Assembly (NCBI GenBank): GCA_973895155.1
Contig: OZ316893.1
Span: 23,086,015-23,150,014, forward strand
Direction of reading: 5' to 3'
DNA from: Marsupella aquatica
Lineage: Eukaryota; Plantae; Marchantiophyta
DNA: 64,000 nt
This document shows, piece by piece, positions 1-64,000 of this stretch (position 1 is its first letter; the number at the start of each line of letters is the position of its first letter). Below the pieces are notes generated by a model. It was not told the origin of the DNA. It made no database searches and saw only the letters and a list, made by a program, of their open reading frames with translations. The position numbers and the translations under genes were made by a program.

Positions 1-3000
1 CAAACGGTTTCCACGAAGACCCAGAACTCCACAAACACCATCTGAACGCATCAACGTGCCGAATGCGAGGATTGCGAGATAGCTCTAGAGCTGAAGCGGC
101 AAATTGGAGCGATCGAGTCGATCCAACGGGAAGGAAAAGCTGATTAGGGTGCTGAACGGGGTCATCGAGAGGGTCGATCTCGGTCACCACAGCACCGATT
201 GCATCCAAAATTGGGATCAAAATGACCAGCGCAAGACGCCGATTCCGGATCCGCTCGAGAATTCCAACGAGAAAAACCGATTTTCAAGTGGGCGATCTCT
301 AGAATGTGGTCCAGTGCGCTCTCGCGGAGCCAGAGCCATCATCCCCTCCGGCACCATCCCCCAAACCGGCCGGGCCAGAAACGCGCGGGGCTGCGGCTCA
401 CGCTCCCCGGCCGTCCGATCGCCCCCGGTTTCACACGTGTCAGACATCTAACCCTGCCGGCAACCCTCAAGGCGTTCTCGTTGCCAGCGGTGGGGTTCTA
501 TGGCTGGGGCCCTCCCGGTGATCTGTTTATTTATTTATTTGTTTGCTTTATTTATTTGTTTACTTATTTATTGATTTATTGTAGATTGAAATAGCTTGAG
601 TTTTGGGTCGTTTAATGTAAATAGAGGTGCGAACATTCAAGCCCACTAAGCCATTTTCAGAGACTCGCCCTGCCCCCAATCCTGGTTTTCCATTCTCGCC
701 CCCATTGTAAATTATGCTCCTAGAGGCATGGTCTAGAGACTTCGCTCTAGGCCCTGAAAAGTAAAGTTTGGTTGTAGGAATTTAGTTAGATTGAATGATG
801 GATTGGAAGAAAGAGTGAGCAGCTGGGATGGGATCTCAATCCAAACCTTTGAATTCAAATGGGATTGATCACAAAATGCTCTGGATATGAAACTGATGCA
901 GTTTTTACTCTAAATCCACCATTCTAGTCAGAATAAATGTTTCCATAATCCTATTTTGAGCATTGAAATAGTAGTGAAGCATACATTTGAATTGATGCCA
1001 ACAAGGATTTTAACCAAAACCTAATATGATTGGCACACACATCACCACACACAACTGCGTGTTAAATCTAAGTCAAGTTAATACGAATCTAAGTCAAGTT
1101 AATACACTATCTAAGTCAAGTTAATACACTCTATACACCAGAACATAATCCAATATACTATATTTATGATTTACAAATCAAGTGATCAGAATGACATGTA
1201 TCTTGGTTTATTTTCTGGTTGTATGGCTAATGTAGATCACTCATCCACAGCTGACGTTGCCGCATTCTGGAAGGGATCAACAGATGCCCTACAGTGTCAT
1301 TTTCACCTCATTCAACATCAATGCTGCCTGTATTGTCAGTCAACCCGTGAATGTGGGATGGGTGGGGCTCCATACCGGGTATGAACCCTGTATACATGTG
1401 AGTTCCCTAACTATTCCACAACCTAGGCCAGTACCGTGCTGGAAATGGCGTGATGGGTGGAGATGCTCTTAGTCACAATCAATGTTTATAGGATTCTAAA
1501 GCTTATGAACTGTTAGTCACATACTTTGACAAAGAGTTCATAAGCTTAAGAATCCTTTTGGAGCAAACAAGTTTAGATGGAAATCTGATCCAAGCTTATA
1601 GCTCTTGTATTGTATTTTGTATATTAAGTATTGGATGATTGAGGTGTAGGGCATACTTTAGCTTCTCGTGCATCAAGCAAAGGTTTATGGGCTTTGATTG
1701 GACTATTCAAAATGATATCTGTGCTTATAGTGATTCCTGAGCTTGGGCTGTTCGCTCCCATACTAATCATTGGCATCTCATGCAATCATTACTTCAATAA
1801 TTACTACAACTACCACAAACACATGTGACCATCCAAAGCAGTTAGGCACAGACCTATATTACATGCAGGAGCTTAAACTGGTGTAGAACTGTCTGGCCGA
1901 GGGTTGAACTTAAGACCTACTGGTCACAAGTGACCCCTAGCCACCTGAGTTGAAAAATGCACACCGTTTCACTATTGGCGCCTCAGTCATAGAAAATGTA
2001 TCAAGTCCTGTAGAATTAACTCCATATCCTGAGTAAGGGATTTCTCATCTTGAACTGAGCATTGGCCCCCTTGGAAAGTCATGGGCATTCAAGTTGAGAC
2101 CCTTTTTACCACACACTAGGAAGATGGAAGCTAGACATAAGAGTTCATTCACTAGGATAGATGGGGCTTCCCTACCAGTCACAAAAAGCAGGGATTTTAA
2201 CTGTGGCTGAGTACCACAAGGCTTAGTTGTCAAATGCTGGTGACCCTTTACCTTGTGTTCAGGATCTAGATATAAGGGTACCTTCATCCAAACCAATTGA
2301 ACTCCATGCAAGTTGATGCTGGGATGGACCACCATGCTTCAAGTCAGGACTCTGATGGATCAAACACTTTTTGGCACTCAATCAATATGCTCAATGGACC
2401 ACTGTGTTTGACATCAGGACTAGAACGGCCCAAACAAGTTTTGGAACCCAAAACGTCAGTACCACTTGAGTTAAATAGTGCTTTCAAAATGGTCCATGCA
2501 GGTTTTGGATGGTTTATCAGAGCTTCTTGCCCAACGCTGTGGTATGTATATTGGAACTTGGTTTTGCACAATTGCACCTCACCAAATAGTCTTTGCCACT
2601 TTTGACAAGAACCTTTCAGGCTTTTTGTCTTCTATTAGCCGGTCCCATTGACCTAGCCACAGACCCCATTAGCCAGAGGTTGTCCTTAAAGCTAGGGATA
2701 GTTAGCAGTCAAAAATCACTCTACAAAAATTAGATACCAAAAATTCTTAGCATGTTTCTCCTTTCTTCCAAGTACCCTTCTCTACCCTGATGAAAAGAAA
2801 GAAGAAAACCTTAACTTACTCTACCGTAACCCACTCCTTCATTAGTTTGATCCATCCAGGAATCAAAGTCTGGATTTTCTTTAGTGGCTAAATTTGCTAA
2901 ATTCCACCTCCACTTTTGGCCAAAACTGGCTAGTATTAGCCATTCCATTAGCCAGTTTCCTACCTAGCCAGAATCTAACTGCCATCCTTAAGTCTAGGGA

Positions 3001-3511
3001 AATCTGACTGTCAGAAAGTAACCTTGGAAAACTAGATAATGAACATTCCCAGCATCTTCTCCTTCACACAAAGTGACATTCATGCTTTGGCAAAATGGAA
3101 AAACCCACTCCTTGATTCGTTTGTTCCATCGAGGGATTCCAGGGATTCCAGGCCAGGTACACTTTTATAATATAATGTAGCATAATGTAGGAGTAGAGCA
3201 GTACAAAAGAATGATGTTGGTGTTGCCGTGTTGCTGCCCATCATGATTATTCTTGTCACCAGGCTATGAGACACCACCATTAAAGAAGATAGGACGCGAG
3301 TGAGACGGAGTGGAAAGGGATTTGGTTATTTGGAACATGGGCATCTGACGAGAGGCTCCAAGAGCACTGTGTGTGTGTCTGCCCAGATTTTGATTCGATC
3401 ACTGCACAACAAGAAGATGTAGAAGTAGTAGACGAAGAAGAAGAAGAAGGAAGAAGAAGAAGAAGATGTAGGAGCAGATGTAGTAGTCGTCATTGACGAG
3501 TTTGGAATTGG

Positions 3512-6500
3512 ATGGAATGGAATGGAGCCGAATTGATTGTAGTAGTGATGGGCGGAACTGTGGCTCGAGCTAGCAGTAATCTCATCAGTGTCGGCAAAAG
3601 CAGCAGCAGCTGCTGCACCATCATCTCTTCTCGGCTGTTGCCCGTTAACAAACTCCTGCTGCTGCCCACGTCCTCCGCGTCTTCTCGCTGCTCCTCTTCT
3701 GCTGCGTCCATCACTGTTTCTCCTCACCAGAATTTTGGCCTCACTACTCTCCGCCCTTCCTTGGCCATTCGGAAATCGTCTGTCAGCCTCCACCAGGCCC
3801 TCACATTTTGTGCTGCCTTTCCTTCTCCTTCTCCTTCTCGTTCGTCGTGTTCTTGTTGGTCTGGTTCGCCTTTTTCAGCTTCTGAATCTTGTAAGCAGCT
3901 GGGTGGGTCTCTCATGAGTTCTCGTCTGGCTCCCGCATTCTCGTCGTTTTGTGGGTTGACCCGACTTGACGGGTTGATCATCACCAGCAGTGGGAGCAGG
4001 AGCAGGCATCATCATCATCGTGGGTCCAAGGGGGCTTTGGGTCGCCATCCTCCTGTTAGGAATGCGAAGGCCTCCTCTGTGGAAATCAGGTCCATCGTCT
4101 CTTCAGGATTGAGTGACTACTGGTGCTGTTGGAGGGAGGGACGAGGCGGAGGTGGAGTTGGAGGGAAATTGAAGAGCAGATGTATGGAGACTGAAAATAA
4201 GGGACAGAGAAGTGAATGCTGCAGCAGTAGTGGCCCCAAGGCTGCTGCTGCTGGTGGTGATCAGCCCGTTTCTTCTTCAGTGTTACCTCCACTTCCAGCG
4301 AATCCAGCTATGTCAAAAGTGTGCATCTGAAACTTTTTCCGAATGTTATTTTCCAGATTCCTTCCCTTCGCTGCTTCCCTTTTTGTGCATTCATGCATAC
4401 CTTTCAAGATTTAGGGTAGGCTGGGGCCATGATGAAAAGACACTTGACCTCTTTGAGGATTTTTTGATACCAATGATGTTTGGTCAGTCGGAGGTAAAGG
4501 TGGAAAAATGGATGCTTGAAATATGGTTTTTGATGAACGAATTCAGGTGAAAGGGATGGCAATTAGATTTTGTCCTCGATGCGGTGGTGCAACGGAGGAA
4601 AAAATCCCTGTTGGGGAGCATGAGAAGCGTTATGTTTGCACTGCCTGTGGTGCTGTCCATTACCAAAATCCCAAGATGGTAGGCTTCGGTCCAAAGCTGT
4701 CCTGTTGTCAATTGTGTGATGTATGTTAATCGCGTTATGCTCATCGTCCGGTTGAGTGGAATCAAGGAGGAGTTGTTGAATCTGGTCTGTTAATTGAAAG
4801 CAAGTAAGGACGTTTCTAATCTCTACGACAGCCGCCCTGTTTTGAATTTGCATCGAATGACTCTTCTGCTATACATGGGGACTTGAACATCCCTAGGGTC
4901 GTAGCCATTTCTAGAAGTTTCGAGATGGAGGTTATCAATGTGAACCAAAAACAAAGTGAAGAAAAATAGGGTGGACGTGAAATACATGAGAGCTAGATCT
5001 GGCCTCATAATTGGACCCATTTGGCAGGCTTTGGTAACTATGGTCTTGCTTCCCTTGTACCATTTTCCTTTCCTGACGCAGCTTGCTATTTATTGCAGGT
5101 TGTTGGGTGTTTGGTGGAGCATGAAGGGAAAATTCTCTTGTGCAGGAGGAACATTGAACCGTCTTTTGGTCTCTGGTAAAGCATGAAATGCATTCTCGCT
5201 CTACGCATTTGAAGATTGTTGTCGTGTAGCAGATAATTTGGACTATATGAGTCCTTGTCGTGGCTGATTACTGACAAATTCGGATGGAAGATGATGAGTT
5301 TAAAGTGCATGTGAACTGTCCTCCCAAAGTGAAGTGTGACGGGGGACATCGGTCATCTATATCTCTCTGTCCGTGACGACAAAGTGTATCTGCTTGGCTC
5401 CCAGGACGTTGCCGGCTGGTTATATGGAAATGGGAGAGTCAGCTGCCGAAGGAGCTGCAAGAGAAACGCTGGAGGAAGCTTGCGCACACGTACAAGTGCT
5501 TGGCCTTTTTGCCCACATTGATATACCTCTCATAGGCCAGGTGAGGAACTTCTTTCCTTGTGCACTGCTTCCACATTTGGTGGAGTTGAAAATCTCTTTG
5601 TCAGATTTAGATGTGGACAGGATTGACTTGTGTAAGGCAAAATATCGTTTACTATGTAATGAGTCAAAAGATGGAGAAAATAAGGATCTATTGCGATGCA
5701 GAAAGGCTCTGTCAGGAGCTTTGGGATGCTACATGCAGGCAAGGGTCACGCCGTTTTGGTTTATATTCTTTGGTATCTGACTGATTTTGATCTTAAACAG
5801 TGCAGAGCCATATCTATTTCCGAGCTCAAATGAAGGATCCTCATTTCGCTCCAGGTCCAGAGTCCATCGAATGTGCCCTTTTCAAGCTGAATGAAATACC
5901 ACTTGACGATCTTGCCTTCTCCTCGATTCAAGTCGCTTTGAAAATGGTACGTGTTCGAGTCCTCGTGAACAGAAACTGAATTACATAAAGAAATTGTCCT
6001 GGTAGTTCCTTATCTGGCTCAAGTACACGACCCACATGTTGTGTTTTTTTCCCCTCTAATTGGCAAACCATGCATCAGCCATTTCACTAAGAAAGTTTCT
6101 AGATGAGAAAACATCATGGAAATTTCCTGTGTGGAAAACCAAATTTGGAAGAAAGTGAAAGACCCTTTCTGGAAAGCTGAAAGCAATCTTGCTCAAGCAG
6201 AGGGTTACACAGCAAATTGTTTTGTTTAATTTGGCATTTAATAGAGAGCCAAAGCAAGACTTATCTCCGCATGTCGGTTCTAGAGGATCTGATCTTATGG
6301 TGCAGAAGATTTGGTGCGGTAATGTTATTACTGTACTAAGTCTCTCCTTCCACTCTTGCTTTGGCAGTTTAGCCTACCAAGACTGTAGCAGCCTGACAGA
6401 GCACAGAAGTTCGTCGGCCATAATATTTTGCAGAAATGGTGGCCTTGCTGGTTGTGTGTGCGCTTAATTTTGGGAGAAGTCTGTTAGGAAGCCCCGCGCC

Positions 6501-6943
6501 CCCCCCCACCAGCAGAGACGATGTTAACGAGTGATCTTTCGAAGACTTTCAAGCTCTCCACAGTTAGTTTCGTGTGGATTTGCTTTTGAAGGGTGTTATA
6601 GTAGGTTTTAAATTGACTGCTGCAGGTTTCTCCTGACACAAGATATTGATTCGTATTGGTGGTGGGCACTTGTACAGTATATGGAGGATACCAAAGCAGG
6701 AAAAATGAGAGTTCATCATGCAGTCATTGACAAGAGGTTTGTTCCGACTCCTTTTTTCCCTGCATTAGGGTGCCTCAGCTGACAGAGAGAATATGCGGCC
6801 TTCAAGCTATGTTGTTTCCGGCTTAATGGTTGGTAATTTTCCTTAAGAGCCAAGACCAACTGGTTGGGTGGTGTGATTACAGACCAGGTGCCAGTCCATC
6901 AGATCTCAAGGGATTTCTCGTTCGGGACGTTTTAACCAGCTAA
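3512..6943 (+). CDS. NUDX23: Nudix hydrolase 23-like (FAD/ADP-ribose pyrophosphatase, Zn-ribbon + Nudix domain), 7 exons; start codon uncertain
   Basis: GT-AG exons 3512-4318, 4547-4678 (FCPRCGG...[16 protein letters not shown] Zn ribbon), 5099-5175 ([26 protein letters not shown]), 5405-5540 (Nudix box [21 protein letters not shown]), 5806-5946, 6678-6736 and 6883-6943 (stop TAA) join in frame. Exon 1 is Ser-rich and transit-peptide-like; a downstream ATG could be the real start. Confidence 0.88.
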
Positions 6944-8885
6944 GGCCGGGACATGTTGTCGGTGGTAGTTGTGATTGCACTCTCTAGCCTCCTGGGACAA
7001 GATGAGATAACCCAGGCTAAATGGAGTTTGGAACTACTGCAGTCAGAGCATCTACGTCGCCAGGGAGAAAGAGACATCCACACCACAAGCTATCCGTGTT
7101 ATGGTGCTTGGTCAATAATCTTGCAGGGGGTGATCAACTTGTTTGGGCAGTTGCAAAGTGCCCAGGAATTGGTGGTGGAATCTATGAAGGAGCTAGGAGA
7201 TCATGAAGCCTTCAATTTTTTTGTTACGGGCAACAACAGTGCCATGGAGTACGTCGCAAACGGGACAACAGTACTTAACTGAGCACTTTGCCGTATGGAT
7301 TGTCTCCGAGCATTCTCTCCGAATTCAACAGTTTGAGTTCATTTGAAAATTAAGGATTTGTTGTGCAGTCAAATTACAGGTTGAGACTATTACCAAAGTA
7401 TATATTTCTACGGTAGAGTGCAATTGCATAATCTCTTCGCATCCAGCAGTTGGGTTAGTTCTGGTCGCCTTTTCGTCCACCTTGAGTAGAAATGAATCGA
7501 CTTTATGCCTCTCCTGTTGATGCTATAACTTTACACATGATAACACGTTTAGGCGTGCTGGAGATGTTCGACTAAAGTTTGTTTAAGACGTCCACAACCA
7601 CTTTGTCTCTTCACCACTACCGATGTAAGGCGTTGGACCAAGAGAGGCTGACTTTAGAACACTTCTTATGACATGACAATCTTTCACCTGAGCCAGCCCT
7701 TATCCCAACCTCTTCATTCAGACACCAAAGACATGACGCCAGCCTTCCTGAAAGCTACGATCTGGCTTCTGTTACAGCAGGCGATAGTGTGGGTGAACGA
7801 CAAGATTTTCTGAACCAGGACACTACTACTGGGAAGTCTCTAAATCATTGGGAACAAAAACTCATCAGTACTGCTAAGGCTTCTGGGGACTAGGAACCTG
7901 AAACAAGCACTTGTGGATGATCTTTAACATAATAGACATAGATTTGGGCTACTTTCTCAATGACAACAAAGAACAATTCTGAGGTTACAACAATTATCCT
8001 ATCCAGCTTTACTTGAAAGACAGCAATCTCCTCAAGTGAGACTAACACGGTTCGAGATGTTCCCATCCACTTTGGTTTGCCAGAAGAAAGAGTAGACGTA
8101 GCTCCCAAGCATAGTTGCAAACGATGGAGGTGGATAACAATTTGCCATGTTCCTCTCGTGGTTGGAACCATGACCTCGTGGAATACTACGCCGAAAGGAC
8201 TACGCGAGTTCTTAGTGGGTTGAGAACACGGTAGTTGGCGTTTGTGATAGAACCGATAAGTTTGTGCCAAAAGGGTCCCATTCCAACTTGTTTGAAGATG
8301 ATACCACTACTGCTCTTAGCGGCGGCCGAGACAAATGTTGTTGGTCATTCTCAAAATTTGACCGCGTCACAATTGCATACTATGGTGAAAGAATGTGGGT
8401 GTAACGTTTTGTCTTGGCACACAACACAACCGTTGATCCTAGCTAAGCAACTCGCTACGCACTTCATGAGTTTCTCCAATGCCAGAGGTTTGACCGGTGC
8501 TCTTGTATAATTTGGAAGTGCAAAAAATTAAAAATAAACACATGGGACCAAAAGTTAAATATCTGGGTATTTCAATTCACGGTGATACACTTTCTCCTAG
8601 TGCTATATATGGAGGCTTAACAGGCGAACCGGTCACCAGTGAATTTGTATGCTGTTGGCAATGGTTGCAGCTTGGACTACTGCGCCTTGATAATGCGGAA
8701 TCAGTAACTTACAAGAAAGCAAAACTGTATGTTCGAGAAGGCCCTAAAAGCAAATCCATGAAAGCTGTCACTTGTGAGACTCACTCCTGGTCGCTCAACC
8801 ACTGTACTTAGTTTCTATGTCGATGAACTTGTTCCCACATCAATGGGCATCTAAAATACTCTACCAGCACTATGACCAATGATTG

Positions 8886-11728
8886 CTAGACCCTACTTTT
8901 GCAAACATCCCTTGCCTCGATCGACCCATTCAGTATAGAGAAAAGAACATCCTTGTGAACAAGATAACCATGCCGTAAGCTGAGGAAGAATTGCCGATCG
9001 CCAATTACTACAACCATCACGCCACATCCACCATAAATTAAGGGCAATGGAAATTACGAACATTCCTATTTGTCAGAAATCACACGGTTCTAGATAATAA
9101 GAAAAGCAATCCCAATTCGTAGACAAGGGAAGTAGCTTCAATTCTACTGAAATGAAACAGAAGATTCAGCAGATCCTATTTAGTAGTCGATGATTAAAGC
9201 GGTGAGGCGAGTCAAACATCGAGTCAAACTCCCATCTTGAGTATCCCAATCGAGCAGGAGTATTTAGACAGAATTTGTGGTTCTCCCTGCGAAATGTGTT
9301 ATGGACTTCGAGTATGAGTCGTGACTGGTGCAGGGAAATTACCATCCAAAGGGATCACAATCTTGTTGGCAGCACCTTCCAGCTCTGCATTGGTCATTCC
9401 CTTCAGTGGCGGAAGAATATCACTGCACAGACAAAGTAGCGGCGTTCATGCAGCGAATTGGCAGATAGTGAACTACTGCAAATTGTTAAATCAAGGCAAC
9501 CCCTCCTCAATGGCTACGTCCTGGCCTCCAGTATGTATGTTGAGTTTTTCCCTGGAAAGCACAAATCCTACTTCCCATCGAATGATGGAAGTAAAGAAGA
9601 GCAATTTCATGTTTCAACTGATCAATACCTGATATCAAAACGGAGGTCCTGCAGACGATCACAGGAAATCGGTCTGTTAATTACAATCTAGAATTCTGTC
9701 AGGCATACTGCATCCAAACTCTACACGACTGGCTTATTGAACTACCTGCTCTGTCCAATAAGAAACCTTTCACAACTCACAATGTGATCCCACGGTCATG
9801 TGTTTGTAGCCCGTATAAACAAGAAAGAGGACCAAGTTGTAAATGGATGTTGAGACGTTGGAGTAAACCTGTACCTCACGATTACCCCAGAAGTCCAGGA
9901 CACTAATTTGCACGATCCGCAAATCTGGCAATAGAAGAGACATCTCGCCAATCAATCTGCCAAATGGGCATCATCTCAAAATGGGCATACAAACAGCGGC
10001 TGGACACGTCTAGATGAAAAAGAATATGACGCTATGCCTGAAAATGACCCTCCTGTAGAACTACTCGAAACCATCGAAACTCTTTCTTGCAATTGTGAGC
10101 ACCTAAAATTGTCAATCCCACAAGTGACTGCTTTCATGCCAATCTACCAAGAATTGGTTTGCCGTGACAAATCGTGTCACCTATTTACATGTAAAGAACA
10201 CATCAAATTTAACTAACACTTCTTTTGAGCGGAAAACTAACCAGCTAAAAGTGGAAAATGATTGAGGTTAACCTGCGAGAGTAATACCACAGAGCAGTCG
10301 ATGCTGCACCTGCTCCACCAACAACAGCTCCCACAGCTAGAGTTGTCCCCAGTGACAAGGAACCCTATATTACATACTTGCACCACCGAGTATCAGTCTC
10401 ATCACAGACAATTCAAGGACGACACACTATCTTGTCGAGGCCCATCACTCCCATCTTCAACATTGGCAGTTCGATAGCTACCCCATTCTCATTGCCAAGC
10501 TTTGCACTTTCTATGTTTCGTTGACATACGCATTATTTAATAAACCTCAGTACACGAGCAGAATATCCTACTCTACACTGCTGTGCCACTATACGATCTC
10601 CAGCTTTGGGAATCCTCAATCGTCTATCACTGTTATTTATTTAGTTTTAAATCCCCCACTGTTACTAGTCATCGGGGTTTGCGCCGCAGGAAATTTACCT
10701 GCTGTGAATACTCTGCCAATGGAATTGCCAATGCCATCACACCACCCAATTGAAGCAGCTTGAATCTGATAGAGACATTCACGCAGCAAAATGCCACGGT
10801 AAGTCTGGAGCTTCGTAGGCAATCTCAAGCTCTCAAGGAGACAGTGTAGAGAACAATCAGCAAATAATTTTCGGTGGGATTTTTTTGCCTACATCCGGTT
10901 TGAACACCGTAATGTACCTGCTTTCCGAATTCATAGCCATTAGCCAAAAATCGAATAAGTCGCTCAACAACAACATTTCATACCACACCTAGGACACCCA
11001 ATACGCCGTTTCTAAGAATTTGGCTTGACGTCATAGGGGAAGAACAGAAGAAAGACCATCAAGGTCCCACTCAATCCCTTGACTGGAGGAGAAGAAAATA
11101 CGACAGAAGTATACATAATGGAGTGAAACATAACTCAGTGAGGCATAAAGGAGTGAAGTGTGAGCTGAAATTCCTCGTTATTAGACGGATTCGAGAGCCC
11201 ATCTGAGTACAGAATTTTGTTAAAGAGGTGCTCATCACCGAAGGTCTCACACAGCTACTGTGGTTAAGAACAAGAATAAGGCCATATTCTCCAGTCGTCA
11301 TGAAAAAGGGGTGAAACAGCTAAATATGAGATGGCGCCTCCTAAGAGATACAACAAAGGAATATTGTACCTGACGAGCAGTCGGATTGGGCGAATCCACT
11401 TTGCTCGGTAGAGAACAAGCTTTCCATTGGCGACGGCTTTCTTCTCCTGCGGTGCTTCAACCTCCTCTTGACCAGTATGAGCGCTTCTCATCCACTGTCC
11501 ACACTCCGGCCTCCAGAAATTTGTCGCTGTTCTTGAGCTAAGAGGAACTATGGAAACAAATTGCAACTCGGAGATTCGAGAACAGGCCCACAAATCACGA
11601 GTACCGCCCGGAGATCTAAGAGGAGAAGAGAGCGAAGACCCTGCTTTACACGGCTGGTGCAGAAGACTGTCCTGTAGCAACTGGAAGCAGGATGATACAA
11701 AAGCACGACGCCTGAACAGCATCGCCAT
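8886..11728 (-). CDS. TMEM186/TMEM70-family mitochondrial membrane protein, 7 exons
   Basis: Exons 11370-11728, 10699-10765, 10273-10364, 9875-9956, 9629-9648, 9343-9422 and 8886-9007 join in frame with GT-AG ends. The product has an Arg/Ser-rich presequence, LYRAKWIRPIRLLVRFKLLQL, two hydrophobic helices, then YSRRLIGEMSL...ISVLDFWGNREDLRFDISDILPP...FFLSLRHGYLV. This matches the pattern I recall for TMEM186 (RRLVG...LNFWGWR...FYVTLRYG). Confidence 0.72.
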
Positions 11729-13297
11729 CTCCTTGCAATGCGGAGCTCAGGTAGCAGGAACGGCATCCAAACCTGAAGATTGAGTTCAACGGGAAAGCCC
11801 TGCTGGGTTTACCGTAAACCTAAGCTTTGATACAACAATGGTGAGGTTCACCAAAGAGTTTTAGTAGTACATGGGTAGCTGAAATGCCATCTTACTTGCT
11901 CAAATAGAAAACAGACAGGTGCATTGACAGACGAATGAGCAGACTTAAACTTCATCGTAGTGTATGTCAACGAGGTCAACATTATGGTTTTGGCAGGTCT
12001 CGGTCACAAATTTCCCCAACTCAGATCCAGACGAACCCTAATCCCATCAAATCTGCTCAGACCCGGGTGCTCCACTACAGTTGAATAAGACCTTGGTTCT
12101 GATTCCAGGGAAGAGCTTTTTGGTCTTCTGTCCAGACTCCGTCTACTTCTCATTGTATAATTATCAAGTTCTATACGTGTTTTATCCGTATCGTTACCAT
12201 CGTTACCATAATTCTCCCAGACCATTCCGCAAAACGTCTTGTAGATCAAATAGAACAAACTTTGGTGGAGGCTCAGCACGGGGAGACTTCTTAAGGCTGT
12301 GGGTTGAACACAAGGTTGGCCAGTACAGAGAATGCCGCAAGTTTTTCCTTGAGTCATCTGTCCATAGGAGGGCTTTTTGGTCGCTACCTGTTTGTAAAGG
12401 GTGTACCAATTTTTCTTTATAAATTGTTTGGATGACTTACCTGGACATTTCGGTGTTGGTGAATCTAGATCCATAGCATTTTGGGTAAAAATAATCCTCT
12501 ACATACAAGATAAGCGGGTATGAATTGAACCAAGGGGTGCAGCAACTACAATCTGGTACGCTAAACATTGAAGGCCACAAATTGAAGCAGGGGGGATTTT
12601 TGGTGAGACATTCTAAGGGTGCTGCAACAAGAGACATGATATAGAAACAGTCATTCATGTCTTGGGGAACAGCATATGGAGTGATAGTATGGAGTCTTTC
12701 ATTCATATCTTGTCGGACTCAGAAGAATGCTCTCCTAGTTTCAATTTGGCCAGAATACTCTGAGGGCGACTAAACTCGATTAATGTCTTGCTAGTCCGTG
12801 ACAAGCGCGATTTATGTTTTTAATTCACAGCGCTTGCACACGAGAAATTGGGATCTGGTGATGTTCAGAATTCGCACAGCAAGAGCTGCAGGTGAGTTGT
12901 CCAATGTCAGGTGACAAAGAGGACTGGAATTTAGATCAATGTTTGGGTTCATTCTTGTGGGTAAAATTGCAACTTGAGGTGAAAGTTGTATCAATACAGA
13001 TGGGACAGTTGCAGACTGTCTCCAAATAAATATGGCTTTCCACAAACACTACCATTCCCATTTGCTGATGCAAATCGTTGTCGTCAGCTACTTGGTCATC
13101 CCAAACCTCAACTGAGGCGAACAAGAAAGGACCTATGTTGAATTCTCACGTCAAGCTGTGGAATCCATTGAGCTTGCTCATGAGGATGACTTTGATCCCA
13201 CGAACAAGCCAGGCTCATGTTCTGATATGAAAAGTTATTCTCAATGACAAACCAACGCAGAGTAAATTGTCAAAGACGCAGTCGAAATCAAGTTCTG

Positions 13298-15514
13298 CTA
13301 CTCCGAGCAAAATTGGGATCTACAAGGAATGTTCAAAGATTTACACAACGAGATGGCATTTCGTTGCATCCGTTTTTGGGTTTGCAACTTGCGCCTTAGC
13401 ATGCTAATGGCCCCTTTCCTCTTCCCGAACGAATCAGCCGTAGGGAGTCTCTCTCCAATCACATCGGCAAGTTGGAGCGCACGGTTGATACCATCCATCT
13501 GAATAGCTGAGATGTCAGCATTGCTCTCCATCACAGCCTGCAATAGCTGCTCCGGAAGCCCTCCAGAAAAGAACAGGCCTACCTTATCTCCTCTCAGCGA
13601 AGCAATGCTCCATTCCTCATTCAACCTGAGAAGAATAGTCTCGAGCTGTGGATTCAGTCCCAGAAAACCCCCAGCTACTACATACCTTTCGGAATTACAT
13701 GTTCGAGTGGTCCTCAGTCTAACAATCTCAACATTTTTATAAAGTGTGGAGAGAATGAACAGTATGGTTAAAGTGGATGCCGTGTAGCAATCAAAGAGCT
13801 TCAAGACAAACGACCCTCCTTCTGCCTGAAGCATAAGCGCAGAGACCAGCTCACAAAACACAAGATGGAGATGGCTATGTTCTTGGGACGAGAAATCGTC
13901 AGACACATCAAAAGCCCCATCTGCAGTGATGAGGTCCATTCTCTGACCGTCTGTCCGGCCCAGGGTGTCCTCCAAGAAAGCATTTACATTGGCCGGATCA
14001 GTAATATCTCCTGATCCATCCATCCCGAAATTCAAGTGGCCCTGGTAATTCCCGTTCCCAGCCCCCACCTTTTCGTTCAGCCTTGTCATCTCCATCACTG
14101 GTGCTGGAGACCCTCCAGCAGCACATTGTTGGGTCGAAGCAGCTAACGTGAGCCCAAACCACAAGTCATGGTAATGCATCGATGGTGCCTTTCCAAATGA
14201 CCTAAGATTGGGTTCAGCCGAGTTGTCTGCCAAGTTCTCTCCCCTGACTGGTGCTTCCCTCTGACCACGAGGCAAAGGAGCCGTATCTATGTATCTGTCA
14301 AACTCATGAAGTCCATTTACTTCTTCACTACTGGAGTTTGTGCTTGCTCTAGAACAATTATTCAATAACTGGTTAGCTTGGGAACAATCTCCTGACATGG
14401 ACAACTGGTTTTCACCCACTTGAACACCTCTAGACCTTTCACCAGCAACGCCTGGGGACCCTGATCCAGCCTTTGGACTACGTGCATCGCTTCCGTTATT
14501 GAACGCGGTCGATGCATAATATTTTGAGCCGTTATTAGCACTGGAAGTGTTTGAGACGGTCGAACGGCAACTTAAATCTTCATTTCCAGTGTTCGATGTA
14601 ACGATTCCACAAGGAGCTGCAGAAAGATTATTAGACCTACTGGAAATCCGATGAGCTCTGGTTGCATCATCTAAAAATTGTGAGGAATCTCTAGTATGGG
14701 TCTCTTCATCCAAGGTCTCGTCCAAACGGTCCTGTTTAGCTACTTCAGAAATATTAGAACTCCTCGCTCGATATTCCAGGACAGCTTCGATGAAACCGCC
14801 TGGCCCTTCACAGAGATGAGCCGAGAGAAACCTCTGCTGTTTAGAAACAGAGGGCACCAGCTGGAAAGTCTGAATCAGCTCCCACATTTTGAAATACGCT
14901 CTGTTGAGAGGGGAAGTCACTGCCACATAAGAGAGCACCTCAAAAGGGTTGACCATGTGCGATGCCAGAGTCCAAGCGTCCAACCCATGCCGAATCCTCA
15001 GAGCCATGATTCCAAACTTCATCTCCAGAAGCTTCTCAAAACCTTCCACAAAATCCTGCCTGGGCTCTTTCAACCCTTCTGGGCACAATTTCAGCTGATC
15101 CCATCGTCCTGACAGACCACCACCACAATCAGTTGTCTCCACGAATTCCGCAGCATCGTCACAGGGATTAGGATTTATAGTGAACCCACCAACAGCAATA
15201 TTTTTCGAACAACCAAAACGTCCATTCCCATTCCTGAAGACCTCTCCTCCTCCTTTCTCCCCGTCTGCAGCAGCAGCAGCAGCAGCGGGAGGAGGGATCC
15301 GCACTCTGTGAATTTCGGGAGTATAAGGAGCAAGATAGCTTTCAAGCTCGTCAAAGACGCTCAAGATGTGCACCTTGGGGCTGTATGTGGGTTTCCCATT
15401 CTCACGTCCATGATGGTGGCATTCCAAACTGCTGCAGTTGCTGTTGCTGCTCCCGTTGTTGGAGGGGGAGCAGCAGCCCGGACGCCTCTTCTTCCTCTTC
15501 ATTCTCATTCTCAC
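13298..15514 (-). CDS. Cap-specific mRNA nucleoside-2'-O-methyltransferase (RrmJ/FtsJ fold, CMTR-like), single exon, 738 aa
   Basis: Uninterrupted ORF with LNRAYFKMWE, the SAM-binding loop HLCEGPGGFIEA, LITADGAFD, GGSFVLKLFD and CNSERYVV. These give the complete K-D-K-E tetrad of cap 2'-O-MTases. A low-complexity Ser/Asn-rich insertion of about 200 aa follows the SAM loop. Confidence 0.85.
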   Translation of the reverse strand: MRMRMKRKKRRPGCCSPSNNGSSNSNCSSLECHHHGRENGKPTYSPKVHILSVFDELESYLAPYTPEIHRVRIPPPAAAAAAADGEKGGGEVFRNGNGRFGCSKNIAVGGFTINPNPCDDAAEFVETTDCGGGLSGRWDQLKLCPEGLKEPRQDFVEGFEKLLEMKFGIMALRIRHGLDAWTLASHMVNPFEVLSYVAVTSPLNRAYFKMWELIQTFQLVPSVSKQQRFLSAHLCEGPGGFIEAVLEYRARSSNISEVAKQDRLDETLDEETHTRDSSQFLDDATRAHRISSRSNNLSAAPCGIVTSNTGNEDLSCRSTVSNTSSANNGSKYYASTAFNNGSDARSPKAGSGSPGVAGERSRGVQVGENQLSMSGDCSQANQLLNNCSRASTNSSSEEVNGLHEFDRYIDTAPLPRGQREAPVRGENLADNSAEPNLRSFGKAPSMHYHDLWFGLTLAASTQQCAAGGSPAPVMEMTRLNEKVGAGNGNYQGHLNFGMDGSGDITDPANVNAFLEDTLGRTDGQRMDLITADGAFDVSDDFSSQEHSHLHLVFCELVSALMLQAEGGSFVLKLFDCYTASTLTILFILSTLYKNVEIVRLRTTRTCNSERYVVAGGFLGLNPQLETILLRLNEEWSIASLRGDKVGLFFSGGLPEQLLQAVMESNADISAIQMDGINRALQLADVIGERLPTADSFGKRKGAISMLRRKLQTQKRMQRNAISLCKSLNIPCRSQFCSE

Positions 15515-18500
15515 AATCCAATCCCCTCACTGCTGCACCGCTTCTGCTGTGAAATCTGCAGTCTACAAACAAAAGCCTTTCCAAATTGAGGCAGGCACGA
15601 ATGTCATGAGTGATGAGCTCCAACGAGGTTGCCCGCGAATAAATCCTTCTTTGGAATTGAAGTGGAGGTTTCGTCTTCTTCTTTGTGCTCACGTTTGCTG
15701 TTCACAAGAGACTAAATTTTAAACCTCTGCAATTGTGAACGGTGACATAATCACGGGTCATGAGTTGGTGGGGATTCGTGTACAGAATCTCAGCCTTTTC
15801 TTGTGGAGTTTTATGGGTCAAATCACACAATCTCAAATTTGTCTTGTGGTGTTTTATGAGTCAAATCACACGGTCTCCAAAAAACATTTGTGGTGTTTTG
15901 TGGGTTAATTCACACAATCTTTTATTTTTCTTGTTGTCCCTTTTGTTTTCTCTTGTGGTGTTCTATGGTCAAATCAGAACCCTTTTGAGGGTACTGGTTT
16001 TTGAGGGTACTTGGTTTTGTCTTTCCTTGCCAGGTCATGAATCTGAACACTTGGCATTTTTTTATAACCTAGCTCAATACACTATTGTTGTTATGATCGT
16101 GTTGTTTTTTTTTATATAACCTAGCTCAATACATGATAGTTGTTGTGAATATGTTGTCGTTTGTACATCATGCATTGAACACAGAAAATGCCAAAGTGAA
16201 GAAAACAAATGCAGGTGAGGCAAGAAAGTTGTTGAGACACTGAAGTGTCACCAAGGGATGCCAGTAAAGTCGTTGAGACTAAGAAGTGTCTCTGAGGAAA
16301 GGAGTGTCATTGAGGGCATTACAAATGTTGCCATTAATGAAAAACCTAGTCAACAGTGTTGCCCATTGGGTTGGTGATCACTTTTTTTTCTTTTTTCCTT
16401 CCTTTTCCCCTTTCTGCCCTCCTATCCCTCCCTGTCCTGTTGACTGAGGTGGGCAGGCTCTCCTGGCATGCCCATCTCGGTAGGCTCTGCCATGGTACCG
16501 CCCTTTGTGGGCAGGGGTACCACAGTGGATGCATGGAGGGGAGGGATTTGCTTGATGGGACCCCAAATGGAAATGTGTTACTTGATAGGACCCCTGAAAT
16601 GTTGGGTACTTTGAGTGAAGGTAAATCAAAGGTCTGGATCACTCAGGGGTCCTATCAAATAACACATTTCATTTTGGGGTCCCATCAAGCAAATCCCTCC
16701 ATGGAGGGCAAGGCAGAAAAGTTTGGAAAAACTTGAATTCAGCAGAAAGTCACAACTTGGCCCCGCCTTGCCTGGTATTGTAGACAATTGATGAGCCAAA
16801 ATTGGAGGGATTCCTTGTTTATAGTAGTTGATTAAATCATGGTCAAATCACACAATCTCTATTTTATTCTTGGTATGAATTATGGGTCAGCTCAGCCAAT
16901 TACAATTCTTTTCTTGTGGTCTTTTATGGAATAGTATGGCACAGGATAGCTCCAGCTCCCCACAGGTGCTAATTTATGCCCATCATGGGACTCTTGTGCT
17001 GTAGATCGCACAATCTCAATCTTTTCTCTTGTGGGGTTTTGTGGGATGGGATGGGATGGGATTGGACAGGCAACATCGGATGGGACAGGCTATATGGGAT
17101 AGCTCGTTACGATGTCATTTTTTAAGCCCATTATGGCACTCCTTTGACTTCTCCTGCAAATCACAAAATCTCATTATTGTCTTGTGGTGTCTTTATGGAA
17201 CAGTTGGTATGCTCCCCTTTATTGTGTCTCCAGCATTTGGGATGGGGTGTCCCAGTTTGATGTTTTTTTGTTGTTTGGGATGTGACGTGTGATTGACCCT
17301 GTCCGACTCTTGCACCATATAACTAAGATTGCTCCAAGCCATTCACCACAAACACAATGCGAGGGACAATGAAGTCGAGCCCAGACAATCATAGCACCAT
17401 GAAGATTTAGGAATTGAACTCCTTAAAATGGATGAATTACATTCTGGGCTGGTGTACTGTCTTTCGTTTCTAGTCAATCAATCCTTTGAAAAGTGGACAT
17501 TCTCCAGGTTATTCGAGGACCAGGACCACTCTCTGAGGACTCCAGCTGGTGAGGATTCATGAAATCTGCTGGCATTGTTTGCCAATGATCTATTATGGTG
17601 GGAGTGATTAAGAAACCTTGGCATTAAGTTTTCCAGGAGGCCATGAGACCCACACTTGAACTCGTGTCGAACTTCATATGAGGCTTAGCGACAGTCTAGC
17701 TACAGGGACAAAGTAGAGCCGCATTGCTCATCAACAGAGTTACAATTTGGACCTTTCCACGAGTCTATACTCTTTAGTACTTGGGATAAGACTTCTATAA
17801 GTGCCCTTCCTCCCCACCAGTGTCTATCCCGCTCAAGTACTCTAATAATGTGTTTAATCGACCTTGTTCACAGTTGACCACCACAGCAAGAACCAACCAA
17901 AGCTGAGAAAACCGAAGATGTTTCAATTCTGTAGTTCCCTGTCTCCGAACACCTTTGTTGAGGAGAAATCTGAACTCTCCTATTTGGGGACCATGTAACC
18001 CCAACTTTCACTTTATTTGACAATCCCGACCATCCTTTATTCTAACATTCTTCGGATCATGCTTAGGTAACATTCGATGGCAACTGATCATAACAAGAAT
18101 TTGACTTTTGTTCAGTCTGTAATCTACCACATGGCAACTCTTCTTCTCTTGTCCTCCAATGTCACCCTAGTCTTCTCATCTAAGGAGCCTTGTTCCCTGC
18201 CCCACTACATTCTTCGTGGTATCTTCTACACCTCACACCGCAACTCATGTGGTCGATGCCTTTCGTGACTAACTCCGTAGCTTTTTCCACCACTAATTAG
18301 CGCCTTCAATATTAGATATTAACTCGGCTCAAATTGTTGCCTAAAGCACCTCGAGAAAGAGCTCCACAAATACCTTATGATGAACTGATCAAACACTTCA
18401 TCGAAGTGCTCCAGGCGACCATTTGCACAGTACTTCCTCTGGGACAATGTCGATTGTGCAAATCACATCCACTTTCATGTCCGCTGACTGATCATCTTCT

Positions 18501-18955
18501 CTCTCAGTCCCCCTATGGAAGAATCTGGATTACTAAGGATTTTTCAATGAAGGTACATCAATGCAATTTAACGTCCACTTATTTTGCACCTTCTAGTTGC
18601 AGAAGACACGTCCTGGTGACTGCCGAAGAACCTCCGAGTGCTTCCAGCTTGCTCAAAGTTGAGCATGATAGTCGCAAGGGACCTCCAAATTTGAGGGCTG
18701 GACAATCCGTTCACAAGTTTGGTGTTCATGTCACGTAATTTTTTGGCAACGACTCCACCAGACTGTTGCAGTCAAAATGCTTGATCATGAAGTTCTTTAC
18801 CTGAAAGAAGTCCGCCGATCTGTTCCTTCCGAGGGAACCTTGAGAAAGAACTTGGCTATCGAGAATTTCCACCAACCTCTCTCTTCCAAGAGAAACAGCG
18901 TTGACACTGAGATTTCGCCATTCTGGGCTTGTCCGGATTCACATCCCCACCGTAA

Positions 18956-21900
18956 TCACAATATGTTGGCCAGTCCGAGAGGACCTGGATCCACTGGTTT
19001 CGGAAACCCTCCTCCACTTCGATGCCCTTCAAGAGAACGGTTACTCACATTTGTAATAACGCTCATGTTCTTTTGTGCCTTCAGTGCCTTGAGTTGGTCT
19101 CCTCCAGCAGCCAGAAGAAGGTTCTTCATAAGCTGTCTCTGCTCTTTAACACTTGCTGTTTTCTCCAAAGCCTTCTCAAAAGCAGCCAGCACCTCCTGGG
19201 TCACAGAGGGAAGCGACAAAAGCAACTGGCGAGGGGCCTGGGAATGACTTGCGAGTCTAATATAGATTTCCCTGAGAAGCCCAATTAGCTCAGCCTGGGC
19301 CGTTGCATTGGATTCCAACGTCAAACCCCGGACGGCTGCGGGAAACATATTTTGCCCCACTATCTCTTGTAACTCAGGCTCAGTCAAGACTGAAGCCATA
19401 CTCACAACAGCTCCACAGAAAGGAGTGGCTTTGTGCACAGCCTCACTGTCAGTCCATTCCAGTGCCCCAATTCCTATGTGAAAAGCAGAAAGAGCAGCCT
19501 CTTTGTGTTGCATTAAAAAACCCAACATGCTATCAGTTCCAATGATAGGGCTAGACTCGGCTCCAACTGAATGCTCTCCTGGAGGCTGCTGACGAGGGCT
19601 CAAAGCTGGAGAAGCCATGACTGAGAGCAAGTTGCAATACTCTCTGGTAAGGTCCCTCAACAATTTCTCCAAAATGACCTCAGTTTTTATTGCCTTCGAT
19701 GAGCCATCATTGGAGCCTACACTAGTGGCGGTCCAGTGTTTGGGAGGCTTCACCGCTCCTTCCCTCATCAAACTTGCCCAAGACACAGAAAGGACGCTCT
19801 GGCCATGGACGAGAATTGGTGGTAGTATCCGACCAAGCCATGGACCCCACTGTGCACGTGGACATGACTTTACAAAGAAGACTATGACCGAATGTATAAG
19901 CTGGCGGACATGGTGCATTTCCATGTACTCAATGTTTTCAACAAGAGCAGTTGCCAAAGCAGCTGCTCTGCCATCTGCATCATCAAAAAATCCACCACCA
20001 AGCCGAGCAGCAGCGATGCCCAGCATATTGTACGCACTATCTCGGATACCCTTCAACCACGTCCGGATCTCATTTTCTTTGGTCCCCATGCCTCCTGAAT
20101 TGCCCTCCATCTGAGAGGCACCATCGTCTGACGATGAAGCCAAACTGGTTCCAAGCAGGGAGGTTAGCTCAGGTACACCCATGGCCAAGGCTCCACGCAT
20201 CTCTCCAGGCAAGGTTGTCATTATGGATTCAGACCACAGTGCATGAATGCACCGTAGTAACTTCAGGAGTGGGGGCAAAATCCACTTTAAATGGGCAATC
20301 AGTGGAGAGAAGCGTGCCATTGTTGAGGAATCCGTGTCCTCAGCCATTGTCTGTTCACGGACAACATTACTTTTATTTTTCTTGAAATCACCAACCCTTC
20401 TATATGCTCGTTCCAGAAACGTGACGGTATGGAAGACGAGCCATATTTGGTCATGAATCGATCTCCCATCAGTACCTTTGCCAGCAAATATTTGGTTGTT
20501 GCCACTCACTAGATCCACCAGTCCACCGGCACTGGAAAGGTAACGCTGCTGCCACTCAGGTTGCTCCCAGCACTCCCTGAGTGGTGCCAGTAGCCAATCT
20601 AAGACCTGGATTTGTTGGGCAATCCCACCAGCGGAGCCCACAATGAGAAGAGCCTCTCCCAATAAGTTAACTTCACCACGGGACAAATGGCCCTCCGCTT
20701 CCATGGTGGTCATCCGGTTGGCAATGCCCATGGCATGGGGAAGGAAGGCTGAATCTGCTGCTTTGGCAACCCGCAAAAATGACGTGCAAACTTGCAGCCG
20801 TGCCCTAGAGATTCCCTTTGCAAACGTCGTATCTATCACTTGGTCTATCCGAATGACCGGTAGAGATTCCAGTAATGCGAACAGTTTGTCAATGGTTAAT
20901 TGAATAAAAGTAGCTTGAGCATGCTTGAGAAATGACCCCATTGCATCGATGTACTGCCCATGTAACTCCACCAATGCGGGGACTTTCCATGTAACTCTGT
21001 ACAACCTTTCGAATATTCCCTCGAGTAAAACTCCGAGTGCTCTCCGTGAAGAAGCCTCGGCAACTAAAACATTCTCAGGAATTCCATTCATAACGGCCTC
21101 CAGCATAATTTGCAAGCTTTCTAACGTTGATATGGTCTGAGGAGAAGGTTGTGCAAATTCATCTCCGACAAAATTGGCATCAATCTCCTGGGCAACCTTA
21201 GAGAGTGCCAGAGCGGGTTGTAATGTGGACAGGAGCCGAATGAGCTCCAACAGCCGTGAATGATATTGGCTATAGTCGACTGGGGTTGTAAAGTCCTCAT
21301 CCTCAGAAGCAGCTTTGCTTTCGGAATTCTTCACAAGAAGCCGCTGATAAGCCATGTCAATGAGAACAGCACAGTAGTCCGTTGTGATCAGTGAGTAAGC
21401 TATTCCCTTCTTCTCCTTATCAGCCAAATTTGCACCTGACCCATTTGCAGGACTGGCATTAACGACTTGATCAGCCTCTCCCTTTGAGTTATTCACTGTG
21501 GATACTGCATCTCGGAGTAGAGTTAGCCACAATGGCAAGGCCTTCGAGTGTAGAGCATAAATTGGGAGCTGGAGGAATCCCAGCATCTTCCTGATATATA
21601 CATCAACCCTAACTTTATCGTCGGCAACGCACTGGAAATTGTGTGATCCCAGAGCAACCATGGCTTCACAAAGGCATTCTCCATAGTCAACATCTATTCC
21701 ATTCATAATACTAGTTCTATTCCCCATAGCGTCACCCAAGGCAGATGTCCACTGAGCAATGTTCACCAAATATGCCTCCGAAGCTTGGGCAAGGGCATCA
21801 AAGACAGTCATCATGGCCAGTACAAAAAGGTTGCCAGTCTCATCAGCCGGCTTCCGCCTTGCCGCAATCAGCTTCAGCACCTCACATGCACTGAGCCGGA

Positions 21901-22669
21901 ACAGTGGGGCCTGTTGAAGAGCTGAGCACGCCTCGACGAGGCGATATTCCACCATGGCGGTCACAGGAGCCCATTCCGCATATGCAATGACGGCAAGAAG
22001 CGTTGCCGTGACGGCCGCAGCATGCTGGTTGGCGGCATCCTCTTGGTTCTGGGCAGCTAGGGTGATTGTCAACGTGAAGTGCGTCTCAAGCAGCTTGAAC
22101 AAGAATGGCAAAGTCTGTGGGAGAGTCTGTGTCAACCCAAAGAGAAGTTGCCTTCTTCTCTCGCCCTCCAAATCTTCATTGTGGACGGTCACGTCCTCTG
22201 GAAGCCAACGAAGCACCATTGCCACGAGCTCGGCATGTGCAGCACTATTCCCACTGAGGTTGAAAAGACTTGGAAGAATCTCATTCCACATAACCACGCC
22301 TCCCCGTCTTGAGACCTCAGCCACAAGAGCTGCAGCCTGGCTCTTGAGCGCCCACTGCTCATGGCCCTTGCCAATCTCCTCAATCATCATCAACGACATG
22401 CTTGCCATCTGCAAATGCTCCTCGGGGCCTTTGAGCTCTTCCCATCTCAGGCGGATAAGATGCTGCAGCATCTTGAATCCATACAGCCGAATCTCCGACG
22501 GGCATTGCTGCCTGACCAGGGCGTAACCCACCTCGGCAAGGATGTGTACGTCTCCATTTTTTACCGACTCTAGGTATGCGGTTGCAGCCTGGCGTGTCTC
22601 GGCGGACGATCTCCAGTCCAGGGCAACCAGAACCGCCCGCTTGACCTCCTCCACTCGTGCGTCCGCCAT
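18956..22669 (-). CDS. HST: HASTY / exportin-5 (importin-beta family), single exon, 1237 aa
   Basis: Uninterrupted 1237-aa ORF with plant HASTY-type motifs: ALDWRSS..RQAATAYLESVK.GDV, SEIRLYGFKMLQHLIRLRW, WALKSQAAALVAEV.RR.G, LRWLPEDVTVHNEDLEG.RRR, EKLLRDLTRE and a C-terminal KEQRQLMKNLL. Confidence 0.93.
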   Translation of the reverse strand: MADARVEEVKRAVLVALDWRSSAETRQAATAYLESVKNGDVHILAEVGYALVRQQCPSEIRLYGFKMLQHLIRLRWEELKGPEEHLQMASMSLMMIEEIGKGHEQWALKSQAAALVAEVSRRGGVVMWNEILPSLFNLSGNSAAHAELVAMVLRWLPEDVTVHNEDLEGERRRQLLFGLTQTLPQTLPFLFKLLETHFTLTITLAAQNQEDAANQHAAAVTATLLAVIAYAEWAPVTAMVEYRLVEACSALQQAPLFRLSACEVLKLIAARRKPADETGNLFVLAMMTVFDALAQASEAYLVNIAQWTSALGDAMGNRTSIMNGIDVDYGECLCEAMVALGSHNFQCVADDKVRVDVYIRKMLGFLQLPIYALHSKALPLWLTLLRDAVSTVNNSKGEADQVVNASPANGSGANLADKEKKGIAYSLITTDYCAVLIDMAYQRLLVKNSESKAASEDEDFTTPVDYSQYHSRLLELIRLLSTLQPALALSKVAQEIDANFVGDEFAQPSPQTISTLESLQIMLEAVMNGIPENVLVAEASSRRALGVLLEGIFERLYRVTWKVPALVELHGQYIDAMGSFLKHAQATFIQLTIDKLFALLESLPVIRIDQVIDTTFAKGISRARLQVCTSFLRVAKAADSAFLPHAMGIANRMTTMEAEGHLSRGEVNLLGEALLIVGSAGGIAQQIQVLDWLLAPLRECWEQPEWQQRYLSSAGGLVDLVSGNNQIFAGKGTDGRSIHDQIWLVFHTVTFLERAYRRVGDFKKNKSNVVREQTMAEDTDSSTMARFSPLIAHLKWILPPLLKLLRCIHALWSESIMTTLPGEMRGALAMGVPELTSLLGTSLASSSDDGASQMEGNSGGMGTKENEIRTWLKGIRDSAYNMLGIAAARLGGGFFDDADGRAAALATALVENIEYMEMHHVRQLIHSVIVFFVKSCPRAQWGPWLGRILPPILVHGQSVLSVSWASLMREGAVKPPKHWTATSVGSNDGSSKAIKTEVILEKLLRDLTREYCNLLSVMASPALSPRQQPPGEHSVGAESSPIIGTDSMLGFLMQHKEAALSAFHIGIGALEWTDSEAVHKATPFCGAVVSMASVLTEPELQEIVGQNMFPAAVRGLTLESNATAQAELIGLLREIYIRLASHSQAPRQLLLSLPSVTQEVLAAFEKALEKTASVKEQRQLMKNLLLAAGGDQLKALKAQKNMSVITNVSNRSLEGHRSGGGFPKPVDPGPLGLANIL

Positions 22670-23397
22670 CCTGCAGAGCCTCCTCCCTCCTCCTCCACTT
22701 CAGAGCCGCAGCAGGAGGCCATACACATTCGCCACTATGAAGTGAATCAATTCCCCCTCATTGATTCACAAACCTGGGTTCGCCCACAATAGATAACTGC
22801 GAGTTATATGTCTCCTCTTCCTCCTCCTCCTCCTGCTATCAATCCCTCCTTCGCGAGTATTCGAGAAGAGCAAGACGTGAAATTCAATCCCAACTAATTG
22901 GTTTCAGAACGCTGAATTAGGGCACAAAAAAGACAACTTAGGTTTCTCCTCCTCCTCTCCCCAATCCTTCCTTGCAGGTTTTCCAGAAGACCAAAAGACG
23001 AAATCAATCAATCAATCAATCCCCAGTAATGGATTTCAGAATGCTGGAAATAACTGACGTTTCGGTCGCTCCTCCTTCTCCTCTACCTCTACCTCCTCCT
23101 ACTGCTGCTGCTGCTGCCAACAAGTTTTCGAGAAGAGCAAGAGGGTGTGAAATCACTCAATCCCCACTCACTAATTGATTTCAGATTCGTCCACTCTCTG
23201 CTGCTGTTCCTGTCAATCCTTTCTTGTGGCGATTGCGAGACGAGCGAGAGGCGAAATCGACCAAGAATCCAAACCGAAAGCGAAACCACTTCAATGGTGA
23301 AAAACGAAGACCCGTGAAATCAAGACTTGCAGGCGAGCGCAGAGGAGCAGTTTGTTCGATGATGAGTACTATGAATTTGGGTACGATTTGTGGAAAA

Positions 23398-24040
23398 TGG
23401 AGGTGGCAGTTTTCATTTATGGGGATGGCTCCTAAACCCGTACATTACAAGGGACCCAGAAAAGGTCAGGAGGGTTTGCTGGTCCTAATAAATCGCTTTT
23501 TGAGGGCTGGTCCTAATTCCCTTTTTGAGGGCTGATATAATTACATGTTAACTTGTAGGACAAGCCATACCCCTGATGTTAAACCACCACTATCTATAGT
23601 ACACCCCTCTCCACGATTAGTGTTAGAGCTGCCTTGCATGTAGTTGGCCCTAAAAAGTTACGCCATTAAAACGTTTTCAATTCCCAGGATAATTATAGCC
23701 TTGATTGCAGGACCACACTAATGGAGGTGGAGTTTTGATATTCATGGATCCAAAAACCCTTACATGGCAAGGGACCCACAGAGGGGTCAGGAGAGTTGTT
23801 GCCGGTCCTAAAATGCTTTTTGAGGGCTTATCCTAAATTACTTTTTGAGGGCTGATCTAATTATGAGTTAACTTGTAGGCTAAGCAATAGCTTTGAGACT
23901 AAACCACCGCTATCTACACCCCTTATCTACATCCTCACCACTGTTAGTGTTAGAGCTATCTTGCATGTAGTTGGCCCTAAAAAGTTTGGCCCTAGAGACT
24001 TATTCAATTTCCAGGGTAAAGGCTTCAGTGTAGGACCACA
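23398..24040. repeat. Direct tandem duplication, two diverged units of about 320 bp
   Basis: Both 23398-23720 and 23721-24040 read tggaggtgg...caagggaccc...ggtcaggag...tttttgagggct...ttaacttgtagg...aaaccacc.ctatcta...ttagtgttagagct..cttgcatgtagttggccctaaaaagtt...aggaccaca. Confidence 0.85.
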
Positions 24041-25019
24041 AGATAGTTTTGTCTTCATTTTTCAAAGCTTGGGACCCGGTCAAGACTACAAGGGCCAGAA
24101 TGTTTGTAGACTTTGATCCTGGCAGATGAGGTGGTTCAGGCATGTTTTCGCATTAAACCACCTTTGGCTATATAAAAAGATAAGTGTCCAAGATCTCTCT
24201 CTTTTTCACATTCCTCTTCTCTAGGGTGAAACTTGGCTCCACAATTTCAGGAAAAAGGTACGAATAATGGTGAAACATGATGGATCCAGGTTTTGTCATG
24301 GACAGTGCACTTTAAGTAATAACTTGCCAAAACGTCAATTTAAGGCAACAAAATTGAAGTGCCACATGCATGCAAGATAGCTAGTAGCGTCTAACTAGCC
24401 TGAGCATTTGTTATTGGAACATAAATAGAGGTTAGAACAATCAAGTTGGTTGTGCCATTTTCAAAGACTCACTATTTAGGCAATCCTTGTTTTCACTGAC
24501 ACTGCCAACTTCAATTACCCCTCCTAGAGTAGAGGCTTCACTCTAGATGGTAGGCCCTCAAGAGTAGCTTTTGCTGAAATTCTATGGTTAGATTAGTGTG
24601 AGTGTGCTTGAATCTAGTTAATGTGTCTGAAATTAATGTTGCTAACAATAAGAGGGAAATGGTATTTATGACACTGATTCATGCATGCTAGGGCCAAGTA
24701 TTTTCAGGAGCCTTGGGCACCCACCTTCTTTCCATTGGGTATAGTCTCGCCATTCTCATAACCCATGCTACATTGGCAAGGAGGTTATGGGTTATGATGA
24801 CAATTACATAGTGTAATGTGCCGCAATTGAATACTTTTTTGAACATGTTTTATGCAATAATTTATCCCCTCATTGGACCCCACATTAACCACTTCCAAAG
24901 GCCCCACTGACGTAATCACCGTCTACTTTCAGACGGTAATTGATACCCTCAAGAACCTCCTCAGATGCACCATAAAAGGGTGAATCTTCAAGAAACCTTT
25001 GAGGGGTAAACTTCGGAGA

Positions 25020-25850
25020 GCATTCCTCGACTCCAGACGTACGTCACAAGAAACCTCTGTCAACTCAAGAAGTACAGCACCAGAAACCCCTGTTAACTCC
25101 GAACGTACGTAAAGTAAACTCTGCAGCTCCGAACGTAGGTATGTAAGAGTTCGTAAGAATTCCGAGAGATGTAAAGAAAAGCCTCTCAGCTCCAGACGTA
25201 CATAAAGATACACTGCCCAACTCTGATCGTATGTAAGAAAACCTTAAGACTTCCAACAGAAGTAAAGAAAAACCTTTTAACTCCAAACGTACGTGAAAAG
25301 GAACATCTCAACTCCGAACGCACGTCATAAGAAATATCTTTCAGCTCAAGACGTACATAAAGATAAAGTGAGCTTATGTAAGAGAAACCGTAAGGCTTCA
25401 GATGGATATGCAGAGAAAACTCTCAAACTCCGGAGGCATACCTAGAGAAACTACTCAACTCTGGACATACGTAAAAAGGAACGTCTTCACTCCAGACGTA
25501 GGTCATTAGAAATTTGTCAGCTCAAGACGTACTTAAAGACACACTTCTCAACTCTGAGCGTACACTAAAGAAACCTTGAGACTTCAAACGGATCAAAGTG
25601 AACCCTCTAAACTCCAGACAGAGGTGAAAAGGAACGTACTTCAGAACTATGTAAACTACGTTAATTTCTCCGACATACTAAAAACCAAACGTCTTCATCC
25701 CGAGCGTTCGTACGAGAGATCTTAAGACTTAAAACGGACATTAAGAGAAACTCCGAAACTTCAGAAGTATGGAAAAGGAACATTTCAGCTCCAGGCGTAT
25801 ATTAACAACAAACGTTTCAGCTCCCGACGGGTATAAAGGAACGCCACGAG
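25020..25850. repeat. Degenerate minisatellite, period about 30-33 bp
   Basis: A recurring core (a/g)ctcc(g/a)(a/g)acgtac(g/a)taaag..aaac appears at about 25031, 25064, 25097, 25127, 25160, 25190, 25221, 25281, 25312, 25345 and onward to about 25830. Confidence 0.8.
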
Positions 25851-26430
25851 AACCCCCATGGTACGGAAAAATGTGAAGACGTCGACGAAACTTCGAAAGC
25901 TCTAGTCCAACTTTTTGGTCTGAGTTTGGTGCAAAATGTTGTGTTTCCTGATGCGCAATGATCGATCGTCATAATCGAATCGACGAGATCGGAGTTCAGT
26001 CAATCGCGAGCAAAAAATTGCTCTGTTCTCTGCGTTTTTCGTGTTTCTCGGTGGTCCAGCAAGCGCGAAAGCAAATTCAGTGGAGGCAGCATCAGCGGTA
26101 CTCTTCTGGTGGACGTTCAAGCGGGAATTGAGGTGACGAATTGCTCCGAAACAGCAGCCATAGCTCTCTCTCCGATCGGGAACGCGTGATTAGTCATTGG
26201 CACCACCTTTTTCAGCAGGACGAACATTGACTTGAAAGAGAAGAGATACCGTGGAGATCAAGGTTCTTCTCTCAGCGTAAAGAATAAGAAGAAGACGAAG
26301 AAAAAAAGAAAAAGGAGGAGGAGATCGGTTGATGGCTTGAGGCGAAGGAGATACTTTAAGGGAGGGCATTGCGTTCCGCGGGATCAGGGGATGTGGATCT
26401 TGTCGGGTAAGCAACTAGAGAACGGGTGCT

Positions 26431-26483
26431 GAACCCCCCAGATCAGTAGGAACGGATCGTGTTTCTACTGATCTGGGAGGTTT
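26431..26483. other. Near-perfect 23-bp stem / 7-nt loop hairpin (candidate miRNA precursor core)
   Basis: gaaccccccagatcagtaggaac pairs with gtttctactgatctgggaggttt around the loop ggatcgt, with two G:U pairs and one C-A mismatch on the + strand. Confidence 0.4.
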
Positions 26484-27778
26484 CGAGTTTAGGGTTAAGT
26501 GGTGCAGAGTGATTGACTCCGTCATAGTCTGTAGGACTCACCTGTGACTGGGCGATTTATTCTTTGCTTGATCATTGCTTCATGCCTATTGCTTGGAAAG
26601 TCAAATGAACCGCCAGGCCAATAGGCATCTACCATAGTCGTCATCGTCGTCTACAATTGGATATAATTATGGTCACCAATCGATTGACCTACCCTATCCC
26701 TCACGTTGAAGTATGTCTGAGGGCACCCGTAGATGTTCATGGCGAATAGGTTGGACTTACGGTCGACCCTAAAAGCCATAAACACTTCCGGCTGCCATCA
26801 CGCTGTCATCAGCAAGTCCTGGCAATATCAGCGCTCACCAAATTTAGCATCATCTCCTGAAATTGCGGAGGAGGCTGGCATTGTCGTCAATAGCAAGTCC
26901 TGGTAACTCCAGAACTCACCAAAATCAGCAGGAGGCTGGCATAGTGGGGGAGGGTACCGACTGGAAAGAGAAAGAGGGGGAAGGTTCTGGACACTTCTCC
27001 GTTATGTAATAGTGCCTGTCGTTGTCTAATCATATACGTTGTGCGCTCTCTCCTTCTCTCACCCCTCGTTTGATTCGCCTATTCTGTTGCAACTATATTA
27101 GTCTCGTTCAAGTCCTTGGCAGCCAGATCGAAGCATTTTCTCAAAGCTCCCGCAAAGAAATCTAAGCTCGATCTACTCATCCTCTGTCTCGGTTTTGTTC
27201 GCTTCTACACTAGGTTTAAGCATTTTCTCGAAACTCAGCACAGAAATCTTAGCTTCACAAACACTGTATGTGCACGGGCATTTCGAGCATTCAGTGATCT
27301 TTCAAATAGGTCCAAACACGTTGTCGGAACACAGGACAGAAATCTTTGTTGAACAAACACTATGTTTGTGCACTGGCTTGCCTAGCATTCAGTGATCTCT
27401 GAATTTGAGTTACTAAAGTTTCTGCAATGATGGTACCTGCAGTTCACTTGAATGTCTCTGCGGCAATCAGGACTTCCGGTTATCGTGTTGTAACAAGCAA
27501 CTGACAGAAAATAAGAGTCGCTCTTCCGCTCTCCCGTGCAATTTCTCCCTGCTGACAAGGGCCCTGCGGACCGACGGACAACGCTTTTGGTAGGGAGAGA
27601 CCTCACTTCGCTCGGGAATGTGAAACGGAAGCCCCCGGCAGAGCGGTTTGTTGACAACTGCAGGTTGTTGTCGCCACAAGGCTTTGAAGGGTCAATACTA
27701 CTCCTCGTTGGCGCCATTTTTAAGTAGTGTGGGAGCATTCCGAACTCCAAGTTTCCTTTTGGTGCCACAGATCTATCT

Positions 27779-28204
27779 ATGATGGCGGGTTTGGAGATGA
27801 ACGATCGTAAGAAGATCGGGATTGGGCTCACGGGGTTTGGAGTCCTGTTTTCATTTCTGGGAGTTATATTTTTCTTCGACAAGGGTCTTCTGGCCATGGG
27901 CAACATCCTTTTCGTCGCTGGATTGACACTTACAATCGGCATGAAGTCAACGATTTCCTTCTTCTTCAAGTCACGGAATTACAAGGGCTCCATTTCATTT
28001 CTAGTTGGTTTTGTTTGTGTGCTGATGGGGTGGGCGATTATAGGGATGATTGTTGAATCGTATGGATTCATCGTCCTTTTCAGTGGATTCTGGCCCACGG
28101 CTCTAGTTTTTCTTGGCAGAGTACCTGTGCTGGGATTCTTTTTCAGACAGCCGTTTTTTGCAAGTTTTCTCCATAGATTTCAAGATCGAAGGGTGCCAGT
28201 GTAG
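27779..28204 (+). CDS. GOT1: Vesicle transport protein GOT1 (Got1/Sft2 family), single coding exon
   Basis: 141 aa: EMNDRKKIGIGLTGFGVLFSFLGVIFFFDKGLLAMGNILF...NYKGSISF...ESYGFIVLFSGFWPT...RRVPV, the typical plant GOT1 sequence with four hydrophobic segments. Confidence 0.95.
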   Translation: MMAGLEMNDRKKIGIGLTGFGVLFSFLGVIFFFDKGLLAMGNILFVAGLTLTIGMKSTISFFFKSRNYKGSISFLVGFVCVLMGWAIIGMIVESYGFIVLFSGFWPTALVFLGRVPVLGFFFRQPFFASFLHRFQDRRVPV

Positions 28205-29799
28205 TGTATTTGCCCTCCATACTCTCCTTCGCCGATAGTGAGTAAAGCTTTTTTGTAGATCTCAGTTCGGGGAGTTCCAAAGCACAAGCAATGAATGTAT
28301 AGGACATTGGTTCATGTACACAGAAGTTGGTCACTTTTTCGTGTCTGTATACTCTGTAATTCAAGGTAGGAGTGGCTTGATCATAAAAATAATTGATTAA
28401 GATCACATTGCAATATAGGTTTTGATGGCTCTGAGCCTTGTAAACCATTATGCACCCTTTGGTTGTGGAATCCACGATCTCGAACTTGTGGAGATCTGCG
28501 TTTCATCACCTCAGAACTTCTGGAGCCAGTAGCAAATACTAGCTCGATGTCCGAATGTGGATGAGAGATTTTGAAAGATTCTGGGAGGGGCCCTCCACAG
28601 TGCGCAAGATGTTTCAGGCTTTAGGTTTCTGCCGGGAGCTTCTCGGACCTCTAATTGAGAATTTATGAGGTATCATCAGATGTTCCAGATTTGGCTTCAA
28701 AGCTATACGGATTTAGGAATTGTCCAGAACGATGCACATGATTGCTGTCGCAAGACTGTGGGGTCTCTTCATTCTAATTCAAGTTTGAGTTCAGACAATG
28801 GCATTTTAGGTCGATGAAGATGACTTCTGCAGCAAGATTTGGGGGTCTCTTAGTTCTGCTCAAGTTACTCTCAGTATAGGCAACAATTCATTCCTATCAA
28901 GTTCCTTTCAATGTAGGCAATAAGGTTTTAGGGTTTTCATTTATATTCAATTAATGGTGCACCTTGTGGAGGGATTTCTGGCATGTGAGCTGACATGCCC
29001 AAAGGGCAGGTGCCCCAGGGCTCCTGCAAGTAATTTGCCGCTGCAGAGCTATCGAAGGTTTCGACTATATGTACAAAATGGGAACCTGCACTCACGTCCA
29101 TCTGGGTCCACAATTGACGTCTAGATTTATCATCTCGTTACCATGACGGAAATGCAGGTAAATAACCAATGAGAGTATTTTTAGCTTTTATCTTCCATTT
29201 GCAGTCCGATGCTCTCGTGATTAGTTTCCCTAACCATGGGGATGGCCACAGACAATATATTCTTTAATAGAATGTGAATACGAAGTCATCCAGCAAGTGA
29301 TACTTTTTCGTGTGGGGAATATGTGATCATATGAAATTAATCAGGAATATCTCTAATAGATGGTGATCAGAAATATTCTCTAATAGAATGTGCATAAAAA
29401 TCATTCAACAAGTGATACTTTTTCGTGTGATCATGTGAAACTAATCAGGAACGTGTGATCATATGAAATTAATTAGGAATATCTCTAAGGAGATGGTGAG
29501 TAGAAAGCATTTGGAGACGCTTCATTTTGCGATCATACACTCATGCCTCCTGTTCAACTTGATACTTGGTTCCCAAAGTCCATAGGGCTCATTTTTGCCA
29601 TCATAACTTCTGACTCTTAAGAAATGTTAGACTGGTCTACAGCTATCCTAAAGTGTTTCTTGATGCGTTAGCTCTAGTGCCCTATTTAATTCAAGTTGTT
29701 GGCCACGTATACTCTCTCATGCTATGGATCTTTCCAGAGTACTAAGATTTGTGAACCTAAGTGAATCTAACTAATCAAAGGTTAACCAACCTTAACAAG

Positions 29800-30530
29800 G
29801 CCAAAGTAACTACAGTGAAGAACCAGAGTCAGTTTCTAGCATCCTAGTTGTCACACTACCCACAATCTTAGATGTTACTAGCCCAACTACCCATTCTGTC
29901 TCTTACACAACCTTAGGTACTCCTGCCTCTTATATAATCTGGGTGGCCCGCTTATAGAACCTTACTCCTAATCTGGGTTGCCCTCTTGTGCAACCTTCCG
30001 CTTGTCTCCTACAAATCCAGTCTCTTACACAACCTCAGGTATTCCTACCTCGTATATGACCTGGCTTGCCCTCTTATACAACATTGCTCTTTTCTCCTAT
30101 AAATCCAGGTTATTTCCACTACTCTAATCTGAGAAGTTCCTAGCCTGACTGCCCTCGTTGAACATGAGTAGAGTTACTTTCCACTCTGCGTCTATTCACT
30201 TTGCACCCCAACTCTTAATGTCTCCTATAAATCCAGGTTGTTTTCACTTCTACAGTCTTAGATGTCACCAGCCTGACTACCCTTCTTTGAACATGAATAG
30301 AGGTGCCTTGTACATTTCCAATTTCTCCTATACATCCAGCTTTTCTTCACGTCGACAACTGGCCTGATGACCCTTATGTGAACATGAGTAGAGGTACCTT
30401 CTACATTGCGTAAATTCACTTCACTCCCCCGCCCTCAGTGTCTCCTATTAGTTCCCGTTGTTTTCACACAAATCTTTAATGTTACTGGCCTGACTCCCTT
30501 TCTTTGAACATTAGTGGAGGTGCCTAATCA
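29800..30530. repeat. Degenerate tandem/dispersed repeat region
   Basis: Recurring blocks tctcctat(a)aatccagg, cttacacaacct.aggta.tcct.cct, gcctgact.ccct...ttgaacatga.tagag and tcttagatgt.ac.agcc. Confidence 0.6.
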
Positions 30531-32017
30531 ATGTATCCATTCAGTGGGCACCCACCCTCAATATGGCCGTGCCCCAAACTCCCAATCCGGAGTTGGATTT
30601 GAGAATTATTTCTAAATTGAACAATGACTTCCTGAATGTTTTATTATAATATGGGCCCCACACAAAATGTTATGATTTATTTTAACTCCATGTTTTAGTA
30701 GATTCCTGTTGCTACCAAAACAAAGAGTTTAGGCATTATGTCTGAATCTCCCCAACCAGCCTCACTATTGCATACATAAAAACGCGACGGCGTTATAGTT
30801 GGATCCTTTCTAACAGGCCTCACGAAATCTTACCGCAAAGCAACCAGAAGCCTCACTATTGCCACCAAACAAAAGGTTATCTTTGATCTTTCCTAACAAG
30901 CCTCACCAGGAAATGTCACCCAAAACTAATAAAAAATCCAGCAGCATTGAAGTATACCAGTGCTTTTCATCCGTTGAGCCAAAGCAGTGTGCATCGTGTG
31001 TGCATCGTCTGGTCCACAGATGGAAAGACCCACATGCCCGTCGTCTCTCCTCTGAACTAACCAATCAAAGAGAATTGTATGCTTTGCTACACGCATCCAT
31101 TCATCAAGCATAGCATAGCATTGCATCATAGCATACAAAATATAGCATACATTCATCAAGCATAGCATAGCATGGCATCATAGCATCACAGCCGGACTTC
31201 TGGAAGTGACACAGGAAGAAGCACCAGACCTGGCCAAAATATCAATGCAATCGAGACCAGCTGGACTGCCACGTCAATGGTGGGCATTGTTTCCAGAAAA
31301 ACTGGCTTTACCAGCTTGATCATTATGTGCCATGCTCACAACCTACAAACCAGGGAAGGTTGGAATCAACGACATTCGTATCCAGTTTCCAGAGAGTGAA
31401 TCTCCTCGCTCTACTTGACTTATCCAATGCCGGGTGTGCCAAGGAATTAAAATATAGCAGCCAAGAGTCGGTCCTATCCTGAATACTGATTGACTTCAGG
31501 AAACTAACTGGCCTTACGCGGAAACTTCGGAGGCGTAAGGCAGAATGTCTAAAACTCATCTTACAAAGGGGAACTGCAATCTGACGCCACTAAAGAAAAA
31601 CACTTCTATCTGGGATCCCAAAGAACATATTACAACCTTTCATAATCAACAATGTTATCGAGACCTTGCACCTATTGACGATACACAAGATAGGTTATTC
31701 TGAAATTGGATACGTGAGGAAACTGCTCCTTGTTAGGGGCTAGCTTTACTGAGCCCTCACATGCCAACAATGCTCTCCATGTCCCCTGGAGACAATGTAC
31801 AAAGCTCCGCATAACCGCCAGGGACAACGCACATGTTCACCTCAAAAATGAGCCAGATCTACCCGTTACCTCCTTTCTCTATCGTTATCTTTCTAATGGC
31901 CCATAACTAGAGAGCAAACAATAGGCGGTTACATAGTACTACCAACTACGTAGTGGACACCAAATCAATGTGCAGCTCCTTAACGGATGTGCTTCACCAG
32001 CATATCACCAGGCATCA

Positions 32018-35000
32018 TCAAGCCAAGTATCTGAACATGTTGGGATTATCTTTGTCTCGTTCCAAATACTCTCGTGCAATGAGGTCTTCAATACGCTTCT
32101 TGATGACCTTGAAATCAGGCTGTTTAAAACACAGCAACTCATTTTAGTAAAAAGGTTCAAGCCAAATATCTGAACAGGGTGGGATTATCTTTGTCCCGTT
32201 CCAAATACTCTTGTGCAATGAGATCCTCAATACGCTTCTTGATGACCTTGAAATCAGGCTGATCAAACAGAGCAGCTCACTTTAGTAAAGCGTCTTCACT
32301 GGGTTTCGCCAGAGCGTAGAAAATAACCTTCTTTCCACGTAGACTCGGATTTACCTATAACTACGAGTGAAAGCACATCAGACAATTTGAATTTGGTGGA
32401 GCATGATGAGATATTACCTTGAACATTCGTCCCAGCTGCTCAACGCATTCAAGAACCAGCTGTTGATGAGGCAAAACCTTTCGACTCTTCATTATTCGGA
32501 CAATCGAAGCATCAATAGCGTAGCGCCTGTCTTTGTCTACATCTTCAATAACTTTCTTCTTCTCATCCATTGGGGGCAGAGGGATCTATCAACACATGCC
32601 ACGACAATTCACATGTTCCACTCAGAACATCAAATGAGTTCATTCGCGCAACTCCAAGCACAACACCCCCTGTTCTACTCATCCAGAGACTATTATCACA
32701 GATCACAATTGACAAAACTTTACAAGAACAGTCCAAACCTTGATACGTCTCATCTTGTCTGTAAATTTAGTATTGAACTCAAAATAATCTGTTGCCGTGA
32801 CTGTCTTCGTGGCTGGATCCTTGTTTAGAATCTTGTGCTTAGCGCAAGACAGAGAATGTAGCAATCTAACAATGTCTTCATCAGTCAGATTCAACTGTCC
32901 CCTGATATCTGCATAGCTTAGCTTCTCGGCTGCATTGAAAAGAAGTAGCACAGCAGCCTGGAGGAAAACAAGCAATTAATGGTAGGATCAGTCCTTCAAC
33001 AACCTTAACAAAGTAAACCCCGCTCTGTAATCTTGAGGAAAGGCTAACTCGAAACGAGACATGAAAGTCGGCAAGTACCTAAATACACATCCATTAATGT
33101 TCAATCTTGCCTGATTAAAAGATATGACATTCCATATGTGAAAATCAATTTATTATCCAGCCAGGGTAAAACAAAAACCTGATATGTTGTCACTATGAGC
33201 TCAATAGGTTTGGCGTCAAACTTTCCATTTATGTTACATGTCCCCAAAGAGTATATCCAGGTCAACTTCCGATGCTTGGTCTTTGTTTGATAGAAGTCTT
33301 TGAAGACTTCAACACATTTCACCTGCAATCGAAATACATCTAATCAGCTACCATCACTCCAGACCAGATTCATTACTTCCTTCAAACAGAAGTACGAAAG
33401 CAAGGAAGCTCACGAACGCTTACCATTTCAGCAGGCAGTGCAAGATCTGACGATTTGTAGCTGGGCCAGAATCCAGTTGTGAGCACCGTCACAGTCAGAT
33501 CAATTCCTGGGTTGGATGTCGAGTTCTCACTCAAGTAATCCTCAAATGAAGTTTGGTTCTCCCTTGCAAGGGTGAGATCGGTTACCTGCAAAATCGAATT
33601 TCGATATTACAACTTATCTGCAGAAAAATTGAACACGTTTACTTTCCAAAACATGCGTGTAAACTTAGAAACTTAGCTTACACTCAGAAACGGTAACGTA
33701 CCATGCCCTCCATCTTTGATGTAAACTGGCCCCCACACTGTTGCTTTAGCTTTGTAAGGATACTTCGCTCGTGATCATCATTTGCACTTTTATCAAAGAG
33801 AAGTCGACGAGCAAGCTTTTTCCTGGAAACACAAACGAAAGGAAAACCATTCAACAAAAAGGCATAATAGTTTTTTTTTAACTGCATTCCAATTACGCAG
33901 TGGTGCCACAACAGATTTCTTAACTTCTCATATGAAGGTAACTCGAACAACGATCACACGGAAAACCATGTCTTTCAAAGAGCTCTAAAACGTTGCACCA
34001 AATCAGACAAAACAGAGATATATAAAATGAACCTCACCTGTAAAATTCTGCAAATAGATCTTTATCACTGATGTAGGCAAGCAGTTTAACAACCTGGACA
34101 GATCAGCAGCAACATGTCAATCAGTGTTAAAGAAAGTGGAGAATCTCATCAACCGTGAGCCGGGTCTCGCCAAGAGAGAAATCAAAGCATCTGCCAATGA
34201 TTCCAAATCCCCTGGCCTTTGACAACCACAAGCATCCGTTCCAATACCATGACCCCAATTTCCCTAAGACTTCCCACACACATGTTTTCGACCTTATGCT
34301 GTACCAAAAGGGGTTTCGAGTCCCCAAACACCTTTTCAAGAGTATCCTCAATAGCTTCATCACTCAGCCTCTCACTGCCCCCCTTCTTCAAAAGATTGTC
34401 ACAGAATGTGGCAAGCAATTCGGCACTGGTACTTCCTGCAACACCTTTGTTGCAGAATACCTCAAATGCCTCCTTCAAAGCCTGTAAGAAAACATATCCA
34501 TTATAAAATGATGTGAGTATGTAATAATCAACGGTTGAACAGAGAATGTCATCCCAAACATCACTAGACAGGACATTCAGTGAGCAGTAGGAACCAAAGA
34601 ATGCGTTATTGAACAGTCAAATGACAAAACTTGCAAAATGGGTAAACAGCTAGAACCAGAAACGACAATATGGTAAGGTTGTCAAACCTTGTGGAAAAGG
34701 GAATGGTTGACAAAACATTCGCTCACGTACTGTAAGTACTTGTCATGAAGTTCGATAACCTTTCTCACAAAAGCCTGGTAGAAGCGGTAGAGAAAAAACG
34801 AAGTCAAAAACTTATAAGCCAAAGAGCATATAGCTTTGATATTCATTATATCTTACTGGCGTCCTCTGAATTACCAGCAAAACAACCTTTAAAGCGAAAG
34901 ATCATTCACGTTTGGACACAGAAAACGATGTTTACATGTCAAGTATTTTATATTGTGACATCCTAGGCAAGTCGGTAACCTGCAATAGACGACCAACTAG

Positions 35001-38000
35001 TGGCCATCCACTAAAACTGTTTTCAAGCCTGCTTAGGGTTAACTTCAAATTAGTTAAAGATGACATTCACAAACTATGGACATCTCTTATTGGCCTAGTC
35101 CAGCGTAATACCTGCTCTTGGCCACCATGTGTTTCCTTCTTTTCAGCCTGGCAGGGAACCCAGAAAGCAAAAATCAGGCCACCTTAAAACAATGCAAAAC
35201 AACTTTTGAGGTCACAACCTCTTTGAGTCATGTTACCCAGGGCTTCTGACAAAACAAGAATAGAGATTAAAGCAGCATATAAAAACAAACTCAGGATGAA
35301 ACTGCCTGCAAATGGATGGAGATTGACTGCCACTGCAAGAAACATGACTCCATTTCAGAAGAGCCTCATATCGAATATGAGGCTCAGACTAGATCAGACG
35401 AATCTTGTAAATTAGAACACTCACACCTGTTACACTCAAAATTATCCAGTACCAAAAACATGATGAGGGAATCACGAATGATCTGACAAGTACCTTCTTA
35501 CTACTAGCTGCGTCCTCTGCTTGCTTAACGAGAGTTGTTCCTTCATCTGTTACATGCTGGAAAACAAAGATGCAAAACGGGATCAGATGCACTTCAGGTA
35601 CAATAAAGCTAGATGAAATTCGAACTTGAGTCGTTTCCGAGCTTGGTCAGCAACTTATTGCACTTCGCCCTGAAACAGCACACTATACTCGAAGGTGCCC
35701 ATCTTCTCCTTTCCAAATCATTCAAGAAAAATCACTCCCAACTAAAATCTCTAAGATTCCAAAATTCCTCGTCTCTTTAAGATCCACACTTTAGAACCCT
35801 TACAGAAGAATACATATTGAAGATTACATGACTTGCACTCCTTGCCACAAATCTTGAACAACACTTATTAATGTTCCATTACTCAAGCGATCAATCCCTC
35901 AGGGCGCTCATTGATTATTTTCTATTTGCAAGATTCTCGTGGCAAAGCAAGCACCACGAGGTGATTCCCATACCACCATCGTCAAGAAACCCATTATGTC
36001 TAAGTCATGTCCATGCTTAAACAGACTGAGCCTTGTCAGGAACAACTTTATGTCTAAGTCATGTCCATGTTTGGTCAAACTGAGACTCGTCAGGAACAAG
36101 TTCAAGTGTAAGTTATGTCCATGCGTTGATCAGACTGAGACAAACCTGTCTGAAAATAGCAGCAACTGGCTCGAGTCCTTTGGGAATCCTGCAGAAGAGT
36201 CTGTACATCCTGGACAGATCTTCTACCTGTATACACCACGATTGTATTGGAATGAGAATATCGCCACTAGACAATCCAGCAAGGACACTGGAACAGGCTG
36301 GAACATTGAACGCTTTCAGATGCTGAATTCAAGAGTATACTGACTGTACTGAAGAAAGACAACGGCATTCGACTTTAAAAACATTTAGCTTCACTTATTC
36401 CTTAGCACTAGTTCGACAAATTCCTATTTAAAAATGTAGCAACGGTAAAATGGTCTTATCTAATCGGACCAACAAAAACAAGTCCACATATAGATCATTT
36501 ACAGATGGAGTGCTAATGCAGACCTTATCATCCCTCAGCAGGGCATGGCAACCTGAATGCTCCTTCTCCAACAGCTGATTCTCGTATATGGTAAGCAGCT
36601 CATGTTGAACTTTCTAAAATACAGAGAGCACATGTACAATGCGAGAGCCCAACATTTCAGCATTTTGAAGACCACGCACAATAAATCACCCTATACGTTT
36701 CAATCCATTCAATCCTTCCGCAAGAAAAAATACCTAAGCCAAAGCATAACCTTTCCCGAGGTGCATACATTTTCGACACCGCAACCATCCAAACAAACGG
36801 TGCTACCTCTCTGGAAAGAGATACCACATCAGGAAAGGAACTTAGAACAGAAAGGTGATATTCGACAGTACCTCCAACAGCTTCAGTTCACTGCTGGCAT
36901 GAAGATAGTGCCCGACTCTTTCCTTCTCCCTCTTCAGACATTCCTCAGCCTGCAGAGAATCGAAAAAAAAGGCGACTGTCATTCACAAACTCTGATCGTA
37001 ATGCTGCCAGGAGTGTATCAGTCAAAAACTCTCGGGTCACAGGTCCATCACGGCTAATACAAACCTTGAGCATGTAATCCGGGCAAGAATCCTCTTCAAT
37101 CCAAGACGCGGCCTTCCTGGAATAATAGGCTGCAGTGTCTGCGAGCATAGCAAGCTCAAAGTCGCTCTCGTAGGCATCCATGCTGCCCATCCCGATTTCC
37201 ACAAAGATTCCCAGAACGTTCTTCAGGAGGGCCCGATCAATTTGTTCTCCTTCTCGTTCTCGGTCAATCTGCCAAATTCAGGTTGTATCAGGGAAGCTGA
37301 AATGCTGCATTCGACTGTCACCTAACTATGGATACCCGCAGTCGTAATTATCAGAGAAGAACAAGAGGAGAACCCAGTTTATTTTTACCAGAGTGATGAC
37401 TGCGTCCTTGACGTTGTTCTTCATTTCTGAATAAACCTGCAAGCAAGCAAACCAGTTATGATCAATACATGAGGTTCGTCCAACTTGGCAGGCGACCAAA
37501 GAAAGATTTAAACGCAATGTCACCAACAATCAAAGACGCAGCGCAAATGCAGAGGATTCTATCTATTGCGAAAGAAATGCTTTGAACATCCCCCAGTGAG
37601 GTTATCCATGCACCTGATCCCGGAAGCACATAAGGCCAACTTCATTGAGAGCTGGCAACGACCTCCTTGCAATGAAATAACGGTCCAGGTAGTTGAAGAA
37701 ACGCGAGAGCCACCGCACCATAATCTTATGATTATCCCATCGCTTCACGAGCTCTCTCAACATGAATTCATCATGCTTTTCCCTCAGTGCAGGAAGAACC
37801 TGCCACAACACTCATTAGATGACCTCATAAGTTCGCCTAGGGCACAGCTCGCCAAAGAGATTTCTGATTTCCTAAAGAAAGCTGTGCCACAGAGACAGGA
37901 TTGTAAACTAAGGGCCGATCATAGCCAACAACAGCTGGAACGGGATTCTAAAGACTCCAATTCAGATGAATGCATCCCAGTTGGGCAAAGGACGGTTCAC

Positions 38001-38691
38001 ATTTTAACTGTAGAAATTTCCTAGACTGACGGTGAGATTCTCCCATCGTAGCGTTTACAGTAGATTCCCCCGAATTTTGACAGATAGAAGGGAGGATCTC
38101 ACCGTCTTGTGCACAAACCCACACCTTGAATGCTAAATAACCTGATACCTAACCTAATCTGTTAAAAACTTACACCCACAAGTCGTCGAAAGCAAGCGGT
38201 CACAACCTTGCGCAGAGTCTTAGAACGTTTCAAAGGAAGACTAAGCAGCCAAGCACAAGAGTCAGTTTTTCCAACAAATCAGAGAAGCCTTAATACCATG
38301 GTGTTGATGTACTCCTCGAAGGACTCCTTGTACCTGTCGTACAACTGTTGCGAATAATCCTGCGGGGGCTTTTGCGTACACATGTTGTATATGGTACTGA
38401 TGCAAAGGTCAAGGAACAGAACACAATAAAGCAAGCAAAGAGACAAAAATTCCACAAAAACTTGGAATAGGACAACTCTCCCTTTCCCTCATTCAATAAT
38501 TCAACCATTCCCTATGCCTGACAACATAAATGAGCTGAAAACGGATACGTGTACAGCATGATGTATTCTTCGGAGTTGAACTGCTGCTCCTGAACCCCCT
38601 CCAGGAGGTTCTTTAGCTTCGTGATACCTTTCTGCATAAAGGTCCATCCCTGCTCAAGCTCTATCACCTTCCGCTCGTTATTCATGGTCAT
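32018..38691 (-). CDS. CUL1: Cullin-1 (SCF E3 ligase scaffold), multi-exon
   Basis: ATG at 38691 ([32 protein letters not shown]...). Successive GT-AG exons encode [127 protein letters not shown], the neddylation motif IVRIMKSRK and a terminal [33 protein letters not shown]. Confidence 0.97.
32157..32258 (-). CDS. CUL1: Duplicate (alternative) CUL1 terminal coding exon
   Basis: Intact CAG acceptor followed by 34 codons, [33 protein letters not shown]. It is paralogous to the exon at 32018-32119, 139 bp away. Confidence 0.85.
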
Positions 38692-39639
38692 AGACCAAAC
38701 CTGCTCCGCGAATTCGCTCTAAGCCCTAAAATCGATCCAGGCAACCTTCCAACTCGACAACAGTCGTCGAATTTGTCCTCTTTTCCCTCTAGCGAGCGCC
38801 GACGAGCCCTGCAGGTATCACCGAATCGAATTCAGTCCCTAACAGTACCCTCCAGACAGCCAAAAACTCCGACCCGAGGTGCGATTTCCTCCTTCCGCGC
38901 TACCGATGCCAATCCTCTCATCGACGTCGAGGCGTCCGACGCAAATGAAACGATCCGCAGCTGCTCAGTGCCGATGCTTCCAACACACGTTATCAGAAAA
39001 CGGAAGTCCTTGAGACCTATTCCACCATTCCATGATTGGAAAGGCACATGACCCTCGTGCCCGGTTGAAAGACCATCAGAACACCCGTTGCAACATCGAT
39101 AGCAGCCTCGCCGCTTCCCCCTCGACAGATCGACACTCCCTCCTCTCTTCTTCGCCGAGACGACCACACCGAATGGCCAGTCCTCTGCACTGGTCCTCCC
39201 ACGGCCGTAAAGCCTGCCTCCGGCCCTGCTCGCCTGCCCGCCCGCTGCCAATCCACCACACAACAACAATTCACCAAAAGCACATGACAATCGTCCTGTC
39301 CCGCTCCAATCAAGCGACAGACACACTCTACCGTGTCCTCCTCTTTCGACGATTCTCTTCCCCGACGAACCAACGCCGTCTCCGACTGCTCCTCCGCCGA
39401 TTATCTCTCCCGATTGACGGATTGATTGATTGATTGGTGGATTGATTCTCCCCGCTCTCTAATAACAAGGTCTTCCTCCCCAGCAAATTTCCGGAACCCT
39501 TCCCGTCTCACCTTCTTTTTCTTCTACTTTCTTCCGTTGTCCGCGTCGTCCGTGGATAGCGTGCCCGACCGCCCAACCCCGTCCGTCGCTCTAAACTACG
39601 ACTACTGGTCTAAAAGTCCGCCACCATCATAATAAGAAG

Positions 39640-39925
39640 ATCGTGCCCTCCTCCTCCCTCTCTCTCTCCGTCTCCTTTCTCAGCACCGCCTCCTCTCCGC
39701 TCCTCTTCTCTCGTCTCCTCTTCTCTCCTCTCCTCTCCTATTGGCAAAACTTCGCAACACCTTCTTCGGTCTCTTTCTTCGGTGCGAGAGGCCGGTCGGG
39801 TCTTCGCAATCCGCAGAGGCAGACGCAGAGGCAGAGGCAGCAGCAGAAGAAGGCGACGACGAAGAGGAGACGAATGGAGAGGAGAGGAGAGGGGGGACGA
39901 GAAAAGAAAAGAAAAGAAAAGAAAG
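39640..39925. repeat. CT/GA-rich microsatellite tracts in the CUL1 5' leader/promoter region
   Basis: (tc)n, (ctcct)n, (gagag)n and (aaaag)n tracts lie upstream of the CUL1 start. Confidence 0.6.
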
Positions 39926-41169
39926 TAAAGGAGGGCACTCAGTCCAACCCTGCCCCGCCACCTTCCTTGCTTTTTACCGCATCAAAAAAAAATCAAAAAT
40001 CAAAATGGCTCATTTATAATGGTCATATACTCCCTCTCTCCTCTGGCCCTCTCCTCTCCTCTTCCTCACCTCTCAACCCAACCCAAACCTGACCGGGCTC
40101 TACCCTGGTGAGGGTGACCGTGCAGTGTAACTGGGGTCAGGTCTGGGGTATTGGAGGGTCAATGGGAGGCATGTGAAGGAGCTTGCTGATGATGTAAAGA
40201 AAAATACACAAAAAAATATTATACATGAGGGAAAAGGGAAAACATAGAGTTGTTTTTAAAAAGTTTTAGTGTTTATTTTGGCACTAATCAAGGGTCCCAA
40301 TATGACCATAGAAAAATCTAATGATCATAGCTTTTACTAATTGGTCTCCCAACCCAACCCTATCCTACCCTACCGTGGTGAGGATAACCCTGCCCAGGAC
40401 CTGGGGTCAGGTATGAGGTACTCTAGGGCGAATGGGAGACAGTGTTTCTTTCCTTCGTGAAATTCAGAACAATTGCTGGTACCATGTAAAGGGGCTTGTG
40501 AATTGGTACAAAAAGTGGCAAATATCACCCTTTGACATACTAATAGACACCTTCATTAAATTTTCTTAAAGTAGTTTCCAAATTCCAACTCTCAGATATC
40601 CCTAGATTGAAGGTTATGACCGATGGGGTCGGTAACCAGTGGGATTGTGGCGAATACGTTTTAGTCGGGATTAGCGAATGGACATTGACCCTCGAGGGCC
40701 TTTGCCCGCTAAGGACACAGAGGAGCAGGCAAACGTTCGACTACAGTACTCAGTGCTCAGGCAATAAAGTCGCATGGATTTAAATCATATCTAACGGCTG
40801 TGCCAGTTTCCTTCAAATCCGTAGGGAGAACTGGCCGTAGATATTCTTCGACGACGATGACGGACTGCGAGTGACAGATGACTGTAAACTGACGTCAGGA
40901 GCCCGACGGTGAACCGCGCCGATGGGACGCAACCCAACCCAGGTCGGGGGTGAACGGGACAGCTGGAGCTCACTAAGAGGGTGGAGGAGGATAGTCCCAT
41001 GAAACCGAGGCGTTAGTCAAACTTGAAGCGTGGTCAAGAAATGACGAGGGCAAAGTCCTATGTGACAAAATGACTCATAGTGGAAGGCGTCCTATTGAAA
41101 TCAGAGAAGATTCCACTTCACATCTGCTTTACTGACCCTAGTGCCTTCATATGTTAGGAGTAAAATTAA

Positions 41170-42450
41170 TTACTATAATACAAGGTTGCGCCATTTTATA
41201 GAGTGGTCGTCTTTCAAATTTGCAGTGTACTTTAAATGACAAACATAAAACATGTAAGGAAAGATAAGGAATAAAGCAAAAAGAACATTTAATTTAGTGT
41301 GAATGAAAATGAAGGGCACGGTTTCCAAGCAAGAAGAGATCACACAAGACAAAGAAAATGAGGAGTGACTATCAATGCACTAGACTTCACTTTACAAACT
41401 CAATAAAAAAAATGTGAATTAATAGTAACCCTTTACTAAAACTTTATTCTCCTGACCCTTTTAAATCTCAATTGCCTTCTGCCCAAACCTGACCAACATG
41501 AAAATTTAATTAAAATTAATTAATTACTAAAATTGGATATTAATTTTAAAGTTTTGGAAAAACTTGAATATAAATAATTTATATTTATATTTATTTATTT
41601 CAATGTTTAAAACAAAACAAAAAATTATCCCTATCACTTGGTTGTGCTTGGACCTGCAAGCACTCGACATTATCTCAGTCTCCAATTTCTATGTGCAACG
41701 CACTATTTTTTGAACATCACCACAACTTTACCTTACCTTGATACCTTTACTCATCTTGCTATTTTTTTCTCACATTGACATCTTTATTTCATCACAACCA
41801 TTTTTTCTCACCCTCAACATTTTTTCTCTCCTCTACATCTTTTACTCATCTTTACGTCTTTTTTAAACCTCACCATTTTTTTTCACCTCAACCTCTTACC
41901 TTTTTCTCACCTTGGCATATATATGCATCTCACCGTAACTTACATCGTTCCCTCACCTCAACATTTTTTCTCTCCCTCGCATCTTTTTCTCATCTTTAAA
42001 TCTTTTCCTCGCCTTGACATCTCTTTCTCTCATGAATTTCTTTTCACATTGACTTTTTTTTCTCACCTTGACATCTCTTTCTCTCATTCACATCTCTTTC
42101 ACCTTGACATCTTTTATGCAACACATGGGCATTGGGTTGTATAGAATAAAACAATAACTACCCAAAACTTGAGATGTAACCCTCATTTTCTCAGAGAAAA
42201 GACAGCCAAGCCATTTCATTGCCCCAAGGGGTCTTGGCATTGGGGTGACCAAAGCCAAGACAATAAACTTCATGACATCTTGGGCAACACAACATCTTTT
42301 TTCTCCATGACATTTTGGGCGACACAACATGTTTTTCCTTCATGACATATTTTCTCTTCACGACATCTTGGGCGACATGATATCTTTTCTCTTCACAACA
42401 TCTTGAGCGACATGACATCTTTTGTGCAACGCACGGGTATTGAGCTTGTT
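41170..42450 (+). mobile_element. Non-autonomous Helitron-like element, copy 1
   Basis: Colinear with 56270-57274 (tataatacaagg, agtggtcgtctt, cacggtttccaagcaaga, gtctccaa.tt.ta.gtgcaac, a long ttgacatct/ttttctc tract). It ends in acatcttttgtgcaacgcacgggtattgagcttgt, a Helitron-type 3' hairpin plus degenerate CTAG. A second decayed terminus (ttttatgcaacacatgggcattgggttgt) lies at about 42112-42140. Confidence 0.6.
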
Positions 42451-44113
42451 CCGAAAATAAAGCCTGGGGGAGTGGTGGGTTTGCTCTGCGGCCCAGATAC
42501 TAGACTCTCAATGCTGGGATGGAATGCAGTCCATGGGGATGGGCGCGGACACGGTCTAGGTGCATGCAGGCTTCATTTTCAAAACATATCAGGGTGTCTC
42601 AAACCTCTGAGGTTTTCTTCCGGTGAATTGTCGATGTTGTTTTCAGGGAAATAAAGTGGGGGACACAAAAAAAAACAATTGTCTGCACACTTGTGACTGC
42701 AGACCAAAACTGGTACTTTTGGGCCAGGGATCTTTTAACGAACCTAAAGATTTGAGTTGCCTTACTATAGAGAGTTTATTCACTGCTGGATCACCATACT
42801 TGGAAATCTAAGCCTAGATGAAGCTGGCTCTGAAGCTTGGGTAGACTGACCAAACTTGGATGGACTAACAACTGAAATTTTTTGGATAACACTACTACAG
42901 TTCCATAGCTAAAATGTCCTGTAAGTGAAGCAGAGACCGCTTGCAAAGGTTTTGTTTGCTTACTCCTGCTACTCCATCAAGACAACCATTGATGCCATAA
43001 CATTGGGTGACAGCAAGTGAAGATCAGTTTAGGGAGCCCAGATGTGACTTCCCTTTTTCTGCAAAGTACAAATCCTTGTGTTTTCTTTGTCTCTATTTGT
43101 TTAGTCCTCAAGATTCATTAATTGAGCCCTGGCTGGTGTGTGTTAGTGAAGACTTGAGTGCTCAGTCAGGTCAAGGTAGGGCTAGTGCTTTATCAGTATA
43201 ATCAGATAACACAAAATCTGGTCCAAAAATTGGGTTATTCAAGAAAATTCTAGCAAAATAACTCCTGGACTAAAATCAGCGGCAATCCCCCGGACATCAT
43301 TCAGTGGGCTCATTGACATGATCCAACCAAATAAGCAGGAAAAATGACCCTGAAAATGCCTATATCTTTGGTGACTACAAAATGTGTGGATGATGCTTCC
43401 AGTATGGTTGGACTCCAGTGTTCTTGCCCATTTAGCAGATAACTGAAATGTGAATCGAGGTCATTCCTGAAACATTTGCAAAAGCCAAAATCAACTACTA
43501 TGAGAGCTCTTGAGTTGGAATAAAAGTTAGCAAGGTAGTGACAATTTTTGCTTGAGTTTGGTATGACAACTAGAAGCCCTGGGACGGAACTAAGGTACTT
43601 GTCCATGGCAAGCAGGGTGGTTCTTTTCCCCGTCCTGATCCAATGTCACTTATCATTGTCTTTTGACTTGGAGCTTCAATCTCAGCCCATGCTCTTGTTT
43701 GTTGGGGGGGTGGAGGGGGGGTAAGCAAGGGGAGAAGGCCACACAGCTCATTTAATTTTTGCTCTCACTGGCTTTTGCCTTTAGTGCTACACAGTTTGTT
43801 TGGACACTATTGAGGTTTGTGGGGTTTCAATGAGTTGCACTTGGAAGAGATTTTGGCATTTTTTATCTCTACAATTGCCTTAATTCCTTTGAGCTTTGTC
43901 GTGACATATAGTATCGTAGCCATAGTGTATCGAAAACATACAAGTCACCAGCAATGCATATGTGCAAGCTGCTAGCAACCAACATGCATATAGAAAAAGT
44001 CCAATCACATTCACAAGTGCCAAGAAAAAGCAACTGAGGTGGTATGTACGTAGTGGAGGTGTAAACCTCTATATCCCCCCCAGACCACAGCCAAAAGGAG
44101 GGCTGAAGAAAAG

Positions 44114-44275
44114 TCAGGTAGCACAGAAAGGGCAAAACCATAACCCTTCTGGCACCTGGGTAAGTTCAGGCCGAAGGCAGAAAAGATGGTACCCTCCATT
44201 GCAATTATCACACAGCAGCATCTGGTCAGCATCGTCAATTCGCAAACACACTTTGCAAGGGTAGTCCACAGGTGG
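44114..44275 (-). pseudogene. PHD finger at the integrase C-terminus
   Basis: CKVC...MLLCDNCNGGYHLFCLRPELTQVPEGLWFCPFC is a C4-H-C3 PHD with the conserved Trp. It is in frame with integrase across a single TGA at 44396. Confidence 0.9.
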
Positions 44276-44395
44276 AATCCAGGTAGAAGTCACAATAGTG
44301 GGATCCAAGTTAGGCAGATGACAAGGAGCACAATTCTTGGCATTGTTAGCAATTGTGTGCCCATCTGCCCCTTGTAACTCTAGCACTCCAGACGG

Positions 44396-47275
44396 TCAAA
44401 TAGCTTTAACCCTGAGAATAGTATGACTGGTAGAGGTGTCCAGGGTGTCGTTAGCTTGCCGCTGCAAGTACACAAAATCTCCCACATCAAACTTCCTGAC
44501 CTTGGGCTGAAAAGTGCCCCCTCGTGTGTGTGCATAACGCAGTGTGTCCCTGTGCTGTGCAATGGCCAAATTCTCCATGGCCATGGGCATAACCCTCCTG
44601 AATAGGGCAGCCCTCTCAGAGATCACATCAGACCAAGTCACAGCTGAATCCAAGTCCACCACCTGAAGCATGTGAGCAGCAATAGCAGAAGGTGGAACTG
44701 GGTGATGACCAAACAACAAGAAGTAGGGAGAAAAGTTAGACAGTGATGCATGTATGGACATCCTATACCCCATGGCAATGTAGGGTAAGGCCAGGTCCCA
44801 ATCCTCCTTGTTTTTGGTGAGGCAGATCTTCCGGAGGCCCTTCTTGCATGTCTGAACCATGCGCTCTGCCAAGCCATCTGCCTGTGGGTGATCTCGTGAT
44901 GTCCGGCGATGATCAATGAGGGCCTGATCAAGCAGCTCCTGGAACTCTCCTCTGAATTCTGATCCCTGGTCAGTGAGACATTCTGCACAAGCTCCAAAGC
45001 GGCTGAGAACTTGTTGAAGGAATGTCTGGCTGGTGCTACGGGAGGTCTTATCTGGCAATGCCACAAGTTCTATCCACTTGGAGAAATGCTCTATCATGAT
45101 CATGATGTAGAGATTACCCCGAGATGTGAGGGGTAATTCTCCAGCCAAATCACATGACCAACGATAAAACATGCCCTGAATAGGGAGTGGATGAAGTGTG
45201 GGTTGCCGAGATGTGAAAGAAGTCCTTACCCTATCACACTGTTCACACCGGACAATAACATCTCGAACCTGGCCATGCATGCCTCTCCAATGATAATGAG
45301 GGACCAAGAGGCTGTAAGTCCTCTTAACGCCAAAATGACCAAGCTCAGAATGTACCTTATGGATAAGGTCAAACCTCTCATGAATGGGTGGAACCACCAC
45401 TTCCCTGTTTGGCAAGCAGTGCACGAGATGATCTCCCTTCCACAAGTAACGCTTGGACCTTTGCTGAATTCGGTCTCTCTGGGTTGCAGTAACATGTATG
45501 GGGTACTCCCCATGCTGCAAAAATCTCAGAGTGTCGTTGTCCTCCCATATGTCCACCACAGGTTGGTCAACAACATAGCATGGCAGCAAAGCAAGATAGG
45601 TAGATGCATGAAATGTAGGCAGGATGGAAACCTGGTCAAAATCCTGCCGTGCATCTGAGGAATCATCAGAGGCAATCAAAGGGCTACGGGACATAGTGTC
45701 AGCATTTTGATGTGTCACACCAGGCCTATGAATTACCTCAAAATCATACTCCTGGAGTATGAGCGCCCAACGAGCAAGCTTGCCAGTAAGCTTGTCGTTG
45801 GTCATCAACCACTTCAAGGGCTGGTGGTCGGTGTAGAGAACAAACCTGGTCCCATAGAGGTAGGGCTTGTAATGTATGATAGCCCACACAACAGCAAGGC
45901 ATTCACCCTCATAAGAAGAATAATGACTCTCTGCCTGATTGTTGCTCCTGGATGCATAGGCAATGACGTACTCTTTACCTTCCTCATCATGCTTGCCCAG
46001 AATGGCACCAATCCCAGGGGCACTCCAATCTGTGTGTAGCACAAAGACCTTGCTGAAATCAGGTCTTCTCAGCACCTGGTATTCTGAGAGCTTCTCCTTC
46101 AAAGTGGCAAATGCTGCCTCAGCATCTGTACTCCATGTCCAAGTCACATTCTTTTTCAACAAAGAGTACAATGGGTGTGCAATGGTACTGAAATCTTTTA
46201 TGTAGATCCGGTAGTAATTGCACAGCCCAATAAAGCTCCTAAGAGTGTGAACATCAGTAGGAGTGGGCATTTCCAAGATGGATACCACCTTGGCCCAGTG
46301 AGCCATGGTTCCATTTGGAAGAATGCGGTGCCCAAGGTATACTACTGATCTGACAGCAAATTCACACTTCTTGGGGTGTATCTTTAGGTTCACCTTCTTA
46401 AGCCTCACGAATAGCTCTGCAAGGTCAAGTAGATGCTGGTCAAATCCTTTGCTGTGGACCAACACATCATCAATGTAGCATTTCAGAAAATCAGCACCTT
46501 GAAGAACCTGGTCCATGACTCTTTGAAAGAATATGGGCGCATTCTTCAAGCCAAATGGCATCACCAACCACTCCCATAGTTGGTTACTACCATGGAAAGT
46601 TGTTTTCTTACGGTCCTTTGCAAGCAGCAAAATCTGGTTAAAGCCTTGCCTTAGATCCACAAGAGTGAAGATGTCTGAGTCTCCAATGCTGTCAAATAGC
46701 TCCTCAGGCCGTGGCATGGGGTACCTGTCCTGGGGTGTGACCAGGTTCAGTGGCCTGTAGTCCTCACACATGCGCTTTTCTGTCCACAATCCATTGGAAT
46801 CCTTCTTTGCTGGCATCACTGTAGCTGCTGCAAAATCTGATGTAGATGGTTGAATAAGACCAGCTTCATAGAGCTCTTGGCACCTCTCATCCACCAGCTG
46901 CCACTCATGCTTACTCAAACGGTGTCTCCGCCTGAAGATAGGTGTTTCATCAGCCAACTCAATGGAGAACTGCATAGTCTTGCACTTACCCAAGTCCTTC
47001 ATAGAGAAAGCAAACACGTTCTCATGCTTGAGGAGCAAATTCAGCAGCTGGTCCTTCTGTCTTTTACTCAGGTGGTTGCCCATGATGAATGTGTAGTTGG
47101 CAACACTGGGAATAGGACCTGATGTACTTGTGCTTGAAGAGCTAGAAGTGCTAGCCTCTCCACTGTCCAAGCTGCTAGCATGCTGCTGATAAGGTGATGA
47201 GGCCTCTCCAAGGCCTGTTGTACCTGCTGATCTAAATTGGTCCACACCATGAAACTCAGAAATAATGTCAGCCAC
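44396..47275 (-). CDS. pol: Retrotransposon Pol: reverse transcriptase, RNase H, integrase (959-aa open segment)
   Basis: RT: RMCEDYRPLN, DLRQGFNQI, VMPFGLKNAP, YIDDVL. RNase H: LHTDWS, YSSYEGECLAVVWAI, YTDHQPL. Integrase: HSELGHFG...CEQC, WSCDL, LTDQGSEF, ADGLAERMVQ. Confidence 0.95.
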   Translation of the reverse strand: MADIISEFHGVDQFRSAGTTGLGEASSPYQQHASSLDSGEASTSSSSSTSTSGPIPSVANYTFIMGNHLSKRQKDQLLNLLLKHENVFAFSMKDLGKCKTMQFSIELADETPIFRRRHRLSKHEWQLVDERCQELYEAGLIQPSTSDFAAATVMPAKKDSNGLWTEKRMCEDYRPLNLVTPQDRYPMPRPEELFDSIGDSDIFTLVDLRQGFNQILLLAKDRKKTTFHGSNQLWEWLVMPFGLKNAPIFFQRVMDQVLQGADFLKCYIDDVLVHSKGFDQHLLDLAELFVRLKKVNLKIHPKKCEFAVRSVVYLGHRILPNGTMAHWAKVVSILEMPTPTDVHTLRSFIGLCNYYRIYIKDFSTIAHPLYSLLKKNVTWTWSTDAEAAFATLKEKLSEYQVLRRPDFSKVFVLHTDWSAPGIGAILGKHDEEGKEYVIAYASRSNNQAESHYSSYEGECLAVVWAIIHYKPYLYGTRFVLYTDHQPLKWLMTNDKLTGKLARWALILQEYDFEVIHRPGVTHQNADTMSRSPLIASDDSSDARQDFDQVSILPTFHASTYLALLPCYVVDQPVVDIWEDNDTLRFLQHGEYPIHVTATQRDRIQQRSKRYLWKGDHLVHCLPNREVVVPPIHERFDLIHKVHSELGHFGVKRTYSLLVPHYHWRGMHGQVRDVIVRCEQCDRVRTSFTSRQPTLHPLPIQGMFYRWSCDLAGELPLTSRGNLYIMIMIEHFSKWIELVALPDKTSRSTSQTFLQQVLSRFGACAECLTDQGSEFRGEFQELLDQALIDHRRTSRDHPQADGLAERMVQTCKKGLRKICLTKNKEDWDLALPYIAMGYRMSIHASLSNFSPYFLLFGHHPVPPSAIAAHMLQVVDLDSAVTWSDVISERAALFRRVMPMAMENLAIAQHRDTLRYAHTRGGTFQPKVRKFDVGDFVYLQRQANDTLDTSTSHTILRVKAI

Positions 47276-47429
47276 GTTACAAGGAACCTCCTCCCCCCAA
47301 CACTTGGACTGAAGCGGTGAGTGTTAAATAGAGGTAAGTGCACCTGGTCTGGATGCCATGTAGCAGCACCATGGAGTGGTAGGGCTGGAACTCCTGATGC
47401 TGGATGAATGTACATCTGAAAAAGGATGC

Positions 47430-48380
47430 AAGTGACCAGAAGCCAAGTGAGAGCATTGAGATCCATTACCCTCCCAAGTAAAGCATTCCTGGCCAGCCTG
47501 GTGATTTTGGTGTGACCTGTAGTACCGGGTTGGAAGCCCATAGCCCGTTCTCTCTCCTCAGGACTAGGTTCATCCCATGTATCGGTAGAATATCAATAAA
47601 CCAGGCCAGGACCATCACCCTGAAAAGCATGTGCACCTGGAAAGGACACAAATGTAGGCCAAGCAGCATGGGGCTGTCCAATGGTATTAGCTGGATACCA
47701 AGGTATTGGCTCTTGCCGTGTAACTGGTTGGCAAGAACTGTCAGGATCCAAAATCTGGTCCACTGTGAGGTTGGTGTCCCTGGATGTGTGGTGAAGAGCT
47801 AACTCCAACAAGGAAGGTGGTGCAAGGTTAGTCCAAAAGTTACGAAGACGATGTGCATAAGAACCACAGTGCACTGCATCAATGAGAAGGGGTGGTCCCA
47901 AGTAGTGTTGCACCACACTGAAATCCTCTTTGACCTGTGGACGCTGGTCAAACTGAGATGGAGTATTCCCAATGATATAACCAACAACAGGATAAAAGGA
48001 TTGAGCCCAGGTGAGAATCTGAACCAATGCTGTGAAAAGGCCAGAACAAAAATCATGCAGTCCAGCACCGTGACCAGCAACTGAAAACCCTTGGCATTCC
48101 CAACCAGCTATGATCAAATCAAGGGAGCCAAGAAGGGTTAAGTGCCAGTGCTGGACAAGCTGGATATCTGGAGGAAAGAAAGAAAATGCAGACTTCCAGG
48201 CACTGTGTGGAAACTGCTGGGGAAATTGCTCTGAAAATTCCAGCAGACGGGATTCAGCCACTTGCCTTGCACCTGGATCAATGTCCATGTAGATGTACTG
48301 CTTCACCACCATGCCTGACTGTAGGAGAGCTTCCAGGCCTGTAGAAATGCCACCAAAAAGTTCAAGCAATGTAAGGCCAT
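47430..48380 (-). pseudogene. DNMT3-like C5 cytosine DNA methyltransferase domain within the retrotransposon polyprotein
   Basis: Ordered C5-MTase motifs: I LLELFGGISTGLEAL, II YIYMDID, III DIQLV, IV LDLIIAGWECQGFSVAG, VI YIIGNT (ENx variant), VIII SYAHRLRNFWTNL. After the in-frame TGA at 47593 come IX-X, EERERAMGF...TRLARNALLGRVMDLNALTWLL. Confidence 0.9.
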
Positions 48381-48689
48381 CCGGAGGAGGAGTCCATGTA
48401 ACTGGTGCGCTCAAGATTGGGGCTATTGGCTGTCCATTGTGCTGCCCAAGGTCTTCAAACTTGCGCAATGCAGCCACCAAAGGTCCATGGGCTACTTGGA
48501 GCCGTTGTACCACTTCTGGTTGATGATCCACGTTGCTGGAAAGTGCTGCTATACGTGCAGCAGCATGTGCAGCAGCCACCTCATCGTCATCCTCCTCAAT
48601 CCAATCCTGCAATGGGTGGTTGACATAGGTCGTTGTGTGCACTTCTTTCAACACACAGTGGTGAGCCATAGGTGTATGGGCACCATGCT

Positions 48690-49120
48690 AATCAAGGGGA
48701 ATGTAGCCCAAGTGTGAGCCATCAGTATGCCAATCAACTCTGTAGTATGCATGCTCATGCTAGTTGTCAATGGTAAAACCTGGTGGGAACAAAGCCTCCT
48801 GGCCAATGAGCACATCATACGTAGTGGCATTGGTAACCAAACATCTGACTGGGAAATGCAGTTCCTAATCTATACCTCCATTAAAAGTGAGAGTGAGTAA
48901 AGTAGAACTCGCACCCAACACGTCCTCCACGGTGCCACTAGCAGTCCGAATGTACCACCTAGATTGTTGTAAATGATCAGTCAATAGTCCCATCTTCTTG
49001 GCAAACTGAATGCCCAAGATCACTGGTTGAGCGCCTGTGTCTAGCATGACCACCTGAGGAGTGTGGCCCTCCAACTTGACCGCTGAATTCCTGTTGTCAA
49101 CAATGGCAATGGTGGTGGAA
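48690..49120 (-). pseudogene. Retroviral-type aspartic protease domain
   Basis: Catalytic VMLDTGAQPVILG, flap-like IRTASG and, after the stop at 48865, CLVTNATTYDVLIGQEAL. Confidence 0.8.
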
Positions 49121-49761
49121 ACTGAAGTCTTGTCGCTAGGCACCACTTTTGGCAAATGATGAGGTACCTTGTGAAGGGAGTTAGTATCCACGGTCTTTCC
49201 ACTCAACAGCATAGTCAGGAAAGATGGAGCAGCATGACCAGAATCCAGTGTAGCTCTGGTCACACAATCTGCAGCAATACTGTCATCTCTACCACTAGAA
49301 ATTGGTACTGGGATAGCCAAACCAGTGGAAGCATGCAATGGAGAAGAAGAAAGTCCAGTATGTACATGAGATTGGACCTCCAAAACCGGTGTCACAGGGG
49401 CTGATGAAGAATGCAATGAGCCCTCTAGCGCTCTCATGACAGCTCTAGCATCCAGTTGTAAATCATGGCAACTGAAAAGTGGAGTTGTAAGGATCCTTTG
49501 TGCCATACCGGAGGTGAAATGCTCAAGCAGCTCAGGAGAAACAACTCCCTATGAAATGTCAGCAGCACCTGGTGGTGGAATGGATGTAGCTGCAGCTCCC
49601 TCCCCCCTCGCCAACAAGGTGCGCTCTTCAGCAAGTGTGAGTGGCTGAAAAGATTGGGGCAAGACAGCCCGAGCTCCCCTGGCTCTAGTCATAGGACCGA
49701 CAGCAAGACCATCAACTTGTACAATGCGGCGTGTGGGAGCAATACGGGAGGCTGCACTAGC

Positions 49762-51624
49762 CTACTGGTAAGCAAAATAGGAAGGGCAGAATGAATCTGA
49801 AAATTCTGTTGTAAGGCCAGGCTGTGTAGCAGAGGACAGCACACACTCACCCATATGAGCATCAAATGGCAAGCCATAGAAAGAGCGGGGTAGAGATGCT
49901 GAACTGTCAGTGGTGCGTGGGCCAGAGATGGGTTGCACCTGACCAGCCGGTTGAGAAGGACCAGTAGAGGCAGGTGACTTGCCTTTGATGTTGGCAAGTT
50001 GGGCACGTAGGGACTCAACCTCATGAGTTAGAGATTGGAGTTGAGTTGCCTGGGCATTGTGAGCCTCCTTCTGAGCTGGTTGCTTCTGTTGCTGCTTGGG
50101 CAATTTGTTGGCATTGGGTGCTTTGCCACTGGAAGGAGGAGCAACTGATGCAGTAGGAGCCCTCCTAGCTGGTGGGGGAGTGGAAACAGGAGCAGGATGA
50201 GTGGCCTGTTGTCGTAGCTGCTTCCTCTCTGGGAATTTGGCAAAACGAACTGCCTCCAAGTGACCCACTTTCCCGCAAAAATCACAAGATAGGTCCTCAG
50301 CAACAACATCACATTCATTAGCCTTGTGATTAGGATTGCCACAGTAGTTGCAAGATGGCAGCATGAAAGCAGCATGTGCTGGTTTGGTCTTGGAAGCATA
50401 CTGTGGCACATGGGAAGGGGTGGCCATTGTAGGGGCAGCAGCCTGGTACCTAGATCTCGGTGGACACGCAATACTGGCCTCATAATGTGCATGGGCCAAC
50501 TCAAGTTTCTCAGCAGTGTCATAGGCATTGAGCAATGTGTAGCTGTCTCCAAACTCTGAGAATACTTGCTGCAACACTTGCGAATGGAGAGCTGGTGTGC
50601 CCTCCAATGCACGAAGATAGCGATGAGCAGCCTCCAAGTTAGTGATGCTCTGGGTGTCCTCCTTCAGCTTGAGAAGCCGGTGATACATCATCTTCAAGGT
50701 TTCATTGCGCTGTCTCACAAAGGTGACCAACTGCATGATTTTGTCAGCACTCTTGATTGGGAATTCCAATTCAAAAACCTGGAAAAACTCAGCCACTGGA
50801 TCAGCAAAGGCAGGGGAATCAATAGTGGGAGAAATGCCTGATGTAGCCTATGCCAAGATAGTGGGAGTAACTGGCGCAGTGGTAGGAACCGGAGTAGGAG
50901 GGGAAGTGGCAGGAGCAATAGCATGGGCTGCAATGGCATTTTGTAAGGCCAATTGTGAGGCTGCCGCAATTGCACTGGCATAGATAGGGTTAGGCAACTG
51001 TGTGACGGCAAGCAGCCGTTGAGAATGCTGCTCATACACATCCAAAGCCTCATGGTGCACATACCTGGCTAGCTGCTTAAATGCAAAAGCATTTGTGAAA
51101 TTGCTGCCATATTTCAACTCCAATTCGTATACGACAGTGTAGAAAGTGGATTTGAACTCACGCAAAGAAACAGTGCCTGGCCGCCCGTTGAAGCGCTCAA
51201 TGCGGCCAGATGAGTGGCTGGCATCCATGCTGTATGTTGGTGAAGCTGGAACAACCACTGATGCAGAAGGGGTAAATGGCAATGAAGTGATAGCAGGCTT
51301 CGGAGTAGTGGTGAAGCGACCGCCAAATGTAGCAGGAGGGTTGCGTGGTGTGGGTGCTACTGCTGTCTGCTGACGCCGACGAAATTGTCGAGACTCCAAT
51401 GAAATTGGCACCAACGGTCGTGGATCACTCCGCAAGTGGTACCTGGGTGTCGGTGGCGATGTGCTGCTACGACTCGGCTCCTCTACTGACATGCTGCATG
51501 CTAACCTGGGTGCCAATGGGAAAGAAACTGACAAGAAAAGGGAGTGGCAACCCACGGCTAGGAAATGAAACCCACAAAGGAAACAACGGTGCGAGGCAGA
51601 AATGTGTCGAATGTGTAAACACAC
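49762..51624 (-). pseudogene. gag: Retrotransposon Gag with two CCHC zinc knuckles
   Basis: RIERFNGRPG...FKQLARYV...; FVRQRNETLKMMYHRL (Gag major-homology-like); knuckles CNYCGNPNHKANEC and CDFCGKVGHLEAVR (last Cys lost). In-frame stop at 50848. Confidence 0.8.
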
Positions 51625-51659
51625 AGAAAAACCGTCGGCAAAGAAAAGACCCTTAAAAA

Positions 51660-52720
51660 CTCCTATTGTGTCCCCGTTGCGCTTGCCTATGTGTATACAT
51701 AGGCGATGTCGGATTGCCGTCCCATGTGTATACCCCGGGCCTTTTCAAATGTATAAACATGGGGCCTGGTTATGTGTATACATTGGGCCCCGATGTGGAC
51801 CCAGGATTTGACAGAAGGCGCGCGTCTACGAAAAAGAAAAATCCGGTGGGGACCGGCAACCGAACGAGTGTGTATACACACTCGGGGGCACCGTGCGCTT
51901 TGCTGCAGGCGAATAAAAGAGAAAGCGAAGCGAGGCGAAAAAGAAAAGGGCGAGGGCGCAGCGAAAGGAAAGATATGGGGCCCCAATAATGGCTCGGGCC
52001 CTGCATAGGGCTTCGCGCCCCCCCCTCCTGGCTCCTGATGTGCTCCCGAAGAGAAGGGAGCGACTAACTCCCCCTCCCCCTCCTTAATTCCTCATAGGGC
52101 CTCGTGCCCTCCTTGCGCTTCAAGCCTTCAACCCCCCTGCTTTAATGCTGCTTAGGGCTTCGTGCCCTGCAATTCCCGTGAGACTGTGAGAGCCTGAGAG
52201 GAGTCGAATGTACTCTCCCCCCCTTGAATGCTTCAGAGCTGCCTAGGGCCTCGTGCCCTGCTTTCGCTTCCCCTCCCCCCTTCGTAATTCGCCATAGGGC
52301 CTCGTGCCCTGGCAGAAGTGTAACTCCCGAGAGGAGGGAGTTGAATGTACTCCCCCTCCCCTTCTGCTTTAAATGCTGGCCGGGATGCTGGCAACTTCCG
52401 GTAGGGAAAGAAACGGTGCCCTATGCACTGACAGTCGGGGGACGAAAATAGAGCAAATTGGCCGGGAAGTGAATAAAAGCCAAGGCGAGCGAGGCGCAGC
52501 GCCTGGAATAAAAGGCGTGCAATAGCTGAGGCACTGAAGCAGACTCACCGGCAGTCGTGGCCAGGAATGTGAAAACGACCCCAAAAGCAATCGAGGCAGC
52601 CAGCGGCAGTGACAGTAAGAAGGAGCAAAGGGGTAGCGGATGCAACCAGAAAATGAACCCCGGACCTCCTCGGGAGCATTGATATGTGTATACACTTAAG
52701 TATACACATAACAACATAAA
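51660..52720 (-). repeat. Repeat- and hairpin-rich 5' leader/LTR-like region of the retrotransposon
   Basis: Five copies of AGGGC(C/T)TCG(T/C)GCCC(T) at 52007, 52096, 52154, 52245 and 52296, several gtgtatac(a) palindromes, and a CpG-rich composition directly upstream of gag. Confidence 0.6.
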
Positions 52721-53249
52721 CCCATAACTTTTAACTCGTCACTCCGATGTCCGTCGAAGAAATTGCAATGGCTTCCCCAGAAATTGTCGAAACTGCCACG
52801 AGCAATCTTCTTCCCGTCACCGCTAACTCGGCAGTTCTTCTTGAATAAAAGGCGTAAGAGAAACAATTGTACTGAAATCGAATCGAAAACTGGCAGGATG
52901 CCAAGATCGGCCGGGAGCATCTAACGAATCACTGTGTGAATCCCGTGTACGGAACCGACGAGCACTGTCTGAGCTCTGTCAACAGCGATTCAAGAACTGA
53001 AAAACCCACAAAGAAAGACATGCCCTAAGCAAGCAAAGTCCTGGCGTCACACTAACAAGCACATTTGCTTCAAGAACGGCCCAGACTTGCTACAAGAACA
53101 TGTCGCTAACTCAGGTAGTACACTAGCCCTAACTACATACCTAGCGGGCAGGCGAGGGACATGCCGATGTGCATAAGAGGCACTGTCCCTCGGCATGACA
53201 TATGGGCTCTCCCTCTTTGGAATGAATGGTCCATATATTTTCTACCTGG

Positions 53250-53810
53250 GTTCATCTTTTATGCAGTCCCCTTCTGGGTGGCACATATTGTCGACCCAGT
53301 CCGGCCTTTGCCCAGATGTAGTAGGACATGCATGTAAACAAGCATAAGCTCCCCTATCTCATGGCATAGGGACCTGATGGAGATGTTGCAGTGGAGATGC
53401 GACCAGTTATCGAGAGTCCTGGATTGGAGCATGGTGGACTGGTGGGTTCTTGCGAGTGCAGCGTCAAGTGGTGGCTGTGGTGGTAGATCGGTGGCCATGG
53501 TTGGGTGTTGATCAGCAGTCTCCTTTCATTTTCCTTGTGGGTTATCGGTTTGGGATTCTCGTTTGTGGTCTTTCTTGTTTCTCTCCTAGTTCATTCTCGA
53601 TCTTAGGTGACGCATTCCCATCCCTAGTTTTCCTCCCACTTTCTTGATCTGCCTCCCTCTCCGGCGGTCTGTGGGGTTAGTGCCTCTCTTTCCATATGGG
53701 TGTGCTTCCATCAGACAGTTGTTTTTTTGCACGGTTTCCGTGTTTTTCAATAAAGTTTTGGGCTTTGTCCCTTTGAAAAAAAAGAAAAGAAAAAAAAAGA
53801 AAAAAAAAAG
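53250..53810 (+). mobile_element. Probable 3' end of a non-LTR retroelement (LINE-like) with poly(A) tail
   Basis: A T-rich 3' UTR-like segment, AATAAA at about 53749 and an A-rich tail at 53776-53809. No TSD or convincing ORF2 motif was identified. Confidence 0.4.
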
Positions 53811-56269
53811 ACAATAGACCCCATTGTGTACTATATCTAAGAGTTAATAAAAACTCTAGGAAGAATCTAACTCACAGATTTTGTTCTATCCTTTCAAGTT
53901 TGTAAACAGAAGATGAAGGAGTTTTGTCCAGATTGCACATTATACTGATCGATGCACATTATACTGATCGATGCACAATAAAACATAGTAATGTTCTGTG
54001 CCTCGTACGAAGTGTAATTATGTAATTTGGCACAAAATTCAAAGTTCTATAAGTATTAGTGTTTTTTACACTTTGACACTAGATTCTTCTCATTGGAATA
54101 TTTCTTTGTCAACTTTTGAATTGAATTTTTAATTCAACTCATTGAGATAGATTAAAAGTTTTATTTTTCTACACGACAAATAACAAAGCACTTTCCAGGA
54201 TCAGCTGGGACATCATCTATAACCTTTAGCCATAAAAAATAACTTTTACACAACCCGTCATTGCCAAAGTTAAGGCCATTTCTAGACGAGCAAAAAACAA
54301 TCACCCTTAACTAGGACAAAAGCTTTGACACGCTCTACAGGATATGCATATTCGGAGTTTTTGCTTCAAAAGAGATATAAATATAGAGTACGTTGGTTGT
54401 AATAATATATAGTACGTTGGTTGTAATAAATATGGTAACATAAGATTTTTACAGTAGTTCGGTGGACTGACTACAGTTCTAGAATAGTACAGTACTTTCT
54501 AATAAATATAGAGTACGTTGGTAGAGCTATCCCCGTTCGTGTAGGAACTGGACAAAATGCTAGTAATGGTTTTCATTTTAGGAAATAACTCAAGGCCATC
54601 TTAGTCTCAAGTATTTAAAAATATATATACACTGAAAGGTTTGGGCCAAGGTACTTAAAATTTACATGACAAGAAATTCACAAGGTCACCAATGCTTTTT
54701 GTTAATAGGGCCCAAAATTGGAAAGATATACACTGCACTAATTTGTGGTCTAAGTCGAAGGTTGACCTGTTCCATAGAGTGAAACTATAGTGAGATTACA
54801 AAACAAAATCTGGTAACATAAGATTTTTACATTAGCCTATGCTTGTGAGTAGGGCCAGGCCTCAGGAGTTTGGCAGGGAGCCCTACTGAGTCACACAAGC
54901 ATAGTCTAAATGTCAAAATTTTCTATGACCCAAACATTTTGGCCTGTGGTTTTACTCTAGGGAGGGGCACATGAAAGGTACGTTTGGATCATGAGGTAGA
55001 TAGTATAGATAGATTGGGGCTAGTTGTTGGCTAAACTTTTGCTCATTATTGTGATGGTGCTGGAAATGGCCTGAAAATGACCCCATTATTGCGAGGGGGC
55101 CTGAAAATGGCCTGAAAATGACCCCATTACTGTTCTATACATTGCATTGTCACAAACCTTATTGTTCAGCCTAATATGACTTGTTGGTTTGGTCAGGGGC
55201 CTGGTTCAATATGATTGGGGGCCAGAACATATTATCACACACCATTTGTCAAAACCATATTGCCACACACATAACTTTGGTCACCGGCTTAATTGGGTGA
55301 CCTAAAGGTCAGTTGTAGTCATGGGGCAACCAAATCAGATTGTCACATTGTAAGACTAAAGGAAAGGTTAGCTAATAAGGTCTAGAAGTATTACTTCTAG
55401 ACCATTCACACGGTATAACCATACTGTGTATTCTGTCCATTCACATACCTGAAGACGTACAATCATGCTGACATTAAAGATTAATATTTATTTATATATT
55501 TATTTATATTTCTATTGATGGTATTGAGCTATAGCCTTGTCAGCCTGGCCCAGGGGTTATGAGATTTTGGCCGCCTTGACAAGCCCACATAGAGGGTTAT
55601 CTATTTCAGGCACAATTACACTCGGGGGATAATGGTCTTTAACCCGTGGCCACTTGGTGCCGATGGCTGGAAACCCCTCCAGCTCACCGCCATCATGGAT
55701 TACATCCCATAACACCCTTGGGGGGGACGTTACCCTAGACGTAGCTTTGGTCGTTGGCCTAGAATACATTTTGGGAAAACCGAATGTCTAGACTCCTGAA
55801 TGTGCCCCACCGCGCTAGCTATCGACTTCATCAGGGGCCCACACCTCAATGCAACTAAAAACTTCCTTTCTCTGACTAGTTGTCCTCTCCTCTCCCGTGC
55901 ACCACCTTCTCCTTGCATGTTTCAGTGCATTATTTGCCGGAAAGAGGTTGTCCATCTACGAATTTCTAGGTACCAGATTATGAGAATACATGGAGTAGAA
56001 ATGTTAACCACTGTTTGTACAAAAGTGACTAATCATAGATAGGTAGATGTAAATTCATCCAAACTACTTGTTTCTGTTTGAAAGAAGCAAGATGTCACTA
56101 GTTAACCAATGTTACATCACAAAAATCACTTTGGATTATTTTAATGTTTATTTAATGTGAATGATCCTAATGCAAATTTAGCTGTATGATGTTGTTTCTA
56201 AGACACCCTATTAATAATGTTCACCTAGAATATTGGATACACAATCATGTTGAAATTAAAGATATCAAG

Positions 56270-57274
56270 AAGTATAATACAAGGTCCTTCTCTTTTCTAC
56301 AGTGGTCGTCTTATGAATTTTTACATTTTGCAGGGCCCAAAAGTAAAAAAATCTAGCCAAAGAGAAGCAATAAACCAAAACATTTAGTGTGAAGAAAAGA
56401 GTGACACGGTTTCCAAGCAAGAAAAAAAGATAAATTTTAATGCTCTAGAATCAAGTCCTTTATGTACCATCAAACATTACTTTTTTAACAACATCAGATC
56501 TATCCCTACACCCCATCTAACACAAATGTTTACCCAAGCTGCCATTTAGCCTGCCCTGCACCTGCCCAAGATAAAAACATTAATTAAAACTCATTAAAGT
56601 TATTTCTATCTAAATTGAAAAAACCTTTGAATATTTTGAAAAACTTTGAATGTAGATCAAATATAAAAAATTTCATTTCCCAAAAATCCAAAACCAAAAA
56701 CACTTAAAAAAAATCTTGTCACTCAATTGTACTTGGACTTTATGATGCGATGGCCACTATATCCTGTCTCCAAGTTTTACGTGCAACAAAGTTTTATGTG
56801 ATTATTGAACACACAACCCTAAACATTGCAAAGCATATAATTTCTTGCCTCACCTTTATATCTTTTTCTTGCCTTTATATATTTTTCTAATATTTTTATA
56901 TTTATTTCTCCTTAACATCTTTTCCTTGCCTTGCCATCTTTTTCTCATCACCATCTTTATCTTACCACAATATTTTTCTCACCCTTGACATCTTTTCTGT
57001 CCATGACAATTTTTTCTGTTCTCATCTTGACATCTTTCCCTCACCCTTGACATATTTTCCTCAATCATCTTTACATTTTTCTCACTTCACCATCTCTTCT
57101 CTCTTCAACATATTTTTCTCACATTGACTTGTTTTTCCTCACCTCATCATTTATTTTCTGTCATTGACGTATTTTTTGCCTTGACAACATTTCCTCAACT
57201 GGACATATTTTTCTCACCTTGACATATTTACTTACCACAACATCTTTTGTGCAACGCGTAGGTATGGGGCTAGT
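56270..57274 (+). mobile_element. Non-autonomous Helitron-like element, copy 2
   Basis: Homologous to 41170-42450. It ends acatcttttgtgcaacgcgtaggtatgggg-CTAG-t, a Helitron-type 3' terminus followed by T. Confidence 0.65.
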
Positions 57275-57960
57275 AGACATCTAATGCAAAGTGGAGGTCA
57301 ATATCTAAAAAGTTTGTCAATTTGATATACATTTCTATACAAAACAATTTGGATACCAAATGGATGTACAAGTCTACACTCTCAACGGGAGCCACTATGC
57401 CAGCAGATACCAATGGTACATTTTGATGATAAATCAAAGATAGATAGGTTCATGGGGCATTCATTGGCTACTTGTTTTTGTTTTGAGATAACCAAGATGG
57501 CACTGAGTAACCATAGTTACTGTAGATTCTCAAACGAGTGCCGCTCTGCCAGTGGATAACACACATCATAGATAGATAGCCCAATAGATAGATTCATTGG
57601 GTCTAGTACTTGTTTTTGTTTTGAGACAACCGAAATGGCACTGGGTAACCGCAATAGGTCTACACTCTTTAATGCCCCCCTCTCTGCTAGTGGACAACAG
57701 GCTCACACCTCAACTCTACCAAAACCAACCTTACCAACCACTGGAACGTTAAATGGAATGCTATCAACCATTATCTTGTTCTCGTCTCCTTCATGTCCTG
57801 CATGTGCATCAGCTTGTTGTTGCCTGTGGAGCAAAGCGGGAACCCTAGTAGTTTGAGCTCTCATCTTGCTCATCACTGTCTTGTCATCATCAGTCTCCAA
57901 CCCAAACATATAGAGGGAGATGACACTACTTAATGGTAACCATTGTTCCATATATAACAA

Positions 57961-58362
57961 TCTTACTAATAAAGCGTGAACTGCAGTCTACTTTTCACAA
58001 ACTAAGGTCTAGAGTGAAGCCTCTAGACCGTAACTCTATGGTCATCATGTGCATGGGAAAAACTTATGACATGACTATGATGTATGTACATGCCAATTTC
58101 ATGTGATAATTTTTAAATATTTACATTCAAAAAATATAGGTAGTATGGCCCCATCACAACATATGTGCATAGAACATGGATGTGCATACAAAAAACATGA
58201 TGTGCACATCAAGGAGAATGATATATTATATATGACTATTAAAATGATAGTGTTTTTTATCATTTCATTAATCTTCAAAGAATATGAATAGAGAATATAT
58301 TTTGATAATTCTTTTATTGTCCTCTCCGCTATCACGTTCAAAGAATGGGTAGTCGGGGCTAG
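57961..58362 (+). mobile_element. Small non-autonomous Helitron-like element
   Basis: Begins a|TCttactaataaag and ends ggggCTAG|t, giving TC...CTAG termini at an AT target. The interior is AT-rich and the subterminal hairpin is weak. Confidence 0.45.
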
Positions 58363-59240
58363 TAACATTGGAACCGAGATGGCACTATGCTAACCATTGT
58401 TAGTCTACTCTCTAGAATGGGTGGCACTGTGCCAGCGGAAAGAATTGTCCAAGGCCCACACCTCAATGCAACCAAAAACAATAGGGCATATCAAATATCT
58501 CTTTTCTACCTCCAGTCGCTGTGGGCGGACACAAAATGTGTGTCCGCACAGTGACCAAAACTGGTAGTTGTGGGCGCTGTTTGTTTTTTGCAAACTTCAA
58601 GGTTTGAGACGCATTAATAGAAACTATGATCACAAATTAGAGAGAGAGATTACTCATTTATATTTTGACACAACCAAGATGGCACTACTAGGGCATGTCA
58701 AATATGGTCATTTTCACACGTGACCGTGCTCGGGAGTTTGTGGGTTGAGCAGGAAGGACTGGTTGGACACCAAATGTGAGGCCCAACTAGTCACACCAGA
58801 GAATCGTCAGAGGTCCTGATGAATGTAGGAAACTCAAGCGCATACAATGCCGCAACCCAACTCACATTTGACTACCCCAGTAGATAATGGCCTAGTTATA
58901 CCCTATTGCCGTGCGCCCAAGTGCATCGCGGGCAATCGGTGAGGTTCAATTTTTTTGGATATTTGAGACAGTGGCTGATCAAGAATGCAGGAAAAAAGAA
59001 TATAGGCTATGAGATAGGTGAGACCATAACTCCTGCCTTATGGGTTGGGTCAATGCCATCTCCCCACATTAAAAAAATTTGATAAATGGGTCCCATAATA
59101 GGAGTTATGGGATATAACACAAATTTGTAACTTTCACTGGTGATCCACCTTTGAGATACCCTACTAGATAATGACCCGATTATACATTGTTACGGTGCAT
59201 TGCGGGCCCTCGGTGAAATTCAATTTTTTTTGGTATATTT

Positions 59241-59710
59241 GAGACACCCTAGTGTAACCATGGTAAAAGTCTAGACTCTTGAATGGGCGCCACTCTGCCA
59301 GCGGATGACATGGTAGGGTCTAAGAGGCCCACACCTCAAAGCCACCAAAATCAACCTTTCTCTCTCTTTGAGACGCCCTATTGTAACCATGGTAAAAGTC
59401 TAGACTCTCGAATGGGTGCTACTCTTCCAGCAGACAACATGGTAGGGTCTGAGAGGCCCGCAATTCAAAGCCACCAAAACCAACCTTTCTCTCTTTGAGA
59501 CGCCCTATTGTAACCATGGTAAAAGTCTAGACTCTTGAATGGGCGCCATTATTGCAGCGGACAACATGGTATGGTCTGAGAGACCCACACCTCAAAGCCG
59601 CCAAAACCAACCTTTCTCTCCTTCAGACGCCCTATTGAAATCATGGTAAAACTCTACTCTCTTGAATGGGCGCTACTCTTCTAGCTGACAACATGGTAGG
59701 GTCTGAGACA
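59241..59710. repeat. Tandem repeat, unit about 128 bp, about 3.7 copies
   Basis: The unit gagac.cccta.tgtaaccatggtaaaagtctagactct.gaatggg.gc.actct...catggtagggtct.agaggccc.cacctcaaagccaccaaaa.caacctttctctc starts at about 59241, 59370, 59498 and 59625. Decayed relatives occur at about 57350-57730 and 58370-58510. Confidence 0.9.
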
Positions 59711-59999
59711 ACATATTTTTTAGGTGCAAAATTTAGCCAAATTCCACCCTCCCCAAAAAGTGTTCGCCACTTTTGGCTAACATTTGCTACATTTTTGGTA
59801 TGCCATTTGCCACTTTCCCACCTAATCAAGGACCCCATTTACCAGAATCTAACAATCATCCGTAAATCTTGGGATATCTGACGGTCAGGATATAATCTAA
59901 GAAAAACTGACAAAGAATATTCCTAGCATCTGCTCCCTTAGAGCTGCTGACATGACATTGGCCGCACTGGCTACAAATAAAAAACCCTAAAAAATAAGC

Positions 60000-60252
60000 T
60001 GGTCTGAGAGGCCCCCACCGCAAAGCAACCAAAAGCCAACCTTTCTCTAGTTAATGCGCTGGTCTGAGAGGCCCACACCTCAAAGCGACCAAAAACCAAC
60101 CTTTCTCTAAGTTAATACTCTGGTCTAAGAGGCCCACACCTCAAAGCTACCAAAAACCAACCTCTCTCTAGTTTCCTCTCCTGTGACCAACAACCAACCT
60201 TTCTCTAATTTCTTCTCCTCTCCTGTGACCAAAAACCAACCTTTCTCTAGTT
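60000..60252. repeat. Tandem repeat, unit about 60 bp, derived from the 3' half of the 128-bp unit
   Basis: ggtct.agaggccc.cacc.caaagc.accaaaa.ccaacct.tctcta at about 60001, 60061 and 60122, followed by shorter sub-repeats. Confidence 0.85.
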
Positions 60253-60464
60253 TACTCATTTACTCAGAGACATATGCTTAGTAGACCCCCTTCTGGAAAA
60301 AAGTTTGCTTAATCAACCCCCTGGATACTTTTCTCCAATCTGGACCATTGATGAACCTTTCAATCTCAGATCTGGACCCTTGATAGATCTCACGGGGTCA
60401 ATCAAATCAAATAACAAGTTTCATTTTGGGGTAGATCAAGCAAACACTTCACTCTACTCACCTT

Positions 60465-60720
60465 TCTCTAGTTTCCTCTCCTGTGCAAAACCAACCTCTC
60501 TCTAGTTTCCTCTGGTGCGCATGTGAGGTCTCTAGTTTCCTCTCCTGTGCAAAACCAACCTCTCTCTAGTTTCCTCTGGTGCGCATGTGAGGTCTCTAGT
60601 TTCCTCTCCTGTGCAAAACCAACCTCTCTCTAGTTTCCTCTGGTGCGCATGTGAGGTCTCTAGTTTCCTCTCCTGTGCAAAACCAACCTCTTTCTAGTTT
60701 CCTCTGGTGTGCATGTGAGT
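60465..60720. repeat. Near-perfect tandem repeat, unit about 64 bp, 4 copies
   Basis: tctagtttcctctcctgtgcaaaaccaacctctctctagtttcctctggtgcgcatgtgaggtc is repeated four times with very few differences. Confidence 0.92.
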
Positions 60721-61831
60721 GAGGTTCTGGATGCCCGAGCAGCAAAGCGAAGCGGGAACCCTAGACTTTCGCGCTCTCGTCTCGCTCTCGACTCTCTCAT
60801 CACACAGTACTACTAGACTGTTTCGTCATCATCGATCTCCAAACCAACAGAGAACCGTCACCCGGTCACCGTCTGTCTGTGCGATCTCTGTGAACTCGAT
60901 ACAGTAGTACCATCCAGCGTCCACCATTACGAGTCTGCAGTCTGCAGTCTAACCCAATCCAGCTGCTTCATTCATTGATTGATTGCTTGTTGATTGACTG
61001 ATTTGGGGACTGCTGACGCGCGACCCAGGCAGATCGGCATCATTCTGTTCGCCTGTCTGAGCCGCCCCTCCGGCGTCGGTCGAGGACCAGGCTGGGGCGT
61101 CGTCTCTGCCTCTGTCCGTTGCTGTTGGTGCTCTTTGAACTTTGTTGGTGCTCTTGTTCCTGTTCCTGTTGTTGTTGGTGGTGCTGGTGGTGGCGAGGTT
61201 TTTCTGCGAAGGTCGTCGTCGGTCGGGAACGGAGGGGAAATCATTCGGCCTTGGCATAGCCGATTGACGTTGATTATTTGCTGCTGTGCGGACCGGAGCC
61301 TGTGTGTTTTGCCGTTCTCTGGCGCCGATTGTTGGCAAGGGGTTTTCGCTGGCTAGCTTCGAAGCGTGGTCGCGAGCGGTGGAAGCCGCAGCGGAGGTGC
61401 AGCACTCTTGTGGCGAGGGAGATACGGACGGGAGAGAGAAGATTAATTAAAAATATTTGTAGGAAACGAGTATTGCTGCGTCGGAGAGGAGAGGAGAGGA
61501 GAGGAGAGGAGAGGAGAGGAGAGGAGAGAGATGGTTTTGATGTGAGCTGTGTACGAAAGTCCCAGGACAGAGACATTAGGAGTGGCGCTTGGGAAGGAGA
61601 GGAATTAGCGGAAGGAGGGGTTTTAGGGATCGCACAGTTGGGCGTTGACAGTTCTTCTGTATGGTGAGACGAAAGCGGTGACTGGTTTTTAGGGTACTGG
61701 CTATCGTTTTCGTACGACCGCTTGGGAGCATGGTTTGACGTCGCTCATTGTGCCTGGAGGCTTCATCAACCTTTCTCTTCTTTCGAATTTCTTCTTCCTT
61801 GTCCCTCCCGGCCTCCGGGTTTATAAATAAG

Positions 61832-63651
61832 ATGGAAGAGGAGCACGAGGTTTACGGGGGCGAAATACCGGAAGAAGTGGAAGGAGATTTGGAGGTGGAC
61901 CTTGACGGGCAGCCGGATGATGGAGTCACTAAAGTGGAAGATGTTGTCGGCGACGACGCAGCCTCCAAGGTACAGTGGTTGCCGCTGCACTTTTTCCTTG
62001 TCATTCCAGTTGGTCCTTCTTTAGGGTTGTCGTCTTCCGTTAGCTCTAAGAGGATGGGTAATCGCACTCTTTCGACCTTTCGTGTGCTGTCGAACCTCCG
62101 CTGAAAGTCATATGTCTCGCGTAATCTTGTCGGGACTAGCAGCATTGCTAGTTGCGGACCGGTTTCTCTCGGAGAGCACAGCAGAAAATTTGACGCTTTA
62201 ATCGTGACTCCAAATTTCCTGATGGCTAAAATAATTTTGAAAGATAGTGTTAATGGCTGCAATGGAATTGAAGACATGATTAAATCAAAATCTGAAAGCT
62301 ACTTCACTTATGCGGGTCCAGGGAGGGTACATTGTGCTATGTCTTACCCAGAAAAGTGAGACAGACTTGGCGTAAGATGGCGCTTTGTCTACCGCCTTCA
62401 GTTTCCCCCTATTGGTTGTTAGGCGTTTGCTTTTAGAACTTTGCAACGGGCAGTCTTTGACTTAAGAGAATTCGTATCACTCGCCATTGAATGAGGGAAG
62501 ATCTTGGTTTGCGTCATTATCGTTTCCTGCTGCATGCCGTACTTCAAGCCTTACCATCGTAGTAGGGTTTTTTAAGCCGAGGAGATATTTCTAGCAATAG
62601 GGCCAGTTTTGCACACGGCAAAAACTGTGTGGTCGTTCTGGGAGGTATATCAAAGCTCTGGTTCTGACTGGTCATCTGTTTGTGGGATGGTGGGAACGAT
62701 TATTCTTTCACGTCTAGGAGTAGGGGAATTGGCTCTGTTCCAAATTTGTCTAAATGAGCTACCGTATGTGCGACAAAGTCGTGGATGTCTGAACCCTTGT
62801 TCTCGTGTATCAGGAGTTGGAAGAGATGAAGAAGCGTTTGAAAGAGATGGAAGAAGAAGCTGCTGCTCTAAGGGACATGCAAGCGAAAGTTGAAAAAGAG
62901 ATGAGTGCTCAAGGTGAAATTCTAACAGTAATTACATGCTCGTTTTCATGTTTTGTTGTTTACTCATAATATTGCGGTAAGGACTTTTAACTGGATAACT
63001 GAATGTCTTGAATAATTGAAATTTGAAGGATCTACGGTCAGCGTCAAGGGTGCGAGTGTGTTCAAGTACATCCGCTGTATTTGATTTCAAAGGGACATTC
63101 TCCCTTGAAATGTCAGTAAGGGTGTCTACTGGAAGTCTGCTTTGTTGACGGTATCAGGATCGCTGCGGGCGTGTTTCTAAATTGATGGAACCTTAAAATT
63201 TTGGGCCTGGTTTTTGTATTATCAGATCCTGCAGGTGCAGCGGCTTCACAAGCAAATAGAGAGGAGGCCGATGCACGCTCTGTTTTTGTCGGCAATGTAA
63301 TGCTTCTGCACTACTTTCTTTCAATTACCAAATTTTCCTATTTGTCAAAATCTACTTCTGTTGAAAGTATCCCACCTTACAGCACCTGTCAAATTTTCTT
63401 ATGAACTCGTGTTCAATCCATTTGATTGTACTGGATGCCCTAAGCAGGAGTCATTCGCTAGCATTTCCATAGGAGGTCAGTTAGGGTACCCCCCCGTTCA
63501 CCCTCTCGGGTTTCAGGAGACATGATTGTGGGGTGTTAAATGTACAGGTGGATTATTCTTGCACGCCGGAAGAAGTTCAACAGCATTTTCAGTCTTGCGG
63601 AACAGTGAATCGAGTGACCATATTGACGGATAAATTTGGGCAGCCGAAAGG
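61832..63651 (+). CDS. PABN: Nuclear polyadenylate-binding protein (PABN/PABPN1-like), 5' part; the gene continues beyond the window
   Basis: Exons 61832-61969 ([13 protein letters not shown]...), 62814-62913 ([30 protein letters not shown] coiled coil), 63226-63296 ([10 protein letters not shown]) and 63548-63651 ([38 protein letters not shown]), all with GT-AG ends. Confidence 0.93.
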
Positions 63652-64000
63652 GTATGGATAATGACGGGCGTTTTTTTCTGTGTTTATGGAAGCACTTCTT
63701 GTAGCGTTCGTTTAGTTTTTTATAATGTCCTTGGGCTGTTTTGGTAGCTGATAAACAGCCGGGTGGAGTAAATAAATGATAGCAAGCAGTGGAAGCAATG
63801 AGGACTGTCAGAAAAGGATCCTTGAGGATTTGACGTCTTTGACTACTGAATTACCCCCGTTGGCTGCCGTAAAGAAAGTCGCCATCCTTAATTCTGACTA
63901 GCATGAGATATAGTGGATCTTTACATGCTGCACGTGCTAGTGAAGAAGTTTAGTGCCCCTCTTTCTTCAAGTTATTCTGGATGCTTAGGTAGTAGCGCAA

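Follow-up and report, generated by a model that had tools for sequence, protein, structure and literature searches.

What is a DNMT3-like cytosine methyltransferase doing inside the polyprotein of a Gypsy retrotransposon, and is it a working part of the element or a stray passenger? The question arises from a locus in the window, i.e. the whole stretch of 64,000 nucleotides of Marsupella aquatica DNA analysed here. A first, sequence-only reading had placed such an enzyme between protease and reverse transcriptase (RT) of a Gypsy element in a land plant, and proposed that it methylates the element's own cDNA or its insertion site, as camouflage or self-regulation. The land-plant host is confirmed by the neighbouring HASTY gene, which points to a leafy liverwort: it is 93% identical to Calypogeia fissa, whereas identity drops to 65% for Marchantia and Riccia and to 50% for Ceratodon. 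This HASTY/exportin-5 gene (18956-22699, minus strand) is a single uninterrupted ORF of ~1240 codons, apparently intronless. Another uninterrupted and apparently intronless ORF, of 742 codons (13298-15526, minus strand), carries an FtsJ-like methyltransferase domain and, judged from its sequence, is likely to encode a cap methyltransferase. Tandem arrays occupy 59238-60783 (units of 127-129, 60-61 and 64 bp), with one family related to 2968-3079. No tRNA genes were found in the 64-kb window.

Six-frame translation and Pfam matches delimit a Ty3/gypsy element at 53200-43897 on the minus strand, with the domain order Gag-protease-DNMT3-like methyltransferase-RT-RNase H-integrase-PHD. The succession of Gag, protease, RT, RNase H and a DDE integrase bears out the Ty3/gypsy identity first proposed. 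Pfam searches of the window element gave no match to the tyrosine recombinase that is the hallmark of DIRS/PAT elements, whereas the rve and H2C2 matches are present. They also gave no chromodomain after the integrase at E<=0.1, a PHD finger being found there instead; a chromodomain in that place is the criterion for chromoviruses in the accessible text on REXdb (PMC6317226). Coding capacity is spread over two frames. The first (~51490 to 47070, minus strand, stops read through) holds Gag with its zinc knuckle, the aspartic protease and the methyltransferase motifs; the second, from 47323 on the same strand, holds RT, RNase H, integrase and PHD finger. The parts are as follows, all on the minus strand.

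52846-53200, minus: repeat A, the left element end, beginning TGTCATG, a start motif as in repeat A of relatives
51493-52845, minus: long 5' untranslated region, with depth far below that of the coding part and a CpG observed/expected (o/e) ratio of 0.77
50227-51225, minus: Gag (PF00098, E 0.009), with a CCHC zinc knuckle at 50355-50308 and a stop at 50850
48790-49080, minus: aspartic protease (LDTGA; PF13975, E 3e-6; PF13650, E 2e-5), with a stop at 48867 and two more shortly 3' of it (48762, 48690)
47413-48402, minus: C5 cytosine methyltransferase of DNMT3-like type, its motifs I-X unpermuted (Pfam, PDB, AlphaFold/Foldseek, alignment)
47293-47298, minus: G run, frame slip between methyltransferase and RT (translation; the run is longer in most relatives)
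46319-46993, minus: reverse transcriptase (YIDD; PF00078, E 7e-28)
45734-46138, minus: RNase H (PF17917, E 2e-36)
44684-45403, minus: DDE integrase and H2C2 zinc domain (PF17921, E 7e-13; PF00665, E 4e-13), with a stop at 44398 downstream
44123-44257, minus: C-terminal PHD finger without cage tryptophan (PF00628, E 2e-11)
44075-44081, minus: polypurine tract (G7), kept directly before repeat B in relatives
43897-44074, minus: repeat B, the right element end, ending CACGACA, followed by neither a second A nor a second B

The window Gag also aligns with the N-termini of two relatives (P0004 and P0029). A viral or phage origin of the element was considered and rejected: viral contigs match at 26-36% identity over short stretches, and no close viral donor was seen.

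All the methyltransferase motifs quoted at the outset are encoded by the minus strand, follow one another in unpermuted order and share the frame of Gag and protease: LFGGISTG, MDID, IAGWECQGFS, IGNTP, AHRLRNFWTNL, ERAMGF and RLARNALLGR. The proper limits of the domain are 48402-47413; of the extent first given (48669-47430), the part 48669-48403 is spacer. Likewise, GNT is not a family motif; it is a decayed ENT, whose Glu is kept in 196 of 197 relatives. The expected PF00145 match was found (E 3.7e-4), but at 20.5 bits it falls just below the 22-bit cut-off in the window copy, a cut-off that four relatives pass at 27-36 bits (P0029, P0007, P0024 and P0231); an Atlas search agreed on PF00145 and gave nothing further. 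The top PDB sequence matches are all DNMT3A/B/C (E 3e-6). An AlphaFold model of the N-terminal 269 amino acids, without motifs IX-X, has a mean pLDDT of 74.8, and every Foldseek match listed for it is a DNMT3 structure (top E 3.7e-10). The domain is thus nearest DNMT3 by sequence and fold, and the claim of a DNMT3-like, non-permuted enzyme between protease and RT holds.

Catalytic positions are strongly conserved in the family. The catalytic Cys codon (48096) is intact in the window copy; in the alignment of relatives the Cys and the motif VI Glu are each kept in 196/197, and the motif VIII arginines in 194/197 and 193/197. The DNMT3 family is expected to carry Pro-Cys at motif IV. Among 198 sequences the motif reads WEC in 82 and WPC in 69; Marchantia and Scenedesmus copies have Pro-Cys, the clade of the window copy Glu-Cys. 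This replacement calls for caution in predicting enzyme activity for the window's clade, and family-specific insertions relative to DNMT3A are also seen in the domain.

The window copy itself is dead, with seven stops in ORF1 (six TAG and one TGA), a frameshift and Gly in place of the motif VI Glu (codon 47970-47968); ORF2 has one TGA. The six TAG all lie upstream of the methyltransferase and the TGA lies within it, at 47595. In sequencing runs X1 and X6, the entire read depth has other letters at the 47595 stop and at 47969, so that this stop and the loss of the motif VI Glu are particular to the window copy. Two relatives (P0004 and P0025) end after GPGLVY, at the same residue as the 47595 stop, while P0024 of the same cluster continues; among 53 projected copies, the window included, a stop occurs at that position in one. 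The shared end may reflect a site prone to mutation, or the contigs may stop there.

The separate frame of RT is explained by the slip in the G run (47298-47293). Three relatives (P0007, P0024 and P0029) continue through the methyltransferase-RT boundary in one frame, run X6 shows another length of the G run at full depth, and in 40 of 68 decayed loci RT starts in the frame in which the domain ends. A programmed frameshift at this run is unlikely, the short form of the window being found in 4 of 41 motif matches (ten forms listed). The linker from methyltransferase to RT contains no conserved leaky stop in the window's clade, where a stop at any given linker codon occurs in at most 18 of 47 copies. 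The commonest linker stop is a CAG decay hotspot, like those in protease (16/40) and RT (16/38), in counts that leave out the out-of-frame Gag rows.

A sister clade (P0222-P0238, P0176 and P0167) is arranged differently: its Gag-protease-methyltransferase ORF ends 83-181 residues past the domain, with similar tails. Read from these sequences, its RT would require read-through or a frameshift, in which case enzyme production would match that of Gag.

The element belongs to an abundant multi-copy repeat family. Depth in run X1 is ~80,000-180,000 over the element against 100-260 in flanking bins, a contrast that does not give a copy number. Whole-element mapping gives similar depth over methyltransferase and RT in runs X1, X2 and X6 (run X5 was left out for uneven depth), and none of the 15 listed joints out of 303 bypasses the methyltransferase. 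A second high-depth repeat lies ~1.4 kb beyond the 3' end of the element (42272-42446 and 41785-42440), with many joints and with loose ends at 42446.

The domain is a family trait: in most metagenome loci it is flanked by protease and RT. Among 80 loci (~52 distinct), all picked by the domain so that members without it would be missed, RT lies downstream in 64 of the 65 with room, protease upstream in 59 of 67, and both in 47 of 55. An RT-first test of these loci, chosen as they were by the domain, gave no RT of the same family without it. The domain also precedes RT in Calypogeia (CAM6101866.1, with Gag to RT in a single frame), Marchantia (MARPO_0091s0058), Closterium (CAI7855100.1) and moss-like metagenome loci. 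Marchantia polymorpha Mp8g17980 encodes Gag-protease-methyltransferase with no RT, and the fragmentary Sphagnum model KAH9539057.1 has protease, partial domain, integrase and PHD finger.

A second arrangement is found in chlorophytes. Among 147 new representatives, the domain follows RNase H in 94 and stands after protease or before RT in 8, the rest being fragments or without the domain; the search profile included RT and RNase H columns, which favours the chlorophyte arrangement, and its total of 112,337 at E<=0.001 is no measure of family size. The post-RNase H members with a named source come from Scenedesmus and Monoraphidium, and in elements of this type the domain stands directly before the integrase. 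After the PHD finger of Monoraphidium P0245 there is a weak match, below the cut-off (E 4e-5), to a PTM/DIR17-like Tudor domain, possibly a second chromatin reader in chlorophyte-type elements by sequence similarity. In the methyltransferase tree, bryophytes, Closterium and other pre-RT sequences group together (SH-aLRT 97), with three long-branch pre-RT rows outside the bryophyte/Closterium group. Fast RT and methyltransferase trees of a subset, with no proper outgroup, are broadly congruent (pre-RT group support 82-93), and one methyltransferase-free arthropod RT falls inside the pre-RT group on a long branch. A single old capture followed by relocation is the simpler, though not proven, reading of the two arrangements.

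Selection on the domain has been purifying, as had been anticipated for a functional component, and none of the three outcomes named at the outset as refuting the first reading came about, although PF00145 scores just below its cut-off in the decayed window copy. Its dN/dS is 0.077-0.123 in six pairs, close to 0.1 and RT-like, with dS near saturation where the window copy is involved; in the unsaturated pair L002-L003 it is 0.087, against 0.132 for RT. In 51 decayed copies the values are 0.38 for methyltransferase, 0.37 for RT, 0.52 for protease and 0.50 for the linker.

The idea of lasting camouflage is contradicted by the decay of the genomic copies. Transitions reach 19-21% at CG and 25-28% at CHG, versus 2.6-2.7% for reverse transitions; decay at 7-10 times the reverse rate implies that the host silences genomic copies. 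CpG o/e is 0.27 in the coding region, where CHG is not depleted; two host genes give 0.55-0.57. This depletion was rejected as proof of self-methylation, since control retroelements vary (0.13, 0.45 and 0.55 in three unrelated fragments). Blanket self-methylation is moreover disfavoured because repeat A (0.84) and the 5' region stay CpG-rich.

The ends of the element raise a question of their own. A repeat search of the window found no LTR pair, that is, no two identical direct terminal LTRs. Repeats A and B are instead defined by read joints (53200-43896 and 44074-52845, in runs X1 and X2), repeat A also by high depth in bin 52784-53217. The window copy reads A-coding-B, and its relatives are either A...B or A...B-A-B, with A-coding-B-A-B recovered by self-comparison in L003, L008, L033, L042, L043 and L057 and joints of both kinds found in the read runs containing the window's family. 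Of the distinct loci whose sequence extends far enough beyond B (26), B is the last repeat in 16, while nine terminate in B-A-B and one in B-A.

Both arrangements bear marks of integration. Where both ends are visible, exact 4-bp target-site duplications flank 3/5 B-A-B copies and 6/11 B-only copies; one further copy in each class has a duplication with one mismatch, and four copies are unscorable. The window copy has no such duplication (CATA versus AAGC); it has the TG...CA ends and the polypurine tract, which in relatives are joined by the short duplication. The TG...CA ends face one another inside a permuted LTR, with GACA-NN-TGTC as the sequence of the internal B/A junction. B starts right after the G tract, A2 meets B2 with zero or near-zero spacer, and the A1/A2 and B1/B2 identities lie within 4 points of each other in five of five copies. 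Because B abuts the polypurine tract, standard reverse-transcription logic makes B+A the LTR, with the att ends inside it.

These sequence features suggest that integration likely proceeds by internal cutting of the donor, likely of circles. Integrase would cut the palindrome GACA-NN-TGTC within the B+A LTR. A one-LTR circle, or a linear cDNA cut at both sites, would then give A-coding-B, and a two-LTR circle A-coding-B-A-B. Recombination between B1 and B2, or a collapse of the repeats during assembly, could alternatively account for the B-only copies. Retroelement circles are usually regarded as dead ends, and integration from circles cut at an internal palindrome is a non-standard route for LTR elements; a literature search found no paper joining all aspects of such circle-junction cleavage. 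At the start of reverse transcription, no tRNA primer-binding site was recognised in the 5' untranslated region (51493-52845). Just past A1, where a primer site would be expected, relatives (L001-L080) share a TCTAGAAAAAC-like word, with TGG in only one of the rows listed, and the 5' end of the window copy forms no strong hairpin (z -0.56).

At the other end of the polyprotein, the PHD finger has PDB matches to CHD4, WSTF, KDM5, ATXR5, BAZ2 and UHRF1, known as readers of unmethylated H3K4. Gly occupies the cage position in 94 of 104 PHD fingers of the family and Trp in none. The finger probably reads H3 tails without K4 methylation and probably steers insertion away from active promoters.

What, then, does the methyltransferase act upon? 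In the reading we prefer, and to which we give a probability of roughly one in two, the enzyme would be freed from one Gag-Pol polyprotein and would methylate CG on new cDNA before insertion. The protease probably cuts it out within the particle, and the packaged enzyme would find its substrate in the cDNA, proposed for this role because it is the double-stranded DNA present there. The gain would probably be short-term, for unintegrated or newly inserted DNA, and not a lasting escape from silencing. Support is indirect and comes in part by analogy: conserved catalysis, the position in the polyprotein, the activity of a Symbiodinium analogue and the low CpG content of the coding region.

It is unlikely, without being far-fetched, that the enzyme instead accompanies the integration complex to its target, there to methylate flanking host DNA or the integrated copy, a self-restraint that would limit harm to the host, with the PHD finger playing the part of the ADD domain of DNMT3. 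Writer and predicted H3K4me0 reader are indeed retained together from chlorophytes to liverworts, the chlorophyte domain adjoins the integrase, and the accessible text of PMC5890265 considers that chromatin might be affected where the element inserts and that transposition might be slowed. Against this, the streptophyte-type domain precedes RT, distant from integrase and PHD finger, and the methyltransferase ORF of the sister clade stops before RT.

Action on RNA or an RNA:DNA hybrid, or mere binding of nucleic acid for packaging or protection, is distinctly doubtful. The Glu-Cys of the window's clade and the insertions relative to DNMT3A would suit it, as would the failure of the Klebsormidium domain to methylate DNA in yeast (PMC5890265, accessible text); near-invariance of motifs IV, VI and VIII over 197 diverse sequences, and a fold and sequence nearest to the DNA-acting DNMT3, speak for catalysis on DNA. 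It is very improbable that the domain works for the host, with the elements supplying an antiviral or genome-wide methylase, a speculation of an opinion paper (PMC6338049, accessible text) that the abundance of the family might seem to favour: copies decay like ordinary elements, with 2 of 53 projected methyltransferase regions stop-free (a count that includes alignment-frame effects), and the loss on land predicted there is contradicted by the liverwort and moss copies. A one-off host fragment carried neutrally, to which the sub-threshold PF00145 score and the lost motif VI Glu of the window copy might point, can hardly be reconciled with the same position in liverworts, Closterium and moss-like loci, a dN/dS near 0.1 and broadly congruent trees.

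Returning to methylation of cDNA before insertion, it is tempting to embed it in a wider and more tentative picture: an ancient Gypsy clade of the green lineage (chlorophytes, zygnematophytes, liverworts including Marchantia, and mosses) that may combine an active DNMT3 writer, an H3K4me0 reader, pre-methylation of cDNA and DDE integration from internally cut circles. Taken as a whole, this combination is possible rather than probable. Methyltransferase-bearing retrotransposons are extended into land plants, including Marchantia polymorpha (Mp8g17980, MARPO_0091s0058), where existing genetics and methylome tools can address the question of target and purpose posed in the accessible text of PMC5890265. 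Element-borne copies can be mistaken for host genes when DNMT repertoires are compiled. Because both repeat arrangements are flanked by target-site duplications, there is a sequence-level argument for a DDE integrase cutting within donor DNA, possibly circles.

How does the family compare with known systems? Host plant DNMT3 genes (PpDNMT3b), as described in the accessible parts of PMC6453930 and PMC12344493, share the linear motif order and the DNMT3-type motifs VIII-X, but they encode an accompanying domain whose function is unknown and lie outside any polyprotein. The Chlamydomonas element Gypsy-7a_cRei has a Gag-Pol with a PHD finger, for which avoidance of harmful insertions was proposed; in the available text (bioRxiv 10.1101/2022.06.16.496473) no cytosine methyltransferase is among its listed domains and its left and right LTRs are ordinary. 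The EpiLTRs of Cymbomonas and Euglena are also LTR elements with a cytosine methyltransferase and a chromatin reader. The DNMT of these elements is the sister group of DNMT4, and it is accompanied by a chromodomain and a DAM domain (bioRxiv 10.64898/2026.05.21.726589, accessible text), whereas the liverwort element has a DNMT3-like domain and a PHD finger, with no DAM or chromodomain match. SymbioDIRS-Dnmt3 of Symbiodinium shares a Dnmt3-like domain in Pol and split repeats, and its domains perform de novo CG methylation in yeast (PMC5890265, accessible text); it is, however, a DIRS element with a tyrosine recombinase, whereas the liverwort family encodes a DDE integrase and leaves duplications of 4 bp.

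The closest counterpart is KnitGypsy-Dnmt3 of Klebsormidium nitens (de Mendoza et al. 2018; PMC5890265), compared here by its description, since no Klebsormidium protein is named among the matches of protein searches with the domain. Like the liverwort family, it has the Gypsy domain set and a polyprotein with a non-permuted Dnmt3-like domain; its repeats follow the DIRS-like A-coding-B-A-B pattern, and its methyltransferase is under purifying selection. The result of its yeast assay was judged inconclusive by the authors. The accessible text regards the capture as confined to the lineage of K. nitens; for this element it mentions neither a PHD finger nor target-site duplications, and neither copies of the A-coding-B form nor att sites in an internal position. 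Later works, as far as their accessible text goes, write ‘streptophytes’ when citing the 2018 report (PMC12344493; bioRxiv 10.64898/2026.05.21.726589) or state that methyltransferase-bearing retrotransposons do not occur in ‘land plants, such as tracheophytes’ (PMC6338049). No description of land-plant or chlorophyte copies was found in the literature, although subscription papers, figures and bioRxiv supplements may list bryophyte ones. The liverwort family differs from KnitGypsy-Dnmt3 in its land-plant hosts, which comprise leafy and thalloid liverworts and Sphagnum. The kind of element is thus already published for Klebsormidium, and what is new here is its land-plant variant and a range that runs from green algae to mosses and liverworts.
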